The position numbers were made by a program, and so were the translations under genes. From assembly GCA_963681965.1 (NCBI GenBank), contig OY820579.1, positions 480,001 through 544,000 on the forward strand: DNA of 64,000 bases. Reading direction: 5' to 3'. Of the stretch, positions 1 to 64,000 are shown one piece after another. Positions within the stretch are counted from its first letter, which is position 1. Each line of letters starts with the position of its first letter. The notes below the pieces were generated by a model that did no database searches, was not told the DNA's origin, and worked only from the letters and a program-made list of their open reading frames with translations. The DNA comes from a bacterium (GTDB taxonomy: Bacteria; Electryoneota; JAOADG01).

Positions 1-1
1 A

Positions 2-1990
2 TCATCAATTCAGGCAGATACGATCTGGGGCAATGTCTTCCAAAACATACGGTCATGCGGTAGTGCGACTGCAACCTACGCTGTAGCGATTTCGCTGATA
101 CAACCGAATAGCGGGCTCTTCAGCAACTTCAATATTCTAGCTGTACCGATCGAATCCACGCATCCCAATCAATGTTTGATTCTCGATCGCAGTTCCAATA
201 CTCGTATATCCTCATTGAATGATCTGAACAATACCTTCTGGTCGAATAACGAACACGATTCCTATACCGGTACCGTTCCATTTATCTCAGACACGAATCT
301 GCATGTGCAACCGAGTGTTCCAACATTTATCGAGCACAATGCCAGCTGGCGGTCGGATGTGCTGCGCGATTTCGATAACGAGTTACGAACAACTCCGCGG
401 TGCGATATCGGTGCCGATGAAGGGGTTTTCACGGCAATTCCGCTGGTTACCATTAGCGGCTCGGTACGGGATTCCATCAATACTACGCCACCACTGGCTG
501 GAGCTACTGTCCGAGTCGGCAACCGCACGAGTATCACCGCGAGTGACGGTAGATTTTCGATCTCCATTCCCGCAGGTCGTTATACGGTCACTTCCTCAAA
601 GCCGTGTTTTCAGACCGATACGGTAACATTAAACATCTATTCCGACATGGTTGTCAACCGATATCTCCTGCACCCGGTCATGCAGCCTGATCAATCGTCG
701 CTCGAATTAGTCGCGACAGTGGGGCAGACAATTCCTACAGCCATTACCCTAACCAATACCGGTTCTTCACCGTTGTACTGGCGAGGACGAATCCGGATGA
801 ATCCACCATCGTCCGACCGACTGCTACGTTCCACGATGTCTTCGATTAAGTTGTCTGGTCAAGCGGATGCGCCAACAATTTCCTCGATCGATCAAACGTG
901 GGGACCCGATGGTTACGGGTATGTGGCGAGAGACAATCGCGAACCGGGATTTCCGCAATTCCTTGAGTTTCGCGATATCTCCAGTGTCGGTACGACTATT
1001 CTCAATGGCGACGATCAAGCGATTGCGGTTGCATTGAACAATTTCGAGTTCTCTTACTATCATCGCCCGATCAATCAGATGTGGGTTTGTACGAATGGCT
1101 TTGTTCAATTAGGGAACTCGGTCGGATCGGTTTCTTCATTCAATCCACCGTTGCCGAATGGTTATACCGTCAATGGAGTATTTGTATTGCAAACCGACTT
1201 GATCGCCACGGTAACCACGTATTTCGATGTCTATCACAACATCTACTATGTGCAGTGGTCGGGAAATATTGCCAACTACAATAATGATCGGGTGCAGTTT
1301 CAATTACAACTTCATGGCGACAATAATGCGATCGTGATGGCTTATCAATCTGTCGTTGTCAACCATTTGAACGCGGTCATCGGAATTCAAGACAGTCTGG
1401 GTACTGCACGCCGGTACCTACAGTCGGGTTATAATATCAATCCGCGAACACCCTTGAATGGATATATTGTTTCATACAACGATTTGAATCCCGGGAACAA
1501 TGGTGGTTGGCAAACGTGGTTGCAACTGGTTGATCCGGATTCCGGACGATTGGATCCCCATCTTTCGACTCAAATTCAGTTGCAAGCCGTCATTCCCGAC
1601 ACAATCGCCCGACCTACCGTATTAACCGGTGAATTGCTGCTAACGGGAAATGTCTGTCCCACGGAAACATCGATTCCGATATCGATTACGGTATTAACTT
1701 CTGTTGCCGAAACTAGCGTTTTACCGACAGTCTTTAAATTGTATCAGAATTACCCGAATCCATTCAATCCATCCACTGAAATTCGGTTCGACTTGAAACA
1801 AGCCGGTCACACCCGGTTGATTGTCTTCAACACACTGGGTCGACAAGTTGCAGAACTGGTCAACCAATCGCTACCAGCAGGTTTCCATTCGATCCAATTT
1901 GACGGTTCTCAACTTGCGAATGGGGTGTATTTCTATCGCATCGAGAGTGGTTCATTCCGCGACCTTAAAAAGATGATACTGGTTAAATAA
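2..1990 (+). CDS. Secreted T9SS C-terminal-domain protein with carboxypeptidase-regulatory-like Ig domain (5' partial)
   Basis: Frame is open from position 2. Contains CDIGADE, ISGSVRDS..PLAGATVRV (CarboxypepD_reg-like) and a C-terminal LYQNYPNPFNPSTEIRF...KKMILVK. Confidence 0.8.
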   Translation, partial: SSIQADTIWGNVFQNIRSCGSATATYAVAISLIQPNSGLFSNFNILAVPIESTHPNQCLILDRSSNTRISSLNDLNNTFWSNNEHDSYTGTVPFISDTNLHVQPSVPTFIEHNASWRSDVLRDFDNELRTTPRCDIGADEGVFTAIPLVTISGSVRDSINTTPPLAGATVRVGNRTSITASDGRFSISIPAGRYTVTSSKPCFQTDTVTLNIYSDMVVNRYLLHPVMQPDQSSLELVATVGQTIPTAITLTNTGSSPLYWRGRIRMNPPSSDRLLRSTMSSIKLSGQADAPTISSIDQTWGPDGYGYVARDNREPGFPQFLEFRDISSVGTTILNGDDQAIAVALNNFEFSYYHRPINQMWVCTNGFVQLGNSVGSVSSFNPPLPNGYTVNGVFVLQTDLIATVTTYFDVYHNIYYVQWSGNIANYNNDRVQFQLQLHGDNNAIVMAYQSVVVNHLNAVIGIQDSLGTARRYLQSGYNINPRTPLNGYIVSYNDLNPGNNGGWQTWLQLVDPDSGRLDPHLSTQIQLQAVIPDTIARPTVLTGELLLTGNVCPTETSIPISITVLTSVAETSVLPTVFKLYQNYPNPFNPSTEIRFDLKQAGHTRLIVFNTLGRQVAELVNQSLPAGFHSIQFDGSQLANGVYFYRIESGSFRDLKKMILVK

Positions 1991-2017
1991 ATACGATCCG
2001 ATTCGCGATCATAAAAT

Positions 2018-2052
2018 AAATCGTCTCCAGATCGCTCTGGAGACGATTTTTT
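2018..2052. terminator. Probable bidirectional intrinsic terminator
   Basis: AAATCGTCTCCAGA-TCGC-TCTGGAGACGATTT followed by T tract, between convergent genes. Confidence 0.8.
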
Positions 2053-2072
2053 CAATCATAATCCGATGTATT

Positions 2073-2594
2073 CTAGAGATCCAAATTCGCCGGTTCGAAG
2101 TACTCGCGCGGATGTTTGCAGCAGGGGCATTTCAACGGTGGCTCTTTGCCTTCATGGATATAACCGCATACCGCACACTTCCAGGTAATCGGAGACTCGC
2201 GTTTCCAGAGCGTTCCTGCCTCAAGCATCTCCAACAGTTTCTCATATCGTTTGCGATGGTGATCTTCGATTTTGGCGATCGTCTTGAACAAGATTGCTGC
2301 GTCACGATTTCCCTCGGCTTCGGCATCTTTCGCAAATTGCGGATACATTTCCGTGGTTTCGTAGGCTTCTCCGGCGATTGCTTCGCGGAGGTTCGCAGCA
2401 GTTTCGCCGATTCCGTTCAGCATGCGAAATTCATCTTTAGCGTGACGCATTTCGTTATCGGCAGTCTCTTCAAAAATTTTCGCTACATAATGCAGTCCCT
2501 CTTTTCGCGCTACTGCGGCAAAATAGGTATACTTGTTTCTTGCCTGCGATTCTCCCGCAAATGCTGCTTTTAAATTTTCTTCAGTTTTACTCAT
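2073..2594 (-). CDS. rbr: Rubrerythrin
   Basis: NLKAAFAGESQA, ExxH di-iron motifs, C-terminal WKCAVCGY...CPCC rubredoxin-like domain. Confidence 0.93.
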   Translation of the reverse strand: MSKTEENLKAAFAGESQARNKYTYFAAVARKEGLHYVAKIFEETADNEMRHAKDEFRMLNGIGETAANLREAIAGEAYETTEMYPQFAKDAEAEGNRDAAILFKTIAKIEDHHRKRYEKLLEMLEAGTLWKRESPITWKCAVCGYIHEGKEPPLKCPCCKHPREYFEPANLDL

Positions 2595-2636
2595 ATCGGT
2601 CTCCTTAGCAAATATTGTTCGATCGGGTTGGAAATA

Positions 2637-4580
2637 TCATCGACTTCGGTTGATATTCTCCAAATTGCTAATAATGTTCCCTTGATATTGATCGCGGATA
2701 TCGCGGATCAAGTCGCGGTTTTCATCGATTTTTGCTTGTAGTTGTTTCAGTTTATCTTTTTCCGCTTTTGTTAGCGGCTTTCCTTCCATGTGCACTGGAT
2801 GCATGTTGATTTCACGCATTTGTTGTTGAATCACTTCGATTTCGTCAAGGACCCCACTGATTTGCAAATTCTTATCCTGAACACTCTGCACGATGGCAAC
2901 CGCCATGGCGTACTGAGCATCGTCGATCCCTTTGGCTAGCAGTGATGCTTTGTCCATCTGCGCAATCGTGGTAAGCATCTTGATGTCGGAATAGTCAATT
3001 TCCGGGTGTCCGGCGTCGGATTTCTTTACTTGCTTTCCCTTGGTCTTCGGTACTGCATGTAACGATTTTTTCCGATCTTTCGCCGCTTGAATTAATGCCG
3101 TGAAAATGGGATTCTTTTCCGGTCCGAATTCGGGATGGTATTGGACACCGAGATGAAAACGATGTGTTTTCAATTCCATCGTCTCGATCAAATTGGTTTT
3201 TTCGTCGCGACCTGAAACAATAAAGTCTTTGGTTTTGAAATCGGGTGAAATTTCATACCGATGCCGGTGGCGCTGCACGATCCGGTTGGAACCGTAGATG
3301 CGCGATACGATCGTATCGGGTTTGAATACTGTCGTCCAATTACCCAAACGCGCCGTACCGCCCAAGTTCTTCGATTTCTTCTGTTCTTCCTGCAATTTTA
3401 CTACCGGATAGGGGGTGTTGGGATCGAATTCGGTACTGTTAGCGTTCTTCATTCCCAATACATTTCTCGCATATTCAATCAGCAGAATTTGCAGACCCAG
3501 ACAAATTCCTAGTACCGGTATTTGCGATTCCCGGCAGATGCGTGCCGTTTCGACCATCTCCTCGATACCGCGCTTACCCCAACCTCCCGGAATAATCACC
3601 GCATCGAAATTCTCCAATCCTGCAGGTGACTCCATGAATGTAACGGAATGCACGCCATTCATTTTCAACTGCTGCATAATGGAAACATACGCATCGGGGT
3701 GCGAATACTTTCCGACCATCGCGATCTTGATCTCTTTCGGTTCGGCAAAGCGGTGATACCAATCATCCAATTTATCGACAGTCGATTTAATCTTCATCGT
3801 ATTCATGATGTATAAATCGATTTTTACCGAGCGAAGATAGCGCGGTAGTTCGTATTCGTTGTCCAGATCCGGTACGCAAAAAGTCGCTTCTTTGGGAACC
3901 TCGCAGAACAATCGGATTTTATTGAGTTGGTAGTCGGGGATCGAATCGATATCGGTAGTTCGAGCAATGATAATATCTGCCTTCAAACCTTTGCTGCGGA
4001 GTTCATGAACCGATCGTTGGCAACCCATGGTTTTAATCTCACCGACATTCATCAGGAATGGGAAGTGCGACAACAGTACAAACATGCAATTACTGCTTCC
4101 CAGCTCCGAGATCAGTTGACGGCAGGCTTCGAGAAAGTAAATTCCTTTGATGTCGCCGATCGTTGCCCCTAACTCTACAATCCCGACATCGCATTGCGAA
4201 GCGAAATTGCGGATCCGGTCCTTGATTTCATCGATAACGTGTTCGACCGAAACGGTTTTGCCAAGATACTTTCCGGCTCGTTCATTCAAATAAACCTGAT
4301 GGAACACCCGACCGGAAGTGAGATAGTCTAGAGTATTGCATTCCTGACCGAGAAAGCGTTCGTAGATTCCGAGATCCTGATCGGTCTCGGTACCGTCGGC
4401 TAGGACATATACTTCGCCATGCTCCCCGGGATTAATCGTACCGGCATCGTAATTGTAGTAAAGATCGCATTTCATTACGCGAGTATCGATCGAACGGGAC
4501 TTAAAGACACGACCAAGTGAAGCGGCAAATGTCCCCTTACCCAGACCGGAAAAATCGGATGCGACGAAGATCAATTTCAT
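2637..4580 (-). CDS. pyrG: CTP synthase, divergent, with ~140-aa C-terminal extension
   Basis: SGLGKG, GEHGEVYVLADGTETDQDLGIYERF, GATase GICLG, RHRHRYE and QYHPEF. Confidence 0.85.
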   Translation of the reverse strand: MKLIFVASDFSGLGKGTFAASLGRVFKSRSIDTRVMKCDLYYNYDAGTINPGEHGEVYVLADGTETDQDLGIYERFLGQECNTLDYLTSGRVFHQVYLNERAGKYLGKTVSVEHVIDEIKDRIRNFASQCDVGIVELGATIGDIKGIYFLEACRQLISELGSSNCMFVLLSHFPFLMNVGEIKTMGCQRSVHELRSKGLKADIIIARTTDIDSIPDYQLNKIRLFCEVPKEATFCVPDLDNEYELPRYLRSVKIDLYIMNTMKIKSTVDKLDDWYHRFAEPKEIKIAMVGKYSHPDAYVSIMQQLKMNGVHSVTFMESPAGLENFDAVIIPGGWGKRGIEEMVETARICRESQIPVLGICLGLQILLIEYARNVLGMKNANSTEFDPNTPYPVVKLQEEQKKSKNLGGTARLGNWTTVFKPDTIVSRIYGSNRIVQRHRHRYEISPDFKTKDFIVSGRDEKTNLIETMELKTHRFHLGVQYHPEFGPEKNPIFTALIQAAKDRKKSLHAVPKTKGKQVKKSDAGHPEIDYSDIKMLTTIAQMDKASLLAKGIDDAQYAMAVAIVQSVQDKNLQISGVLDEIEVIQQQMREINMHPVHMEGKPLTKAEKDKLKQLQAKIDENRDLIRDIRDQYQGNIISNLENINRSR

Positions 4581-4809
4581 GAGGCACTCCCTGCAGACTA
4601 TATGCGATCAGATAAAGATCGAAGTGTGGAGAATTTTCGGTTAAAGGTACTCTTTAGCGATGATAGTTTGCAAACGCTTCACCTAAAAATGATAACTCGT
4701 GTAGAATTCGAAGATCGATCATTTCGATCAGATTGATCGGTAACTAAACACCGTGGTTGTATTCAGTTTGATCCAATTTCGATAAAATGTGATGGTATTG
4801 CTTGTAGAA

Positions 4810-7100
4810 TCAAATTGATTCTTGCCGATCAAGTATTTCTCGAACTTTTGAGGTTAATTCCTTCATTGAAAACGGTTTCTGAATTAAATCAATTCCGGAA
4901 TCCAAGATTCCATGATTGGCAATCACATCAGCTGTATACCCCGACATGTACAATAATTTGAGATTTGGGTGATTGAGCAGTAAGCTATTCGCTAAATCCA
5001 GACCGTTCATTTCCGGCATCACGACATCAGTTACCAGTAAATGAATTTCGCGTCCACAATCTTTGGCTATTTTCAACGCTTCGATCGGATTGTCAGCCGT
5101 AAGAACGGTATAACCGTTTTTGGCGAGCATTGCTGCGGCTAACCGAATAATTGCCGGTTCATCCTCGACCAACAATATCGTTTCTTTTCCTTGCTTTATC
5201 TGCTCCGAAATTGGTTCACTTCCAGTTAAAACGGTATTATTGATATACCGTGGAAAATAAACCTTGATGGTCGTTCCAGTACTCAGTTCACTAACAAAAT
5301 TGATAAATCCCTTATTCTGTTTTACTGCTCCATAGACTGTTGCCAGTCCAAGCCCTGTTCCTTTTCCCATCTCCTTTGTCGTAAAATGGTTCGAATATAT
5401 GCGCTTGATGTTTTTTATCAATTCCCGTTCCATTGTCGGTAACAGATAACATCACAAATTCTCCGGGTAAATAATCGGCATGATCGCTACAAAATGCCTC
5501 ATCGAAAACGCAATTTGTCGTTTCGATTGTCACTGCGCCGACATCAATTATGGCATCGCGTGAATTCACACACAGATTGGTTAAAATTTGATCAATTTGC
5601 GATGGATCCACTCGAACTTGCCATAAACTTGCTCCGGGTTTCCAGAGTAAGGCAATATCCTCGCCGATGAGACGGCTCAACATTTTCAAAGTACTTTCTA
5701 CTGTCTCATTCAGATCTAGAATTTTGGGTAAAATGATTTGTTTTCGAGCGAATGCTAGCAATTGTCGGGTTAAATCCGCCGACCGATTAGCCGATTTCCG
5801 AATCTCCACCAAATCGTTATTCAGCGGAAGATTGGGATCGACTTGACTCATTGCCAATTCGGAGTGACCGAGAATTACTCCAAGCATATTATTGAAATCG
5901 TGCGCAACTCCACCCGCCAATCTTCCCACCGATTCCAATTTCATCGCTTGTTGAAGCTGTAATTCGAGGCGATCTCGTTCCTGTTCAGCACGCTTCTGTT
6001 CGGATATATCGAAAAATGACACCAGCATACAACGCTTCGATCCGATATCGAGCAATTCACCCGAAGCAAGGATGGTAATTAATTCGCCGGACTTATTTTT
6101 TATCGTCATTTCAATATTGTGCACCGAACCGTTCGTTAGCAGTTCATTGACAAAATTGTGACGATCTTCCGCTGAACACCAAATTCCCAGTTCCAGGGTT
6201 GTACGCCCAATTGCTTCTTCCCGGCTAAACCCCATTGTAGAGCGATAACTATCGTTGATTTCGATTAATCGACCGGTTTCCAGATCGGTGATCGAGAATA
6301 CTTGTGGGCTGGAACGAAATGCTTTCGCGAACTTATCTTCGGATGCACGCAATTCTTCTTCGGCATGTTTGCGCTCGGTAATATCGATGATAATGGGCAG
6401 AAAAAGCTGTGGTTTTCCTCGATCGTCAGATAACAAGATTAGGTTCAATTCACCCCAAACGATTTTCCCATCTTTCCGGATATACCGTTTTACAACATTA
6501 ACCTGATTTACTTCTCCGGCTACCAGTTTTTTTATTTCGTCAATACCGATATCGCGATCTTCCGGATGGGTGAATTCCAAGAAAGATTTTCCAATTATCT
6601 CTTCTTCGGGATAGCCCCAAAAGTCGCAAAACACTTTATTACATCGAACAAATCGAAAGTCCAGACTCACCATTCCAGCACATACCGGTGATAAATCGAA
6701 GGTTCTGCGAAACAACTCTTCGCTGTGATACAAGGCATCTTCTGCTCGTTTTCGTTCGGTAATATCGCGGATAAAGCTAACTAATCGACCATCGTCGATT
6801 TGCTGGTACAATACGCTAACTTCCACACGAAGATCTGACCATTTTTTCGTCGATGTTTTGTTTCAAATCGATCACGACCGATAGTTAAAATATTTTGGAT
6901 TGGATTTTCGGTCCAATTTGTACTCGGGCGATCGGGATATTCTGATTGATAAGTCGATCAAAGCGGATTTCATGAAGATTAATGAGATTTCGTGATTGCA
7001 TGACCTTTATAAAATGTGCATTAGCTGGACTGACGGTCACCCAAAGAAGAGTGACAATTGCGATCGTATGAAGCCGATTTAGCAATAATTTACCGAGCAT
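4810..7100 (-). pseudogene. PAS-domain hybrid sensor histidine kinase/response regulator, frameshifted
   Basis: PAS repeats, H-box GGVAHDFNN, HATPase and receiver LLVTDVVMP are split over ORFs 5312..6826 and 4810..5433. The frame breaks at EPF/FTTK (~5385) and again near 6830 (RRKNGQIF/VEVS). Confidence 0.8.
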
Positions 7101-7535
7101 ACTTTATCTCTAATAAATTAGTTCTTTACGACATACCACGTAACCAAACAGAAGGAGAGCAAACGCCGAAATAATTTTGTTAACGTCACGGACAGGATTT
7201 CAGAATTGTCGTTGGGGGGATAGGTCATAATAACGATACATATTGATATTGTCAATCTGTGTAAGGATAGAATCTCAAAATAATACTTTCAATCGTTTCG
7301 ATCTTGAGGAAGAATCTCACTTTTCGCGGCATCTTCGCTGAGATACTCATTCGTCAAAATTTCTCATTCCATGTTCTATCTCATTGCATGTGCAGAGTAT
7401 AACATTGTGAATTACTACCACTTGAACGTTTCAAGTGACAAGTGTGTCGAAAGATCAGACTGAAGATCACAGTTATCCTCAAAAAATTTCTTCAGTGGGA
7501 TAGAGGTACTTATTCCGGTTACGGATCAAAAACAA

Positions 7536-8114
7536 TTGTTAGCAGAGCTGCGAACCGGCTCTGAAACAGCTTTTCGGAAATTGGTCGACGATAATGTCCA
7601 CCAAGTCACGAATTTGTGCTATCGTTTTGTTCAAAACCGTAAAGATGCTGAAGATTTAGCGCAAGACACCTTCACTGAAGTCTATTTCGCGTTATCCAAA
7701 TTTCGAGGTGATTCGGCTCTATCAACTTGGATTCACCAAATCGCCGTGCGAAAATCGCTCGATCATCTTCGCAGTCAAAGCCGTCAAAAGCGCAAAGGGT
7801 ATCTCACTCGGCTTTTTACTGGTGACCGCGATGATCACGACGATCCGGGCATCGATCTTCCATCCACCTCCAATCCTGAGGAAGAGGTTGAACTTGCCGA
7901 ATGTCGTTTCGTACTTCAGTCTGCTCTCGAAAAATTACCTAAAAATCAGCATATTGCCTTTGTTTTAAGTAAAATGGATGGCTTATCTTATGAGGAGATT
8001 GCGCAGATTCTTGAAACCACGGTATCGTCGGTTACTTCGCTCATTCATCGCGCAAAGAAAAGCTTGTACTCAGATTTAAAGCATTATTACTTAACATCCG
8101 ATAAAGGGTTATAG
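7536..8114 (+). CDS. ECF sigma-70 factor
   Basis: DAEDLAQDTF, FRGDSALSTWIHQIA, region 4 GLSYEEIAQILETTVSSVTSLIHRAKK. The true start may lie a few codons upstream. Confidence 0.92.
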   Translation: MLAELRTGSETAFRKLVDDNVHQVTNLCYRFVQNRKDAEDLAQDTFTEVYFALSKFRGDSALSTWIHQIAVRKSLDHLRSQSRQKRKGYLTRLFTGDRDDHDDPGIDLPSTSNPEEEVELAECRFVLQSALEKLPKNQHIAFVLSKMDGLSYEEIAQILETTVSSVTSLIHRAKKSLYSDLKHYYLTSDKGL

Positions 8115-8167
8115 GGTAATTTGCAAGGTCTCATGGAATTAATCGTCTAATAATGTGAATACAGGAA

Positions 8168-8527
8168 GTGGCTGAAATGCAATCGACTGATCGCGACAAT
8201 ATCGCTCATCGTAAAGTGGAAAAAACATTGTCTTCACTTGATCGGATCCCCGATCTAGCAGTCAATCCTTTTTTCTACACCCGATTGCGTCAAGCAATTT
8301 CCGAGCAGGAATCGGAACGTGCCGGATGGCTATATCGCGTTACCAACGGCTATCGAATGCTACCGGTTGCAATCGGTCTCATCTTGATTCTAAATGTGGT
8401 CACACTGACTGTATTCCTCCAATTTCAACAAACTTCTCGCGAAAATCAGACGAATATCGTCGATGACGTTGTTCGGGAATATTCACTGACATCATGGAAT
8501 TTTTCCGATAATCGCGATGGGGGTTGA
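8168..8527 (+). CDS. Putative anti-sigma factor (single TM)
   Basis: Follows the ECF sigma; NPFFYTRL motif and one hydrophobic helix. Confidence 0.65.
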   Translation: MAEMQSTDRDNIAHRKVEKTLSSLDRIPDLAVNPFFYTRLRQAISEQESERAGWLYRVTNGYRMLPVAIGLILILNVVTLTVFLQFQQTSRENQTNIVDDVVREYSLTSWNFSDNRDGG

Positions 8528-8531
8528 ATGA

Positions 8532-9083
8532 ATGGATCGAAATCGAATGAATAAATTATTGGTAGGATCTATCCTTGCGTTAGTGCTAGTCAATATCGCT
8601 TCACTTGGTGGATTGTGGTACGTACTGAGCCAACGACAACAATATCCGCCTCCGCCGATGCATAACGAGGGTCAGTTCGAAGATCGGTTCGGCATGGAAC
8701 TCGGATTATCCGAACCGCAATTGCAACAATTCCGCGAGCTGGAAAACAAGCATCACCGCAACACCGACAGTATCAACGTCGAGTTGTATCAAGTGCGATC
8801 GAAGATATTAGCTGAATTGAAACAAGCTGTTCCAGACACGAACAAGTTGACTGCATATACCGAGCAGATCGGTATCCTTCAAATTAAATTCGAGCGTAAG
8901 GTACTCTCTCATTTTCTACAAGTGAAAGCGATGCTCAAACCGGAGCAGTTTGACCGATTCTGCTCGATTTTAAATCAAATGGTTCTTTCGATGCATAACG
9001 GTATGCCGCCGAATAGTAGGATGCCGAATTTCCCGCAGCATGGTCAATCGCCAGGCGCTCCACCACCCGACCCAACACGATGA
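8532..9083 (+). CDS. Spy/CpxP-like periplasmic heavy-metal-sensor family protein
   Basis: N-terminal TM, ELGLSEPQ and LKPEQ (LTxxQ-like) motifs, helical, typical third gene of this ECF triad. Confidence 0.75.
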   Translation: MDRNRMNKLLVGSILALVLVNIASLGGLWYVLSQRQQYPPPPMHNEGQFEDRFGMELGLSEPQLQQFRELENKHHRNTDSINVELYQVRSKILAELKQAVPDTNKLTAYTEQIGILQIKFERKVLSHFLQVKAMLKPEQFDRFCSILNQMVLSMHNGMPPNSRMPNFPQHGQSPGAPPPDPTR

Positions 9084-9102
9084 CAAGTTCTTCGACAAAA
9101 CC

Positions 9103-9126
9103 AACCGGGGCAACCCGGTTTTTTTT
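9103..9126 (+). terminator. Intrinsic terminator of ECF operon
   Basis: AACCGGG-GCAA-CCCGGTT followed by T run. Confidence 0.8.
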
Positions 9127-9347
9127 CCATTAACCTTCCAACCATCATTAACTGCATAATCCCAACGCTTCATAAAAGTCGCGCAAGGTTTTCGACACAA
9201 TATCGTCTAACAAATATCTGACCAACAATCTCAGTAGATCGGACCCAAACATTCCGAAACCCTCAGCTATTTGGACGTGATCGATACGTCGTTGATCTGA
9301 TACCAAGAATCGACCTCGCATCGATGAACCGATATAAGGAATCGTCA

Positions 9348-10391
9348 ATGTCGCAAGACTGGAGTTACAATCGCATCTGGACACTAGCCAATAGTTATAT
9401 GGAGTCCAGGATTCTGTTGACGGGATTTGAAATCGGTTTATTCGATCTTCTCGCCATCAATTCATTGACCGTGGAAGAGGTGGCACTGCGGTACCGAACA
9501 AGTGCGCGAAAGATTGCTATTTTTCTCGATGCTCTAACCGCAATGGGCGTACTAATTTACGAGAGTGGTACTTATCGATGCGATCCATCGCTGGCGCCGG
9601 TAATTACCCGCGACGGAACATGTTCGGCAGCGTGGATGCTCCAACAGGTTTCTGCTAAATATTGCGAATGGGAAAAACTTTCTCGGTATGTGACCGTCGA
9701 TTTGACAACAGACGTTACCGATCAAACAGACACTGATTCAGGTGCGCACAAAGAAAAAAACAACGTCACTCAAATTGAATGGGATGGTGTGGTCGAACTG
9801 ATCAATCCACAAGAAGTCCGGCGACTGTTGATGATTGGAATTTCATCAGGTCGGTATTTGAAAGCATTCTTGAATTTCGTTCCCGGAATGAGTATCGCGG
9901 TTTCGGACGAGAAAAAGAAACTCGATTTCCTTCACCAAAGTTTAATCAACAACAATCTCAGCGAGCAACCAGTTGGATTCCGACACGATTTTCCGGCGTC
10001 ACCATTTAACATTCACCGGGTTACCTTCCAACCCTTGGATTTTCTAAAAAACGCTTTACCGCAAGAATTCAATCTGGCGTTTTTATCGTCTATTGTACAA
10101 AAATATTACTTTGCTCAGAACATCACTTTTTTGGGCAACGTGTATAAGTCACTCCTTCCCGGAGGGCGCATTATTATTCGCGAAGCGCTATGCGCTCCGG
10201 AACGAAACAGCAGCTATGCCAGCGCGATCTACGCGGTGAGCTCGATTGTCGAAACGCATGGGAAAACACCCTATACTTTCGAAGAAATTAAATCTGCGCT
10301 CGAACAATCAGGATTTGTCAGTGTAAAATTGTTGAATCCGGATTCTTGGATGGATTGCGTCATCGAAGCTTATAAGCCGATGGGATATTAA
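9348..10391 (+). CDS. O-methyltransferase family 2 protein (dimerisation domain), degenerate SAM motif
   Basis: SRILLTGFEIGLFDLL dimerisation domain; SLLPGGRIIIRE; motif I reads LLMIGISSG. Start chosen after AAGGA RBS. Confidence 0.7.
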   Translation: MSQDWSYNRIWTLANSYMESRILLTGFEIGLFDLLAINSLTVEEVALRYRTSARKIAIFLDALTAMGVLIYESGTYRCDPSLAPVITRDGTCSAAWMLQQVSAKYCEWEKLSRYVTVDLTTDVTDQTDTDSGAHKEKNNVTQIEWDGVVELINPQEVRRLLMIGISSGRYLKAFLNFVPGMSIAVSDEKKKLDFLHQSLINNNLSEQPVGFRHDFPASPFNIHRVTFQPLDFLKNALPQEFNLAFLSSIVQKYYFAQNITFLGNVYKSLLPGGRIIIREALCAPERNSSYASAIYAVSSIVETHGKTPYTFEEIKSALEQSGFVSVKLLNPDSWMDCVIEAYKPMGY

Positions 10392-10430
10392 TTCGAGTCG
10401 AAGCACTGTGACGGTAGGAAGGAATAAATC

Positions 10431-11228
10431 ATGTTAACCGGAAGACGGTCTGCAATTGGTATTGCGTTCCTTGTCGGGATTCTGCAGATAGCGCTGATGG
10501 GTTGCTCGAAATCGATCAAATATTATTCCGCATATAACCCGAACGACTACAAAATTGCGGCAGTTATTATACCGAGTGGACCCCAGCGTGAACTATTGGA
10601 TCGCTTATTCGATCAGATCGAAGAAGCACCATTTAAAGTCGTCTGGTTTCAGGAAAAAAGTCTTCGCAATTTACCGGGGATTGCTGCGATTTTGGATTCA
10701 ACGCACCGCATTACTCCTGAACTCGCAGCTCAAATTGCCAAATCGTGCAATGCGACTCTCGTGATCTATCAAGAACCGCAATTACCTATATCCAAATCTC
10801 ATCGACCACAACGTACCCAGCGCTCCGAAAGCGGTTCAACCCCTAATAATTTTGATTCGGATGCACCACCACCTGACGATTCGGAAACGGATCAACCGCC
10901 TGACGGTAAAGGCGAGAAACCGCAAGGCATGGGTGGTGGTCATCCGGGGGATTTCAGTGGCGGACAGCCGGGTGGAATGGGTGGACCCGGCGGAATGGGT
11001 CCTGGTGGTCAAGGCGGTAGTCGAGATGGAAAACGCGGCATGCCGGGGAGAGGTCCCGGTGGCATGGATCGGAAGAACCACCCCCGATCGGATGATCGAC
11101 CAATTCGCTTCAACGTAATCGATGTAACAAATGGATCGATGATCTGGCAACAAACAATCGAAGATGCGTCATCGAATTCCGAAATCAAGAAATTTGCCAA
11201 GCACCTTGTAACCGCTGGTAAACCTTGA
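10431..11228 (+). CDS. Hypothetical lipoprotein with Gly/Pro/Met-rich insert
   Basis: Lipobox LMGC; low-complexity GGMGGPGGMGPGG segment. Confidence 0.65.
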   Translation: MLTGRRSAIGIAFLVGILQIALMGCSKSIKYYSAYNPNDYKIAAVIIPSGPQRELLDRLFDQIEEAPFKVVWFQEKSLRNLPGIAAILDSTHRITPELAAQIAKSCNATLVIYQEPQLPISKSHRPQRTQRSESGSTPNNFDSDAPPPDDSETDQPPDGKGEKPQGMGGGHPGDFSGGQPGGMGGPGGMGPGGQGGSRDGKRGMPGRGPGGMDRKNHPRSDDRPIRFNVIDVTNGSMIWQQTIEDASSNSEIKKFAKHLVTAGKP

Positions 11229-11431
11229 TTTATTAGATCGATGTATCATTACTGTGATACCAGTTCAACTTCGAATTATTGGAGCAATTAAACTCATCGA
11301 GTGATCTTCACTTTCTTAAACAATTCGATGCGATTTTTGTCAAAAGAACAAGTGCAGGCAGCACACAATTACGTCCATTAGGTATTTATTCAATTTCGAT
11401 TGATTGAGCATTAACGTAACCGGGCAACGGA

Positions 11432-12421
11432 ATGCGATTCACGATTTACGCACTTCTTCTAATATTGGGTCTACTTATTCATGCCAGTTCAGGGCAAAGT
11501 TTGCAGACTGTAAGCGGCGACCTACGAGTCTATTTTCTCGATGTCGGAAAAGCCGATGCGATTTACATTGTATGCCCAACCGGTGAGCATTCCATGCTGA
11601 TCGATGCCGCCGACTCCAGTCTACCGGAAAGTGCCGAGAAATTTCGATCCGAATTACAGAAACTAACCGGTGGGTTGAATCAAAAAATCGATGTCGTCGT
11701 TGCTTCGCATGGCGATAAAGATCATATCGGCAATATGAAATGGGTGCTGGATAATTATCGGGTTGAGCGGTATCTGGACAATGGCAGCAATACCGGTACC
11801 GGGTTATATCGAGAATTGCAAATTCGGATTGCTGACCTAAAACAGATCAACCCCGGTTTTCGTTACCATTCACTTGCTACAGTCGAACCTATCTTCGCCG
11901 ATTTTTGTCCTGCTGAAAATGTGTCGGTAGAAATTTTGAATCGCGCCCCGATCAGCGAATTTTCCGATGAGAACAATCGATCGATCATCTTACGGTTGGA
12001 TTACAATACAACCTCTTTCCTCTTTCCCGGTGATGCCGATAAAGAATTGGAAACGTCGCTTCTCATCGGTCATGCAAAGCTAACAGCCAACGTTTTGAAA
12101 GCTGCTCATCACGGCGGTAATTCTGCATCCTCGAAACTTTTTCTTGAGGTAATTCGTCCCGATTATATCGTGGTAACGAGTGGAAAACCCAATTTCGATG
12201 TCTCCCAAAAACATTTATTACCCCAGCGAAAAGCCATCGATAGAATGAACGAAATTGTACCGGGATCACAATTCCGTAAGGATTTAATACCGGCATACGA
12301 CAAAAAAACAAATCAATGGCAACAGATACCAGTGAAACAAAATATTCTATTTCCATATCTCGATGGAACGATCGAAATCAGATCCGATGGCACAAGATTG
12401 ACTCTTCACGACTCGAAGTAA
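11432..12421 (+). CDS. Secreted ComEC/Rec2-like metallo-beta-lactamase-fold hydrolase
   Basis: Signal peptide; FLDVGKADA, SHGDKDH, ENNRS, FPGDA, LKAAHHG. Confidence 0.85.
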   Translation: MRFTIYALLLILGLLIHASSGQSLQTVSGDLRVYFLDVGKADAIYIVCPTGEHSMLIDAADSSLPESAEKFRSELQKLTGGLNQKIDVVVASHGDKDHIGNMKWVLDNYRVERYLDNGSNTGTGLYRELQIRIADLKQINPGFRYHSLATVEPIFADFCPAENVSVEILNRAPISEFSDENNRSIILRLDYNTTSFLFPGDADKELETSLLIGHAKLTANVLKAAHHGGNSASSKLFLEVIRPDYIVVTSGKPNFDVSQKHLLPQRKAIDRMNEIVPGSQFRKDLIPAYDKKTNQWQQIPVKQNILFPYLDGTIEIRSDGTRLTLHDSK

Positions 12422-12530
12422 CACCGATTCTCGACTAAATCGTCGAATCCTAAATCGACTATTTCGTCGAGAACCGCAACAAATCATTATATGCGATTTT
12501 TAAGATTTTATTAATACAGATTTATAAATG

Positions 12531-12545
12531 TGGCACAACTTCTGC
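12531..12545 (+). promoter_or_regulatory. Putative sigma54 (-24/-12) promoter
   Basis: TGGCAC-AACTT-CTGC versus consensus TGGCAC-N5-TTGC, with AT-rich upstream DNA, ~120 bp before the operon. Confidence 0.6.
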
Positions 12546-12666
12546 TAATGATAGAATCAGGGTTACGCTTTTCAATTGAATATTCCAATGGTAGCATTCG
12601 CAATCTCGCATGCAATGCACTTCGGTAATCTCAGTAATGATCCATCATCAGACAAGGAAGTACATC

Positions 12667-14226
12667 ATGCTACCCAGAACTAAAATAAATTACTCGCATA
12701 TTTCCTGTTTCATCCTATTGCTTTTAGCAATCGCACAATTTGCAATTGCAGTACCCTATCCCGGCTATACGCTGTATTGTCCAAACAACGGTCGGTACAC
12801 TTATCTGAAGAACTTGAGCAACACGACGGTTCACAGTTGGACGCATTCTCGCAGCGGTGGCTACTCCTGCTACTTGCTCGAAAATGGCGACTTGATTCGA
12901 TCAGCCGTTTCTTCGAGCAGTTCGATGAATGGTGGCGGTGCCGAAGGGATCGTGCAGAAGTACAATTGGAGTGGAACGCTAATTTGGGAATACACTTATA
13001 GTACGACTACCTACCGGTCTCATCATGACATTTGTCCGATGCCGAACGGCAACGTGATTTTAATTGCATGGGAATCGAAAACTGCAGCACAGGCTGTCGC
13101 TGCGGGTTTAAGTAGAAGCTCGGCAATTTGGCCGGATCATTTGGTCGAAGTACAACCGAGTGGTTCCACCGGCGGTACGATCGTATGGCAGTGGCACGCA
13201 TGGGATCATTTAATTCAAGCGTACGATGCATCGAAAGCAAATTACGGCGTTATTGCCGATCATCCGGAATTGCTTAATCTTAATTGCGGCAGCAGCGGTG
13301 TCGGACCGGGTGGCGGTGATTGGATGCATGTCAATTCGGTTAGCTACAATCCCACATTGGATCAAATAACGTTCTCATCGCACAATTTGAATGAACTGTA
13401 TGTAATCGACCACAGTACAACTACCGCCGAAGCGGCAACCCATACTGGTGGTCGGTGGGGGCGCGGCGGCGATTTCTTGTATCGGTGGGGTAATCCGGCA
13501 AACTACGGCACAACCGGAACACAAGTTTTCGATGTCGTGCATTGTGCGTGGTGGGTTCCGGCTGGTTTACCGGGTGCCGGACATATTCTTGCATTCAACA
13601 ATCGCTCTTCATCATCAACGTCGATGATCGTCGAAATCGTACCGCCAATGGATACGCTTGGAAATTATACTCGCACGACACGCACTGCGTTTGGTCCAGC
13701 ATCTCCGGTGTGGAGCTACACCGCGACCGGGTTCTATTCGCAGCATCTCGGCGGCAATCAACGACTACCGAACGGCAATACGATGATCGCCGAAGCGACG
13801 AGTGGCAATCTCTTCGAAGTCGATTCCGCAGGTCGAACCGTTTGGAGTTACACACCCGGCGGTGAAATCGTACGTGTTTTACGATACGGTACCGAATATC
13901 CCGGCGTAGCAATTCTTGGCACTGAGGAGGAAGTTGCCGCACTTCCCAACTCCGTTCATTTACTTTCGAACTATCCCAATCCATTCAATTCATCTACCAA
14001 GATTAATATTAAAATCGATAAACTTGCTTCGGTAAAACTGTCGATCTATAACGCCAATGGCGAATTAATCAGCAAACTGGTCGATGGAAGACTCATTGCA
14101 GGCGATCACAATTTCGATTGGAATGGGAAAAACATGAATGGAATGTCGGTAAATTCCGGAGTTTATTTCTGCAGGCTTCAGTCCGGATCAACTGTGCAAA
14201 CTAGAAAATTGGTGCTAGTTAAATAA
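12667..14226 (+). CDS. Arylsulfotransferase (ASST) family beta-propeller with T9SS/FlgD-type C-terminal domain
   Basis: SHHDI, DWMHVNSVSY, LYRWGNP, QRLPNGNT; NYPNPFN C-terminus. Start after AAGGAAG RBS. Confidence 0.85.
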   Translation: MLPRTKINYSHISCFILLLLAIAQFAIAVPYPGYTLYCPNNGRYTYLKNLSNTTVHSWTHSRSGGYSCYLLENGDLIRSAVSSSSSMNGGGAEGIVQKYNWSGTLIWEYTYSTTTYRSHHDICPMPNGNVILIAWESKTAAQAVAAGLSRSSAIWPDHLVEVQPSGSTGGTIVWQWHAWDHLIQAYDASKANYGVIADHPELLNLNCGSSGVGPGGGDWMHVNSVSYNPTLDQITFSSHNLNELYVIDHSTTTAEAATHTGGRWGRGGDFLYRWGNPANYGTTGTQVFDVVHCAWWVPAGLPGAGHILAFNNRSSSSTSMIVEIVPPMDTLGNYTRTTRTAFGPASPVWSYTATGFYSQHLGGNQRLPNGNTMIAEATSGNLFEVDSAGRTVWSYTPGGEIVRVLRYGTEYPGVAILGTEEEVAALPNSVHLLSNYPNPFNSSTKINIKIDKLASVKLSIYNANGELISKLVDGRLIAGDHNFDWNGKNMNGMSVNSGVYFCRLQSGSTVQTRKLVLVK

Positions 14227-14302
14227 CACGTCAACCTTCTTTAAGAGTATCGCTGTCACCGGATCATCGCTCGCATGATACGATGACTAGGAAAGGACAA
14301 CA

Positions 14303-15247
14303 ATGATTAGCCGTCGACTTTATTCAACACTCGCTTTGGCGGTAATACTTGCACTGCTTAATTCGTGTAGTAAAGACAGTTCAACTAGTCCGACCACAAC
14401 CAACACCGATCCAGCCGGGATGGCGAAGATTGCGGCAAACAACCATAGTTTCTCAATGGGATCGACGACTGGTTTAACTGACGAACTACCGGTTCACACG
14501 GTGAGTTTCACCCACGATTTTTGGATGGACCGCACCGAAGTAACCCAATCGGATTACAATAGTCTGATGCAACAATATTATTCCGGCTATCTCGCACCGA
14601 CGTGGTCGGCGACTTATGGCTTAGGCAATCAATATCCCGTGTATTCGATTTATTGGGGCGATGCCGCGCTATACTGCAACGCCCGAAGTCGCCGCGATGG
14701 ACTCGATACGGTTTACAGCTATTCAGCCATTTCCGGAACTCCGGGTCGTCTTTGTCAATTGGTTAATGTTGTAATCGATTACACGAAAAACGGCTATCGG
14801 TTGCCAACCGAAGCGGAGTGGGAATTTGCTGCTCGTGGCGGTTCGACAAACGACTACTATTGGGGAAAAAATTACAATCCCTATCCCAACAGCAATAGCG
14901 ATTCAACTGAATTCAATCGCTATGCCGTCTGGACCGCCAATTCGTTGTCGCTGGGAATCGATACCAGCGCTTATGGAACTCACATTGTTGGATCCAAGCT
15001 CGCCAATTCATACGGTTTGTATGACATGATTGGTAATCTGTACGAGTACTGCAACGATTGGTTCGGTGACTATTCCAGCACAGCCAGCTCCAATCCGACC
15101 GGTCCAACGAGTGGTACAACTCGGTGTATCCGGGGTGGTAGTTGGGGTAACAATGCCGATTACTTACGCGTTTCGACCCGTGATTTTAATCCAGCCGGTT
15201 ACGAATTCTATTTCGTCGGATTTAGAGCTGTTCGAACGATATTCTAA
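14303..15247 (+). CDS. FGE-sulfatase (SUMF1-like) domain lipoprotein
   Basis: Lipobox LNSC; FSMGS, TEVTQ, YRLPTEAEWEFAARGG, GLYDMIGNLYE, RGGSW, GFR. Confidence 0.9.
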   Translation: MISRRLYSTLALAVILALLNSCSKDSSTSPTTTNTDPAGMAKIAANNHSFSMGSTTGLTDELPVHTVSFTHDFWMDRTEVTQSDYNSLMQQYYSGYLAPTWSATYGLGNQYPVYSIYWGDAALYCNARSRRDGLDTVYSYSAISGTPGRLCQLVNVVIDYTKNGYRLPTEAEWEFAARGGSTNDYYWGKNYNPYPNSNSDSTEFNRYAVWTANSLSLGIDTSAYGTHIVGSKLANSYGLYDMIGNLYEYCNDWFGDYSSTASSNPTGPTSGTTRCIRGGSWGNNADYLRVSTRDFNPAGYEFYFVGFRAVRTIF

Positions 15248-15270
15248 TCGACTTGAAAGACTGACTGACA

Positions 15271-17643
15271 ATGAAAACCGCGTCCATGGTTCTCGGTTCG
15301 GCATTCATTCTAGCCATACTACTCTTGGCTCTACCGGAGCGATGTGACGCGGTTGTCATTAACGAGATTTTAGCGGACAATACTCAGACGATCCGCGATC
15401 AAAATGGAAATTACGACGACTGTATCGAGCTGTACAATCCATCCGATCAATCCGTCCGTCTGAGTGGTTATTTTCTCTCCGACCGACTAACCAATCATAC
15501 AAAATGGCAATTCCCCGATACATCCATCGCTGCTCATAGTTACCTGATTGTGTGGGCTGATAACGAACCAACGCAAACCGGTTTACATACCAATTTCGGA
15601 ATTTCCCGATCCAGCGAATCAATTATTTTCAGCGATGCACAAGCACGAATTGTCGATTCGATTTCCATCGGTATGCAGATGATGGATGTATCATTCGGAC
15701 GATTTCCCGATGGTTCTGGCGCATTCCGGTTTATGTATCCAACGATCGGGTATACGAACCGATTCGATGGTCCCGGTATTGTCGATCCGGCAGTCGATTT
15801 CTTCGGCGACACCACCATTTACCGTATTCGCCTCAGTTTTTATACACCGAAGTGGCGCGATTCACTTCAGTATAATTTCGAAGTGTTGAACAAACAGTAT
15901 ATGCCCGCACGAATGATTATCAACGATACCCTCGTGCTCGATAGTATCGGCATACGCTACAAAGGGAATTCATCTTATACCAACTCACGAAACACCCCGA
16001 AGAAACCATTGAAGATCAGCTTCAATCATTATAAAAGCGATCAAACGCTGGCGGGAATGCACCGCTTGAATTTTCATAACGGCGTCAGCGATCCCAGCTT
16101 TTTACGGGAAAATCTTGCATACAAAATCGCAAGACGATATCTCCCGGCATCGCGAACGGCATATGCCGATGTTTATGTAAACGACACGTTGCTGGGTTTT
16201 TATTCGTTAGTCGAACAAGTGGATAAAGTCTTTTTGAGCAAATTCTTTACTCACAATGGCGGCAACCTTTTTAAAGCATCGAATGACGGTGCATCACTGC
16301 AGTACCTCGGAACCAAAAAATCACCGTACAAGAATCAGTATGTGCTGAAAACGAATGAGGATCTTGACGACTGGTCCCATTTTATCAAATTAACCGACCT
16401 GCTTGCCAATACTCCCGATTCGGTTTTCATCGACACACTATCACGATATCTCGACCTCGATTGGTGCATTCACGCACTGGCGTTCAATACTGTATTATCG
16501 AATTACGACAGCTATACCGGTTCAGGAAGAAATTTCTATTTATACGACGATCCAACTTCTGGGTTGTTCCAATTCATTCCCTGGGATATGAACGAAGCAT
16601 TTGGCGTATACACCAATAGCTGGAATACAACCACTCAAGAAATCGTCAATGCATCGAATTTGGCGATACGTCCACTCGTTCGTCGAATCATGAGTAACGA
16701 TTCATTGCGATCCAATTACCTCCGGTATATCACCGAAATGAGCACCGGCATTGCCAGCTACGATTCGATCGCGATCATGGCAGACGCCTTTCACGCCGCG
16801 ATTGCCAGCCATGTTCTAGCAGATACGAACAAACTTTATAGCTCGCAATTCTTCATCGATAATCTGAATAGTAGTGTTACTGTAGGAATAGCTCGACAGA
16901 TTCCCGGCATAAAATCGTTTATTCGCGATCGATCGGCTAATATTCGCACACAACTGGCAAGCGAGTGGGTGTATCCCGGCGATACCGATGACAATGGGGT
17001 CGTCGATGCGTACGACATCGTTCCATTGGGTCTCTACTTTGCTGCTCAAGGAACAACCCGCACCAGTGGCAACAACACTTGGTTCATTCAACGTTCTGCA
17101 CCCTGGGGTAATCGCGCTACTACCTATGCCGATGCAAATGGCGACGGAATCGTCGATGAGCGCGATATCGTGGCAATCGGTATCAATTGGAACTGTCGTC
17201 ACCACATTTATTCCACTACTGCAACCATGAGTCGACTCGATCCTTCACTGGTATCATTACACCATGCCGATTTCCTGAGAATTTATCGCTCACTGTCCGG
17301 TGATAGTGAACCAATTCTGTCTATGAAAAAAGTGTTGGAAGAATTACTCGAAATTGAAGCTACGTCTATCGTTCCGATCGATTTTTCACTAGACCAGAAT
17401 TACCCGAATCCATTCAATAATTCGACGACGATTCGATTCGGATTACCCGCAAGCGGTCCGGTAAAATTATCGATTTACAATGCACTCGGCGAAAAGGTCG
17501 CAGAACCGTATGTACGCAAAAACGTCACTGCAGGTTATCATACTGCTGTGATCGATGCGCGAGAATTATCATCCGGACTCTATTTCTATCGCATCGAAAC
17601 CAATTCAGGCAGTAAACTGCGAAAAATGGTATTGGTGAAGTAG
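15271..17643 (+). CDS. CotH kinase family protein with lamin-tail domain, dockerin-like repeat and T9SS CTD
   Basis: VVINEILADN (LTD); GIRYKGNSS, DPSFLRE, YSLVEQVD, NFYLY, IPWDMNEAFG (CotH); GDTDDNGVVDAYD / ADANGDGIVDERD (dockerin); NYPNPFN. Confidence 0.9.
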   Translation: MKTASMVLGSAFILAILLLALPERCDAVVINEILADNTQTIRDQNGNYDDCIELYNPSDQSVRLSGYFLSDRLTNHTKWQFPDTSIAAHSYLIVWADNEPTQTGLHTNFGISRSSESIIFSDAQARIVDSISIGMQMMDVSFGRFPDGSGAFRFMYPTIGYTNRFDGPGIVDPAVDFFGDTTIYRIRLSFYTPKWRDSLQYNFEVLNKQYMPARMIINDTLVLDSIGIRYKGNSSYTNSRNTPKKPLKISFNHYKSDQTLAGMHRLNFHNGVSDPSFLRENLAYKIARRYLPASRTAYADVYVNDTLLGFYSLVEQVDKVFLSKFFTHNGGNLFKASNDGASLQYLGTKKSPYKNQYVLKTNEDLDDWSHFIKLTDLLANTPDSVFIDTLSRYLDLDWCIHALAFNTVLSNYDSYTGSGRNFYLYDDPTSGLFQFIPWDMNEAFGVYTNSWNTTTQEIVNASNLAIRPLVRRIMSNDSLRSNYLRYITEMSTGIASYDSIAIMADAFHAAIASHVLADTNKLYSSQFFIDNLNSSVTVGIARQIPGIKSFIRDRSANIRTQLASEWVYPGDTDDNGVVDAYDIVPLGLYFAAQGTTRTSGNNTWFIQRSAPWGNRATTYADANGDGIVDERDIVAIGINWNCRHHIYSTTATMSRLDPSLVSLHHADFLRIYRSLSGDSEPILSMKKVLEELLEIEATSIVPIDFSLDQNYPNPFNNSTTIRFGLPASGPVKLSIYNALGEKVAEPYVRKNVTAGYHTAVIDARELSSGLYFYRIETNSGSKLRKMVLVK

Positions 17644-17644
17644 C

Positions 17645-18166
17645 ATGAAGAACGCATACCGAATTTTTGTGATCATGATCATAGCGTTTGCATGCAATAC
17701 CGGATGCAAGAAGAACAGTAGTAACCCCGTGACACCGCAAGCGCCGATGCAGATGACAATCACTCCGGAGCGCATCCAAACAACGGTTGGGAGTAGTATT
17801 CAGCTTGAACTATCGCTCGCGAATGTAACGGGTTCGGTGTTCGCTGTTGCTACGCAAATTGAATACGACAATCGGGTATTGCAATTCGATTCGTCCGCTT
17901 CCGAGTCCGGTCTCTGGATCGGAAATAGTAGCATCAACTTCGCTCATGCCGATAGCGGTGTGATTCACCTTTCGATCTCCCGGCTTCGCGGCGATACACC
18001 GTGTTTGGGAAGCGGAACGATTGCACGGTTGAAATTCATCGCCATTTCCTCCGGTACGACACAAGTAACGGTACCGGTTGACCAATTGCATTTATACGAT
18101 TCCAATGGAACCGAACTCGGCAACACCGATCTTGATAGCGACAGCACTACTGTTATTGTGAATTAA
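17645..18166 (+). CDS. Cohesin-domain lipoprotein
   Basis: Signal peptide with Cys; VGSSIQLELSL, IEYDNRVLQF and GSGTIARLKF match the cohesin beta-sandwich pattern. Confidence 0.75.
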   Translation: MKNAYRIFVIMIIAFACNTGCKKNSSNPVTPQAPMQMTITPERIQTTVGSSIQLELSLANVTGSVFAVATQIEYDNRVLQFDSSASESGLWIGNSSINFAHADSGVIHLSISRLRGDTPCLGSGTIARLKFIAISSGTTQVTVPVDQLHLYDSNGTELGNTDLDSDSTTVIVN

Positions 18167-18214
18167 TCGTTCGAATTTCATCGTGATTTCGCAACGGCTA
18201 AAAGGACAATCAAA

Positions 18215-19300
18215 ATGAATTTCTATTCGAATTCACTTTCAAAACGTCGACTCTGGGTGGTAATCGTCATCGCTTTGTTGATGTTACAATCAGCGACGAT
18301 TCCCTATCGACACCAATTTCGGATGCCGCTGTATTTAACTCCGGTAACAATATGGAAATTGAAATTGGACGGTTCCGGACAAGTGACGGGAATCTGGCAG
18401 AAATCGTCACTACGCGAACAGGTGAGTTACTTGATGTTTCATTTCAATCGTCCCGATATCGTCGATATCCGATTAAGCGATCAAATGAAAGAGGGTAATC
18501 GAATCCACAAGGGCGATGTCGTCGGGTGGGTACAGTCGCGCGAAATGAATCGCTCATTGCCGGTAACCGAGGCGCAATTGAAGCACGCACAAGCTGAGGA
18601 ACTCGCATTAAAAGCCGGTGGCAGGACCGTCGATATTAAAGTTGCGCAAGAAAATTTAAAATCCGCTGAAATTGCGATGAATGCATACGAACCGGAATTT
18701 CAGCGATTTCGATCACTATTCGCGACGAAGCAAGTTGCCGAGGCTGAATTTCAACAGATTGAAAGTAAGTACAATTTACTCAAATCGGCGTATGAATTGG
18801 CTTTAGCCAAAGTCCATGCCCTTGAAGCCGGTAGCCGCAATGAAGATGTATTGGTTGCTCAAGCCGAAGTAGATCGGTTGAATCAACAACTCACGAAGGA
18901 AAAAAATATTCTTGGCAATGAAGAACCGATTTACTCGCCAATCGACGGCATCGTTCAGCTTGGTGGAGAACGCGATGTATTATTTGCAATTCAACGAACC
19001 GATACCCTCGACGCCACATTAATTCTCCCCGACAGCTATGCACCATTTGTAAGACTTGGGAAACCGGTGTCGGTGCAATTGTTTGCATCGCCGGAGGACA
19101 AACTCACCGCTACGATTTCCAATCTCGAATATTGTGCCGGCGATACTGCCGGGATTCGCGCACACATGTTGTTGCCCAATCCCACGGGGTCGCTTAGTTC
19201 CGGAATGGAAGGGTTTGGCGTGGTCTACAGCGATCGCATGACGCTGTTAAGGAGTCTGCGAATTCGTTCGTCGCAGTGGAATCAACTTTGGTCGCTCTGA
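18215..19300 (+). CDS. HlyD-like membrane fusion/periplasmic adaptor protein
   Basis: N-terminal TM, EGNRIHKGDVV and IYSPIDGIV lipoyl halves around a long coiled coil. Confidence 0.8.
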   Translation: MNFYSNSLSKRRLWVVIVIALLMLQSATIPYRHQFRMPLYLTPVTIWKLKLDGSGQVTGIWQKSSLREQVSYLMFHFNRPDIVDIRLSDQMKEGNRIHKGDVVGWVQSREMNRSLPVTEAQLKHAQAEELALKAGGRTVDIKVAQENLKSAEIAMNAYEPEFQRFRSLFATKQVAEAEFQQIESKYNLLKSAYELALAKVHALEAGSRNEDVLVAQAEVDRLNQQLTKEKNILGNEEPIYSPIDGIVQLGGERDVLFAIQRTDTLDATLILPDSYAPFVRLGKPVSVQLFASPEDKLTATISNLEYCAGDTAGIRAHMLLPNPTGSLSSGMEGFGVVYSDRMTLLRSLRIRSSQWNQLWSL

Positions 19301-19309
19301 GCCGGCATC

Positions 19310-20059
19310 ATGTTTCAAGATAGTTTTCTTCGAAAAGAGTTGAAGTTTTACGTCCCGTCGCAGAAGATTGGACCGCTACGCAACTATATCCTGCGATACA
19401 TGGAATACGATCCATTTTGTATCGGTCGTCCCAATATGTTATACAGCGTCAGGAGTATTTATTTCGATACGCCCCATTATCTATTTTTCTTCGAAAAAAT
19501 CGGCGGTATTGATAAACGAAAAAAATTACGGATTAGAACTTACAACGAACCGAATGAATTTGCGCCGGCATTTTTGGAGATTAAGAATAAATTCACCGAT
19601 AACATTTTCAAAGAACGCGCCAAAGTGCCGTTAATGAATATTACCGAAGTGCTTGACGGATTCGATAATGAGACTGGTGAAAATGTTTCAACGGCATCGC
19701 GAAAAGCACTCAACAAATTTATCTTTCTTGTGCATGGTCTCAATCTAATCCCGCGAGTTCTTATTAGCTATGAACGGGAAGCATTCGTCGGTCTGGATGA
19801 CCCGGATGTCCGGATAACGTTTGACATCGACGTTCGCAGTTATCCCAACCCTTCACTGGACGACTTCTTTCGCGAAGCCGATTTGATTACGATTTCCGAC
19901 CCGTATTTCATCCTCGAAATAAAATTTTTCAATCGCATGCCGATCTGGACAAGACAGCTAGTCAGCACTTTCGGTCTCCAGCAAGAATCAATTTCTAAAT
20001 ACTGCAATGGATTGGAAGCTTGGGTTCCATCCTTGCAAGGATTAGGATCGCTCTTATGA
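19310..20059 (+). CDS. VTC (polyphosphate polymerase/CYTH-like) domain protein
   Basis: RKELKF, YSVRSIYFDT, KLRIRTY, FLEIK, YEREAF, RITFD, ILEIKF, SKY. Confidence 0.9.
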   Translation: MFQDSFLRKELKFYVPSQKIGPLRNYILRYMEYDPFCIGRPNMLYSVRSIYFDTPHYLFFFEKIGGIDKRKKLRIRTYNEPNEFAPAFLEIKNKFTDNIFKERAKVPLMNITEVLDGFDNETGENVSTASRKALNKFIFLVHGLNLIPRVLISYEREAFVGLDDPDVRITFDIDVRSYPNPSLDDFFREADLITISDPYFILEIKFFNRMPIWTRQLVSTFGLQQESISKYCNGLEAWVPSLQGLGSLL

Positions 20060-20739
20060 ACCTATTGAACAACGTTCCGTTAACCGCATATCCGTTGACG
20101 ATCATTGAGATTATTCTCAATCTTGGATTGGCATTTACGCTCGGTTTGACAATTACCGGTGTTTATCGACTCACCAATCGCAATCAACCAATCAGTTCAT
20201 CGTACGTCATAACGTTAGTCCTGCTGACGATGGTTATTGCGTTGGTAATGATGATTATCGGCAATAGTATCGCGCGGGCATTCGGTTTAGTCGGTGCATT
20301 ATCGATCATTCGATTCCGAACTGCAGTGAAAGACAATCGCGATATCGCCTACGTCTTTTTCGCGATTGCCGCCGGTATGGCTGCCGGTGTCGGCAATTAT
20401 CTCTTGTCAATCTACGGAGTCGGGTTCCTGTGTCTTTTGTTGTTGCTGCTCGATTTCTTGCATTTCGGAAGATCCCGCAGCGGGTTGTATGTTTTGCGAC
20501 TGCAAATGACACAAACCGCTTCTACCAATCACGATTTGGAAACGATTTTCAATCAGTATCTTTCCGACTTCCGGCAGCTAGCGTTGAAATCGATTCGGAT
20601 GGGCCAGATGCTGGAGTACACTTATAACGCTAAACTTCGAGATGTAAAAAAACTATCGGAATTTGTTACTACCCTGAGCACACTGGAAGGTGTCGAACGG
20701 GTCAATATGCTGGCGGACGACGAGGAACCGGAGTCGTAA
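20056..20739 (+). CDS. DUF4956 family membrane protein
   Basis: NSIARAFGLVGALSIIRFRTAVKD signature; ATGA overlap with the VTC stop. Confidence 0.9.
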   Translation: MNLLNNVPLTAYPLTIIEIILNLGLAFTLGLTITGVYRLTNRNQPISSSYVITLVLLTMVIALVMMIIGNSIARAFGLVGALSIIRFRTAVKDNRDIAYVFFAIAAGMAAGVGNYLLSIYGVGFLCLLLLLLDFLHFGRSRSGLYVLRLQMTQTASTNHDLETIFNQYLSDFRQLALKSIRMGQMLEYTYNAKLRDVKKLSEFVTTLSTLEGVERVNMLADDEEPES

Positions 20740-20758
20740 GAATTATTCATGTAAAAAT

Positions 20759-20793
20759 AAAACTGCGACGAGTATGATCCTCGTCGCAGTTTT
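20759..20793. terminator. Bidirectional intrinsic terminator
   Basis: AAAACTGCGACGAG-TATGATC-CTCGTCGCAGTTTT. Confidence 0.8.
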
Positions 20794-20806
20794 CATTTAT
20801 TGTGAT

Positions 20807-20911
20807 TCTTGAAAATATGTTGTCATGATTCGGTGTCAGGCTTCGCCTGACCTGCGGGCGGACGCGGGGGTCCGCCCCTACTACCGATAACAACTCATTT
20901 TCAAGAGATAC
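20807..20911. repeat. Intergenic REP mosaic
   Basis: GTCAGGCTTCGCCTGAC and GGGCGGACGCGGGGGTCCGCCCCTAC, enclosed by TCTTGAAAAT...ATTTTCAAGA. Confidence 0.8.
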
Positions 20912-20932
20912 TATAGATCTGTCGGAACCGAA

Positions 20933-22375
20933 TTAATCGCCATTCCGGTAGGTCACCACACGGTAGTAGTACTTTCCGGTAACATTATTGTCGGTGTAAG
21001 TAAAATTACTGGGACCCACCATAGCAAGATAGGTTCCTTCCAACGGTGGTGAAAAGTAACCCGAAGTTTCGCTACGGTAAATTTTAAATCCGTCCGCATA
21101 TCCACCATAGGTCCAGCTTAACGTCGCGCTCCCATTCGCATAGGTGATTACCAGCATCGTCGGTGGATCTGGACTAATTACTACGGCAAATTCGTGCAGA
21201 TAATAAAGCGACCACTTCCCCTGATTGTCGCGTACTCGCACATATAGTTGATGATTCCCAGGTGTGGTAGATCGTAAATCGGCAACGAATCCGCTCTCGA
21301 TCGAACTCCCCGGAGTGATCACGATACCGTGTCCACTACCAATTCCGGGATCGGTATCGATAAAATATTCCGCTGCCAAAATTTGTCCGGAAGTGGAGGG
21401 TGCCGGTTCCACGAGAAACGGTTTAACAATCGGCAAACTCCACTTACCCGAGTTATCGCGACTTCGGATATATAGTGCATGAAAGCCCAGCGATAAACCG
21501 GATAAATCGGCGGTAAAATTCGCATTAATGGTACTTCCCATGGTAATCGCAATGGGACGACCATTACCTAAACCGGGATCGGAATCGATAAAATATTCCA
21601 CCGCCGAGAGCAATGGATTGACAGGTATCGGTTCAACCAGAAAGGGTTTGACGAGAGTAAGACTCCATTTACCGTTATTATCGCGCGTCCTAACCGAGAG
21701 TGCGTGATATCCAACTGGAACAGTCGACAGATCGACAGTAAAATTGGTCGAAATCTCGCTCTCTGGCGTAAATGAAATCGCGTGTCCATTCCCATATCCG
21801 GGATCGCTATCGACAAAATATTCTGCTGCAGCAACAGTACCGTTCAACCGCAACGGTTCGACTAGAAACGGTTTTACAATTACCAAACTCCAGCGACCTC
21901 GATTGTCTTTCACACGGATCGATAATGAATGATAACCGATCGCAATTCCGCTTAAATCGGCAATGAAATTAGCAGAAATCGTACTATCGGTCGATACCGA
22001 AATCACTCGACCCAGCCCGTAACCGGGATCGGAATCGATGAAATACTCGGCAGCAGCAATTCGTACGGTATTTCCCGGAATTGGTTCGACTAGAAACGGC
22101 TTCATACTTGTGAGACTCCAGCGATTGGAATCGTCTTGGACACGAACATATAATGTATGATATCCGACGGATAAGCCATTCAGATTGGCAACGAAACTTA
22201 CATTGATTGACGTATCGCTAACGATTCCAACCGAATTTCCACTACCATATCCCGGATCGGTATCGATATAATATTCGACTCGCGTAACGCGAAAGGCGTT
22301 CACTGTTGACGGTATCATTACGCATGCGAGTATCAGTACAATTAGCACACAGATTGATTTCCGGAAGCTGAACAT
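20933..22375 (-). CDS. Secreted protein with five ~75-aa Ig-like repeats (EYFIDxDPGxGxG) and FN3-like tail
   Basis: Signal peptide; five tandem AEYFIDSDPG...GYHxLxxRxxD..GxWS units. Confidence 0.8.
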   Translation of the reverse strand: MFSFRKSICVLIVLILACVMIPSTVNAFRVTRVEYYIDTDPGYGSGNSVGIVSDTSINVSFVANLNGLSVGYHTLYVRVQDDSNRWSLTSMKPFLVEPIPGNTVRIAAAEYFIDSDPGYGLGRVISVSTDSTISANFIADLSGIAIGYHSLSIRVKDNRGRWSLVIVKPFLVEPLRLNGTVAAAEYFVDSDPGYGNGHAISFTPESEISTNFTVDLSTVPVGYHALSVRTRDNNGKWSLTLVKPFLVEPIPVNPLLSAVEYFIDSDPGLGNGRPIAITMGSTINANFTADLSGLSLGFHALYIRSRDNSGKWSLPIVKPFLVEPAPSTSGQILAAEYFIDTDPGIGSGHGIVITPGSSIESGFVADLRSTTPGNHQLYVRVRDNQGKWSLYYLHEFAVVISPDPPTMLVITYANGSATLSWTYGGYADGFKIYRSETSGYFSPPLEGTYLAMVGPSNFTYTDNNVTGKYYYRVVTYRNGD

Positions 22376-22386
22376 CTGTCACCTCC

Positions 22387-23394
22387 TTATGGACGAACTC
22401 GCGCACGGATATTTACCGGTAAGCCGCTGGTTGTGCCGCCTTGAGCCGGTCCGCTAAAGCTGGTGATCGTTGGGATCGGCGGCAATCCAGCAATGATATA
22501 CTGATTGGGTCCCCCGAAGATTCCACAGTCGGTTCCACCCCAACCGGCACCGATTGCTGGCGATCCGATGCGAAGTCGCAACTTATTCTCGGTAGTACCG
22601 GTGTCATTAAAAACCGTACTCATATTTACCAGTTGCAGGTTTCCGTTTCCAGTGGGACACTGAGTGCTATCGCACACATTGTTGAAAAACGTATTCGAGT
22701 TACCAGACCATCTTCCCAAACGAATGACGTTATTCATAAAATTGCCGTTGTATACAACAGCGTTGCCGGTGATAATGTTGTTGTATGCTTCTAGCGGTCC
22801 GGCACTCGTTTGCATATTGATGGCAACCGGTATGACATCGCGATTTTCTATATTGTTATTGAGTAGCAATACGTTACCGCGGGTGATCTGTAACAGCACA
22901 TACGAACTGGAGTATGGATAGCTCCGGTACAGGTAACACTGTTTGATTGTCACTTGATTGCAATTTATCGAGATTGTGTTGTAGTCCCAAGAAGAGATGT
23001 AGCATCGACTAATTTCGACACTATCGACGGAAATATCCAAAAGTGTATAGACGTAGATACCGCAAACAGTCGATTTCGTCGAGCTGTTCCGGAAGTACAA
23101 AGTACTGACGTATGCTCCTAGTGGTCGTGCCTGACTATCGGGGTTTTCGGTGAGTAAAAAACCCGGTCCGAAGATGTGAATCGGAATATCGACCGACCCA
23201 CCTCCGTAATTATTCTGGCTACCCACCATATAGATCGTATCGTGTGCCGATGAAGCGTTGAGCGCAAGTTGCAAAGTGCGGTATGAATTGCCATTGGCAG
23301 GATTATTGTCGACGACTCGGATGGTGCTGAATGCCACCGTTGAACAAGCCATCACAAACAACGTTGAGAATAAAATTCGCAAAGAATACTGCAT
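22387..23394 (-). CDS. Secreted right-handed beta-helix protein
   Basis: Signal peptide; TLQLALNA..HDTIY; Asn-rich strands; SPAIGAG...DCGIFGG. Confidence 0.7.
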   Translation of the reverse strand: MQYSLRILFSTLFVMACSTVAFSTIRVVDNNPANGNSYRTLQLALNASSAHDTIYMVGSQNNYGGGSVDIPIHIFGPGFLLTENPDSQARPLGAYVSTLYFRNSSTKSTVCGIYVYTLLDISVDSVEISRCYISSWDYNTISINCNQVTIKQCYLYRSYPYSSSYVLLQITRGNVLLLNNNIENRDVIPVAINMQTSAGPLEAYNNIITGNAVVYNGNFMNNVIRLGRWSGNSNTFFNNVCDSTQCPTGNGNLQLVNMSTVFNDTGTTENKLRLRIGSPAIGAGWGGTDCGIFGGPNQYIIAGLPPIPTITSFSGPAQGGTTSGLPVNIRARVRP

Positions 23395-23442
23395 TGAACT
23401 CTCCTTAAAAAAATTCCGATCGTGATTATCCCAAAGACGTTC

Positions 23443-24453
23443 TTAATTTCGTGCTCGTGCTCGGAAATTCACTGGCAATCCGTTGGTAGTGGAACCATTC
23501 ATCGATGCACCTAAGAAAGTGATGGTTGGGATCGCTGGAATTCCTGATAACACATAAGGATTGGCGCCGCCAAAAATCCCACAGTCGGTACCGTCGAAAC
23601 CAACCTGAGATGCAGGTGATCCCGATGCCAATTGCCAACGTCGTTCGGCAGTTCCCGAACCGACAAAAACCACCGACATGTTGACATAGCTTTGATTGTT
23701 GTTGGCTGTACCGAAGTGGTTGGAATATCCCAGATTGTTGAAATAATTGTTGTTATTTTGCGCGATGGAGTTGCTGTACAAGATGTTGTTCGTAAATGTC
23801 GTATTCCACAAATTGATGTTTCCACCGTTGAAAATACAATTCGTAACCGTAAAGGGTCCAGCATCGCCGTTGGAGTGTAGCAAACTTGAGTTGTTACCCG
23901 ATGAGTTTTGAAAGAACGTGTTTCGAATGAAGACGTTATGCGACGAGTTGAAAATGATGTTATTCACAGTCGCCCACCACGATATTTCGAAGAAGCACTG
24001 ATCGATAAACAGAACATTGACATTGTTCGCCGTCAAGTGCTGAACGGCATCGAATGCGATGCGGCAACGACGTATTGCGATACTGTCGGAATTAATCGTA
24101 ATCAATCCGGTAAGCGACAATCCCGAAAAACTTGCATTTTCCGAACCGGTATCGATCGTCAAAGTTCCTATACATGCGGCACTTGATAAAGCTTGCGATT
24201 CGGAATTATCGGATAAATAATAACCCGGTCCGATCCATACGAGCCGCTTATTGGTAACAAGATTACCGTAAGATGCTGACCAACCACAGACATAGATCGT
24301 ATCGCCGACATTCGCTAGATCGTGTGCTGCCTGAACAGTACGAGAGGCATTGACGTCAACGGGATTCCCGTCAACGATCCGGATCGTTGCGATTGCAAGC
24401 AGTGGAATAAACAGACAGAATAAAATCACAAGACTTCGGAAATGAATATCCAT
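23443..24453 (-). CDS. Secreted right-handed beta-helix protein (paralogue of neighbour)
   Basis: TVQAAHD..GDTIY, DCGIFGGANPY..GIPAIPTI shared with 22387..23394; AAAGGAG RBS before 24453. Confidence 0.7.
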   Translation of the reverse strand: MDIHFRSLVILFCLFIPLLAIATIRIVDGNPVDVNASRTVQAAHDLANVGDTIYVCGWSASYGNLVTNKRLVWIGPGYYLSDNSESQALSSAACIGTLTIDTGSENASFSGLSLTGLITINSDSIAIRRCRIAFDAVQHLTANNVNVLFIDQCFFEISWWATVNNIIFNSSHNVFIRNTFFQNSSGNNSSLLHSNGDAGPFTVTNCIFNGGNINLWNTTFTNNILYSNSIAQNNNNYFNNLGYSNHFGTANNNQSYVNMSVVFVGSGTAERRWQLASGSPASQVGFDGTDCGIFGGANPYVLSGIPAIPTITFLGASMNGSTTNGLPVNFRARARN

Positions 24454-24660
24454 AGGATGCTCCTTTCGATATTTGACTAATGGCATATAATTAATCACAT
24501 ACCAGATTTTATTTCATCCCACTCAAGAGGTCAATTGAGATTGTAATCTGAACTAAAATTGACATATCCTACTAAATCGGTAGGATTTTCGTCTGTTCAT
24601 TGTTTTTCTAATTGGTTATTTCTGGAAATCGTGGCTGACGACGATTTTACCGCTAAAACG

Positions 24661-24690
24661 AAAACCAGCTAGCGACTCACTAGCTGGTTT
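24661..24690 (-). terminator. Intrinsic terminator of sugar-modification operon
   Basis: AAACCAGCTAG-CGACTCA-CTAGCTGGTTT; T run on the minus strand. Confidence 0.7.
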
Positions 24691-24711
24691 ATATTTGGAA
24701 TTATTAATGAT

Positions 24712-25713
24712 TTAATTTACTCGATTACGAGGAGGGTGTCCGGTCAGCACGCGTAATGCGCCTTGGGCAGCTTTACGCCGCATCTCTTCGAATGCCTCTT
24801 TACACCAGAATGCACCGTGGGGTGAAATGATCAGCCGATCGGTAATCCAATCTTCACCTTCGATCCATGCTTTAATCAAAGGGTGCTCGCGGTTAGGTGG
24901 TTCGTCAGGCAATACATCAAGACCTGCCCCGCGTAGATGTTTCGTGCGTAGTGCCGATTCAAGCGCATCCAGATCAACAATGCGACCGCGAGCGGTATTG
25001 ATGAAGAGCGAACCGCACTGCATTTTCGCAAAAAAGTCGACGTTCACCATACCGCGCGTTTCATCGGTTAATGGCGTGTGGATTGTCACGATATCTGCGC
25101 GCTGAAGCAATTCATCCAATGTCTCCGCGCGTTCAATCCCAAGCGCCTTATCAACTCCATCCGGTAAATAGGGATCGTAGAATAAAATGTGCAATCCGAA
25201 TCCCTGCGCTCGTCGGGCGACCGCAGTACCGATTCGTCCCAGACCGACAATTCCCAGCGTCGCCCCAGACAGTCGTCGCAAATTCCCCATCTGCTCCCAC
25301 GTCCAGTTGTCATTGCTCTTGCGAACACCGGAATTCCCGGCAGCAAGACCGCGTGAAAGCGCGAGAATAAATGCCATAGCATGATCGGCGACATCGCCGG
25401 TACCGTAATCGGGAACATTACACACCGGTATACCGAGTTGAGCGGCGGCGATTAAATCGATGTTGTCAAATCCAACACCGACTCGAACAATGACCTTGCA
25501 ATTTTTCATCTTGGCAATCGTCGCCGCATCAAGATAGAGATCGTGCCATGGCAAAATGGCATCGGCAACTGCCCATTCTTCATCGGAAATCTCGGAAACA
25601 TGATTGGCTTGCAGTAGTCGAATCTCTGCCAAGTCTCCAAAGACTTGTTGTTCAATATCTGCAGGTGGAGCTAGTCGATCGGGGATAAGTACGACAAATC
25701 GATTTTTGTTCAC
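24712..25713 (-). CDS. D-2-hydroxyacid dehydrogenase (CtBP-like)
   Basis: GVGFDNID, NVPDYG, GIVGLGRIG, INTARG, GLDVLPDEP, SPHGA. Confidence 0.9.
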   Translation of the reverse strand: MNKNRFVVLIPDRLAPPADIEQQVFGDLAEIRLLQANHVSEISDEEWAVADAILPWHDLYLDAATIAKMKNCKVIVRVGVGFDNIDLIAAAQLGIPVCNVPDYGTGDVADHAMAFILALSRGLAAGNSGVRKSNDNWTWEQMGNLRRLSGATLGIVGLGRIGTAVARRAQGFGLHILFYDPYLPDGVDKALGIERAETLDELLQRADIVTIHTPLTDETRGMVNVDFFAKMQCGSLFINTARGRIVDLDALESALRTKHLRGAGLDVLPDEPPNREHPLIKAWIEGEDWITDRLIISPHGAFWCKEAFEEMRRKAAQGALRVLTGHPPRNRVN

Positions 25714-25752
25714 GATAATCCTCGAATTGTTTATTGGTCTGAATGCGTTTGA

Positions 25753-26571
25753 TCAAACACCGCTACACAGATATGCAATCGCGGAACCTTTCCAGCGTGC
25801 AATCTCGCGAAAAGTGAAATTAGGATTCCGTTCACGCCACTCTTTGAACGCTCGAAACTCGCCATGATTCTCGGAACCCCGATAGCGGAACCAATCGTCG
25901 AATACAACATACGTTCCCATTTGCATCAAAGGGGTACAGAAATCGAGTGCCGTCACAGTGGATTCATACAAATCGCAATCGATGTGAATCACCGCTGCTT
26001 TGGTCAAATTCAAAGCTTTTCGGGTTTCTTCATTCAATGTGTCTTGGAAGTATCCCGGAATTGCCATAAAACTATCCGGTGCCATCCCCGATTCCAAACA
26101 ACGTTCGACAAATTTCTCGGCAGAAAACGCCATCGATCCACCCGACCAGTGTACCGGTCGTAAATCATCCCCATCGATTCCTTTTCCTTCAGGTAATCCT
26201 TTCTCGAAGGCATCGAACGCGAAAAACCGCATCGGTGGTGGTAAATATCCGGTCTGCTTCTGTTTCATCCCACTGTGCGAGAGTAACTGCTGAGTATTCT
26301 CGCGATAGGTCTTGGCTGCCATCCGGAAAGTGAAACCACCATAAGCGCCGAATTCGAGATAATCACCGGGTACGTTATTGAAAACGGCATTCATTACCGA
26401 AATAGAAATCGTATGAAGATTCTCAATAATTCGCGTATCGATCCACTCCTCGATATCCTTCCGCAAATCCCGCTTTAATGCATTCAACAAGGTGGTATAC
26501 ATAATCTCATTCGATGCTCCAGCATCCGGATTGGGAGTACTTTGATTGGGATTTGAAGAGGGTAGTGACAT
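25753..26571 (-). CDS. TylF/MycF family O-methyltransferase
   Basis: PGDYLEFG, AFDAFEKGLP, GYFQDTL, HIDCDLYES, VFDDW, GEFRAF. Confidence 0.88.
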   Translation of the reverse strand: MSLPSSNPNQSTPNPDAGASNEIMYTTLLNALKRDLRKDIEEWIDTRIIENLHTISISVMNAVFNNVPGDYLEFGAYGGFTFRMAAKTYRENTQQLLSHSGMKQKQTGYLPPPMRFFAFDAFEKGLPEGKGIDGDDLRPVHWSGGSMAFSAEKFVERCLESGMAPDSFMAIPGYFQDTLNEETRKALNLTKAAVIHIDCDLYESTVTALDFCTPLMQMGTYVVFDDWFRYRGSENHGEFRAFKEWRERNPNFTFREIARWKGSAIAYLCSGV

Positions 26572-26592
26572 GGGTTTTCTCCACAAGAATTT

Positions 26593-27366
26593 TTATGATT
26601 TAGGGTGTACTAATTCGACTACCGATTGAACAGCACTGGCGAGAAGCGCACAATCGGCTTCATACGCTAGAAACTGAACACCCAATTCGATGTAGCGTCT
26701 CAAATCGTCTGGAGTCGATGCCAAACAACCGGCACTCACACCGGCGCTACGGATTCGTCCGATATTTTCCTTGACCAGCGCAACTACTTCCGGACGACGA
26801 ATTTCACCTGGAAAACCTGCCGCTTGACTCAGATCATAGATGCCAAGATAGATGACATCGACCCCCGGAACTGCGGCAATCCGGTCAAGATTCGCCAACC
26901 CCTCCTGACCCTCGACCAGCAGAATAACCATCGTCCGATCGTTTTCTCGCGAAGTTAAGGTAGCCGCATTCTGTGCGGTATATCCGCCACTACGGGTATA
27001 GGGCGATAATCCTCGGTGTCCGAGAGGATGATATTTCACCGCATCGACGGCGGCAATGGCTTGTGCTTCGGTCTGGATCTGAGGAACTACTATCCCGTGA
27101 ACTCCCGTTTCCAGTGCGCGGAGAATCAAACTCTCGTCTAACGTTGGTACACGAACGATCGGTGTTTTCCCTTCACTCTCAACCGCACGAACGGTGCTCT
27201 CGAGTGTTTCGAAGGTCGCCGGACCATGTTCCATATCGGTAATGATGAAGTCGAGCCCGGAGGCTGCCAACACGTTTGCGACACCATCGGAGGGTAGGAC
27301 GTTCCATGTCCCTACGGCAACACCGCCATTTTTTAATAACGGCTTCAAACGATTATCAATTCTCAT
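26593..27366 (-). CDS. HpcH/HpaI class II pyruvate aldolase
   Basis: DFIITDMEHG, PIVRVP, YHPLGHRG, GIYDLS. Confidence 0.9.
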   Translation of the reverse strand: MRIDNRLKPLLKNGGVAVGTWNVLPSDGVANVLAASGLDFIITDMEHGPATFETLESTVRAVESEGKTPIVRVPTLDESLILRALETGVHGIVVPQIQTEAQAIAAVDAVKYHPLGHRGLSPYTRSGGYTAQNAATLTSRENDRTMVILLVEGQEGLANLDRIAAVPGVDVIYLGIYDLSQAAGFPGEIRRPEVVALVKENIGRIRSAGVSAGCLASTPDDLRRYIELGVQFLAYEADCALLASAVQSVVELVHPKS

Positions 27367-27367
27367 A

Positions 27368-28123
27368 TCACACCTTGTCGTAGGGAGTGGTTGTTTCGGT
27401 AAAGCCTTTGTCGCGCAACCAGTGTTCAATCACTGGAATCTGCCATTCATAATCGATATCGAAACCAAAATCGTTTTCCAGCGCGTGGCTGCGATGCCCC
27501 ATCCACCGGAACGGGAGTTGACCGTCGCGCCAATTTCGAAGACAGTGTGGTCGCAATACTTGTACTGCGAGATCGACGAAATAACAATCACCTTCACCAC
27601 CGCGAATCGACGACATCGAGCGGACATCGCCCAATTTTTCCAGATCGACATAGGGTTGAATCAAACCATCGGCATCGACTTTTCGTGCCCGTAATGGCGC
27701 CCACATATTGAATTTGCACACCGTGAATGCCGAGTCTAAATCCGGGTTCGAGCGCAACAACTCGATCGCTTCGTCGATCCGTCCAACCGGAATAGTGGGA
27801 GCATTTGCAAACATCAACACGATAAATTCGATCGATTCACCGATCCGCTTTTCCATTTCGATTAAAGCATGTTCGAGCGCGTCTTCCGTCAATGCTTCCG
27901 GGGTTGCTAAATATGCCGGTCGTTCGATCCATTCGGCGTTATAGCGCTTTCCGACTTCCGCAATATTCGGTGAATCTGTCGAGGTAAAAATTTTATCGAT
28001 GTATCGACTATGTTTTGCGGCAATAAATGTGTATTCCACCATCGGGCGGTTCAATACCGGTCGAACATTTTTTCCCGGACAACCCATGCTTTTATGCTTA
28101 CCGATTACTAATGCGCAAATCAT
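27368..28123 (-). CDS. Acylneuraminate/KDO-type cytidylyltransferase
   Basis: SMGCPGKN (variant of SKGxPxKN), STDS, IERPAYLA, FDIDYEWQ. Confidence 0.85.
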   Translation of the reverse strand: MICALVIGKHKSMGCPGKNVRPVLNRPMVEYTFIAAKHSRYIDKIFTSTDSPNIAEVGKRYNAEWIERPAYLATPEALTEDALEHALIEMEKRIGESIEFIVLMFANAPTIPVGRIDEAIELLRSNPDLDSAFTVCKFNMWAPLRARKVDADGLIQPYVDLEKLGDVRSMSSIRGGEGDCYFVDLAVQVLRPHCLRNWRDGQLPFRWMGHRSHALENDFGFDIDYEWQIPVIEHWLRDKGFTETTTPYDKV

Positions 28124-28875
28124 TCTTGACTCCCGAATTGTGTCGTAATTTCGTTTACGATATCGCGAAGCGAATCAATTCCCGGAAAATCGGTACACCC
28201 GACAATACGATGATACCCCCAACTCGCCCACCGGCAATTCACACCGGTCGGAGCGACTTCGCGCAAATGACCGGGATGATCATCGATAAAATAAACCCGA
28301 TCCGGAGTGGTGTTGTTCAAGCGGATGATTTCGAGGATCGCATCCGATTTCGATAACTCGCAATCACGGGCATAAATCCGATCTTCAATTAATCCCAGCG
28401 ACCACTCCCGGTTGAATCGCCGGATCGATTCGAGATCCTTCTTCGTAACGATATACAAAGATACTTGTTGAGACAGCTCCTGCCATCCCGCTAGCGACTC
28501 GTCATATCGCCGATGCAGTTTTATCCAGCCATCCCAATCGGTATCGCGATACCGGTTGCGTTCAACATAGAATTGCCGTTCGTACGCCGACATAAAATCG
28601 ATGCGACCGTTGCACATTTGTTGAAATGCAACCTCCGACAATTCGGTAATTCCCTGCTGAATCGCATCGATCAGAATTCCGTATTCTCCCGATGGACGCA
28701 CCAGATAGCGCAGTTTGTAAAACGTGTCGACAAAATCCCGCGGCAATTGGTCAGGGGTCGAATTGTTAGCCAACTTGCCATTCATCGATAGATAGGCATT
28801 CCAAGCCGTGACGAGACATTCGTCGATACTGTCGCAGATAACGCCATCGAAATCGAGAGCAATGATTGTTTTCAT
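28120..28875 (-). CDS. HAD-family phosphatase
   Basis: ALDFDGVICDS, IVTKK, K, FIDD, WGY. Confidence 0.85.
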   Translation of the reverse strand: MKTIIALDFDGVICDSIDECLVTAWNAYLSMNGKLANNSTPDQLPRDFVDTFYKLRYLVRPSGEYGILIDAIQQGITELSEVAFQQMCNGRIDFMSAYERQFYVERNRYRDTDWDGWIKLHRRYDESLAGWQELSQQVSLYIVTKKDLESIRRFNREWSLGLIEDRIYARDCELSKSDAILEIIRLNNTTPDRVYFIDDHPGHLREVAPTGVNCRWASWGYHRIVGCTDFPGIDSLRDIVNEITTQFGSQE

Positions 28876-28879
28876 ATTG

Positions 28880-29935
28880 TTAAATGAATTTCGCCATCAG
28901 ATCGACCATATCGACAACACGCTGGCTGTAACCAAGTTCATTGTCGTACCAGACAACCAGCTTGCAGAGACCCTCGGCATTTATTTTCGTCCACCGCGGA
29001 TCGAATACAAACGATTGTTCCATTCCGAGATAATCGATACTAACCAACTGTTCCTCATCATAACCGACAATCCGACGACTGCGATTCGACTCCATTTCAA
29101 ATACTTTATTGATTTCCGCTGCAGTTGGACGTTTGCTTAGTGCGATCGTGATATCGGATGTCGCAACGATCCCCGTAGGAATGCGAAATGAAATCGCGTC
29201 GACGCGCGCTGCGACTTCGGGTAAAACCACTTTTACCGCATCCAGTGCAGTGGTCTCTTTCGGAATTAAACTCATCGTCGTGGCACGACCGAGTGAAAAA
29301 TCCTTCCAGTAATGCCCCGGGCTGGAAACCGTTCGAACACTGCCGTCGCTAAGGTTCTGATACGACAACCACGGATGAAGAGTGGTCACAAAACCGTGCT
29401 CGACACCGAAATGACGTTGTAAAATATGCAGGGTCGGTGCGATGGCATTGGCATCGCAGATACTGGTCGATACAATGTCGTGCTTCGCGGGATCGTACGA
29501 ATCTTCATTCACTCCGAAGATAATCGTGTGATCCAATCCTTTGCGCGGGGCATGTGTGATGACTGTTTTTCGAACGGTACCGCGTCCAATCAGCGCTCTA
29601 GCATTCAATACATTCTGCTGCACGCCGGAAGCGTCGATTACGACATTGACACCCTGCTCTTCCCACGGCACATCGGCAATATTGTCTTTGCAATAAAACG
29701 CAATCTGGTCGCCATCGACAATCATTTTACCGAGTGCGTTTTCCGAAGCATCCTCGGCATGTATTTTTCCGGGGAATTTGCCATAATAACTGTCGTACTT
29801 CAGCAAGTATGCGTGATTCTTGACATTCGGATCCAAATCATTGATTGCGACGATCTGGAATCGGGGATTATTGGCATTTATCCGAAATACCGCTCGTCCG
29901 ATTCGCCCAAAACCGTTAATTCCGACTCGAATCAT
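28880..29935 (-). CDS. Divergent type I GAPDH/E4PDH-like dehydrogenase
   Basis: GINGFGRIGR, AYLLKYDS, catalytic SICDAN, WYDNE. Confidence 0.85.
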   Translation of the reverse strand: MIRVGINGFGRIGRAVFRINANNPRFQIVAINDLDPNVKNHAYLLKYDSYYGKFPGKIHAEDASENALGKMIVDGDQIAFYCKDNIADVPWEEQGVNVVIDASGVQQNVLNARALIGRGTVRKTVITHAPRKGLDHTIIFGVNEDSYDPAKHDIVSTSICDANAIAPTLHILQRHFGVEHGFVTTLHPWLSYQNLSDGSVRTVSSPGHYWKDFSLGRATTMSLIPKETTALDAVKVVLPEVAARVDAISFRIPTGIVATSDITIALSKRPTAAEINKVFEMESNRSRRIVGYDEEQLVSIDYLGMEQSFVFDPRWTKINAEGLCKLVVWYDNELGYSQRVVDMVDLMAKFI

Positions 29936-29961
29936 TTGGATCTCCTCCGTTCGTACTGTGA

Positions 29962-31332
29962 CTATTTAGTGGGCAATGCTTTCGAAATAATCTTATCACT
30001 AAGTATTCTCGCTGTTCGTTCCGCCGAGCCCTCGGGAATACCGGTAACGAGGCGATAGTTTGCCATCACCGCTTCAGGAATTTGATGTGTTGTTCGATTC
30101 CATCCCGAAACAATTTTAGAGAGTGTTTCGATATCACCGGCATTTGCGACTAACCCTAACGCTTCGTAAATCGAACCACGGCGTCCATCGGCAAGCTGCC
30201 TGAATTCGAGGACCTGACCATCCTGTGGATAACGATAGTATTCCACCACCGGTACACCGACCGCCAATGCATCCATCACCCCCGACGAAAACATGCTGAT
30301 CACACCATCGGTCAGCGACGCTAGTTGCGTCAGCGAAAGGTGACTCATCATCCATTTATTTTTGGGAACCGCGTCGAACCAGTGCTCTAATTCAGCTTGA
30401 TCTTGTCGTGGGTGCGGTTTGATAATCGTAACGGTATCCGGAAGAGTCGCAATCAAATCGGCAAGTTGTCGCATCACGAATTGATAATCTTCGGTTTTGT
30501 GATACAACCGATGCGGTCCCCGGGTAATCAATAGAATTCGACGCGATGCCGAATTAGAAAAAATCATTTCCCGGCTATTCGTGAGCGCGGGATCGTGTAA
30601 CGATTCGTCAATCCACCAAGGATCGTACCGGGTACATCCGGCATGAACAATCCGATCCGGTGTTGAAAACTGCAGCGCCATCGGTTCCAATTCAGGAGAG
30701 GTGGTAAGCCATAGTTGGTGCGCTTTCCGTAACGATTGGTAGCCAATCTGGGTATCAGTCGAACTGTTGGCATAGTAGCGCGCAATCTCAGCGAGATCGT
30801 CGGTTCGACGGGTAATGATCGCAGTACCACTGGGGAATACAACTTCAATATTCGAATGGATTTGATTACGGAGTTCCCGATGTAACGCGACATCGGGATC
30901 ATCGGATCGAAGAAATAGCACGATATTGTTCGTATCGATCCGCGCTAGTGGATTGGTTTCCGAACAGGGAAGGACGTGCGCCACCGACTGTAATCGTGCG
31001 AAATGAAAGGACGCTTCGACTAATTTTTGTTGAATAATCGGGTGAATCAGCGCAACAATTGCAAATTCTGGATGTATTTCTTTGAGTTTGCACAGTACTG
31101 GCAATAACCAATCAACTTCACCAATCGAGGCATAAAACAATACCAAAATGATTGGCTGATTTTGGAAAGCGAATGGTCGAGGCAAATTTCTTGAAAGTAT
31201 ATCCGCTTCATTTGTCAAACCAGCCTGTCGCAACATCTTTTCGATCGCAACGACAGTTTCGATGGCAAGTGGTTTTTCCGCCAGTAATTGTTCCAAAATC
31301 GTAAAAAATCGAGGGAGATCCCCTCGATCCAA
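29962..31332 (-). CDS. Putative GT-B-fold glycosyltransferase
   Basis: YASIGEV, GCTRYD, IIKPHPRQ, SSGVMDALAVGVPVV. Start uncertain (frame is open further upstream). Confidence 0.6.
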   Translation of the reverse strand: MDRGDLPRFFTILEQLLAEKPLAIETVVAIEKMLRQAGLTNEADILSRNLPRPFAFQNQPIILVLFYASIGEVDWLLPVLCKLKEIHPEFAIVALIHPIIQQKLVEASFHFARLQSVAHVLPCSETNPLARIDTNNIVLFLRSDDPDVALHRELRNQIHSNIEVVFPSGTAIITRRTDDLAEIARYYANSSTDTQIGYQSLRKAHQLWLTTSPELEPMALQFSTPDRIVHAGCTRYDPWWIDESLHDPALTNSREMIFSNSASRRILLITRGPHRLYHKTEDYQFVMRQLADLIATLPDTVTIIKPHPRQDQAELEHWFDAVPKNKWMMSHLSLTQLASLTDGVISMFSSGVMDALAVGVPVVEYYRYPQDGQVLEFRQLADGRRGSIYEALGLVANAGDIETLSKIVSGWNRTTHQIPEAVMANYRLVTGIPEGSAERTARILSDKIISKALPTK

Positions 31333-31511
31333 GGCAATTTGCGCTTCGATTGCTGATAATTTTGCAGATTTGTCAGTTACAAGCGTCGTTGCTTGATCTC
31401 CAATATTTCTTGTTGACTTTCTAATTAGCGTAAAATCAAGTTGCTCTGAATTGATTCACGCCAAATCGTCGATTTGGTTTACTAATATAGGAAGAGAAAA
31501 TTGAAATAATC

Positions 31512-32558
31512 TTAAAGATTCACCACTTTCCGTGGTTTCCGTTGATTGTATTGCACCACCGTCAATGGTTGGTACGGCTCCATCTGTTTGGTAACACAGA
31601 CCTTACATAATGTCCCATCGACGTTGTTATCCAAGTGGCGTTGTCGAAAATCTTTAAATACTTGACTATGCCACGCTTCGGCAAGTGTTACCTGATTCAA
31701 GTCGGCAACGATGAGTTGGTTTTCATAATCGACACAACAACAAGTGAGGAATCCTTCCCACGTGATATGAATCCGGTTGAACAGCATGGTGCACGGCAAC
31801 GGGGTGTTCATCGAATTGGTTGGACCGACTGCGCCGGTTTCCGGTATAAAACAGAGATCGTCGACAACTTTGCCAATCAGACGCTGGAGTTCGTCGGTTT
31901 CGTCGGCACATTCCGGAGTTACCACACAAGTCGCGAATAGCTTCAGCTTGGTGCCCATGGCTTTGCGACGCCGATCGATTTCCTTGATAACCTCGATCAC
32001 ATGATCGAAATCGTTCCGTCCGTGAATTCGAGCATAAGTACCGTTTGAACCAGCATTGATTGAGAACTTGATACTGTCTAAACCCGATTCGAACAGACGA
32101 TCGATCTTCGCATCATTAAATCGTGCTCCGTTGGTCGAAAAGTAGACGTATGAATAGCCTCTCGTTTTCGCAAATTCCACATAATCAAATAGCCGTGGGT
32201 TGAGTAGCGCCTCGCCGGTGGTGGATAGACCAACTTCACGAGCACCGAGCTGATACGCCTCGTCGAGAATGCGAAACATAAAATCGGGTGAGATCAACCC
32301 AACCTGACGCATCATCTCCCGATTATAGCAGAACCGGCAAGAATGATTGCACCCATTGCAGGTTTCGATCATAATATTCTTGGGAAATGGCGGTGTTATT
32401 GTCAAAAACGATTGATCCTCCTGCTCACGAATTCGCTTGTGCAGATCGCCATCTGTTTCCGCATTGGTGGCACGCTCTGGATTTATCTGCCGGGGTTGCT
32501 TGTCCATCCTCACCCTCTTTTCCGCCTGAGCGGTTTCGGTAACTACAATTCTCTTCAT
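31512..32558 (-). CDS. Radical SAM/SPASM(twitch) protein
   Basis: CNHSCRFC, TGEALL, STNG, C-terminal PC..L...CCVD...CKVC. Confidence 0.9.
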   Translation of the reverse strand: MKRIVVTETAQAEKRVRMDKQPRQINPERATNAETDGDLHKRIREQEDQSFLTITPPFPKNIMIETCNGCNHSCRFCYNREMMRQVGLISPDFMFRILDEAYQLGAREVGLSTTGEALLNPRLFDYVEFAKTRGYSYVYFSTNGARFNDAKIDRLFESGLDSIKFSINAGSNGTYARIHGRNDFDHVIEVIKEIDRRRKAMGTKLKLFATCVVTPECADETDELQRLIGKVVDDLCFIPETGAVGPTNSMNTPLPCTMLFNRIHITWEGFLTCCCVDYENQLIVADLNQVTLAEAWHSQVFKDFRQRHLDNNVDGTLCKVCVTKQMEPYQPLTVVQYNQRKPRKVVNL

Positions 32559-32649
32559 ATTTCACTACGAAATACTGCTCGCAGCGACACTTAAAATCAA
32601 TTTCACACAGTCAGTGCGAATTGCGTAGAGTCGTTCGTCGGTTTAGAAG

Positions 32650-32664
32650 GCAAACTCTGTGCCA
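32650..32664 (-). promoter_or_regulatory. Sigma54 (-24/-12) promoter
   Basis: Minus strand reads TGGCACAGAGTTTGC, an exact consensus match ~90 bp upstream of the radical SAM gene. Confidence 0.75.
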
Positions 32665-32861
32665 TTGAGGCATTAGGAGTATTTGATTTGATTGAGAGTT
32701 AAATTTTTAGTCGATTTGTTGAAAAATGTACTCAACGAGTGCTTTCCGGTGGGCAAAATCAATCGATTAATTGATCGCAAAAACACGCGATCTTTGCTCA
32801 TTTGTGAACTAGGATCGATCTTAACCGTATCACTCATCGAATTCTATCTTTGAGGTAAACC

Positions 32862-33503
32862 ATGTCAATTTCCATAGTTCATCCCGATATCGATAAGTAT
32901 TTACACGAATTAGAGGATTCGGCGTCCCGCTCCGACACGCTTAAAGCGATGGAAGCTTATGCCCGGGAACGTCACTTCCCGATAGTCGGACCGCTCGTGG
33001 GACGGGCAATGTCTTCGATGGCATTGGCAATCAATGCGAAACGGGTGTTGGAGTTGGGTAGTGGCTTCGGGTACTCGGCGATCTGGTTTGCGCAAGCTAT
33101 CGGTTCCGATGGTCGAATTGTCTGTACCGATGGAGACGAACAAAATCACAAACTGGCATTGGAGAATTTTGAAAAAGCGGGAATCGAAACACCGGTCGAT
33201 TTTCACGTCGGCGATGCACTGACAATATCTAAAACCCTGAATTCATCATTCGATATCATCTTTTGCGATATCGACAAACATGAATACCCCGATGTTATTG
33301 AGGAAGTCGTCCGGTTGTTGCGTCCGGGCGGATTATTCTTTACCGATAATGTCCTCTGGTCGGGTAGAGTGCTGGAGCCGATGATTACCGACAGAAATAC
33401 TGTGGGAATTCGATTGTTCAATGAAACGCTTTTTCAAGATTCTCGCTTTTCTACTACCATCCTGCCAATTCGCGATGGTGTTGCGCTGGCGGTAAAAAAA
33501 TAA
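32862..33503 (+). CDS. O-methyltransferase family 3 (caffeoyl-CoA OMT-like)
   Basis: RVLELGSGFGYS, FDIIFCDIDK, DNVLWSG, PIRDGV. Confidence 0.9.
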   Translation: MSISIVHPDIDKYLHELEDSASRSDTLKAMEAYARERHFPIVGPLVGRAMSSMALAINAKRVLELGSGFGYSAIWFAQAIGSDGRIVCTDGDEQNHKLALENFEKAGIETPVDFHVGDALTISKTLNSSFDIIFCDIDKHEYPDVIEEVVRLLRPGGLFFTDNVLWSGRVLEPMITDRNTVGIRLFNETLFQDSRFSTTILPIRDGVALAVKK

Positions 33504-33529
33504 CCGGCAATCGTTCGAGCAATTGCCGG
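33504..33529. terminator. Hairpin between convergent genes
   Basis: CCGGCAAT...ATTGCCGG flanked by A-rich sequence. Confidence 0.5.
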
Positions 33530-33553
33530 CTATAAAAAACGATATAATTGGAT

Positions 33554-34717
33554 CTACTTCTTCCACTTCAGTTGGTTCGGATCGCGTTCCGAGGCGACTA
33601 AATCTAAGCCCTGCTTGGTTGACCATTCATTCGCCGATTTCACCAATTCGGATTGCTCGCAACCGAGATAATCGATTGCGAGTTCGTCATCACCGAACAG
33701 TTCTAATGCTTGTTTCAACCCTTTGATCGCTTTTTTCACACCATGACGAATGTAATAGCGATGACCTCCGGCAATGATCGGAATGTCATCTTGCTTTACT
33801 GCCGCATTGAAAATCGAATCGACCATCTTGCCGCTCATCTCACCCAACGCTTTCGCTGTCAGAATACGAATAAAATTGGTTTGATGATTTAGATACGGTA
33901 ATAATTGCGGAATGCTGGCGGTATCCTTGATCTCACCCAATGCTTCCGCCGTCGACGTTTGTACCGAGCGGTTCGCATCGAGTAGCAGCGGTAACAGCGA
34001 TGAAACCGCGGAGCGATTCCGCAGTTGCCCCAGACTTTTCACAGCACTCATCCGAATCTCGAAATTGCCGTCGGATAACAACGGTATCAATGAAGACACG
34101 ACAGTCGAATCCTTACTCATTCCCAACGCAAACACAACGGATATCCTTACACGATCGTCGGAATCGCGAAGAGATTTCAACAATTCCGGAACAATGCGCG
34201 GACTGTTGAACGCCACAATACAGGAAGCAGCCATACTCCGAACTTCCGGCGTAGGATCGTTCAATAGTTTTAACAGCGGATCGATCGCGCGCGAATCGTT
34301 AATTCGGCGCAATGATGACATTGCTGCTCGCCGCACATTCGTCGATGGATCGGACAGCGCTTTGATTAATGGGATCACTGCCGAACTATCGGGCACTTTC
34401 CGTCCGATCATATCGGCAGCCATCGCGCGAACCTGATCATCGGGATCCTTCAACGCCGACAATGCTAGCGACAATGCAGTCGAATCGCCAATCGAACAAG
34501 CCGCCCGAATTGCTTCCGCGCGAGTCGTTGGCGCCGGATCGTGTGCCAGTGCTTTCAACGTGTCGCGCTGCTGCTGCACCGGCAGATTATACAGCCATGT
34601 CCATTTGATCGCCGATTTACGACGTTCCCGAGGCGGCACTTTTTGCGGGGATTGCGCAAGTACCGGCAATACCATTAACAATACCAGCAGCCATGCAAGC
34701 GCACGTACTTTTCGCAT
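33554..34717 (-). CDS. Secreted HEAT/PBS-lyase repeat protein
   Basis: Signal peptide; repeated LIxALxDxxxxVRxxAxxxLG. Confidence 0.85.
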   Translation of the reverse strand: MRKVRALAWLLVLLMVLPVLAQSPQKVPPRERRKSAIKWTWLYNLPVQQQRDTLKALAHDPAPTTRAEAIRAACSIGDSTALSLALSALKDPDDQVRAMAADMIGRKVPDSSAVIPLIKALSDPSTNVRRAAMSSLRRINDSRAIDPLLKLLNDPTPEVRSMAASCIVAFNSPRIVPELLKSLRDSDDRVRISVVFALGMSKDSTVVSSLIPLLSDGNFEIRMSAVKSLGQLRNRSAVSSLLPLLLDANRSVQTSTAEALGEIKDTASIPQLLPYLNHQTNFIRILTAKALGEMSGKMVDSIFNAAVKQDDIPIIAGGHRYYIRHGVKKAIKGLKQALELFGDDELAIDYLGCEQSELVKSANEWSTKQGLDLVASERDPNQLKWKK

Positions 34718-34730
34718 TAAATTCTCCTGA

Positions 34731-35336
34731 TCAAACCGATTGTTTTTTTCGTACTAAAAATTGTACTTGAATCGGTAATTCTGAAACCATCTCAACCTTA
34801 AATCCGTTCCGTAAACACAAATTACTGAATTGCTTCTCCGTCCGAAAATAGATCTCGTGCGACCACAACTTGCGAATTCGATTGCCAAAATTCGGTTGCG
34901 AGATCGAAAAGAGCAACACCCCATTCGGCTGCAACACACGATTGCATTCCTGTAACCATAACTCCGGTCGCGGTAGATATTCCGTTAGACCCACCGCAAC
35001 GATCGCGAATATCGACTCATTTTGAAACGGCAATGCCAGCGAATCGGCTGCCAGATAGCGATCATCGGGTTTGTCGCGACGCGACCAGTTGAGCATCCGC
35101 CGCGATCGATCTAAGTGGATAATATTACCTGCAAAGTTGTTCCATGCGATTGCTTTCGCGCCACATGCCACGTGCAATACCGTTGCGGTGCCGGGTAAAT
35201 TGACTTTTCCGAGAAGCTGGAGGATGGATTGATATTCAAGCCGTGTCATGCGCGAAAGCAGTGGTGTTCGCCACACAACCCAGTCGTACATCGCCCGTAA
35301 ATTCCAATACCAGTCCAAATTCATGTCGGTTCGCAA
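34731..35336 (-). CDS. Class I SAM methyltransferase (type 11-like)
   Basis: VLHVACG, ADSLALPF, RVLQPNG. Confidence 0.7.
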   Translation of the reverse strand: MRTDMNLDWYWNLRAMYDWVVWRTPLLSRMTRLEYQSILQLLGKVNLPGTATVLHVACGAKAIAWNNFAGNIIHLDRSRRMLNWSRRDKPDDRYLAADSLALPFQNESIFAIVAVGLTEYLPRPELWLQECNRVLQPNGVLLFSISQPNFGNRIRKLWSHEIYFRTEKQFSNLCLRNGFKVEMVSELPIQVQFLVRKKQSV

Positions 35337-35384
35337 TCGGTGAATTCGATTTTGGAAATCGTTAAAATCGATCGGTGAAGGTTA

Positions 35385-36185
35385 TCACTTTTTCCGCAGT
35401 ACAAAATGAACGCGATCGTTTTTTTCATGACCGGGTAAAAAAGTAGTGTTGCCCAGCATTGTTATCAACCGGAAATTGCTACGCGAAATCCAGCGCTGAG
35501 CTTCATCCAGTGTATAGATCCGCTGAACGTGATGTTCAATATGTACCAGCTCGGGATGATTATGGTCGAGAATTTCAAAGTCGTTGTGATGCAATCGGCG
35601 ATCTTCATCGTACCAGCTATGACGACGATATTCGATATTTTCCCGGCGATGCCGATCGAACCAGTTATTTAAATTCTTGACGCTGTTGCGTTCGGTACAC
35701 AGATCGAAGACCAGAATTCCACGTGACTGCAACGAATCGGCGGCATTTGCCAGAAACTGCTCCACTTCGGATGTTTCCAGTAAATAATTCAGACCATCGT
35801 AAACGACAAAGTAAAAGGCAACGTCTTGTGCGGAAAAAGTTCGGAAATCGCCTACAGAGAAAGTGGTGGTGGAGTTTTGGATGGTAGCTTTTCGACGAGC
35901 AGCCTCGATCATCTCGGAACATAGATCGAAACCGCAAACCCGATAACCAAACCGGGCAATGCGCAAGGCGAGATTGCCGGTTCCACAACCCCCTTCGCAC
36001 CAGATTCCTTGCGGAGCGACAAAACGCTCCGCAATTCGAATCAGATAATCTGCCCACTGAATATAATCGACGTGCCACATCAAGGTGTCGTAAAACGCGG
36101 CAATCGATTGATAAGGTGCCACCTCGCGGGCTTCGACACCTGTAGTAATTAGCGACGGCGGTGCGGGTTCGTTGTGCGCCGGCAT
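35385..36185 (-). CDS. Class I SAM methyltransferase
   Basis: YDTLM..VDY..W, EGGCGTG, DGLNYL, EHHVQRIY. Confidence 0.85.
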   Translation of the reverse strand: MPAHNEPAPPSLITTGVEAREVAPYQSIAAFYDTLMWHVDYIQWADYLIRIAERFVAPQGIWCEGGCGTGNLALRIARFGYRVCGFDLCSEMIEAARRKATIQNSTTTFSVGDFRTFSAQDVAFYFVVYDGLNYLLETSEVEQFLANAADSLQSRGILVFDLCTERNSVKNLNNWFDRHRRENIEYRRHSWYDEDRRLHHNDFEILDHNHPELVHIEHHVQRIYTLDEAQRWISRSNFRLITMLGNTTFLPGHEKNDRVHFVLRKK

Positions 36186-36193
36186 CTAGTTAA

Positions 36194-36835
36194 TTACGCG
36201 GATTTTTGTTCGTTGGTTAGCAAGAAACTAAGCGATTCAATTTCATATGCCATGTTTTCCTGACGAACAAACACCCCTTCGGGTACTTGCAGCGTAACCG
36301 GCGCAAAATTGAGAATCGCTTTCACACCCGAAGCGACCATTTCATCCGCAGCATGTTGTGCTGCTTCTGCCGGAACCGCCAAAATCGCGATTTTAATTGC
36401 CAAACGCGGAACCAGCATTTGACATTCGCTCAGGGGATAGATGGTCAAGTCGTTGAACTTCATTCCGACTTTATTGGGATCGGAATCCAACAACAATTTG
36501 ATATGGAAACCCCGTTGCCGGAAACCATCGTATGCCACCAACGCACGTCCAATATTACCGACGCCGACCAGTCCGACATTCCACAATTTGTTCAAGCCCA
36601 ACAACCGGCTGATGGTCTCGTGCAACGAGACGACATTGTATCCCAATCCACGACGACCGAACGCACCGAAATACGATAGGTCTTTTCTTACTTGTGCTGC
36701 GGTTAGCATATTTTCACGAGCGATCTGTTCGCTCGACAACGTCCGCCGATGCTGTTGAATAGCCAGCTCCAGCGTTCGATGATATTTGGACAAACGCCGG
36801 ATTGTCGCATCCGATTTCTTGTCCGTAGTCGCCAT
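36194..36835 (-). CDS. rex: Redox-sensing transcriptional repressor Rex
   Basis: ATIRRL, QVRKDLSYFGAFGRRGLGY, VGVGNIGRAL, ILNFAP. Confidence 0.95.
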   Translation of the reverse strand: MATTDKKSDATIRRLSKYHRTLELAIQQHRRTLSSEQIARENMLTAAQVRKDLSYFGAFGRRGLGYNVVSLHETISRLLGLNKLWNVGLVGVGNIGRALVAYDGFRQRGFHIKLLLDSDPNKVGMKFNDLTIYPLSECQMLVPRLAIKIAILAVPAEAAQHAADEMVASGVKAILNFAPVTLQVPEGVFVRQENMAYEIESLSFLLTNEQKSA

Positions 36836-36847
36836 TTGTAGTCCCCC

Positions 36848-39463
36848 CTATGCCTCGAATAAGTCGTTCCCGTTTTCAGTTTCTTCGGTATCTTCTTCTT
36901 CACTCTCCTGTGCTACTTTAGCGATATCTGCGATTGTTTCCCCTTCATTCAATCGTATCAACCGCACCCCCTGAGTAGCGCGACCCGTCACGCGGATTTG
37001 GCTTACCGATTGCCGGATTGCCGTACCGCCGGTCGTTATCACCATCAAATCGTCGCTATCCTGAACCAGCAACAGTGCAATCATCGGTCCCACTCGAGTG
37101 GTCACGCGCACCGTCATAATGCCTTGACCGCCACGCCCCTGTACACGGTATTCGTCCAGCGTCGAGCGCTTGCCAAAACCGTGATTCGTAACAGCCAGTA
37201 AGGTGATCGCTTTATTCTGATCGACACTCTTGTCGACCGAAACACAACCAATTACATAATCGCCACGATTAAGCTCAATACCCTTCACCCCTTCGGTGTC
37301 GCGACCCATGGGTCGAGCGGTTTCTTCATCGAATCGAATCGATTTTCCATCGTGAGTGGCAATCACAATCTGTTCCGTACCGTCAGTCAGCATTGCCTGA
37401 ACCAGATCGTCGCCTTCCCGGAGTGAAATAGCCCTAATACCAGTTTTACGCTCGAACTTGAATTGATCGAGAGATGTTTTCTTGATCTTTCCGAGGCGAG
37501 TCACAAAAACCAAGTACTTATCTGGATCAAAGTCCTTCGCCGGAACCACGGCTCGGATCACTTCGCCGGCTTCGCGATCGATTTGGATCAAATTGACGAT
37601 CGGTGTTCCGCGCGATCCCCGACCGGAGGCTGGGATCTCGTGCACCTTGACCCGCAAACAGCGACCCAGATTCGTGAAGATCAGCAGCGTATCGTGCGAC
37701 ATTGCCGTGAACAGGTGATCGACCCAATCGGTATCCTTCGGTTTGGTTGCCTGCGAACCGCGACCGCCGCGGTTTTGGCGACGCATCGTATTGACCGCCA
37801 ACCGCTTCACATACTGTTGGTGGCTGATCGTGACCAGCATCTCTTCATTCGGAATGAGATCTTCCCAACCGATATCGCCGGTTTCCAGCGCGACTTGAGT
37901 GCGCCGATCATCGCCATACCGTTCGTTCAGATCGGCAAGTTCCTGTTTCACTTCTGCACGCTGACGTTCGGGAGAACCGAGCAAATATTGCAATTCGAGA
38001 ATCTGTTCGCGGAGTGCGTTGATTTCATCTTCAAGCTTCTGCCGTTCAAGACCGGTCAACCGCGACAAGCGCATCTCCAAAATCGCTTTCGCCTGCTCTT
38101 CGGACAAACCCTGACCCGGCGTTACTTTCGCCATCTCTGGCGTCAGTTGCAGCCGCGACAGCAGTGCTGCCGTTCGTTCGTAGGAAAATGCCGCAATCAA
38201 ATTGATGCGCGCTTCTTCGACATTCTTTGCCGCACGGATAATCGTGATCACCCGGTCGATATCGTCGACTGCGAGCCGCAATCCCAATGCAATGTGCAGC
38301 CGGTCGCGCGCTTTGTTCAAATCGTATTTCGCACGTTTGACGATAATATCGAGGCGGTGCTTCAGGAATTCAAGGCAGAGGTCGCGAAGCGTACACACTT
38401 TCGGGGTACCATCGACGAGCGCCAGAAGTATCACACCGAAGGTCGATTGCAACGACGTATGCGCATACAACGCATTCAGAACTTGCTGACCCATCGCGTC
38501 GCGCTTCAATTCGATGACAATCCGCATACCATCGCGATCGGATTCGTCGCGAATATCGGAGATCCCGTCGAGTTTATCATCGTTGACCAATTCAACGATG
38601 CGTTCGATCAATTTACCTTTATTAACCTGATAGGGAATTTCCTTGATCACCACGCGCTGACGGTTCGTGCGCTCGCTCTCTTCGATCTCGGCGACACCGC
38701 GTACAACGACTCTCCCGCGACCGGTTTGATAGGCATCGTAGATGCCTTCCAAACCCTGAATCACGCCGCCCGTGGGAAAGTCGGGAGCAAAAATGGTAGC
38801 ACTCCCCTTGGTGCGCGGAAGCTTGATCAACTCTTCATTCGTCAATTCCGGATTGTCGAGTAGTGCTTCAAGCAGCCAGATCACTTCCCGCAAGTTGTGC
38901 GGTGGGATACTGGTCGCCATACCGACGGCAATACCATTACTGCCGTTCACCAGCAGATTGGGGAGCTTCGACGGAAGTACGGAGGGTTCGGTGAGCGAAT
39001 CGTCGTAATTCGGGATAAACGGAACCGTGTCTTTTTCCAGATCGGACAACAGCTCTTCGGCGATATGCTGCAGGCGTGCTTCGGTATATCGCATGGCGGC
39101 TGCGCCGTCACCGTCGATACTGCCGAAGTTACCTTGACCATCTACCAGCGGGTAACGCAACGAAAACGGTTGCGCCATTCGCACCATCGTGTCGTAGATT
39201 GCCGAATCGCCGTGCGGATGGTATTTACCCATCACATCACCGACGACGCGGGCAGATTTACGATAGGGGCGACCGGCACCGGCACCGAGTTCCTGCATGC
39301 CATACAAGACACGGCGGTGAACCGGTTTCAGACCATCCCGGACATCCGGCAATGCGCGCGAAACGATGACCGACATGGCGTAGTCGAGATAGGAATTCTT
39401 CATCTCCTCGACGATATCGATCGGGAGATGGGTATCTTCTTCTAACAAATTTGGTTCTTTCAT
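36848..39463 (-). CDS. gyrA: DNA gyrase subunit A
   Basis: [16 protein letters not shown], GyrA-box QNRGGRG, pinwheel repeats and acidic tail. Confidence 0.97.
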
Positions 39464-39765
39464 GGGTGCTTACTAAATCCGTCACAATCCAATAAGGATA
39501 CAATTCGCGAACCTGTGTACAAGGGCACAATCTGTAGTTCGCTCGAAACCAGTAAATATACGTATTTTCAAGCCTAAGACCAAGGAGAATACGCGATTTA
39601 TTTCACTTTCCCAATGATCTTTTTCAAGCTGAATCGGGATTTCGGTTCAAGGCAATAATGATCGAGATAGCAAAATATTAAGAACTTAGAGATACGGTTT
39701 CGAATGGTCTCGGATTTTCTTAAATTTAGACTGGGTAGATCCATGACCCAATTTGCAGGTGAAGA

Positions 39766-40326
39766 ATGATCCAAATTGTCGAAAAACCGGCGACTGGTAC
39801 TCTATTGATCGCGCATCCGTCGATCAAGGATCCGAATTTTCGCCGGTCGGTAGTACTGTTGTGCGAACATAATGACGAGGGGACGTACGGTCTCGTACTC
39901 AACCGTCCTACGCCATTTCAGTTGAATGAGGTGGTCGAAGAGTCGACGATCGAATCGCCGCTATTTCTCGGTGGTCCGGTACAACCGAATACCTTGCATA
40001 TTCTGCATCGAATTGGTGGTCAGGTGGAAGGATCGAAAGCGGTTCGCGACCACACATACTGGGGTGGAAAACTCGACGAGATTACCAAATTGCTTGACGA
40101 GAAAGCGGCAAAGCTGTACGATGTACGATTCTATGTCGGATATTCCGGTTGGGGCGAAGGGCAACTCGATGCAGAAATCGATAAAGGTGGGTGGATTATT
40201 GCCACTGCCGACGACACGATCATTTTCGATACCGATCCCGTGGAAATGTGGCGGATCGTGATGCGGCGCATGGGTGGTGAATATGCGCTGATTTCGACGT
40301 ATCCCGATGACCCGACATTGAATTAA
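39766..40326 (+). CDS. YqgE/AlgH family protein
   Basis: DPNFRRSVVLLCEH, GLVLNRP, GGPV, GYSGWGEGQL. Confidence 0.93.
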   Translation: MIQIVEKPATGTLLIAHPSIKDPNFRRSVVLLCEHNDEGTYGLVLNRPTPFQLNEVVEESTIESPLFLGGPVQPNTLHILHRIGGQVEGSKAVRDHTYWGGKLDEITKLLDEKAAKLYDVRFYVGYSGWGEGQLDAEIDKGGWIIATADDTIIFDTDPVEMWRIVMRRMGGEYALISTYPDDPTLN

Positions 40327-40353
40327 CCATCGATCAATTTAATACGAATGATG

Positions 40354-40380
40354 AAGCACCCGAATGGGTGCTTTTTTTTT
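40354..40380 (+). terminator. Intrinsic terminator
   Basis: AAGCACCC-GAAT-GGGTGCTT followed by T run. Confidence 0.85.
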
Positions 40381-40507
40381 GGGGGTAGAACAATTTTTAT
40401 TGCGGGACAATCGCAATCTTACTATTATAAATATAAATCCAATTCAGGGTGCTATGTGCCACTTCGATGAATTTCGTCGTTATCCGCCAGCTATTCATTT
40501 TGATTCT

Positions 40508-43297
40508 GTGCTTAACGTCAAGTGGTGCGCACACATCACGTTGATTGCACTTGTTATCGTTTTGTGCCTCTTTGGCAGCGCACCAGCGGTGAGTGTACAA
40601 TCGTCGCGCTTGCCGCATCCCTTCCAATTCACCGAGAACAAGGGGCAATGGGATTCCGCCGTTCTCTACAAGTGCGAAGTCCGACGCGACGGTTTCACCT
40701 GGTTTCTCGAGCGCGATGGTGTCACCCTCGTCACGAGCGTAATTGATTCCTCAAAAATGATAGACGCCAGTAGGGGCGGACCCCCGCATCCGCCCGTCGA
40801 TCCTTTTTCCAGTAGGGGCGGACCCCCGTGTTCGCCCGCAAACGGCAACGACGTTGCCGCCGTAGGGGCGTATGGCATACGCCCTGATCATGAATCCTTT
40901 CCATTAAAATCTCACGCCCTCAAATTCAAATTTGTTGACTCCCGTAGGGGCGAATCGCATTCGCCCCTATCCGATCAAGATGCACAAACCAATCTGGGCG
41001 CGTTCGCGCCCACAGGGCGTATGCGATACGCCCCTACGGATAAATGCACGACACAAGAGGATGTCGGAATAAATTCCGACCTACCCTTCGCACAAGCAAA
41101 ATCAATTGATGCACAGGGTGAATTATCGTGGCACAACAATTATTTCCTCGGGAATGACTCCTCAAAATGGGCACCGGATTGTCGGAATTTTACACGCGTG
41201 GTGTATCGCGAAGTGTGGGAGGGCATCGATATCGAATTCTATGAGAGCAAAGGACATCTCGAATTCGATTTTGTAGTGCATCTCGGTGCCGATCCCAAAC
41301 AAATCCGAATGGTGTGCGAAGGATTGGATGCGCCGATAGCAGGCGGAGGACGGACACTCTTGTCCGTCGACTCAATTATTTCTGTCACAAAAGGGAGTCG
41401 GACAGGAGTGTCCGACCTCCGATTATCGAATGAACTCACTCTTTCCACTTCCCTCGGTGAATTGCGGATGTCAATTCCGGGTGCATACCAAACCATTACT
41501 GATGGCACTCATGGAAACATTGTCACGGCACAATTCAGACTCGTGTCAGAAAATGTCTTCGCGATCAATTTGCCGAATGGGTACGATAACTCGCAGACGC
41601 TCCGAATCGATCCGTTGGTGTATAGTACCTATTTGGGTGGGAGTGCAGGAGATGAGGGGAAAGCTATTTGCAAATCAACAACTGGTAAAATTGTAGTTAC
41701 TGGCAATACGCATTGCAGTGACTTTCCAATTACAAGCGGTGCATACGATACAACTGTTTCTGCTATGGATATTTTTATCACTTCAATCAACTCTTTCGGT
41801 AATCAACTGCTATATAGTACTTTTCTCGGTGGTAGTGGCGATGATTATCCCGTCGGAATCTGTGCCGATCCAATTGATGGAATTATTGTTGTAGGTAGTA
41901 CTTATGGCTCCGATTTTCCAGTCTCTCAAGCAGCATTTGATAGAAATCCACCCTCAACACCTGATTCAAAGTGTATAATTACTCGTCTTAATGCAACAGG
42001 TTCGCAAATCATCTACAGCACGTATCTCGGAAGTATCTTTGCAATGCAATCTGCACAAGCTGTTATTAGTGATGAAACCGGTGGTGCTTACGTAACTGGG
42101 TACACTGAGGGTTTGAATTTTCCCTGTACTTCCGATGCTTATAGTACTCTGCCATTTTACAGTACCAATGTATTTCTTACTCACCTTAACAGTACTGGAT
42201 CGAACCTTATCTACAGTTCTTATTTTGGTGGAAATTCTCAAACGATCGCATATAAAATTGATTTTGATGACTCTGGAAGGGTAGCGATTGCTGGGATGAC
42301 AGCTAGTACAAATCTTCCGACAACATCCAATTGCTATAGTTCTCAGTTGCGTGGCGGTGGAAACTGTTTCCTTACAGTGTTTTCTACCGATTGCAGATCC
42401 CTTGCCTATAGTACTTATATCGGTGGAAATTGTACCGATCGAATCTATGGTCTATCAAATGACGGTCTCGGTGGTTGGTTTATCTCTGGAATTACTTGTA
42501 GTTCCGATTTTCGAGTATCTCCTCATGGTTACGACACGACCTATCATGGCGGTGAATTAGGTGATGCCTTCGTCGGACACATGACCTATACATCGACGGA
42601 ATCATCTTTCTTAAGCACATATATAGGTGGTAGCATGACCGACTACTCAACCAGTGCTCAGTTTAATCGACTCAATCATTGTGTTTATTCAGCTGGCGTA
42701 ACAGTCAGCACCGAATTCCCTGTCACGATCAACTCTTTCGATTCACTCTACAATGGTGGTGGTACTGACGGTTTCATCATGAAGTTTAACAGTACTTTGG
42801 ATACACTAATGTACAGTACATTTATCGGTGGCAATAATTACGATAATTGTGAAGGTTCGGTTTTAGTGGGTAGTGATACATTAGCGATTGTTGGCAGAAC
42901 GAATAGTACCAATTTCCCAGTGACCGGTTCTGCAATCGATAGCACGAATCAAGGCGGGTGGGATGCCTTTATCGTGAAGTTTATTACTTTGCCGGAATCG
43001 ACTGATGCAAATGAAGTAAAGTTAACGATTCTTCCGCAAAGCGCAAGCATTAAGGCTTTTCCGAATCCCTTCAACGCCACCACTACTCTTTCCTACACCC
43101 TTCCAATTTCATCTCACGTCGAGCTTTGTCTCTACGATCTCACCGGTCGCGAAGTATCGACACTCGTGCAGCGCGAGCAGCGTCCCGGAACGTATCGGGT
43201 ATTGCTCGACGGTTCACGATTAGCGAGCGGAACCTACTTTGTGCGATTGCAGGCAGGTACGTTTTCTAAGACGCAGAAGATTGTGCTATTGAAGTAA
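40508..43297 (+). CDS. Secreted SBBP beta-propeller protein with T9SS CTD, carrying in-frame REP insertions
   Basis: FTENKGQW, NYFLGND..KW, IDPLVYSTYLGG and repeated YSTxxGG; FPNPFN CTD. Start probably GTG 40508 or ATG 40453, because 40364 lies inside the terminator. Confidence 0.85.
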   Translation: MLNVKWCAHITLIALVIVLCLFGSAPAVSVQSSRLPHPFQFTENKGQWDSAVLYKCEVRRDGFTWFLERDGVTLVTSVIDSSKMIDASRGGPPHPPVDPFSSRGGPPCSPANGNDVAAVGAYGIRPDHESFPLKSHALKFKFVDSRRGESHSPLSDQDAQTNLGAFAPTGRMRYAPTDKCTTQEDVGINSDLPFAQAKSIDAQGELSWHNNYFLGNDSSKWAPDCRNFTRVVYREVWEGIDIEFYESKGHLEFDFVVHLGADPKQIRMVCEGLDAPIAGGGRTLLSVDSIISVTKGSRTGVSDLRLSNELTLSTSLGELRMSIPGAYQTITDGTHGNIVTAQFRLVSENVFAINLPNGYDNSQTLRIDPLVYSTYLGGSAGDEGKAICKSTTGKIVVTGNTHCSDFPITSGAYDTTVSAMDIFITSINSFGNQLLYSTFLGGSGDDYPVGICADPIDGIIVVGSTYGSDFPVSQAAFDRNPPSTPDSKCIITRLNATGSQIIYSTYLGSIFAMQSAQAVISDETGGAYVTGYTEGLNFPCTSDAYSTLPFYSTNVFLTHLNSTGSNLIYSSYFGGNSQTIAYKIDFDDSGRVAIAGMTASTNLPTTSNCYSSQLRGGGNCFLTVFSTDCRSLAYSTYIGGNCTDRIYGLSNDGLGGWFISGITCSSDFRVSPHGYDTTYHGGELGDAFVGHMTYTSTESSFLSTYIGGSMTDYSTSAQFNRLNHCVYSAGVTVSTEFPVTINSFDSLYNGGGTDGFIMKFNSTLDTLMYSTFIGGNNYDNCEGSVLVGSDTLAIVGRTNSTNFPVTGSAIDSTNQGGWDAFIVKFITLPESTDANEVKLTILPQSASIKAFPNPFNATTTLSYTLPISSHVELCLYDLTGREVSTLVQREQRPGTYRVLLDGSRLASGTYFVRLQAGTFSKTQKIVLLK
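40770..41420. repeat. Intragenic REP palindromes (at least 8)
   Basis: GTAGGGGCG-type at 40770, 40812, 40862, 40944 and 41015-41037 (reverse); GTCGGAATAAATTCCGACCTAC at 41063; GGAG-type pair at 41345 and 41397-41420. Confidence 0.88.
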
Positions 43298-43310
43298 TTC
43301 ATATTGTGAA

Positions 43311-43600
43311 GTAGTAGCGGGCTCGTGAGCCCTCCCGATTTTTGGTAGCGGCGGACTTTAGTCCGCCATTCCTGAAAAATTAAAAAAAAAGCGGACTTTA
43401 GTCCGCCACTACCAACGGAAAAGATAGATTGCTTCGTCTCTTCGGGCGCATCCGCCAGCCGGCGGACGCCCTTCGTTCCTCGCAACGACAAATCAGGATA
43501 CAGGATTCAAGATAAAGAATACAGGATACAAGAGCGGGCGCCCGCGGGGAGGCGCCCCTACTACAAGATAAAAAAAAGGTCGGAATAAATTCCGACCGAC
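43311..43600. repeat. Intergenic REP mosaic (BIME-like)
   Basis: Pair of GCGGACTTTAGTCCGC; GATTGCTTCG...CCTCGCAACGAC; CAGGATA-like heptamer run; GGGCG...CGCCCCTAC; GGTCGGAATAAATTCCGACC. Confidence 0.85.
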
Positions 43601-43629
43601 TGGTATGACGATTGATGCGTTGGACAGTA

Positions 43630-44913
43630 TTACATAAACACCAGCGACACGAGCGAGAGTACGATCAGCAGCACCGTCAGCGAGATCGCAATCACATTGC
43701 CAATCTTGCCATTGACATATTCACCCATGATCCGCTTGTCGTTGATCAGGATCAGCATCGGAATCAATACAAACGGCAGCACCATACCGTTCACCTGCTG
43801 ACTCAGCACCATGATTTTAATCAGCGGCAGATCGGGAATCATGATCACCGCCGCACCGAGAATAATGATGCTGGTATAGATGCCATAAAATTCCGGCGCT
43901 TCTTCCCACTTCTTCTCGACACCACTTTCCCAGCCGAACGCTTCGCAAATGGTGTATGACGTCGACAACGGCAGAATGCTTGCGGCAAATAGCGACGCAT
44001 TCATCAAGCCGAACGCAAACAGACTCCCGGCAAACCTGCCGGCAAATGGCAATAGCGATTTTGCGGCATCGTCGGCAGTATTGATCAAAATCCCGTGCGG
44101 ATACAGCGTCACTGCGCAAAGAATCGTGATGAAACCCGCAATCACGATGACGGCAATACACCCGACAATCGTGTCCAATTTGCTGTAGCCGTATTGACTG
44201 ATGTGAATATTTTTTTCGGCGACACTCGCCTGCTGATAGAATTGCATCCACGGGGCGATCGTCGTTCCAATCACACCGATCAGCACCAGCACGAATCCGG
44301 GATCGATCGCTTTCGACGCATCCGCCGAGAGCTGTGGCTTTACGGTCGATTTCCAGACAGCATTCCAATCGGTATCGACCTGCATCCCGGCAATGATATA
44401 GGCGACATAAAAGAACACTGCGACCAGAAAGATCCGCTCGACCGTTTTGTAATTTCCCTTGACTGCGAGGAACCAGACCAGCACCGCCGCCAGCGGCACC
44501 GACACAAATCGCGGGATCCCCCAGATTTCGCCGGCACCCGCCACTCCGGAAAATTCCGCAATCACGTTGCCGAAATTGGTGAGCAGCACCCCGATCATCA
44601 TGTAGAACGTGAGCTTGACACCGAACCGCTCGCGAATTAGATCGGAGAGTCCTTTGCCGGTCACAACCCCCATCCGGTTCGCCATCTCCTGCACCACGAT
44701 CAACATGATCGCCATCGGGATGAACATCCAGAGCATCGAGAAACCGTAATGCGCACCCGCTTGCGAATACGTTGCGATGCCACCAGCGTCGTTATCGACA
44801 TTCGCAGTGATCAGACCCGGTCCGACAATCGCAAAGAAGATCCCTACCCGTCGAAGTGGACGGCGCAAGCGTTGCGGCAGATAGCGATTGATGGCAGTCG
44901 GTACGATATTCAT
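43630..44913 (-). CDS. Nramp family divalent metal transporter (NrmT-like)
   Basis: GPGLITANVDNDAGGIATYSQAGA, GTTIAPWMQF, about 11 TM segments. Confidence 0.9.
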   Translation of the reverse strand: MNIVPTAINRYLPQRLRRPLRRVGIFFAIVGPGLITANVDNDAGGIATYSQAGAHYGFSMLWMFIPMAIMLIVVQEMANRMGVVTGKGLSDLIRERFGVKLTFYMMIGVLLTNFGNVIAEFSGVAGAGEIWGIPRFVSVPLAAVLVWFLAVKGNYKTVERIFLVAVFFYVAYIIAGMQVDTDWNAVWKSTVKPQLSADASKAIDPGFVLVLIGVIGTTIAPWMQFYQQASVAEKNIHISQYGYSKLDTIVGCIAVIVIAGFITILCAVTLYPHGILINTADDAAKSLLPFAGRFAGSLFAFGLMNASLFAASILPLSTSYTICEAFGWESGVEKKWEEAPEFYGIYTSIIILGAAVIMIPDLPLIKIMVLSQQVNGMVLPFVLIPMLILINDKRIMGEYVNGKIGNVIAISLTVLLIVLSLVSLVFM

Positions 44914-44942
44914 GTAGTGATTATGTTTCGTTCTTTATCGTA

Positions 44943-45053
44943 GTGCCGATTTCGAATCGGCATTGTGTTTAAAAAATTTTTCTATCATAGGAGGTGGGAC
45001 TTTAGTCCCGCCTAACATTTGCAGATAGATGGCGGCACTAAAGTGCCACCTCC
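44943..45053. repeat. REP doublet (GGAG family)
   Basis: GGAGGTGGGACTTTAGTCCCGCC ... GGCGGCACTAAAGTGCCACCTCC in inverted orientation, plus palindrome TGCCGATTTCGAATCGGCA. Confidence 0.8.
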
Positions 45054-45064
45054 GCAATGATTTA

Positions 45065-46333
45065 TCAATCATTACGACGTTTCCAGAAGAGCGGCAACAA
45101 ATCGTCGAATGAGTGTTTCAATGAAATGATGCCGAGCATCTTATTCTCTTTTATCACCGGACAAAACGCGAGATCGTAGGTCGCAAACAGTTCCGCCACT
45201 TCGTTGATTTCGGTCTCCGGTTCAACCCAGAAGAAGCGGGTATGCATCAATTCCGATACTGCCGTATTCGGACCGGAAGTGAGAATTGAGCGCAACGACA
45301 CTACACCGACGCAATTCTCGTCGTCGTCTAGCACATAGATGTAGAGGAATGCCTCGATCTCTTTCGCTTTTTCGCGGATCTCATCCAACACATCTTGTGC
45401 CGATTCCGATTGCTTACATGTAATAAATTCATTCGACATCAGCGCGCCGGCGGTTTCATCTTTATGCGCGGCGAGTTCGGTGATGTCATCGCGGGTATCC
45501 GGTTCCACTGCAGCGAGCATCGCTTCGGCGACATCGACACCGACCACTTCGAGCACGTCCGCTGCGACCTGCAGCTCCATTTCCTCGAGAATGTCCGCCG
45601 ACTCTTCCGCCGTCAACGATTCGAGTACCGACTTCTGCACCTCTTCTTCGGACACTTCCAATGCGGCGGCTGCCGTCTCGGGACCGACGGCGCGGACAAT
45701 TTCGGCGCGTTCTTCCTTATCGAGATCTTCGAGGACATCGGCGAGTTCCGCAGGGTGCAAATTCCGCAGATTATTGATCTGAACCGAAAGTTGCAGTGCA
45801 TCGCCACCGCGACCCTGCACCGGTGCGACATATTTCCATGAAATCAACTCTTCGTTGATCTTCTTGCCGATCAGTTTCGCAAATGCTTTGACACCCGGTT
45901 CGAAGCCAAGGCGGCGCGCGAGACCGAGCAAACCGACATCGACGTGGATGATATAGCTTTCGCGACCGACCAGCATTTGTACGTCGTTCACCCGCTCGAC
46001 TTTCGCACCAGAAATATCGACGATTTGACGATCCCACAACCAGTCGCGCACGAGGAACTCGTCGGCGTCGACGGAGAATTCCTTTAGTCGATCGGTATTG
46101 ATCGTAATGCGTTCCTGATCGCGCCATTGCACGAATTCATTGGGCGTGGGGTGATAACGGTATTTGCGACCTTGACGGCGGATGACAACGGATCGAATGG
46201 GGGGAAAGACGGCGCTGGTGTAGGCGATGATATCGACGAGCTTACCGACACGATGCGCGGAAGCATCGAAGACGGGGCGATCCATCCAATCGGAGAGATA
46301 GAGAAATGTCTCGTGGAGTGTCGAAGTCGGCAC
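45065..46333 (-). CDS. MgtE N-terminal/CBS domain protein with PRC barrels
   Basis: DRQIVDISGAKVERVND, LHPAELADVLE, ETAGALM, CBS pair; no TM domain. Confidence 0.88.
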   Translation of the reverse strand: MPTSTLHETFLYLSDWMDRPVFDASAHRVGKLVDIIAYTSAVFPPIRSVVIRRQGRKYRYHPTPNEFVQWRDQERITINTDRLKEFSVDADEFLVRDWLWDRQIVDISGAKVERVNDVQMLVGRESYIIHVDVGLLGLARRLGFEPGVKAFAKLIGKKINEELISWKYVAPVQGRGGDALQLSVQINNLRNLHPAELADVLEDLDKEERAEIVRAVGPETAAAALEVSEEEVQKSVLESLTAEESADILEEMELQVAADVLEVVGVDVAEAMLAAVEPDTRDDITELAAHKDETAGALMSNEFITCKQSESAQDVLDEIREKAKEIEAFLYIYVLDDDENCVGVVSLRSILTSGPNTAVSELMHTRFFWVEPETEINEVAELFATYDLAFCPVIKENKMLGIISLKHSFDDLLPLFWKRRND

Positions 46334-46591
46334 GAGTCCCTCCGGCGGAGGTTAAGAGTGTTTCGCCAATAGCTTTCGCTTCCTGTAACTAGGGTTGCAC
46401 GAATATACAAAAAAACCGTGTGCTGTCATAAGTACGTAGCGATGCAGTGAAATTGCTGATTCTCCGTCATGGAAGCGTGTAATATGTGCCGCAACCAGAA
46501 CACTCAATGTAAGATTGATCAAATCTGATCTATTGAGTGAAAACCAAGCGATCACAGCGGTTGGGCGTTAATCTGACGTTGCTATTTTTTT

Positions 46592-46653
46592 GTCAGGCTA
46601 AAGCCCAACCTCCGCGTGCAGAAGTTGATTTGTCAGGCTAAAGCCTGACCTCC
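46592..46653. repeat. REPs at RAYT1 3' end (GGAGGTCAGGCTTTAGCCTGAC)
   Basis: Two tandem copies; one contains the RAYT stop codon. Confidence 0.85.
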
Positions 46654-47121
46654 GATGCTAATTGATTCTGGAACGATGGTAAATGGATATTCATCTATTT
46701 CCGAAACAAGTCGCTGTTTTACTGGATTCATCAGGATATATGTCCATACTTCGTCGAATTCTCCCTGATTGCGAATGATGCGATCGAAAGTTTCATTCAG
46801 CCATATTGAACCGCTTCGATGATTATATTGGTTTATTTTCAGTGAACTCACACCTTTCCAATATTTGACAATTTTTAATAGAGATTGCCAATTTCCGGGT
46901 GATACTTCTAGTGGCTGAGTAATTACATGAACGTGATCGGGCATAATACAGGCAATAAATAGGCGATACTCTATTTGGTTTTTACTGAGCAATACTTCCT
47001 GAATAATCGATTTTTCAGCGTCGGAAAACAAGTAATTTTTTGTCCGGAAAGTAGCGAAATATATCGAACCAGTGAGTTCCCAATGAGGAAGGTACCGTCG
47101 TCTTATCGTTAATCCGTTCAT
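46633..47121 (-). mobile_element. REP-associated tyrosine transposase (RAYT/Y1) 1
   Basis: LPHW, YFATFRT, HUH motif IMPDHVH, DRIIRN, catalytic YILMNPVK; flanked by REPs. Confidence 0.9.
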
Positions 47122-47191
47122 CTGAATGCCGATTTAGTTAGACGGATGTGTATCCGATGTAAGTCTGTAGTATGTTGGTTGTAAGTTAGTT

Positions 47192-47287
47192 GTATGTCGG
47201 AATTTATTCCGACTCTTTTTTCGTAATCACTTGTTAAAAAAACGAAAAAGAAAACACTCTCAAGAGTCGGAATAAATTCCGACATAC
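47192..47287. repeat. REPIN doublet GTATGTCGGAATTTATTCCGAC
   Basis: Inverted pair with ~50 bp spacer; same core as at 41063 and 43578. Confidence 0.85.
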
Positions 47288-47301
47288 GGATCCGTGCATC
47301 G

Positions 47302-49248
47302 TTATTTTTCGATCTGAGTTGTCTTTCTACCCAATCTTTTCATCACTGATTCGAGTGGCGTACCGGCGGGCAGATCGCGCACAACCGAATCGAAACTGTC
47401 GCCATCGCCGATCCACGCCGACACCTGATAGAACATCGCCGGACTGTATCGCGCCACACTGATATGCGTGAACGATGTCGCATCCGCGCCGAATGTCGCC
47501 CAGAGATATTGCCACGGAATCGTGTTGCTGTTGCGGAATGCGATCAGATAGCGCTGCACGGTCAGCGGTACGCCATTGAGCGACGTATCGACCCGCGCCC
47601 AGTTGAGCAGTGCGTCTTCGCCCGACACCGTCACCGTCAGATTGCGCGGTGGTGCGGGGACATACGACGAGGTGCCGGTGACATTCAGCCAGAGCGTATC
47701 GGCATTGATCGCATGGACGATCAGACCGATTCGCTGCGAAAACGTCCCTTGCGTACCCGGTCCGAAATAGAGCCAGAACAGCGCCGTATCGCCCGGATTG
47801 AAGCTGCCGGAGACATCGCCGAAAGCAAAGACGTCGGTATCGACAAACGAGAGATTCGTGAGTGGTTGATTGCCTGCCACCACGACCCGCACCGCGATGG
47901 AATCGTACAGTGTCGGTTCGACGGTGCGCGGAAAGTTGATGGTGGAATTGATCGGATGCGCATAGGTTCCGACGCCGGTGCCGGAGATCGGAATCGCGAT
48001 CGGATTGTACGGTGCTTCGAACGTTAGCCGCAACGTATCGCGATAGGTGAGCGTGGAATCGGGGCGGAACCGCACCCAGATCCGGAGGAAATCGTTGGCG
48101 TCGGTGAGCGAATCGCTGTCCTCCACCCGGTGCGAAAATACCCCGGAGGATGCGCCAGTAATGAAAGTGTAGCGGAAAGGTGAATTTTGGTAACAACGAA
48201 TAAGTAACTCTAAAGAATCTGTTTCGAAAAGCGGTTGATTTACAAATGACAGTGTATTTGGTGTAGATTCTAATGTTTCGAATATATAGATCCCTAGACC
48301 AGATATCGCATCGGCAGCATAAATAATGTTACCATCAACTGTAATTCTATGGGTATTATTATGTGTTAAGTAATATCCAATTTGTTCTGGTGAAGCCGGA
48401 TTACTAACATCAACAATTCTAATTCCACCTCCAGCATAATCTGCGATATAAGCGAGGTTGCCTATAATCTCTACATTTAATGCCCAACCTGGCGTGTCAA
48501 AAAATCCTATTTCGCTTAGATTATTCGATATATCTAGGATCCTTAAACCTGCCGAATTATCTGCGACATATGCATAATTTCCTTGAACAAAAACTGACCG
48601 CGGAAGAGGATCTGGAAATGATGTTTGCGAAACGACACTTGGAACACTCGGATTAACTACATTGACTACTTTTAGTTGATTACCGAGTGTTGTGATGTAA
48701 GCGAATTGACCATCCACGGTAACATGAGAAATTTCGGCTCCAACATTTAAATTGCCTACAAGAAGCGGATTTAATGGGTTTGTGATGTTTACTATTTGAA
48801 ACCAACCAGATGACTGACCGATATATGCATAATTACCCAAAACTTTTATGCCAGTTACGGTGGATGTTGAAAAAGTTACTGAGCCCACAATAATTGGTGA
48901 CGAAGGATTAGCGATGTTAACAATTTTTAAAGAACCGCCATCACCTACATATGCATAAGACCCAACAACATCAATTCCCCAACATTGACCAGATGCAATC
49001 CAAACACCAGCCAGAAGCGGGTTTCGAGGGTTAGTTACATCAATAATTCGTAAACCAGTATTAAGAGTATTATTTCGATCGGCGATATAAACATAGTTTC
49101 CCGTTTTAACAATGTTTACTGCTGCATCTGGAGTGTCAAGCGAGCTTAATTTTCTTACCCCCAAGCTATCCTGCGCCCAAGTCATCGCAGGAATCAGCAG
49201 CATAAAAAAAGCAATCGGCAGCAAAACCGCGGTTTTCAGAGGATGCAT
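47302..49248 (-). CDS. Secreted LVIVD-repeat protein with Ig-like and FN3-like C-terminal domains
   Basis: Signal peptide; repeats GNYAYVAD..GLRIIDVSNP..P; PAPPRNLTVTV tail. Confidence 0.85.
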   Translation of the reverse strand: MHPLKTAVLLPIAFFMLLIPAMTWAQDSLGVRKLSSLDTPDAAVNIVKTGNYVYIADRNNTLNTGLRIIDVTNPRNPLLAGVWIASGQCWGIDVVGSYAYVGDGGSLKIVNIANPSSPIIVGSVTFSTSTVTGIKVLGNYAYIGQSSGWFQIVNITNPLNPLLVGNLNVGAEISHVTVDGQFAYITTLGNQLKVVNVVNPSVPSVVSQTSFPDPLPRSVFVQGNYAYVADNSAGLRILDISNNLSEIGFFDTPGWALNVEIIGNLAYIADYAGGGIRIVDVSNPASPEQIGYYLTHNNTHRITVDGNIIYAADAISGLGIYIFETLESTPNTLSFVNQPLFETDSLELLIRCYQNSPFRYTFITGASSGVFSHRVEDSDSLTDANDFLRIWVRFRPDSTLTYRDTLRLTFEAPYNPIAIPISGTGVGTYAHPINSTINFPRTVEPTLYDSIAVRVVVAGNQPLTNLSFVDTDVFAFGDVSGSFNPGDTALFWLYFGPGTQGTFSQRIGLIVHAINADTLWLNVTGTSSYVPAPPRNLTVTVSGEDALLNWARVDTSLNGVPLTVQRYLIAFRNSNTIPWQYLWATFGADATSFTHISVARYSPAMFYQVSAWIGDGDSFDSVVRDLPAGTPLESVMKRLGRKTTQIEK

Positions 49249-49350
49249 CGGATACTCCGTCGGATGGAAGGAAATAGCTATTTATTTCTGAATATCATTT
49301 TATACTACAATCAAAAATTCCTATCCTGCAAGCGCCAGCCCCCCAAAATC

Positions 49351-49655
49351 AAAAAAATCTCAATAATCCCCGCACGAATCTTCCTTACCGTAGGTCAGAA
49401 CTTGTTCGAACCAATTGCGGTTCCTTCATTTTTTCTTTTTTAAATAAATGGAAAAGATAGTGGTCAGAACAAGTTCTGACCTACGGAAAAGAAGCGATTC
49501 AATCATTTAACCATTTTGGACCTACGAAACAAGCGCCACCGCCCTAAAACAAAATTCTCAATATTCTCGCACGAATCTTCCTTACCGTAGGTCAGAACAA
49601 GTTCTGACCTACGGAAAAGAAACGACTCGATCATTTAACCCATCTTCGACCTACC
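49351..49655. repeat. Two tandem REPIN units (GTAGGTCAGAACTTGTTCTGAC)
   Basis: Full doublet 49390-49484 and collapsed copy 49587-49612, each with the same flanking sequence. Confidence 0.88.
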
Positions 49656-50124
49656 GAAGAGATTCTCTTTCCGGTATTATAGTAAACGGGTATTCCTCGA
49701 TTTGCGAAACAATGCCAGCCTTAACTGGATTCATTACGATATAATTCCACGTTTCATCGAAATCTTGTTGATTGCGAATGATATGATCGTAAGAATCAGT
49801 CTGCCATATCCGACCAGATCGATGGTGCAATTTATTAATTCGAATTGCGCTTGCCCCTTTCCATCGCTTCATGATTTGGGAAATCGACTTCCAATTCCCG
49901 CGAGGTATTTCGATCGGTTGAACAATGGCATGAACATGATCTGGCATGATACAGGCAACATATAACAGATATTCGATTTGATGCCCGCTTAATAGTAGCG
50001 ATCGGATAATGTCCAGATCGGGGTAAGTGAATCGGTATGCTTTAGTTCTAAAGGTTACAGCGTAAACCGAACCTTTGAGTTCCCAGTGCGGCAAGTGGCG
50101 GTAACGAATGGTTAACTCACTCAT
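49651..50124 (-). mobile_element. REP-associated tyrosine transposase (RAYT/Y1) 2
   Basis: LPHW, TFRT, IMPDHVH, IWQ..SYDHIIRN, YIVMNPVKAG. Confidence 0.92.
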
Positions 50125-50213
50125 AATCTTTTCCGGCTAGTGTAAATATGTTTAAACTTTATTTATATTATAATAAACCTATAGTCATTCGCAAGAGTCT
50201 GTGCATTTAAATT

Positions 50214-50380
50214 AAAAAATCTCAATTTCCGCGCGAATCTTCCTTACCGTAGGTCAGAACTTGTTCTGACCAATTGCAGTTCCTTCATTTTTTTTTATAA
50301 ATAAATGGAAAAGATAATGGTCAGAACAAGTTCTGACCTACGGAAAAGAAGCGATTCGACTATTCAAACCATCTTGACCG
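50214..50380. repeat. Third REPIN unit, direct repeat of 49351..49520
   Basis: CGAATCTTCCTTACCGTAGGTCAGAAC...GTTCTGACCTACGGAAAAGAAGCGATTC shared with the first copy. Confidence 0.88.
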
Positions 50381-50520
50381 TCTTAAAACGCACTCAAGAA
50401 AAAACGGGAATTATTAATCAGAAGATCAACATACGATTTCATCGGATTCCTAGGATTGAAATTTCTCGCATTCTCGACAATTGCCTTGCCCCCGCCCCCC
50501 TCATTTTCGTATATATAGAC

Positions 50521-50994
50521 ATGAAAAAGTTTCTGCTTCTTTTGCTTCTTCTCTTCGCCGGACTCGCATTCGCTATGCCGGAACAAGCGCAGCGCGTCAA
50601 GATCGGGAAAGCTACCGCCGTACTCGAAATCGCCGATGAGCAAGCCGAAATTGTCCAAGGTCTGTCCGATCGTACCGAACTCGCCCCCGATCACGGCATG
50701 TTGTTTGTTTTCCCCGACACTTCCCGCCGCTCGTTCTGGATGTACCACTGCAATTTCGATATCGACCTTGCCTACGTCGCACCCGACGGCACGATCCGCG
50801 AAACTCTGACGATGTACCTGGAACAGTACGACACTCCGCCCGAATTGCTGACCGTCTATCCGTCGAAAGCCGCCGATATCCAGTATGTCATCGAAATGCC
50901 CTCGGGCTGGTTCGAGACGCATGGCGTCAAAGCCGGACAAAAAGCCGATGTCACCCGCTTCAAATCGAAAGTAACCGACAAAACCTTCAAATAA
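50521..50994 (+). CDS. DUF192 family protein
   Basis: Signal peptide; LEIAD, GL..R, GMLFVF, FWM, YVIEM..GWF. Confidence 0.88.
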   Translation: MKKFLLLLLLLFAGLAFAMPEQAQRVKIGKATAVLEIADEQAEIVQGLSDRTELAPDHGMLFVFPDTSRRSFWMYHCNFDIDLAYVAPDGTIRETLTMYLEQYDTPPELLTVYPSKAADIQYVIEMPSGWFETHGVKAGQKADVTRFKSKVTDKTFK

Positions 50995-51050
50995 TTACGA
51001 TTAATTAGTCGGCATATTTTTTTCGCAGTAACCTGCTCGTACCTTCTAAT

Positions 51051-52775
51051 ATGACGCAAACGCATCCCATCATTTTCGAACAACTGGTGTTGATCGCCGG
51101 AATCGGCGTAATCGCTGCCATCGTTTTGCGTCGTCTGAAACTCCCGATCGTCACCATTCTGCTGATTGCCGGCGCCTTCATCGGTCCGTACGGTTTTCGC
51201 CTGATCGACGACGAGAGTGCGATCGAGGGATTTGCCGAAGTCGGTGTCATCTTATTGCTGTTCAGCATCGGTCTTGAATTTTCGATCAGTAAATTGCTCC
51301 GCATCGGGAAGTACGTTACCTACGGCGGTTTACTGCAAGTGATTTTAACGATCTTCGCATCCGTCATCGTCGGTTCGTTCTTCGGTCAATCGGTCGCGCG
51401 CGGCATCTTCTTCGGATTTCTCATTGCGCTCTCCAGTACCGCGATCGTGTTGCGTGCACTCGGCGAACGGTCGGAAATCGACTCGCCGCATGGACGGTTC
51501 ATCGTCGGTATACTGATCTTTCAGGATCTCTGTGTCGTACCGATGGTGCTGCTGGTGCCAATTCTGGCGCAACCCGGCGCACTGTCGGCATTTTCGAAAA
51601 TCGGGTGGGCGCTGCTAAAAGCGATGCTCGTGGTCGGACTCACGATCTCGATCTCGCGCTGGCTGCTGCCGAAATTTTTTGCACTGGTCGATCGGGCGCA
51701 AAGCCGCGAAATTTTTATTCTCTCGGTGATGGTAATCTGCCTCGGTACCGCGTGGCTCACGTCGCTGGCGGGACTATCGCTGGCACTGGGCGCGTTCCTC
51801 GCCGGAATGATCCTTGCCGAAACCGATTACGCCCACCGCGCGACTTCCGATATTCTCCCGATCCGCGATATCTTCACCAGCTTCTTTTTCATCTCGCTTG
51901 GAATGCTGTTCGACGGTCGCGTGATCGTGGAAAATTGGTCGCTTGCACTGACACTGATCGTCGCAATAATTATCGGGAAAGCGATCATTGCTGGATTGTC
52001 CGGTCTGGTGATGCGATTCTCGATCAGTGTCGCGATCGTTGCCGGATTTGGACTCGCGCAATTCGGTGAATTTGGATTTATCCTCGCGAAATCGGGTAAT
52101 AGCCTCGGTCTGTTATCGAATGATGAAATGCGGTTGATCCTTGCCGCCGGCGTCATCACCATGATCGTCACGCCGCTTATCATCCGGTATTCGCCGCGAC
52201 TGGCGGCACGTACCGACCGGATGCGACGATTGCAGCGCATTCTCGGTGCGCGTGGCATCGGTGAAATTGCACCGGTACATAAACAGATGCACGATCACAT
52301 TGTTGTCGTGGGGTACGGTGTCGGTGGTCAAGTGCTGGCGGAAGCGCTGAAAGTAGAAAAATTGCCGTTTATCGTGATCGAGATGAATGCCGATCTGGTG
52401 CGTGAGGCGCGCCATTCCGGAATGCCGGCATATTATGGCGATATTGCGGGGCTTGAGACGATCGAACAGGCATCGGTGCGATCGGCACGCGCGTTGGCGC
52501 TGATGATCAACGATCCACGCGCCGTCGAGCGTGCACTCGTGACAATCAAACGACTCGCACCCGATGTACCGATTTATATGCGTGGACGGCGACTCCAGAA
52601 TGTGCCGTTTCTCAAAAAACTTGGCGCGAAACTAGTCATCGTTGAAGAAGTCGAAGCGGCTATTGCGATGCTGGGTAAGATCCTGAAATTGACTCCGCTA
52701 TCGCCCAATCAGCAGATCGAACACATTCAAACCGCCCGCGCGAAAATCAAAGAAGCGTATTATCGCGAATTATAG
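51051..52775 (+). CDS. CPA2 cation:proton antiporter with TrkA-N domain
   Basis: AEVGVILLLFSIGLE, LSSTAIV, LIFQDL, ALGAFLAG, VVGYGVGG. Confidence 0.92.
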   Translation: MTQTHPIIFEQLVLIAGIGVIAAIVLRRLKLPIVTILLIAGAFIGPYGFRLIDDESAIEGFAEVGVILLLFSIGLEFSISKLLRIGKYVTYGGLLQVILTIFASVIVGSFFGQSVARGIFFGFLIALSSTAIVLRALGERSEIDSPHGRFIVGILIFQDLCVVPMVLLVPILAQPGALSAFSKIGWALLKAMLVVGLTISISRWLLPKFFALVDRAQSREIFILSVMVICLGTAWLTSLAGLSLALGAFLAGMILAETDYAHRATSDILPIRDIFTSFFFISLGMLFDGRVIVENWSLALTLIVAIIIGKAIIAGLSGLVMRFSISVAIVAGFGLAQFGEFGFILAKSGNSLGLLSNDEMRLILAAGVITMIVTPLIIRYSPRLAARTDRMRRLQRILGARGIGEIAPVHKQMHDHIVVVGYGVGGQVLAEALKVEKLPFIVIEMNADLVREARHSGMPAYYGDIAGLETIEQASVRSARALALMINDPRAVERALVTIKRLAPDVPIYMRGRRLQNVPFLKKLGAKLVIVEEVEAAIAMLGKILKLTPLSPNQQIEHIQTARAKIKEAYYREL

Positions 52776-52804
52776 AGCTGCGAGATAACCGAGATAATTT
52801 TATA

Positions 52805-53010
52805 ATATCTCTTGAAAATACGTTATTATCGGTAGTAGGTGCGGATCCTCGCATCCACCCGCTTTTTTTATTCCGTAGGGGCGAATCGCATTCGCCCGTT
52901 CTTGTATCTTTTGTATTCCTGTATCTTGCAGTAGGGGCGGGCTCCCATGCCCGCCCGCAGATATTTGTAAGTACAGACACTCCTGTCTGTACATGTTCGG
53001 CAAAGCCGAA
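52805..53010. repeat. Intergenic REP mosaic
   Basis: GTAGGTGCGGATCC..., GTAGGGGCGAATCGCATTCGCCC (identical to 40944), GTAGGGGCGGGCTCCC..., GTACAGACACTCCTGTCTGTAC, GTTCGGCAAAGCCGAAC. Confidence 0.85.
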
Positions 53011-53016
53011 CTATCA

Positions 53017-53847
53017 TTAGGAATGATGTTCCAGCCACTCGCTCCACGACCCGATATACAGTTTCGGTTGGGGAAATCCTGCCAGCATCATCGCGATTAC
53101 ATTGCCGGTCGCAGTGACACCCGATCCGCAATAACAAATCACTTTCGAATACTTGTCGATCCCCAGTTGTTCGAACCGGTAGCGTATGTCTTCCGGTTCC
53201 TTGAAGACCGGTGCCGTCGCGTCGCGCAGATTCTCCTGAAAGAATGCATTGATCGCTCCGGGAATATGACCACCTCGTTTGTCGATGGTCTCATTGTCGC
53301 CATTAAAGCGATCCGGAGCACGGGCATCGATCAAGATCGAACCGTGATCGATTGCCTGATCGACATCTTTCATGGTCGCTAGATAAGTGGTATTCAATTT
53401 CGGTGTCAACGCTTTCGGAAGCTGTCTGATCGATTTTGCCGGACCGGATTCGATCGATCGTTCCTCTTTCACCCATTTGCTGATACCGCCATCTAAAATT
53501 ATGACTGATGGTCCGCCAATCCATTGTAACATCCACCAGAAACGACCGGCGAGCGCACTCCCTTTGTCGTCGTAAGCAACGATCAGCGAATCGCGATCGA
53601 TTCCGACGCGTCGCAATATTTCGACAAAAATTTCTGGTGTTGGAAGCGGGTGTCGTCCGACGGAAGGATTCTTTGGTCCGGATAAATCGGTATCCAGATT
53701 CAAAAATCGTGCGCCGGGCAGATGCGCTTTCTCAAACGATTTTTCGGCGCCGTCAGGTGCACTGGCATCCCAGCGAACATCGATCAAAACCAACTTCGGA
53801 TCGGTAAGATGATTGGCTAACCATTCGGTATTGACGAGGATAGACAT
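53017..53847 (-). CDS. Two-domain rhodanese sulfurtransferase (SseA-like)
   Basis: HLPGA, GRHPLP, LDGG, DAR, GHIPGA, YCGSGVTA, YIGSWSEW. Confidence 0.92.
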   Translation of the reverse strand: MSILVNTEWLANHLTDPKLVLIDVRWDASAPDGAEKSFEKAHLPGARFLNLDTDLSGPKNPSVGRHPLPTPEIFVEILRRVGIDRDSLIVAYDDKGSALAGRFWWMLQWIGGPSVIILDGGISKWVKEERSIESGPAKSIRQLPKALTPKLNTTYLATMKDVDQAIDHGSILIDARAPDRFNGDNETIDKRGGHIPGAINAFFQENLRDATAPVFKEPEDIRYRFEQLGIDKYSKVICYCGSGVTATGNVIAMMLAGFPQPKLYIGSWSEWLEHHS

Positions 53848-53974
53848 TTCTTTACCCTTACGATTGAGTTGTTAGATGTGTGAAGATCTCTTGTGTCGCA
53901 TTCATTCACAATATAGCTTACATTCATAATCGATCGCTATGCTTTTCGAAACATGTCAGCAAATCGGACGAAAC

Positions 53975-54742
53975 ATGACTGCAAACGAAAATTTATCTCA
54001 CGATACCGACCGAATTATTCGCGAGAAAAAATTTCATAACGAAGCTTTTTCCGACAAACGACGCGAAAGCGTTAACCGATTTTATTCTGCATGTTCAGCA
54101 TATTATCGGGATTTTGAGAATGAATTGCATCAATTTGCAAACGGACGTAAGGTGTTAGAGTATGGCTGTGGTACCGGTACGCACGCATTCGATCTCGCCA
54201 GTTGGGGTAGTCATGTAACCGGTATCGATATTTCCGAAGAGGCAATCCGACAATCGATCGAACAGGCAAAACAAAGCGGAATTTCCGATCGCACCGAATT
54301 TTATTGTATGAATGCTGAAGCAATGACGTTCCCGGATGCAACTTTCGATCTGATTTGCGGGAGCGCAATCTTACATCATCTCAATCTGCCGGAAGCGTTG
54401 CGAGAAATTAATCGCGTATTGAAGCCCGGGGGAATTGCAATCTTTGGCGAACCGCTCGGTCACAATCCCATTATTAATCTGTTTCGTAAACTTACCCCGA
54501 AGCTTCGTACATCCGATGAGCACCCGTTGTTGATCACCGACATTAAGCTAATGAGCGACTTCTTTTATCGAGTCGATGTCAAATGGTATAGCTTGACGAC
54601 ACCTTATATTGCCGTATTGCCGGCTAGTTTAATGAAACGGATTCTTCCGGCGTTTGAAAGTGTCGATCGGGCGATATTTCACATCAAATCAATTCAAAAA
54701 TACGCTTGGTTATGTCTGATACGATTGCAAAAAAAGGAATAG
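53975..54742 (+). CDS. Class I SAM methyltransferase
   Basis: VLEYGCGTG, GIDIS, AILHHL, EPLGHNP, RTSDEHPL. Confidence 0.88.
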   Translation: MTANENLSHDTDRIIREKKFHNEAFSDKRRESVNRFYSACSAYYRDFENELHQFANGRKVLEYGCGTGTHAFDLASWGSHVTGIDISEEAIRQSIEQAKQSGISDRTEFYCMNAEAMTFPDATFDLICGSAILHHLNLPEALREINRVLKPGGIAIFGEPLGHNPIINLFRKLTPKLRTSDEHPLLITDIKLMSDFFYRVDVKWYSLTTPYIAVLPASLMKRILPAFESVDRAIFHIKSIQKYAWLCLIRLQKKE

Positions 54743-54919
54743 TATTTTCTTTTTTCTTACCATCACAAATTGTGCATATCGCCAGCGCTCACTTGGTCGG
54801 ATGACCTGATATTCAGAGTCGTAATGCCGGTAGGCGTACTTTCTCCGTACAGAGTATTCGCTCGTTAGAATCAAGTTGCATTAATGATAAAGCGGAGATC
54901 GCTTGATTTGCCGAAACAG

Positions 54920-54953
54920 AACAACCCCGAACAATAATGTCCGGGGTTGTTTT
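54920..54953. terminator. Intrinsic terminator
   Basis: AACAACCCCG-AACAATAATGTC-CGGGGTTGTT, between convergent genes. Confidence 0.7.
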
Positions 54954-54991
54954 GTTGAATCAGCGACTAGTTCAATTTCAAGATTCAATGA

Positions 54992-56539
54992 TTACTTTGT
55001 TAGTGTCATTTTCTTGGTCGAGGTGAAGCCCGGTGTCTGCAACGTATAGAAATAGTTTCCAGCCGGAAGGTTCGACGCGTCGAATTGGACGTTGTGACGC
55101 CCTTGCGATTGATTGCGATCCACCAACACCGCGATCGTTTGTCCTAATACGTTCTGAACTGTTAGCTTTACTGCCCCTTCGGTACCGACACTGTAGAATA
55201 TATCGGTAGTCGGGTTGAACGGATTCGGATAATTCTGAGCCAAACCATAGCGACCGATGATTGCGACATTATGCTGGGTCTGAGTTGGTGTTGCGTTCAC
55301 GATATTCGTATGAACAGCTTCGCGTCCGTCGAGATCGATATCGGAAATGCGGTAATAATACGTAGTTCCATTGGTGACGCGGGAATCCCGGAAACGGTAA
55401 TTATGTGCCACTGGGCTGTTCAATGCACCGGGAACTGCGGTGATCTGTTCGCCGATTTCGCCAATAACTGTTGAGCGGTAAATGCGGAAACTGGCGTTGT
55501 TTGTTTCCGACTCCGTATGCCATGCGAGATCGACATAACCTTCCCCGGCATTGGCAGTGAACGATGTCATTTCAACCGGCAAGAGACCGTCGGTAATCAT
55601 ATCCGACGAGGCGTACGCCAGTGAGTTACCGACCCCATTGAATGCCCATACCCGGAACCAATAATGTGTACTCGGTGTCAAACCGGTTACATCGAGATAC
55701 AGCTCGTCAACACTGGCATCGCCCCAAGGTGAGAAACTGGAACCATCGGTCGAAATAAAGACATGGAAACCGGTTTCGTTGTTGGCGTTATCGGTCCAAC
55801 CGAAGCGCATACCGGAAATAGTAACATTTGTGATCGTACCAGCGGTCGGCGATTCCGGCAGCGTGTCGAGCGTTGTCTGGTTTGCGATATTGGTGTAGTT
55901 CGAGAACTGAGTTCCACCGGTATTGAATGCTCTAACTCGATACCAGTACTGAGTCACAGTATTCAATCCGGTAACGTCGAGAAAGTTGACATCATACGAT
56001 GTCGTACCAGCCAGTGAATTTGTTGTGGCAAAGTTATCAGTCGAAATATAAACTTCGAAGCCTTCTTCGTTGGCAGAATTATCTGTCCAGCTAACTTGTT
56101 GCGAAGTTGCTGCATTCAAAATTACTTGGCAGACCGACGGATCGGCTGGGGGAACGTCGATCGTGGTATTGCCCATCGCGACGTAACCGGGTGCCGAAGT
56201 AGTGCTGTTGCCACTGGCATTGTGCGAATAAACACGGAATGAATAGAACGTGTTTGGGTTTAGGCCTGTGACGGAATAATTATATGTAGTATTAATCGAA
56301 GCAACAGTGGTGGAAACAACCGAAGTTAAAAAACTATAACCTCCGCCCAACCCGGCGTCCCAATAGATATAGAACGAGGTTTCGTTGTTGGATTTATCGA
56401 CCCAGTGCAAATCCATTGAATTGGTCGTGACGTTATCGATCTGAGTAACACTGGCTCCGGGACGGATTGGTTGAGCAAACACTATGCTCGCCGCGGCAAT
56501 CAGTATGAATGCGAATACAGCTTTAAGCGAATTCTTCAT
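54992..56539 (-). CDS. Secreted triple-FN3 protein with T9SS CTD
   Basis: MKNSLK signal peptide; three W.D.S.NE.GF...GL...Y.FRV FN3 units; LPVEMTSF; NYPNPFNP. Confidence 0.88.
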   Translation of the reverse strand: MKNSLKAVFAFILIAAASIVFAQPIRPGASVTQIDNVTTNSMDLHWVDKSNNETSFYIYWDAGLGGGYSFLTSVVSTTVASINTTYNYSVTGLNPNTFYSFRVYSHNASGNSTTSAPGYVAMGNTTIDVPPADPSVCQVILNAATSQQVSWTDNSANEEGFEVYISTDNFATTNSLAGTTSYDVNFLDVTGLNTVTQYWYRVRAFNTGGTQFSNYTNIANQTTLDTLPESPTAGTITNVTISGMRFGWTDNANNETGFHVFISTDGSSFSPWGDASVDELYLDVTGLTPSTHYWFRVWAFNGVGNSLAYASSDMITDGLLPVEMTSFTANAGEGYVDLAWHTESETNNASFRIYRSTVIGEIGEQITAVPGALNSPVAHNYRFRDSRVTNGTTYYYRISDIDLDGREAVHTNIVNATPTQTQHNVAIIGRYGLAQNYPNPFNPTTDIFYSVGTEGAVKLTVQNVLGQTIAVLVDRNQSQGRHNVQFDASNLPAGNYFYTLQTPGFTSTKKMTLTK

Positions 56540-57508
56540 TAATGGTCCTTTCCGAAAAGTTATTTCGATAACAGGCGCTATCGATTGATTGCGGCAATGA
56601 TTGTTCGTCATTGCAGCATTAATGTGATTTATAACAGACACTTAGCAGACTCTCGCCAATTACTATCAAGATCGCTACCGATTTTTTTATCCAACTCCGG
56701 TAAGTAGTACCCACCCGATAGCGCTAGTTATGGCGTTGAGTTATTGTCTTGCGACAGTAATCGATCAACATATTCTGATACGGTGATAGATTTAATATAA
56801 TTGGGTTAATATACCGTCTGATTGGTTTGATGAATGTGTGAAATAGGCTATGTAATGCACTAAATAATGGTTGTTTATATTTGGCGTGTCGAAAAATAAA
56901 TACAATAACCCGGGTAAATATTATTGAAGTGAATTGTAAAATAGGGTATTATAATTGAATTCTATATCGATATACTCAACACTGGCGGCAAATGCGCAAT
57001 AGTTAACACTGAATTATATAAATGAGCGATCAACTGTGCATAAAACTGTGATGATTATAAGAGGTATTTTGCGAGAAATTCGAACAAATTATTTATAATA
57101 CTCCCCGAGATCTTGCAGATTCGCCGGATTGGTCTACGAAGGAAAGCCCTTCAAGAAGAATACATATTTTCTTGAATGTAAATATATATTGTGGGGTGGA
57201 ATGTTGCGGTTTATTATCTGAAATAATTCTAGAAGTGGATGATAAAGATTGAATTATCGCTATAGATTATGTAATAGCGTTCTATGTGTTCACGAGACAT
57301 AGTTCAATAATGCACATAGGGTATATTGTAGAGAGGCTTCGTGGTGTTGCACTGCGCAAAGTTCCCACGATCAATTTTTGATAGACACAACCAGAAAAAA
57401 GATTTTACGACTTCGTAAAGGGTCGATATTCCTGTTTTCGGACAGCGTGAACAATCAGAAGCGAATTCTGGAGAAGAAATCGAGAGTTGTTGTTCTAGAA
57501 ACGAAGAT

Positions 57509-58204
57509 TTACGGTTTATTGAACGCTTTTCGCACCATCACAAATTGCGCAATATCGCTATCCAGTGCGAGCGTCGTCTGTTCGCATTCCACAACCAGTG
57601 TCGGGAGTGTTTGGCGGACCGTCAATTTACTGCCATGCGTCAGACCCAATCGGATTAATTTTTCTGCCGCATCTTCATCCAAGATTGTGTGAACGCTATA
57701 GGTTTCGCCGCGTTTGGCACGAGTGAGCGGCACCCACAGCGGAATCGCTTTCTCGTCTTTGCGGGCGCAACACTGCCCCGGTGGAATCGGGTGTCCGTGC
57801 GGGCAACGCGTCGGGTGACCGAGCAGTGTACAAATCGAATCGGCAACATCGTCGACCAGTGAATGATCGAGTTGACACGCTGGTCCTTCGGTCTTCTCCA
57901 CCTGATCGAGTGATAGTCCCAGAATATCGACCAACAGCCGTTCCGCCAGCCGATGCCGGCGAATTAACCGTTTGTACTCGTGTTCACCGTCGGGTAGCCA
58001 GATGACGCGCGATTGACCGTCTACCGATTTCACTTCGATCGATTCCAATACCGTTAAATTGTTTAGATCGGTCTCGGTAAAATTTCGATTCAACAATTCC
58101 GGAATGGTATTGTGACCTTCTTCGATACACAGACCCAGCCGTTCGTAGAGGTGGATCGTTTCGTCCTTCAGTTCCATTCCACGCACAGTTTCGATGATAC
58201 TCAC
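57509..58204 (-). CDS. DtxR/MntR-like metal-dependent regulator fused to FeoA
   Basis: RRHRLAERLL, ACQLDH, LGHPTRCPHGHPIP, C-terminal SH3/FeoA-like domain. Confidence 0.85.
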   Translation of the reverse strand: MSIIETVRGMELKDETIHLYERLGLCIEEGHNTIPELLNRNFTETDLNNLTVLESIEVKSVDGQSRVIWLPDGEHEYKRLIRRHRLAERLLVDILGLSLDQVEKTEGPACQLDHSLVDDVADSICTLLGHPTRCPHGHPIPPGQCCARKDEKAIPLWVPLTRAKRGETYSVHTILDEDAAEKLIRLGLTHGSKLTVRQTLPTLVVECEQTTLALDSDIAQFVMVRKAFNKP

Positions 58205-58228
58205 GATTCGCTCCTTGTTCGCTACCGG

Positions 58229-60313
58229 TTATTTGGGAAATACTTCGAGGGCACGCAGAATGATATTCAGAACCGCGCCGACTGCGACAGCATATACCGA
58301 TACAAAACTCGCCATCAGAATTCCGGTCTTGATGCCCTGCTCTTTCAGAATCGCGAAGAAACTCGCCAGACACGGGACAAACAACACCATCACGGTTAGC
58401 GCTACGGTGATTTGCGTGTGATCGAGCAATCCGTTGCGCTCCAGCATAAACAATCCCGCGGCGCCGTAATCGCGGCGAAGAAATCCAAGCAGAAATGCGC
58501 GCGCCGACTCTTGCGGTAACGATAGCAATCCGGTCATAATCGGTTTCGTCGCGGTCTCGATGATTTTAAGCAAACCAATCCTGTCGACGATAAATAGTAG
58601 CGCGGTGCCGATCAGGAACAGTGGTACCGCTTCCACCAAAAACCACTTTACGCGGAACCCGGTTTTGATGAATAGATTGCGCAGGATCGGTGTTCGGATC
58701 GGAGGAATTTCCATCAAAAAGCTCGACACTTTTCCCGGCAGGATTCGGTTTGCGGTCCAGCCGACGATCACGAGTTGTGTCAATACGGTGATGCCGACAA
58801 TGATTAAAATCAGTGGATTCAGCGCGGAACTCATGCCAAGGATCACACCGAGTTGCGCCGAACAGGGAACGCCAAGCGCCAACAGCATGATCGCGATCAT
58901 CCGTTCTTTCCGCGTCTCCAGAGTTCGGGCAGTGAAGGTCGCCATGGTGTCGCAACCGAGACCCAGCACCATCGGCAACACGGCACGTCCATTCAATCCG
59001 ATTCGCTTGAATAACCGGTTGGAGAGGATCGTTAGCCGGGGTAGATAACCGCTATCTTCGAGAATTCCGAAGGCGAGAAAGAAAAAGAAAATGACCGGAA
59101 GAACGATTGCGATCGCATAGGTCAAACCAACTGTAATCAAGCCATATCGCCCGACCAGCAGATCGACGAAAAATGCCGGTATCGCACCGTAGGCACGCAG
59201 CGGTGCGAGCAGATCGATGATAAAAGGATTGAGCAGACCGGAGCGAACGCCGCTATCCGGATCGATCCCGCCGAACAGACTGTGCTCGATCCAATTGACG
59301 AGTGTTCCCGCAGCGAAGACTCCCACCAATTCGTACATCCCGAACAATACCAGCAGCAGGAACGGTACGCCCCACAACGGATGCATCATCCAGTTGCCGA
59401 GTCGCTCGCGCCAGACGGGAACGACGCGATTCGGTGTCTGGATGAAACTGCCGAATTGCTCCTCCATATTCTGTTTGCGGGTCTTCGAGAGCAGGAATGG
59501 CAGTGGTTCGTAAAATCGTTCTTTCACTTTTGCGATATTGGCGCGGATCGTCTCCTCCAAGCCGGGTTCGATCGGTACGCCGTGATGATACGCAGTTAAA
59601 ATAGACTTGTCGCCGGATAGTAGCGAATAAGCCGCGCCGAGTGGCGACGATCCATTTTGCGGTAAGGTGTTGGCGATAATTTTTGCAGCTTCTTCGATCA
59701 AGGGATGAAATTCCGGGCGCAGTTTCGGAACCGTGAATTTCGTCATCGCTTGCTTTAGTTCGGAGATACCGATCCGCATGGTCGCTACCGTAGGAATGAC
59801 CGGGACGCCGAGTGCTTTGGCGATCCCTTTGGCGTCGATCGTGATTTGTCGTTCCTGCGCTTCGTCCCATAAGTTCAACACGATCAATAACGGTACTTCA
59901 TACTCGATCAATTGGTGAGTCAGCATCAATCCGCGCAGCAAATTTTTGGCATCGATCACTTGCACCACGCCGTCCGGACGGCGATCGAGCAGAATATCGC
60001 GTGTTACCCGCTCGTCCTCGCTACGTGGCTGGAGGCTGTTGACGCCAGGGGTATCGATCAGCTCAAACTCACGGCTGCCGACTTTCATCCGACCGAATGT
60101 TACTTCAACCGATGTGCCGGGGTAGTTTGACACGGTCACATATTTCCCGGTGAGCAGCCCGAACAGAACGCTCTTTCCGACATTGGGGTTGCCGAGCAAC
60201 AGGATGCGCGGCAGTTGGGTCGAAGGGAGTGGTCCGGTAACCGCTTCGGAACGGTTTCCGGGGCGTGTTGTCGGTAGTGCGACGGGCATTTTCATGGCGG
60301 AGTGGTCGTGCAT
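58229..60313 (-). CDS. feoB: Ferrous iron transporter B
   Basis: GNPNVGKS, NYPGTSV, DTPG, LEDSGYLPR, GLGC, PCSAQ; GAGGT RBS before 60313. Confidence 0.95.
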   Translation of the reverse strand: MHDHSAMKMPVALPTTRPGNRSEAVTGPLPSTQLPRILLLGNPNVGKSVLFGLLTGKYVTVSNYPGTSVEVTFGRMKVGSREFELIDTPGVNSLQPRSEDERVTRDILLDRRPDGVVQVIDAKNLLRGLMLTHQLIEYEVPLLIVLNLWDEAQERQITIDAKGIAKALGVPVIPTVATMRIGISELKQAMTKFTVPKLRPEFHPLIEEAAKIIANTLPQNGSSPLGAAYSLLSGDKSILTAYHHGVPIEPGLEETIRANIAKVKERFYEPLPFLLSKTRKQNMEEQFGSFIQTPNRVVPVWRERLGNWMMHPLWGVPFLLLVLFGMYELVGVFAAGTLVNWIEHSLFGGIDPDSGVRSGLLNPFIIDLLAPLRAYGAIPAFFVDLLVGRYGLITVGLTYAIAIVLPVIFFFFLAFGILEDSGYLPRLTILSNRLFKRIGLNGRAVLPMVLGLGCDTMATFTARTLETRKERMIAIMLLALGVPCSAQLGVILGMSSALNPLILIIVGITVLTQLVIVGWTANRILPGKVSSFLMEIPPIRTPILRNLFIKTGFRVKWFLVEAVPLFLIGTALLFIVDRIGLLKIIETATKPIMTGLLSLPQESARAFLLGFLRRDYGAAGLFMLERNGLLDHTQITVALTVMVLFVPCLASFFAILKEQGIKTGILMASFVSVYAVAVGAVLNIILRALEVFPK

Positions 60314-60324
60314 AGTACCTCTAT

Positions 60325-60345
60325 TATTGCGACATAGTCGCAATA
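60325..60345. promoter_or_regulatory. Palindromic operator upstream of feoB
   Basis: TATTGCGAC-ATA-GTCGCAATA, a perfect 9-3-9 inverted repeat next to the feoB RBS. Confidence 0.65.
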
Positions 60346-60797
60346 TAATACGACTCAGTTAAGGGATTTGCAAGATGAGGGGATTCCGGGGCAAGTGTTG
60401 AAAAATTTGGGTGAAGAAGGGGTTATCTTGACGCTACTTATTCACATTATAAAGATTTATAACAGGGTTGCTACGAACAGGTCAAAAAGTCTACTATCTT
60501 CCAGTATGTCTCTTTTTTTATCGGATCATATCGCGGCTGATTTATTTTGACTTGAACGCTTGAACCCGTTTTGTTTTTGATTTATTCTGCAATTGAACAA
60601 ATCTTGAAGATTGTACCGATATTTGAAAACGAATATTGGTATTTGTTTCTCCGTCATCTATTATTTACAGCTAGATACTTACTCATCTTTTCAAAAATCA
60701 ACACAAATCATCTGGGAAGCTGCAAATACTCCCCTCTCTCCGCTCCTAGAGTAACTTTCAGAAAATCATCGGGAAACGAATCAAATAAATATTTTCC

Positions 60798-60826
60798 TTG
60801 ACTTTCGCCTAAAAATGTATTATATT
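60798..60826 (+). promoter_or_regulatory. Sigma70-type promoter of capsid module
   Basis: TTGACT-N17-TATATT with AT-rich upstream DNA, 55 bp before ORF 60882. Confidence 0.65.
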
Positions 60827-60881
60827 ATATACAGTAACAAGGCGATCCAGTCCTTTTTACCGTGCAACTTTCGAGGCGATC

Positions 60882-61217
60882 ATGTTCCCTAACACCCTCA
60901 ATACCCACTGCAAAGTCAGCCGTAAGTTTCATCTCCCGCTCCCGACTTTGCCGGATCACCTGAAGCATATGCTGCCGGTCGCAACCACCCCCTGCCGGAT
61001 TCCACTCGACGACTGGCAGGTCTGCCATGCCGATGCCTGCTACCTGAATGCGCGGTGTCCCGCCTACGCTGGAACGGCTCCACAGTTCGAACCCAAGCTG
61101 CCGCTATTGGACTCGAATACCGGTCGCCACCAACGCCGACCTCACTGTTCCGGCTTCCACCTCGTTCCGGAGTGGGAACTTGAAGCCGAAACCGATGACG
61201 AATTCACCACCCGATAA
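60882..61217 (+). CDS. Small Cys/His/Pro-rich hypothetical protein
   Basis: GAGG RBS, directly after the promoter, co-oriented with the head genes; no family recognised. Confidence 0.5.
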   Translation: MFPNTLNTHCKVSRKFHLPLPTLPDHLKHMLPVATTPCRIPLDDWQVCHADACYLNARCPAYAGTAPQFEPKLPLLDSNTGRHQRRPHCSGFHLVPEWELEAETDDEFTTR

Positions 61218-61261
61218 CGCAAGCCACTCCACCCAATTCGACCTCAGCAAAGGAATGTACA

Positions 61262-61615
61262 ATGATGTCGACACCACAAACAATAATTGACGTTGATCAA
61301 TTGCTTACTATCGCCGCTCCACCGATACCGGTTGAACCACCCGTTCCAACCGTATCGCCGGAGCAACACAATCTCTCCACTGAACCGACCCTCCTCCAGC
61401 GGTTGCGCGATGAGCTGGTCGCCAAAGCCCGTCTGATCGGTTGGTCCGACAGCGAACTGGTGCGACTTTCCCGCTGCGAATCCGAAGCCGATCTGTTCGC
61501 CGACCGCGAACGTATCGGACGCGAACTGTCGCTTCGCTTCGCAGTCCCGCCGCTCTATTCGTCGCAACCGCTGGCTTCGCCCGCCGGCATCCTCGATGTC
61601 CGGCATTACCGCTAA
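61262..61615 (+). CDS. Putative minimal capsid scaffolding protein
   Basis: AAGGA RBS; Pro-rich N-terminus then charged helices; occupies the scaffold position before decoration and capsid genes. Confidence 0.5.
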   Translation: MMSTPQTIIDVDQLLTIAAPPIPVEPPVPTVSPEQHNLSTEPTLLQRLRDELVAKARLIGWSDSELVRLSRCESEADLFADRERIGRELSLRFAVPPLYSSQPLASPAGILDVRHYR

Positions 61616-61693
61616 TTCACTTCGGGAATGTTTTCTTCGCCTAATCAACAAAGGTTCCCAATCCCCACCTAATCAGCCGGAAAGGAAAAATTC

Positions 61694-62131
61694 ATGGCTA
61701 CCAGTTTCCCCTTCGATAATGAAAACATCGGCGCCGGTCCGTTTCTCACGATGAAAATCGACACCGCTACCGGTCAGCAATTCACCCAGACCGATCTCGA
61801 CAACAATACCGTCGCTTGTGTCGTGTCCGATAACAACACCGTTGCCAAAGGCACAGCCGGCGATCGCGTACTCGGCAAAGTGATCTGGGTGAGTGAAGAA
61901 CTCTCCGCCGGAACCACCATTCCGGTACTCTGCAGCGTGCAGGCGCGGGGTGTCGCACGGTTTGTCTACACCAGTCCGATACCCGAAGTCGGTAACATGG
62001 TCGAAACCGACGGTTGCGGAAAAGTCCGACAGGCATCCATCGCGACTGTTCCTGCCGGTGGTTTGAAACACAACGGCTACGTCATCTCTGTCAACACGTC
62101 CAACAATACTTGCGACGTCTGGCTCGGATAA
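61694..62131 (+). CDS. Putative capsid decoration/cement protein
   Basis: 145 aa, beta-rich (NNTVAKGTAGDRVLGKV, SVQARG, TDGCGKV), immediately upstream of the capsid gene. Confidence 0.6.
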   Translation: MATSFPFDNENIGAGPFLTMKIDTATGQQFTQTDLDNNTVACVVSDNNTVAKGTAGDRVLGKVIWVSEELSAGTTIPVLCSVQARGVARFVYTSPIPEVGNMVETDGCGKVRQASIATVPAGGLKHNGYVISVNTSNNTCDVWLG

Positions 62132-62184
62132 TTCCAAACTCCCTTACCGAAAATCCCTATAAAATCCCTATTCAGGAGAATACA

Positions 62185-63258
62185 ATGATTGATCTATCGC
62201 GCGCCGAAGCGCTCAAACCTACCATTCGCGATGCCTCGCGTTCCGGTAACCTCGCTTTGTATCACGAAGCTCAAACCCGCGGCATCACACTCACCGAATT
62301 GCTCGAAGAATACGACCCGTCGCCCCGTACGCCAGACGGTCGGATCGATAGCCAGTTGGATGCATTCGAGCGTCAACTTGCCGTACACGATATCCGTATC
62401 GGCGGGCGCAATGCCGCCTCCGTTGAACAATTCCTGATGTCCGATGCCGTCATGCTCGCCCCCGAATTCATTCTCCGTGAAATTCGCCACGGCATGACGC
62501 TGATCGTAGACCCGAGTGATTTGGTCGCCGTACAGGTTCCGGAAAAAGGACCGTCGGTGAAGCCCGCCTATTTCAAGACCGAACAAGTGAAGAAAACCGT
62601 CGCACGGCATGGTGAAGCGGCTGGCTTCCCGACTGTGACAGTCAATTACCGCGAGAAGGATGCGCAGATGATCGATCGCGGTCGTCAATTCGACTTCCCC
62701 TATCGCGTGATCCGGCATCAACGTTTAACTGAATTCCGGGCACTGTTGTGGGCGATCGGTTCGCAGATGGCAGCCGATGAATTGAATGAGATCTACAATG
62801 TGCTGCGCAATGGCGACGGCACGTCGCCCGCGCCAGCCAACGTGTTCAATGGCTCTGCCGGAACGCTCGATTACAAAGATCTCGTCCATCTGGTGTTGGA
62901 ATTCAGTGCACCGGCTCGGATGACACACCTGTTGCTGGGTCGCAGCGATCTCGAAAAAATCCTCAATATGTCGCAATTCGAAGATCCGTCGATTTGGCAC
63001 AGCCATGAAATGATCGCCCGAACCGGAAACTACTCGGCAATGCAACCGCTCCACGGCAAATTGATCAAGATCGATGGCGCGACTGCGACGGAATTGATTG
63101 CGATCGATAGCCGATTCGCTTTGCGGGAATCGATCTCGCAAGCGTTAATGGTCGAAGCCGAAAAAGTGATTTCGGCGAAGCTCGAAACGGCGGTAGTATC
63201 GAAGGAATCAGTTTACACCGTTATGCTTGACGATGCGGTGAAGCTCTGCAACTACTAA
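62185..63258 (+). CDS. Phage-type (HK97-like) major capsid protein
   Basis: AGGAG RBS; 357 aa; LEEYDPS, LDAFERQL, PEFI.REI, GEAAGFP, RGRQFDFPYRVIR, GDG, ID..FAL, EAEKVI. Confidence 0.75.
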   Translation: MIDLSRAEALKPTIRDASRSGNLALYHEAQTRGITLTELLEEYDPSPRTPDGRIDSQLDAFERQLAVHDIRIGGRNAASVEQFLMSDAVMLAPEFILREIRHGMTLIVDPSDLVAVQVPEKGPSVKPAYFKTEQVKKTVARHGEAAGFPTVTVNYREKDAQMIDRGRQFDFPYRVIRHQRLTEFRALLWAIGSQMAADELNEIYNVLRNGDGTSPAPANVFNGSAGTLDYKDLVHLVLEFSAPARMTHLLLGRSDLEKILNMSQFEDPSIWHSHEMIARTGNYSAMQPLHGKLIKIDGATATELIAIDSRFALRESISQALMVEAEKVISAKLETAVVSKESVYTVMLDDAVKLCNY

Positions 63259-63301
63259 ACCATTCAATCAGTCGGACAGGATGAATTCCTAGCGTGAGAA
63301 A

Positions 63302-63327
63302 CCCTGCCTTCGGTAACGAAGGCAGGG
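63302..63327. terminator. Strong hairpin closing the capsid module
   Basis: CCCTGCCTTCG-GTAA-CGAAGGCAGGG between convergent genes; no clear U tract on the + strand. Confidence 0.6.
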
Positions 63328-63356
63328 GGTGAGTCGGTAAGTGATCGCGATTGAAT

Positions 63357-63716
63357 TTATTTCGACCAAAGTCCGATTGCAGCGGTTTCCGGCGGTTCGA
63401 TGATCGCGATGCGACCCCAGTCGTTGCCGAGTTCGGTGACCGGTTTTTTGATCTTTGCACCGAGGGCGACCGCTTGATCGAATGCTGCTTGAATTTGATC
63501 GACTCCGATGTACAGCAACGTGGAATACTCTTCCGGCAAGCTCGGGCGCAATTCAATACCACCGTCCATCGAGCGTTCGCCGCCGGTCTTGAATGAGATG
63601 TAGTCGGGATGTTCCGCATGCGGTACATGGCACTCCCAACCAAATAACGATTTGAAGAATTCCGCAGTTTTCTTCGGATTGAGTGATAAGATTTCAAGAT
63701 AAACGATCGAGTTCAT
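63357..63716 (-). CDS. VOC/glyoxalase family protein
   Basis: IVYLEI, FFKSLFGW, GGI, LYIGVD, LGAKI, GRIA. Confidence 0.88.
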   Translation of the reverse strand: MNSIVYLEILSLNPKKTAEFFKSLFGWECHVPHAEHPDYISFKTGGERSMDGGIELRPSLPEEYSTLLYIGVDQIQAAFDQAVALGAKIKKPVTELGNDWGRIAIIEPPETAAIGLWSK

Positions 63717-63864
63717 CGAACCTCCGGTTTTATCGATTAATCATAATTTTCTGAAAATTGCGCTCGTCGAGCCGCAATTACGGTGTAATAGGTTACGAAT
63801 TAAATACGATTCCTGCTCGCCTATGTGATATCAAACGAATTCACATGAAATTGGAGAAAGCACG

Positions 63865-64000
63865 ATGGCTATCAACGCAACCACCAATTATCTGCTTGCC
63901 AAAAAATCGGAATCGCTGCTGGCGTTTGCACGTCAATTGACCAATGTCACAGTGATGCTGTACGGTCCCGGTCAATTAGACGTGTCGGGCATGCCAGTTG
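63865..64000 (+). CDS. Hypothetical protein (3' partial)
   Basis: GGAG RBS then MAINATTNYLLAKK..., open to the window end. Confidence 0.5.
   Translation, partial: MAINATTNYLLAKKSESLLAFARQLTNVTVMLYGPGQLDVSGMPV

What the first reader, a model, noticed from the sequence alone, without database searches (positions are those of the whole stretch)
40765..41425. At least eight REP palindromes from three families inserted in frame in an intact secreted protein
Seen: REPs also found between genes (GTAGGGGCGAATCGCATTCGCCC is identical at 40944 and 52875; GTCGGAATAAATTCCGAC occurs at 41063, 43579 and 47266) lie inside the ORF in three clusters (~40765-40890, ~40940-41090, ~41340-41425). They translate as SRGGPPHPP, SRGGPPCSP, VGAYGIRP, RRGESHSP, GRMRYAPT, VGINSDL, GGRTLLSV and SRTGVSDL. 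No stop or frameshift occurs, and the clusters fall between conserved blocks of the N-terminal domain. Known: REPs are almost always extragenic; Rickettsia palindromic elements are the main in-frame precedent. Inference: RAYT-driven insertion adds roughly 120 aa to tolerant loops and may diversify a surface protein or tune its mRNA.
Basis: partly seen in the sequence, partly recalled or inferred. Interest (0 to 1): 0.82.

Follow-up and report, generated by a model that had tools for sequence, protein, structure and literature searches.

The report
REP hairpin arrays translated inside protein loops
A secreted bacterial protein carries about ten copies of a mobile "extragenic" DNA hairpin inside its coding sequence, read in frame as three floppy surface loops, and its roughly 25 sister genes each carry a different mix of them.

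Summary
ORF 40364-43297 (+, 977 aa) encodes a DUF7948 domain, SBBP beta-propeller repeats and a T9SS sorting tail. It holds eight tetranucleotide-headed REP hairpins and two unheaded ones in three clusters, with no stop or frameshift. The same elements occur between genes. Two REP-associated tyrosine transposase (RAYT) genes flanked by related REPs lie 5-9 kb downstream.

The clusters match the three low-confidence loops of an AlphaFold model, and an insert-free relative folds compactly. The protein collection holds 19 full-length paralogues from one 4.34 Mb contig, and each has a different combination of REP-derived peptides at the same three sites. These combinations do not follow the tree of the C-terminal part. 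At least five further copies are broken, mostly at site 2. Relatives at 33-52% identity carry other GC-rich hairpins in the same loops.

My best reading is selfish REP arrays that colonise and turn over in tolerant loops, filtered for open frame. RAYT action itself is not shown.

In-frame REPs are already published (Rickettsia RPEs; Di Nocera 2013), so this is an extreme, family-wide variant and not a new principle. Expression, paralogue DNA and the genome-wide REP distribution stayed unchecked.

The parts
40364..43297 (+). Host gene, 977 aa as listed. It has a signal-peptide-like N-terminus, a DUF7948 domain (about aa 84-420), SBBP beta-propeller repeats and a T9SS C-terminal sorting domain (aa 899-974). 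The real start is probably ATG 40454 or GTG 40508.
   Evidence: The terminator of the upstream AlgH-like gene (40353-40374) overlaps the first ATG.
40770..40796 (+). REP 1, family A: GTAG head, GGGCGGA / TCCGCCC stem. Read as SRGGPPHPP (aa 136-144).
40812..40838 (+). REP 2, family A, one stem mismatch. Read as SRGGPPCSP (aa 150-158).
40843..40859 (.). Unheaded 8-bp hairpin CGGCAACG-A-CGTTGCCG, read as part of GNDVAA. It travels with REP 3 as one unit in the paralogues that carry REP 3.
40862..40885 (+). REP 3, family A, 9-bp perfect stem. It is read in the other open frame as VGAYGIRP (aa 167-174). In the RNA fold it pairs over a long range with REP 5.
40944..40967 (+). REP 4, family A. Its first 23 nt are identical to the intergenic copy at 52875-52897. 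Read as RRGESHSP (aa 194-201).
40995..41012 (.). Unheaded 8-bp hairpin TGGGCGCG-TT-CGCGCCCA in the spacer of the REP 4 / REP 5 inverted pair.
41015..41037 (-). REP 5, family A in reverse orientation (ends in CTAC). Read as GRMRYAPT (aa 218-225). With REP 4 it forms an inverted dimer.
41063..41084 (-). REP 6, family B (GTAG GTCGGAAT TT ATTCCGAC on the minus strand). Read as VGINSDL (aa 234-240). The 18-mer is identical at 43579, 47266 and 47196, the last two beside a RAYT gene.
41345..41368 (+). REP 7, family C (GGAG head). Read as GGRTLLSV (aa 328-335).
41397..41420 (-). REP 8, family C in reverse orientation. Read as SRTGVSDL (aa 345-352). It pairs with REP 7 into one long REPIN-like hairpin (-47.9 kcal/mol, z = -5.9).
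43312..43597 (.). Intergenic REP array just downstream of the gene. It holds GTAG-headed hairpins, a long CRCEER-type palindrome, a (CAGGATA)x5 heptamer run, a reversed family A REP and a family B REP. Its order matches the long site-2 insert of paralogues P0004, P0007 and P0010.
46636..47121 (-). RAYT gene 1 (162 aa). GGAG GTCAGGCT TT AGCCTGAC REPs lie on its 3' side (46590-46653). An inverted pair of family B REPs lies on its 5' side (47192-47213 and 47266-47287).
   Evidence: Pfam Y1_Tnp 26.8 bits against cutoff 23. NCBIfam REP_Tyr_transpos 78.9 bits, just under the cutoff of 80. Flanks.
49654..50124 (-). RAYT gene 2 (157 aa). It is flanked on both sides by GTAG GTCAGAAC TT GTTCTGAC REPs, at 49463, 49587/49591, 50249 and 50320.
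   Evidence: NCBIfam REP_Tyr_transpos 94.3 bits against cutoff 80. Pfam Y1_Tnp 30.2 bits. Flanks.
52875..52956 (+). Intergenic family A REPs at 52875-52897 and 52931-52956. Translated on either strand they give RRGESHSP, GRMRFAPTE and SRGGLPCPPA, which are exactly the peptides found in paralogue inserts.
20856..20881 (-). Intergenic family A REP. Translated, it gives SRGGPPRPPA.

Best explanation
Region 40765-41425 is genuine coding sequence of a T9SS-secreted DUF7948/SBBP protein. Arrays of REP hairpins of the GTAG-tagged kind have become part of the reading frame in it. These elements normally live between genes and are associated with RAYT transposases. They occupy three surface loops of the N-terminal beta-rich domain and are translated into Gly/Arg/Pro/Ser-rich, probably disordered segments. 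The host gene belongs to a family of about 25 copies in one genome.

Proposed sequence of events:
1. REP units and whole REP arrays are gained, lost and exchanged at these three sites much faster than the rest of the gene changes.
2. Copies in which an event breaks the frame become pseudogenes.
3. Copies that stay open persist.

Shown: the anatomy, the loop location, the family-wide mosaic, the fast turnover, the broken copies and the presence of RAYTs.

Inferred: that the elements arrive by RAYT-type single-strand transposition and/or recombination with other REP arrays, that they are largely neutral passengers, and that the protein is made with them.
For: Real gene:
- DUF7948 matches at E 8e-43, split into 3 stretches, together with SBBP and Por_Secre_tail.
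- Blocks conserved across phyla lie upstream of, between and downstream of the clusters.

Real REPs:
- GTAGGGGCG occurs 9 times against 0.15 expected.
- Identical copies occur between genes.
- All 8 elements have a head plus an 8-10 bp stem plus a short loop.
- No GTAG-headed hairpin lies inside any of the other ~50 genes of the window.
- Two RAYT genes are flanked by REPs of the same build.

Loop location:
- The model of aa 76-470 has pLDDT 73.9 and pTM 0.71. Its low-confidence stretches are exactly the three clusters.
- The insert-free relative L003 gives pLDDT 89.2 and pTM 0.85 with no internal stretch below 50.
- The core spacings are constant at 52 and 51-52 aa. Site 1 spans 65-122 aa, site 2 spans 22-146 aa and site 3 spans 28-158 aa.

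Inserts are intergenic-type DNA:
- Paralogue insert peptides match translated intergenic REPs of the window. Examples are GRMRFAPTE at 9 of 9 residues and RRGESHSP, which are the two strands of one REP. RIQDTR...VGINSD is collinear with 43516-43596.

Mosaic and turnover:
- All 19 full-length paralogues have different motif combinations.
- On the C-terminal tree, 8 of 13 motifs need as many changes as their rarer state has members, which is the maximum. These include VGAYGIRP (4 of 4) and CRCEERSEG (5 of 5).
- Pairs that are 90-93% identical over about 560 C-terminal residues, with 0-1 gap columns there, differ by 47-104 gap columns in the N-domain.

Filter by frame:
- N-terminal fragments P0123, P0128, P0144 and P0145 end in or at site 2.
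- P0029, P0050 and P0127 start downstream of site 2.

Same behaviour in relatives, seen in DNA:
- In MAG loci L004, L006, L007, L008 and L010, the site-2 segment is 153 nt against 90 nt in L003. The extra 63 nt include a GTAG...CTAC REP dimer of 50-52 nt, and two different dimers occupy the same loop.
- Hairpin density in the N-domain against the rest of the locus is 5.68 vs 0.11 per kb in the window, 0.71 vs 0.09 in the MAG, 1.04 vs 0.35 in Caldithrix-like loci and 0.04 vs 0.02 in Chitinophagales.
Against: - No expression data exist, so translation through the hairpins is inferred from conservation only.
- Paralogue DNA of the source genome could not be fetched, because the genome is absent from genome contigs. 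Insert borders, target duplications and synonymous rates in that genome are therefore unseen.
- No RAYT for family A is in the window.
- Family C has no copy outside the gene within 3 mismatches.
- Pure neutrality is strained in two ways. First, REP density in this domain (5.7 per kb) exceeds that of the rest of the window, intergenic DNA included. Second, the REP arms are more conserved than their surroundings. The site-3 arms are 100% and 96.9% identical among 15 carriers, against 69% for the spacer and 81-92% for the cores. One REP is 100% identical in 4 MAG copies whose flanks differ at synonymous sites.
- For RRGE, PQSARRRQ and GRMxxAPT, only 3-6 of 200 label shuffles were as low as the observed change count, so part of the pattern is plain inheritance.
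Confidence: 0.7

Rival explanations
1. Selected diversification. The three loops are a conserved landing pad, and REP arrays serve as swappable cassettes or recombination handles. They give each member of a surface or secreted protein family different exposed loops. Heptamer runs inside the arrays might add on/off switching.
For: - Every paralogue has a different combination of inserts.
- Insert pattern is uncoupled from the C-terminal tree.
- Near-identical C-terminal parts carry N-domains that differ by 47-104 gap columns.
- The same loops carry unrelated hairpins in relatives at 33-52% identity.
- Hairpin density exceeds that of the rest of each locus.
- Heptamer runs occur at 43494-43530, and they sit at the frame breaks in L005 and L011.
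Against: - There is no functional or population data.
- The loops are predicted to be disordered, with no sign of a binding surface.
- Relaxed constraint on a 25-copy family plus clustering of REPs explains the same data.
- The frame breaks in MAG contigs may be assembly errors.
Confidence: 0.18
2. The hairpins act at the nucleic-acid level within this mRNA or gene. They could stabilise the mRNA, pause ribosomes between sub-domains of a secreted protein, or bind a protein. The encoded peptides would then be a by-product.
For: - The RNA is very strongly structured: -151.4 kcal/mol with z = -8.2 for 40760-41095, and -47.9 kcal/mol with z = -5.9 for 41335-41430.
- REP arms are more conserved than spacers and than flanking synonymous sites.
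- No sense-strand terminator-like site lies inside the gene.
Against: - Paralogues P0018 and P0011, and relative L003, lack most or all of the hairpins yet are intact.
- Arm conservation is equally explained by recent copying or gene conversion.
- No Rfam family matches anywhere in the window.
Confidence: 0.08
3. Not a functional coding feature. The gene would be a pseudogene, or translation would start after the inserts, or the region would be misassembled.
For: - At least five same-genome copies are fragments.
- MAG assemblies often break at these sites: L006-L010 all end there.
Against: - The frame is open for 977 aa.
- The block FTENKGQWD...LERDGVTL, conserved across phyla, and a signal-peptide-like segment both lie upstream of all the inserts.
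- 19 copies keep the frame through different inserts.
- The protein was seen on a 4.34 Mb contig.
Confidence: 0.04

Closest known systems
Intragenic GTAG/CGTC-tagged REPs (Di Nocera et al. 2013, BMC Genomics 14:522, PMC3733652)
   Same: - Short GTAG-headed palindromes, single or as inverted dimers, lie in frame within genes for known proteins and are thought to sit in tolerant regions.
- RAYT genes are flanked by REPs.
- Their Additional file 3 (part 1 of 3 read) lists different REP families at similar residue numbers in several Opitutus terrae ASPIC/UnbV-domain proteins: Oter_0490, 0491, 1795, 1797 and 2953.
   Different: - In the rows I read, an ORF has at most two REP-bearing intervals.
- The paper's text gives 20-30 aa for most inserts and 43-82 aa for the largest clusters.
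- Here one domain holds 8 headed and 2 unheaded hairpins at three sites (about 112 aa).
- The pattern runs through 19 intact and at least 5 broken paralogues with a different mosaic in each.
- It recurs in relatives at 33-52% identity.
Rickettsia palindromic elements (RPE; Ogata et al. 2000; recalled, and cited as refs 13-14 in PMC3733652 and in PMC3184786)
   Same: A palindromic repeat is inserted in frame in functional genes, and it is proposed to land in surface-exposed parts without destroying the fold. This case works like an RPE.
   Different: - RPEs are about 105-146 bp single units (table in PMC3184786), one per site, in an obligate intracellular alpha-proteobacterium and in many unrelated genes.
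- Here the units are 22-27 bp REPs with RAYTs present, stacked in arrays and concentrated in one gene family.
- No sequence comparison with RPEs was made.
REPINs and BIMEs (Bertels and Rainey 2011, PMC3116915; search listing and abstract only)
   Same: - Two REPs in inverted orientation with a short spacer fold into one long hairpin. The site-3 pair does this.
- Mixed REP types alternate with spacer motifs, as in the arrays at site 2 and at 43312-43597.
   Different: REPINs and BIMEs are described as extragenic. Here the units are translated.
MITEs fused in frame to genes (reviewed by Delihas 2011, PMC3184786; passages read)
   Same: Small non-autonomous repeats are found fused within or at the ends of ORFs.
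   Different: MITEs have terminal inverted repeats and target duplications and are 70-400 bp long. The units here are REP hairpins with tetranucleotide heads. No clear target duplication was seen in the one filled-versus-empty comparison.

Membership tests
REP (GTAG-tagged repetitive extragenic palindrome) | Short (20-40 bp) imperfect palindrome | tested here: met
   Eight elements of 22-27 nt have 7-11 bp stems and 1-8 nt loops.
REP (GTAG-tagged repetitive extragenic palindrome) | Conserved tetranucleotide head (GTAG or a degenerate form) at one end | tested here: met
   A GTAG head is present on 6 of the 8 elements and a GGAG head on the 2 at site 3. Degenerate heads are accepted in PMC3733652.
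REP (GTAG-tagged repetitive extragenic palindrome) | Many copies per genome, mostly between genes | tested here: inconclusive
   In the 64 kb window, families A and B have intergenic copies. Family C does not, within 3 mismatches. The whole genome could not be examined.
REP (GTAG-tagged repetitive extragenic palindrome) | A cognate RAYT gene flanked by the REPs | tested here: inconclusive
   Met for family B: its 18-mer flanks the RAYT gene at 46636-47121. A second RAYT at 49654-50124 is flanked by a related family. No RAYT for family A lies in the window.
REPIN | Two REPs in inverted orientation with a short spacer that fold into one long hairpin | tested here: met
   The site-3 pair 41345-41420 folds as a single hairpin at -47.9 kcal/mol, z = -5.9. 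The site-2 pair 40944-41037 is inverted but its two arms differ.
RAYT (REP-associated tyrosine transposase) | Match to the curated family model above its cutoff | tested here: met
   The gene at 49654-50124 scores 94.3 bits against NCBIfam NF047646 (cutoff 80). The gene at 46636-47121 scores 78.9, just under the cutoff, but passes Pfam Y1_Tnp at 26.8 bits against 23. Catalytic residues were not inspected.
Rickettsia palindromic element (RPE) | Sequence membership in one of the RPE families (about 100-150 bp units) | not tested
   No RPE sequence was compared. Unit size (22-27 nt) and taxon differ, so only the behaviour is alike.
MITE | Terminal inverted repeats with a flanking target-site duplication | tested here: inconclusive
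   L003 (empty) against L010 and L004 (filled) shows a 63-nt difference containing a 50-52 nt GTAG...CTAC dimer and no clear direct repeat. Only the related MAG could be examined.
DUF7948 / SBBP / T9SS type A cargo protein (host gene) | Pfam DUF7948 and SBBP plus a T9SS C-terminal sorting domain, each above its cutoff | tested here: met
   DUF7948 scores 147.3 bits (cutoff 27), SBBP 32.8 (cutoff 20.5) and Por_Secre_tail 37 (cutoff 27). TIGR04183 scores 42.2 (cutoff 23).

The most novel reading that the evidence does not exclude
The three DUF7948 loops are an evolutionarily persistent landing pad. REP arrays are recruited there as a diversity-generating device for a T9SS-secreted protein family. 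Palindromic units would act as portable homology for cassette exchange among about 25 paralogues. Heptamer runs within the arrays would provide frame switching. Under this reading 'selfish' REPs have been put to use as hypervariable protein loops across a Calditrichota-like clade.
Probability: 0.18. Interest if true: 0.8.

Novelty: new variant of a known kind. Interest (0 to 1): 0.55.

Why it matters
REPs and REPINs are treated as extragenic elements, and in-frame cases are seen as rare accidents. Here a whole gene family carries stacked REP arrays in frame at three fixed loops. Turnover at these loops is faster than point divergence, and the same habit appears in relatives down to about 35% identity.

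This gives a natural system for three questions:
- How often do REP insertions survive in coding DNA?
- Do RAYT-type elements target existing hairpins?
- Can selfish palindromes seed new protein segments?

There is also a practical point. Such loci break short-read assemblies: MAG contigs L006-L010 all end at these sites. They also inflate counts of "hypothetical" peptides.

Tried and rejected
- **Source-genome paralogue DNA.** The single genome-contig scan returned no locus above 52% identity. All nucleotide-level statements about paralogues therefore come from a related MAG.
- **Fold search.** The N-domain model gave 0 PDB matches at E <= 0.001. The best was E 0.07, to GH97 N-terminal domains, so no fold assignment was made.
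- **Rfam.** The whole window gave 0 matches at gathering score.
- **Tandem repeats.** None were found inside the gene at score 30 or more. There is only the intergenic (CAGGATA)x5 run.
- **Insert stretch as a protein query.** The 112-aa stretch (aa 132-243) searched against longer proteins gave 12 hits at E <= 1 among 128 candidates, all paralogues on the same contig. This is weak evidence that other families lack such arrays, because a single 9-aa REP match cannot reach that E-value.
- **Failed script.** One script failed through my own faulty pattern. It was redone.
- **Diversity-generating retroelement.** I considered this and dropped it. No reverse transcriptase appears among the 51 other ORFs scanned.
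- **Hairpins as sense-strand terminators.** I considered this and dropped it. No such site lies inside the gene on the + strand.
- **Literature.** Seven searches found no paper on REPs in DUF7948/SBBP proteins or on a paralogue-wide REP mosaic. 'DUF7948' occurs in no held paper.
- **Not used.** The search of protein representatives, complex prediction and the protein-atlas tools were not used.
Full report
**1. What is there**

The region lies in one open frame, 40364-43297 on the + strand, 977 aa.
- Pfam finds DUF7948 (E 8.4e-43, matched in three separate stretches), an SBBP beta-propeller repeat and the T9SS C-terminal sorting domain. NCBIfam confirms the T9SS tail.
- The first ATG overlaps the terminator hairpin and T-run of the upstream AlgH-like gene at 40353-40374. 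Paralogue N-termini are 25-40 residues shorter. The real start is therefore probably ATG 40454 or GTG 40508.
- Both candidate starts lie upstream of a signal-peptide-like segment and of all the inserts.

**2. The hairpins**

Scans for inverted repeats find ten GC-rich hairpins between 40770 and 41420.
- Eight carry a tetranucleotide head followed by an 8-10 bp stem and a 1-8 nt loop.
- Five are GTAG GGGCG...CGCCC (family A). Four are forward and one is reversed.
- One is GTAG GTCGGAAT TT ATTCCGAC, reversed (family B).
- Two are GGAG G(A/T)CGGACA..., one forward and one reversed (family C).
- Two further hairpins have no head (40843-40859 and 40995-41012).
- Forward family A units are read in both stop-free frames, as SRGG.../RRGE... 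and as VGA.... The third frame would read TAG.

Tests against chance:
- GTAGGGGCG occurs 9 times against 0.15 expected, and 0 of 100 shuffles reach 9.
- The 23-mer at 40944 recurs unchanged at 52875.
- The family B 18-mer recurs at 43579, 47196 and 47266.
- Family C has no other copy within three mismatches in the window.

GC content is 0.67, 0.56 and 0.54 in the three clusters, against 0.37-0.48 in the domain blocks between them and 0.44 in the rest of the gene.

**3. REPs elsewhere in the window, and RAYTs**

My catalogue of headed hairpins has 31 rows.
- 9 rows (8 elements) are in this gene.
- 14 rows are intergenic.
- 2 rows sit at gene edges. One overlaps the stop codon of a RAYT gene. 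The other lies in the doubtful 5' end of ORF 50305-50994.
- 6 rows lie in other genes. These have GTAT or GGAG heads and stems unlike any family, and are probably chance.
- No GTAG-headed hairpin lies inside any of the other ~50 ORFs.
- The four other T9SS cargo genes of the window carry no GTAG-headed or family-like hairpin. The one catalogue row in them is a GTAT-headed, non-family hairpin in 54995-56641.

Two small ORFs are REP-associated tyrosine transposases.
- 49654-50124 scores 94.3 bits against NCBIfam REP_Tyr_transpos (cutoff 80).
- 46636-47121 scores 78.9 bits, just below that cutoff, but passes Pfam Y1_Tnp.
- Each is flanked by REPs of the same build.
- The flanks of the first include the family B 18-mer found inside the gene.
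- No RAYT for family A is in the window.

**4. The inserts sit in loops**

An alignment with in-genome paralogues and outside relatives places the three clusters at three length-variable sites between invariant blocks.
- Site 1 lies between LERDGVTL and KSHALKF.
- Site 2 lies between HALKFKF and WHNNYFLGND.
- Site 3 lies between GADPxQI...EGL and PTSLGELR.
- The core spacings are fixed at 52 and 51-52 residues. Site 1 spans 65-122 aa, site 2 spans 22-146 aa and site 3 spans 28-158 aa.

Structure predictions agree.
- AlphaFold2 on aa 76-470 with 114 aligned sequences gives pLDDT 73.9 and pTM 0.71. Strands score above 90. Low-confidence stretches fall at model residues 61-100, 121-160 and 251-280, which are ORF residues 136-175, 196-235 and 326-355. 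These are the three clusters.
- The most compact relative is the L003 N-domain, 251 aa with no inserts. It gives pLDDT 89.2 and pTM 0.85 with the same order of strands and no internal segment below 50.
- No solved structure matches at E <= 0.001.

**5. A family-wide mosaic**

The protein search lists 21 of its top 120 hits on one 4,339,467-nt contig. Of these, 19 are full length (844-1018 aa). The 'shorter' search adds seven more, six of them fragments and one a divergent 374-aa form.
- Each of the 19 full-length copies has a different combination of REP-derived motifs.
- P0018 has only one motif.
- P0004, P0007 and P0010 carry a site-2 insert of about 70 further residues.
- The insert peptides match translated intergenic REPs of this window. 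SRGGPPRPPA is at 20853-20882. RRGESHSP and GRMRFAPTE are the two strands of the REP at 52871-52900, the second at 9 of 9 residues. SRGGLPCPPA is at 52930-52959. RRWDFSPA is at 44980-45012.
- The order RIQDTR, reversed REP, VGINSD is collinear with the array at 43516-43596, just downstream of the gene.

**6. Turnover**

A tree was built from the C-terminal 560-odd residues (19 paralogues, 4 outgroups, quick method).
- 8 of 13 motifs need the maximum possible number of changes, that is, as many as their rarer state has members. These are VGAYGIRP, VIA-type, GAGLRAC, GGSRTAPT, CRCEERSEG, GGRTLLSV absence, RRWDFSP and, by one short, SRGG.
- Against this, for RRGE, PQSARRRQ and GRMxxAPT only 3-6 of 200 label shuffles were as low as the observed change count, so these three follow the tree in part.
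- Pairs with 90-93% identity and 0-1 gap columns in the C-terminal part differ by 47-104 gap columns in the N-domain.

Indels are thus concentrated at the three sites and are uncoupled from the rest of the gene. The cause is recurrent gain and loss, recombination between paralogues, or both. I cannot tell these apart without the DNA.

**7. Broken copies**

- P0123 ends just after RRGESHSPL, P0128 ends just after site 2 and P0145 ends at the start of site 2.
- P0144 shifts frame inside the long site-2 insert.
- P0121 is intact through the N-domain and breaks later.
- P0029, P0127 and P0050 begin downstream of site 2.

So at least five copies are disrupted, four of them at site 2. The sites are mutational hot spots, and open frames among the other 19 imply a filter. 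That in turn implies the genes are used.

**8. Relatives**

The source genome is not in the genome collection. The nearest loci come from one MAG at 39-52% identity (L001-L011), followed by Caldithrix-like MAGs at 33-37%.
- In the MAG, GTAG GGGCG REPs lie inside the homologous ORFs at sites 2 and 3.
- Against the empty site 2 of L003 (90 nt), five copies have 153 nt. The extra 63 nt hold a head-out REP dimer of 50-52 nt. Two different dimers occupy the loop in different copies.
- One REP is identical in four copies whose flanks differ at synonymous positions.
- In the source genome the site-3 arms are 100% and 96.9% identical among 15 of 20 copies, against 69% for the spacer and 81-92% for the cores.
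- Caldithrix-like loci L012, L013 and L017 carry pairs of 9-10 bp-stem hairpins at sites 1 and 3. L017 also has a pair at a fourth site inside the core and a perfect 28-nt GTAG...CTAC palindrome at site 3.

Density of hairpins with stem >= 8 and GC >= 0.6, N-domain against the rest of the locus:

| Source | N-domain (per kb) | Rest (per kb) |
|---|---|---|
| Window | 5.68 | 0.11 |
| MAG L001-L011 | 0.71 | 0.09 |
| Caldithrix-like loci | 1.04 | 0.35 |
| 26 Chitinophagales-type loci | 0.04 | 0.02 |

The habit therefore belongs to a clade and not to the domain family as a whole.

**9. RNA**

- The sense strand of 40760-41095 folds at -151.4 kcal/mol (z = -8.2, 0 of 100 shuffles as good). REP 3 pairs with REP 5 across the conserved block.
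- 41335-41430 folds as one long hairpin at -47.9 kcal/mol (z = -5.9).
- No terminator-like site lies on the sense strand inside the gene.
- No Rfam family matches in the window.

**10. Comparison with what is known**

- In-frame palindromic repeats are known from Rickettsia. I recall the RPE papers, and they are cited in PMC3733652 and PMC3184786 (passages read).
- Di Nocera et al. 2013 (PMC3733652; abstract, passages, and part 1 of 3 of Additional file 3 read) report GTAG and CGTC REPs inside genes of several species. Most are dimers of 20-30 aa, and the largest clusters are 43-82 aa.
- Their table shows different REP families at similar residue numbers in several O. terrae ASPIC/UnbV-domain proteins. 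This is a small-scale precedent for a paralogue hot spot.
- What is different here is degree and pattern: ten hairpins at three loops of one domain, whole intergenic-type arrays in frame, a distinct mosaic in every one of 19 intact copies, fast turnover, and recurrence across relatives.
- My seven literature searches found no description of this. Subscription journals are largely outside the library.

**11. Verdict**

Tolerant loops, variable in-frame inserts and resident RAYTs are shown. RAYT causation, adaptive diversification and mRNA tuning are not.
- I rate it a new variant of a known kind, with interest 0.55.

**12. What stayed unchecked**

- Paralogue DNA of the source genome.
- The genome-wide REP distribution.
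- Any expression or read data.
- The closed metagenome and viral collections.
- Parts 2-3 of the cited supplement.

Noticed in passing
window 46540-47300 and 49400-50360: There are two 'REPtrons'. Each is a RAYT gene (46636-47121 and 49654-50124, both on the minus strand) flanked by its own REP family in both orientations. They lie only 2.5 kb apart and 5-9 kb downstream of the REP-laden gene.
   Followed up: partly
window 43312-43597: The intergenic array downstream of the gene holds several headed hairpins, a long palindrome that translates as CRCEER..., and a (CAGGATA)x5.3 heptamer run at 43494-43530. The same order of motifs is translated inside paralogues P0004, P0007 and P0010. P0144 loses its frame next to the corresponding heptamer-derived peptide.
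   Followed up: partly
L005 2150-2260 and L011 10540-10600: In the related MAG, two paralogues switch reading frame exactly at runs of a 7-nt repeat (CCATCCA-like, read as HPPSTIH) inside variable sites 2 and 3. This could be slipped-strand on/off switching or a short-read assembly error.
   Followed up: partly
L006-L010 (3' ends of contigs): Five MAG contigs end inside or just after the variable sites of this gene family. The REP arrays appear to break short-read assemblies.
   Followed up: no
L016 and L017, about 10450-10600: Caldithrix-like homologues have a fourth insertion site inside the otherwise constant core, between VDVVWRG and EFDF. In L017 it holds a hairpin pair. In L016 it holds a repeated ESLIIPS(Q/K)DGI(H/Q)S peptide that also occurs at site 1.
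   Followed up: no
window 176-1987, 12610-14223, 15271-17640, 54995-56641: Four further ORFs carry the T9SS sorting domain, so the window is rich in T9SS cargo. They are a CarboxypepD_reg protein, an arylsulfotransferase-like protein, a CotH/LTD protein and an fn3 protein. None contains a REP of the families described.
   Followed up: partly
window 50305-50994: The listed start of this DUF192 ORF lies within a REP (50320-50341), and the Pfam domain begins only at residue 107. The true start is probably further downstream and the REP is extragenic.
   Followed up: no
window 44914-45064: The spacer between the Nramp and MgtE-like genes holds a GTAG-headed hairpin (44940) and an inverted pair of GGAG-headed hairpins (44990 and 45032). 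Translated, it gives RRWDFSPA, which is the site-3 variant of paralogues P0008 and P0014.
   Followed up: partly
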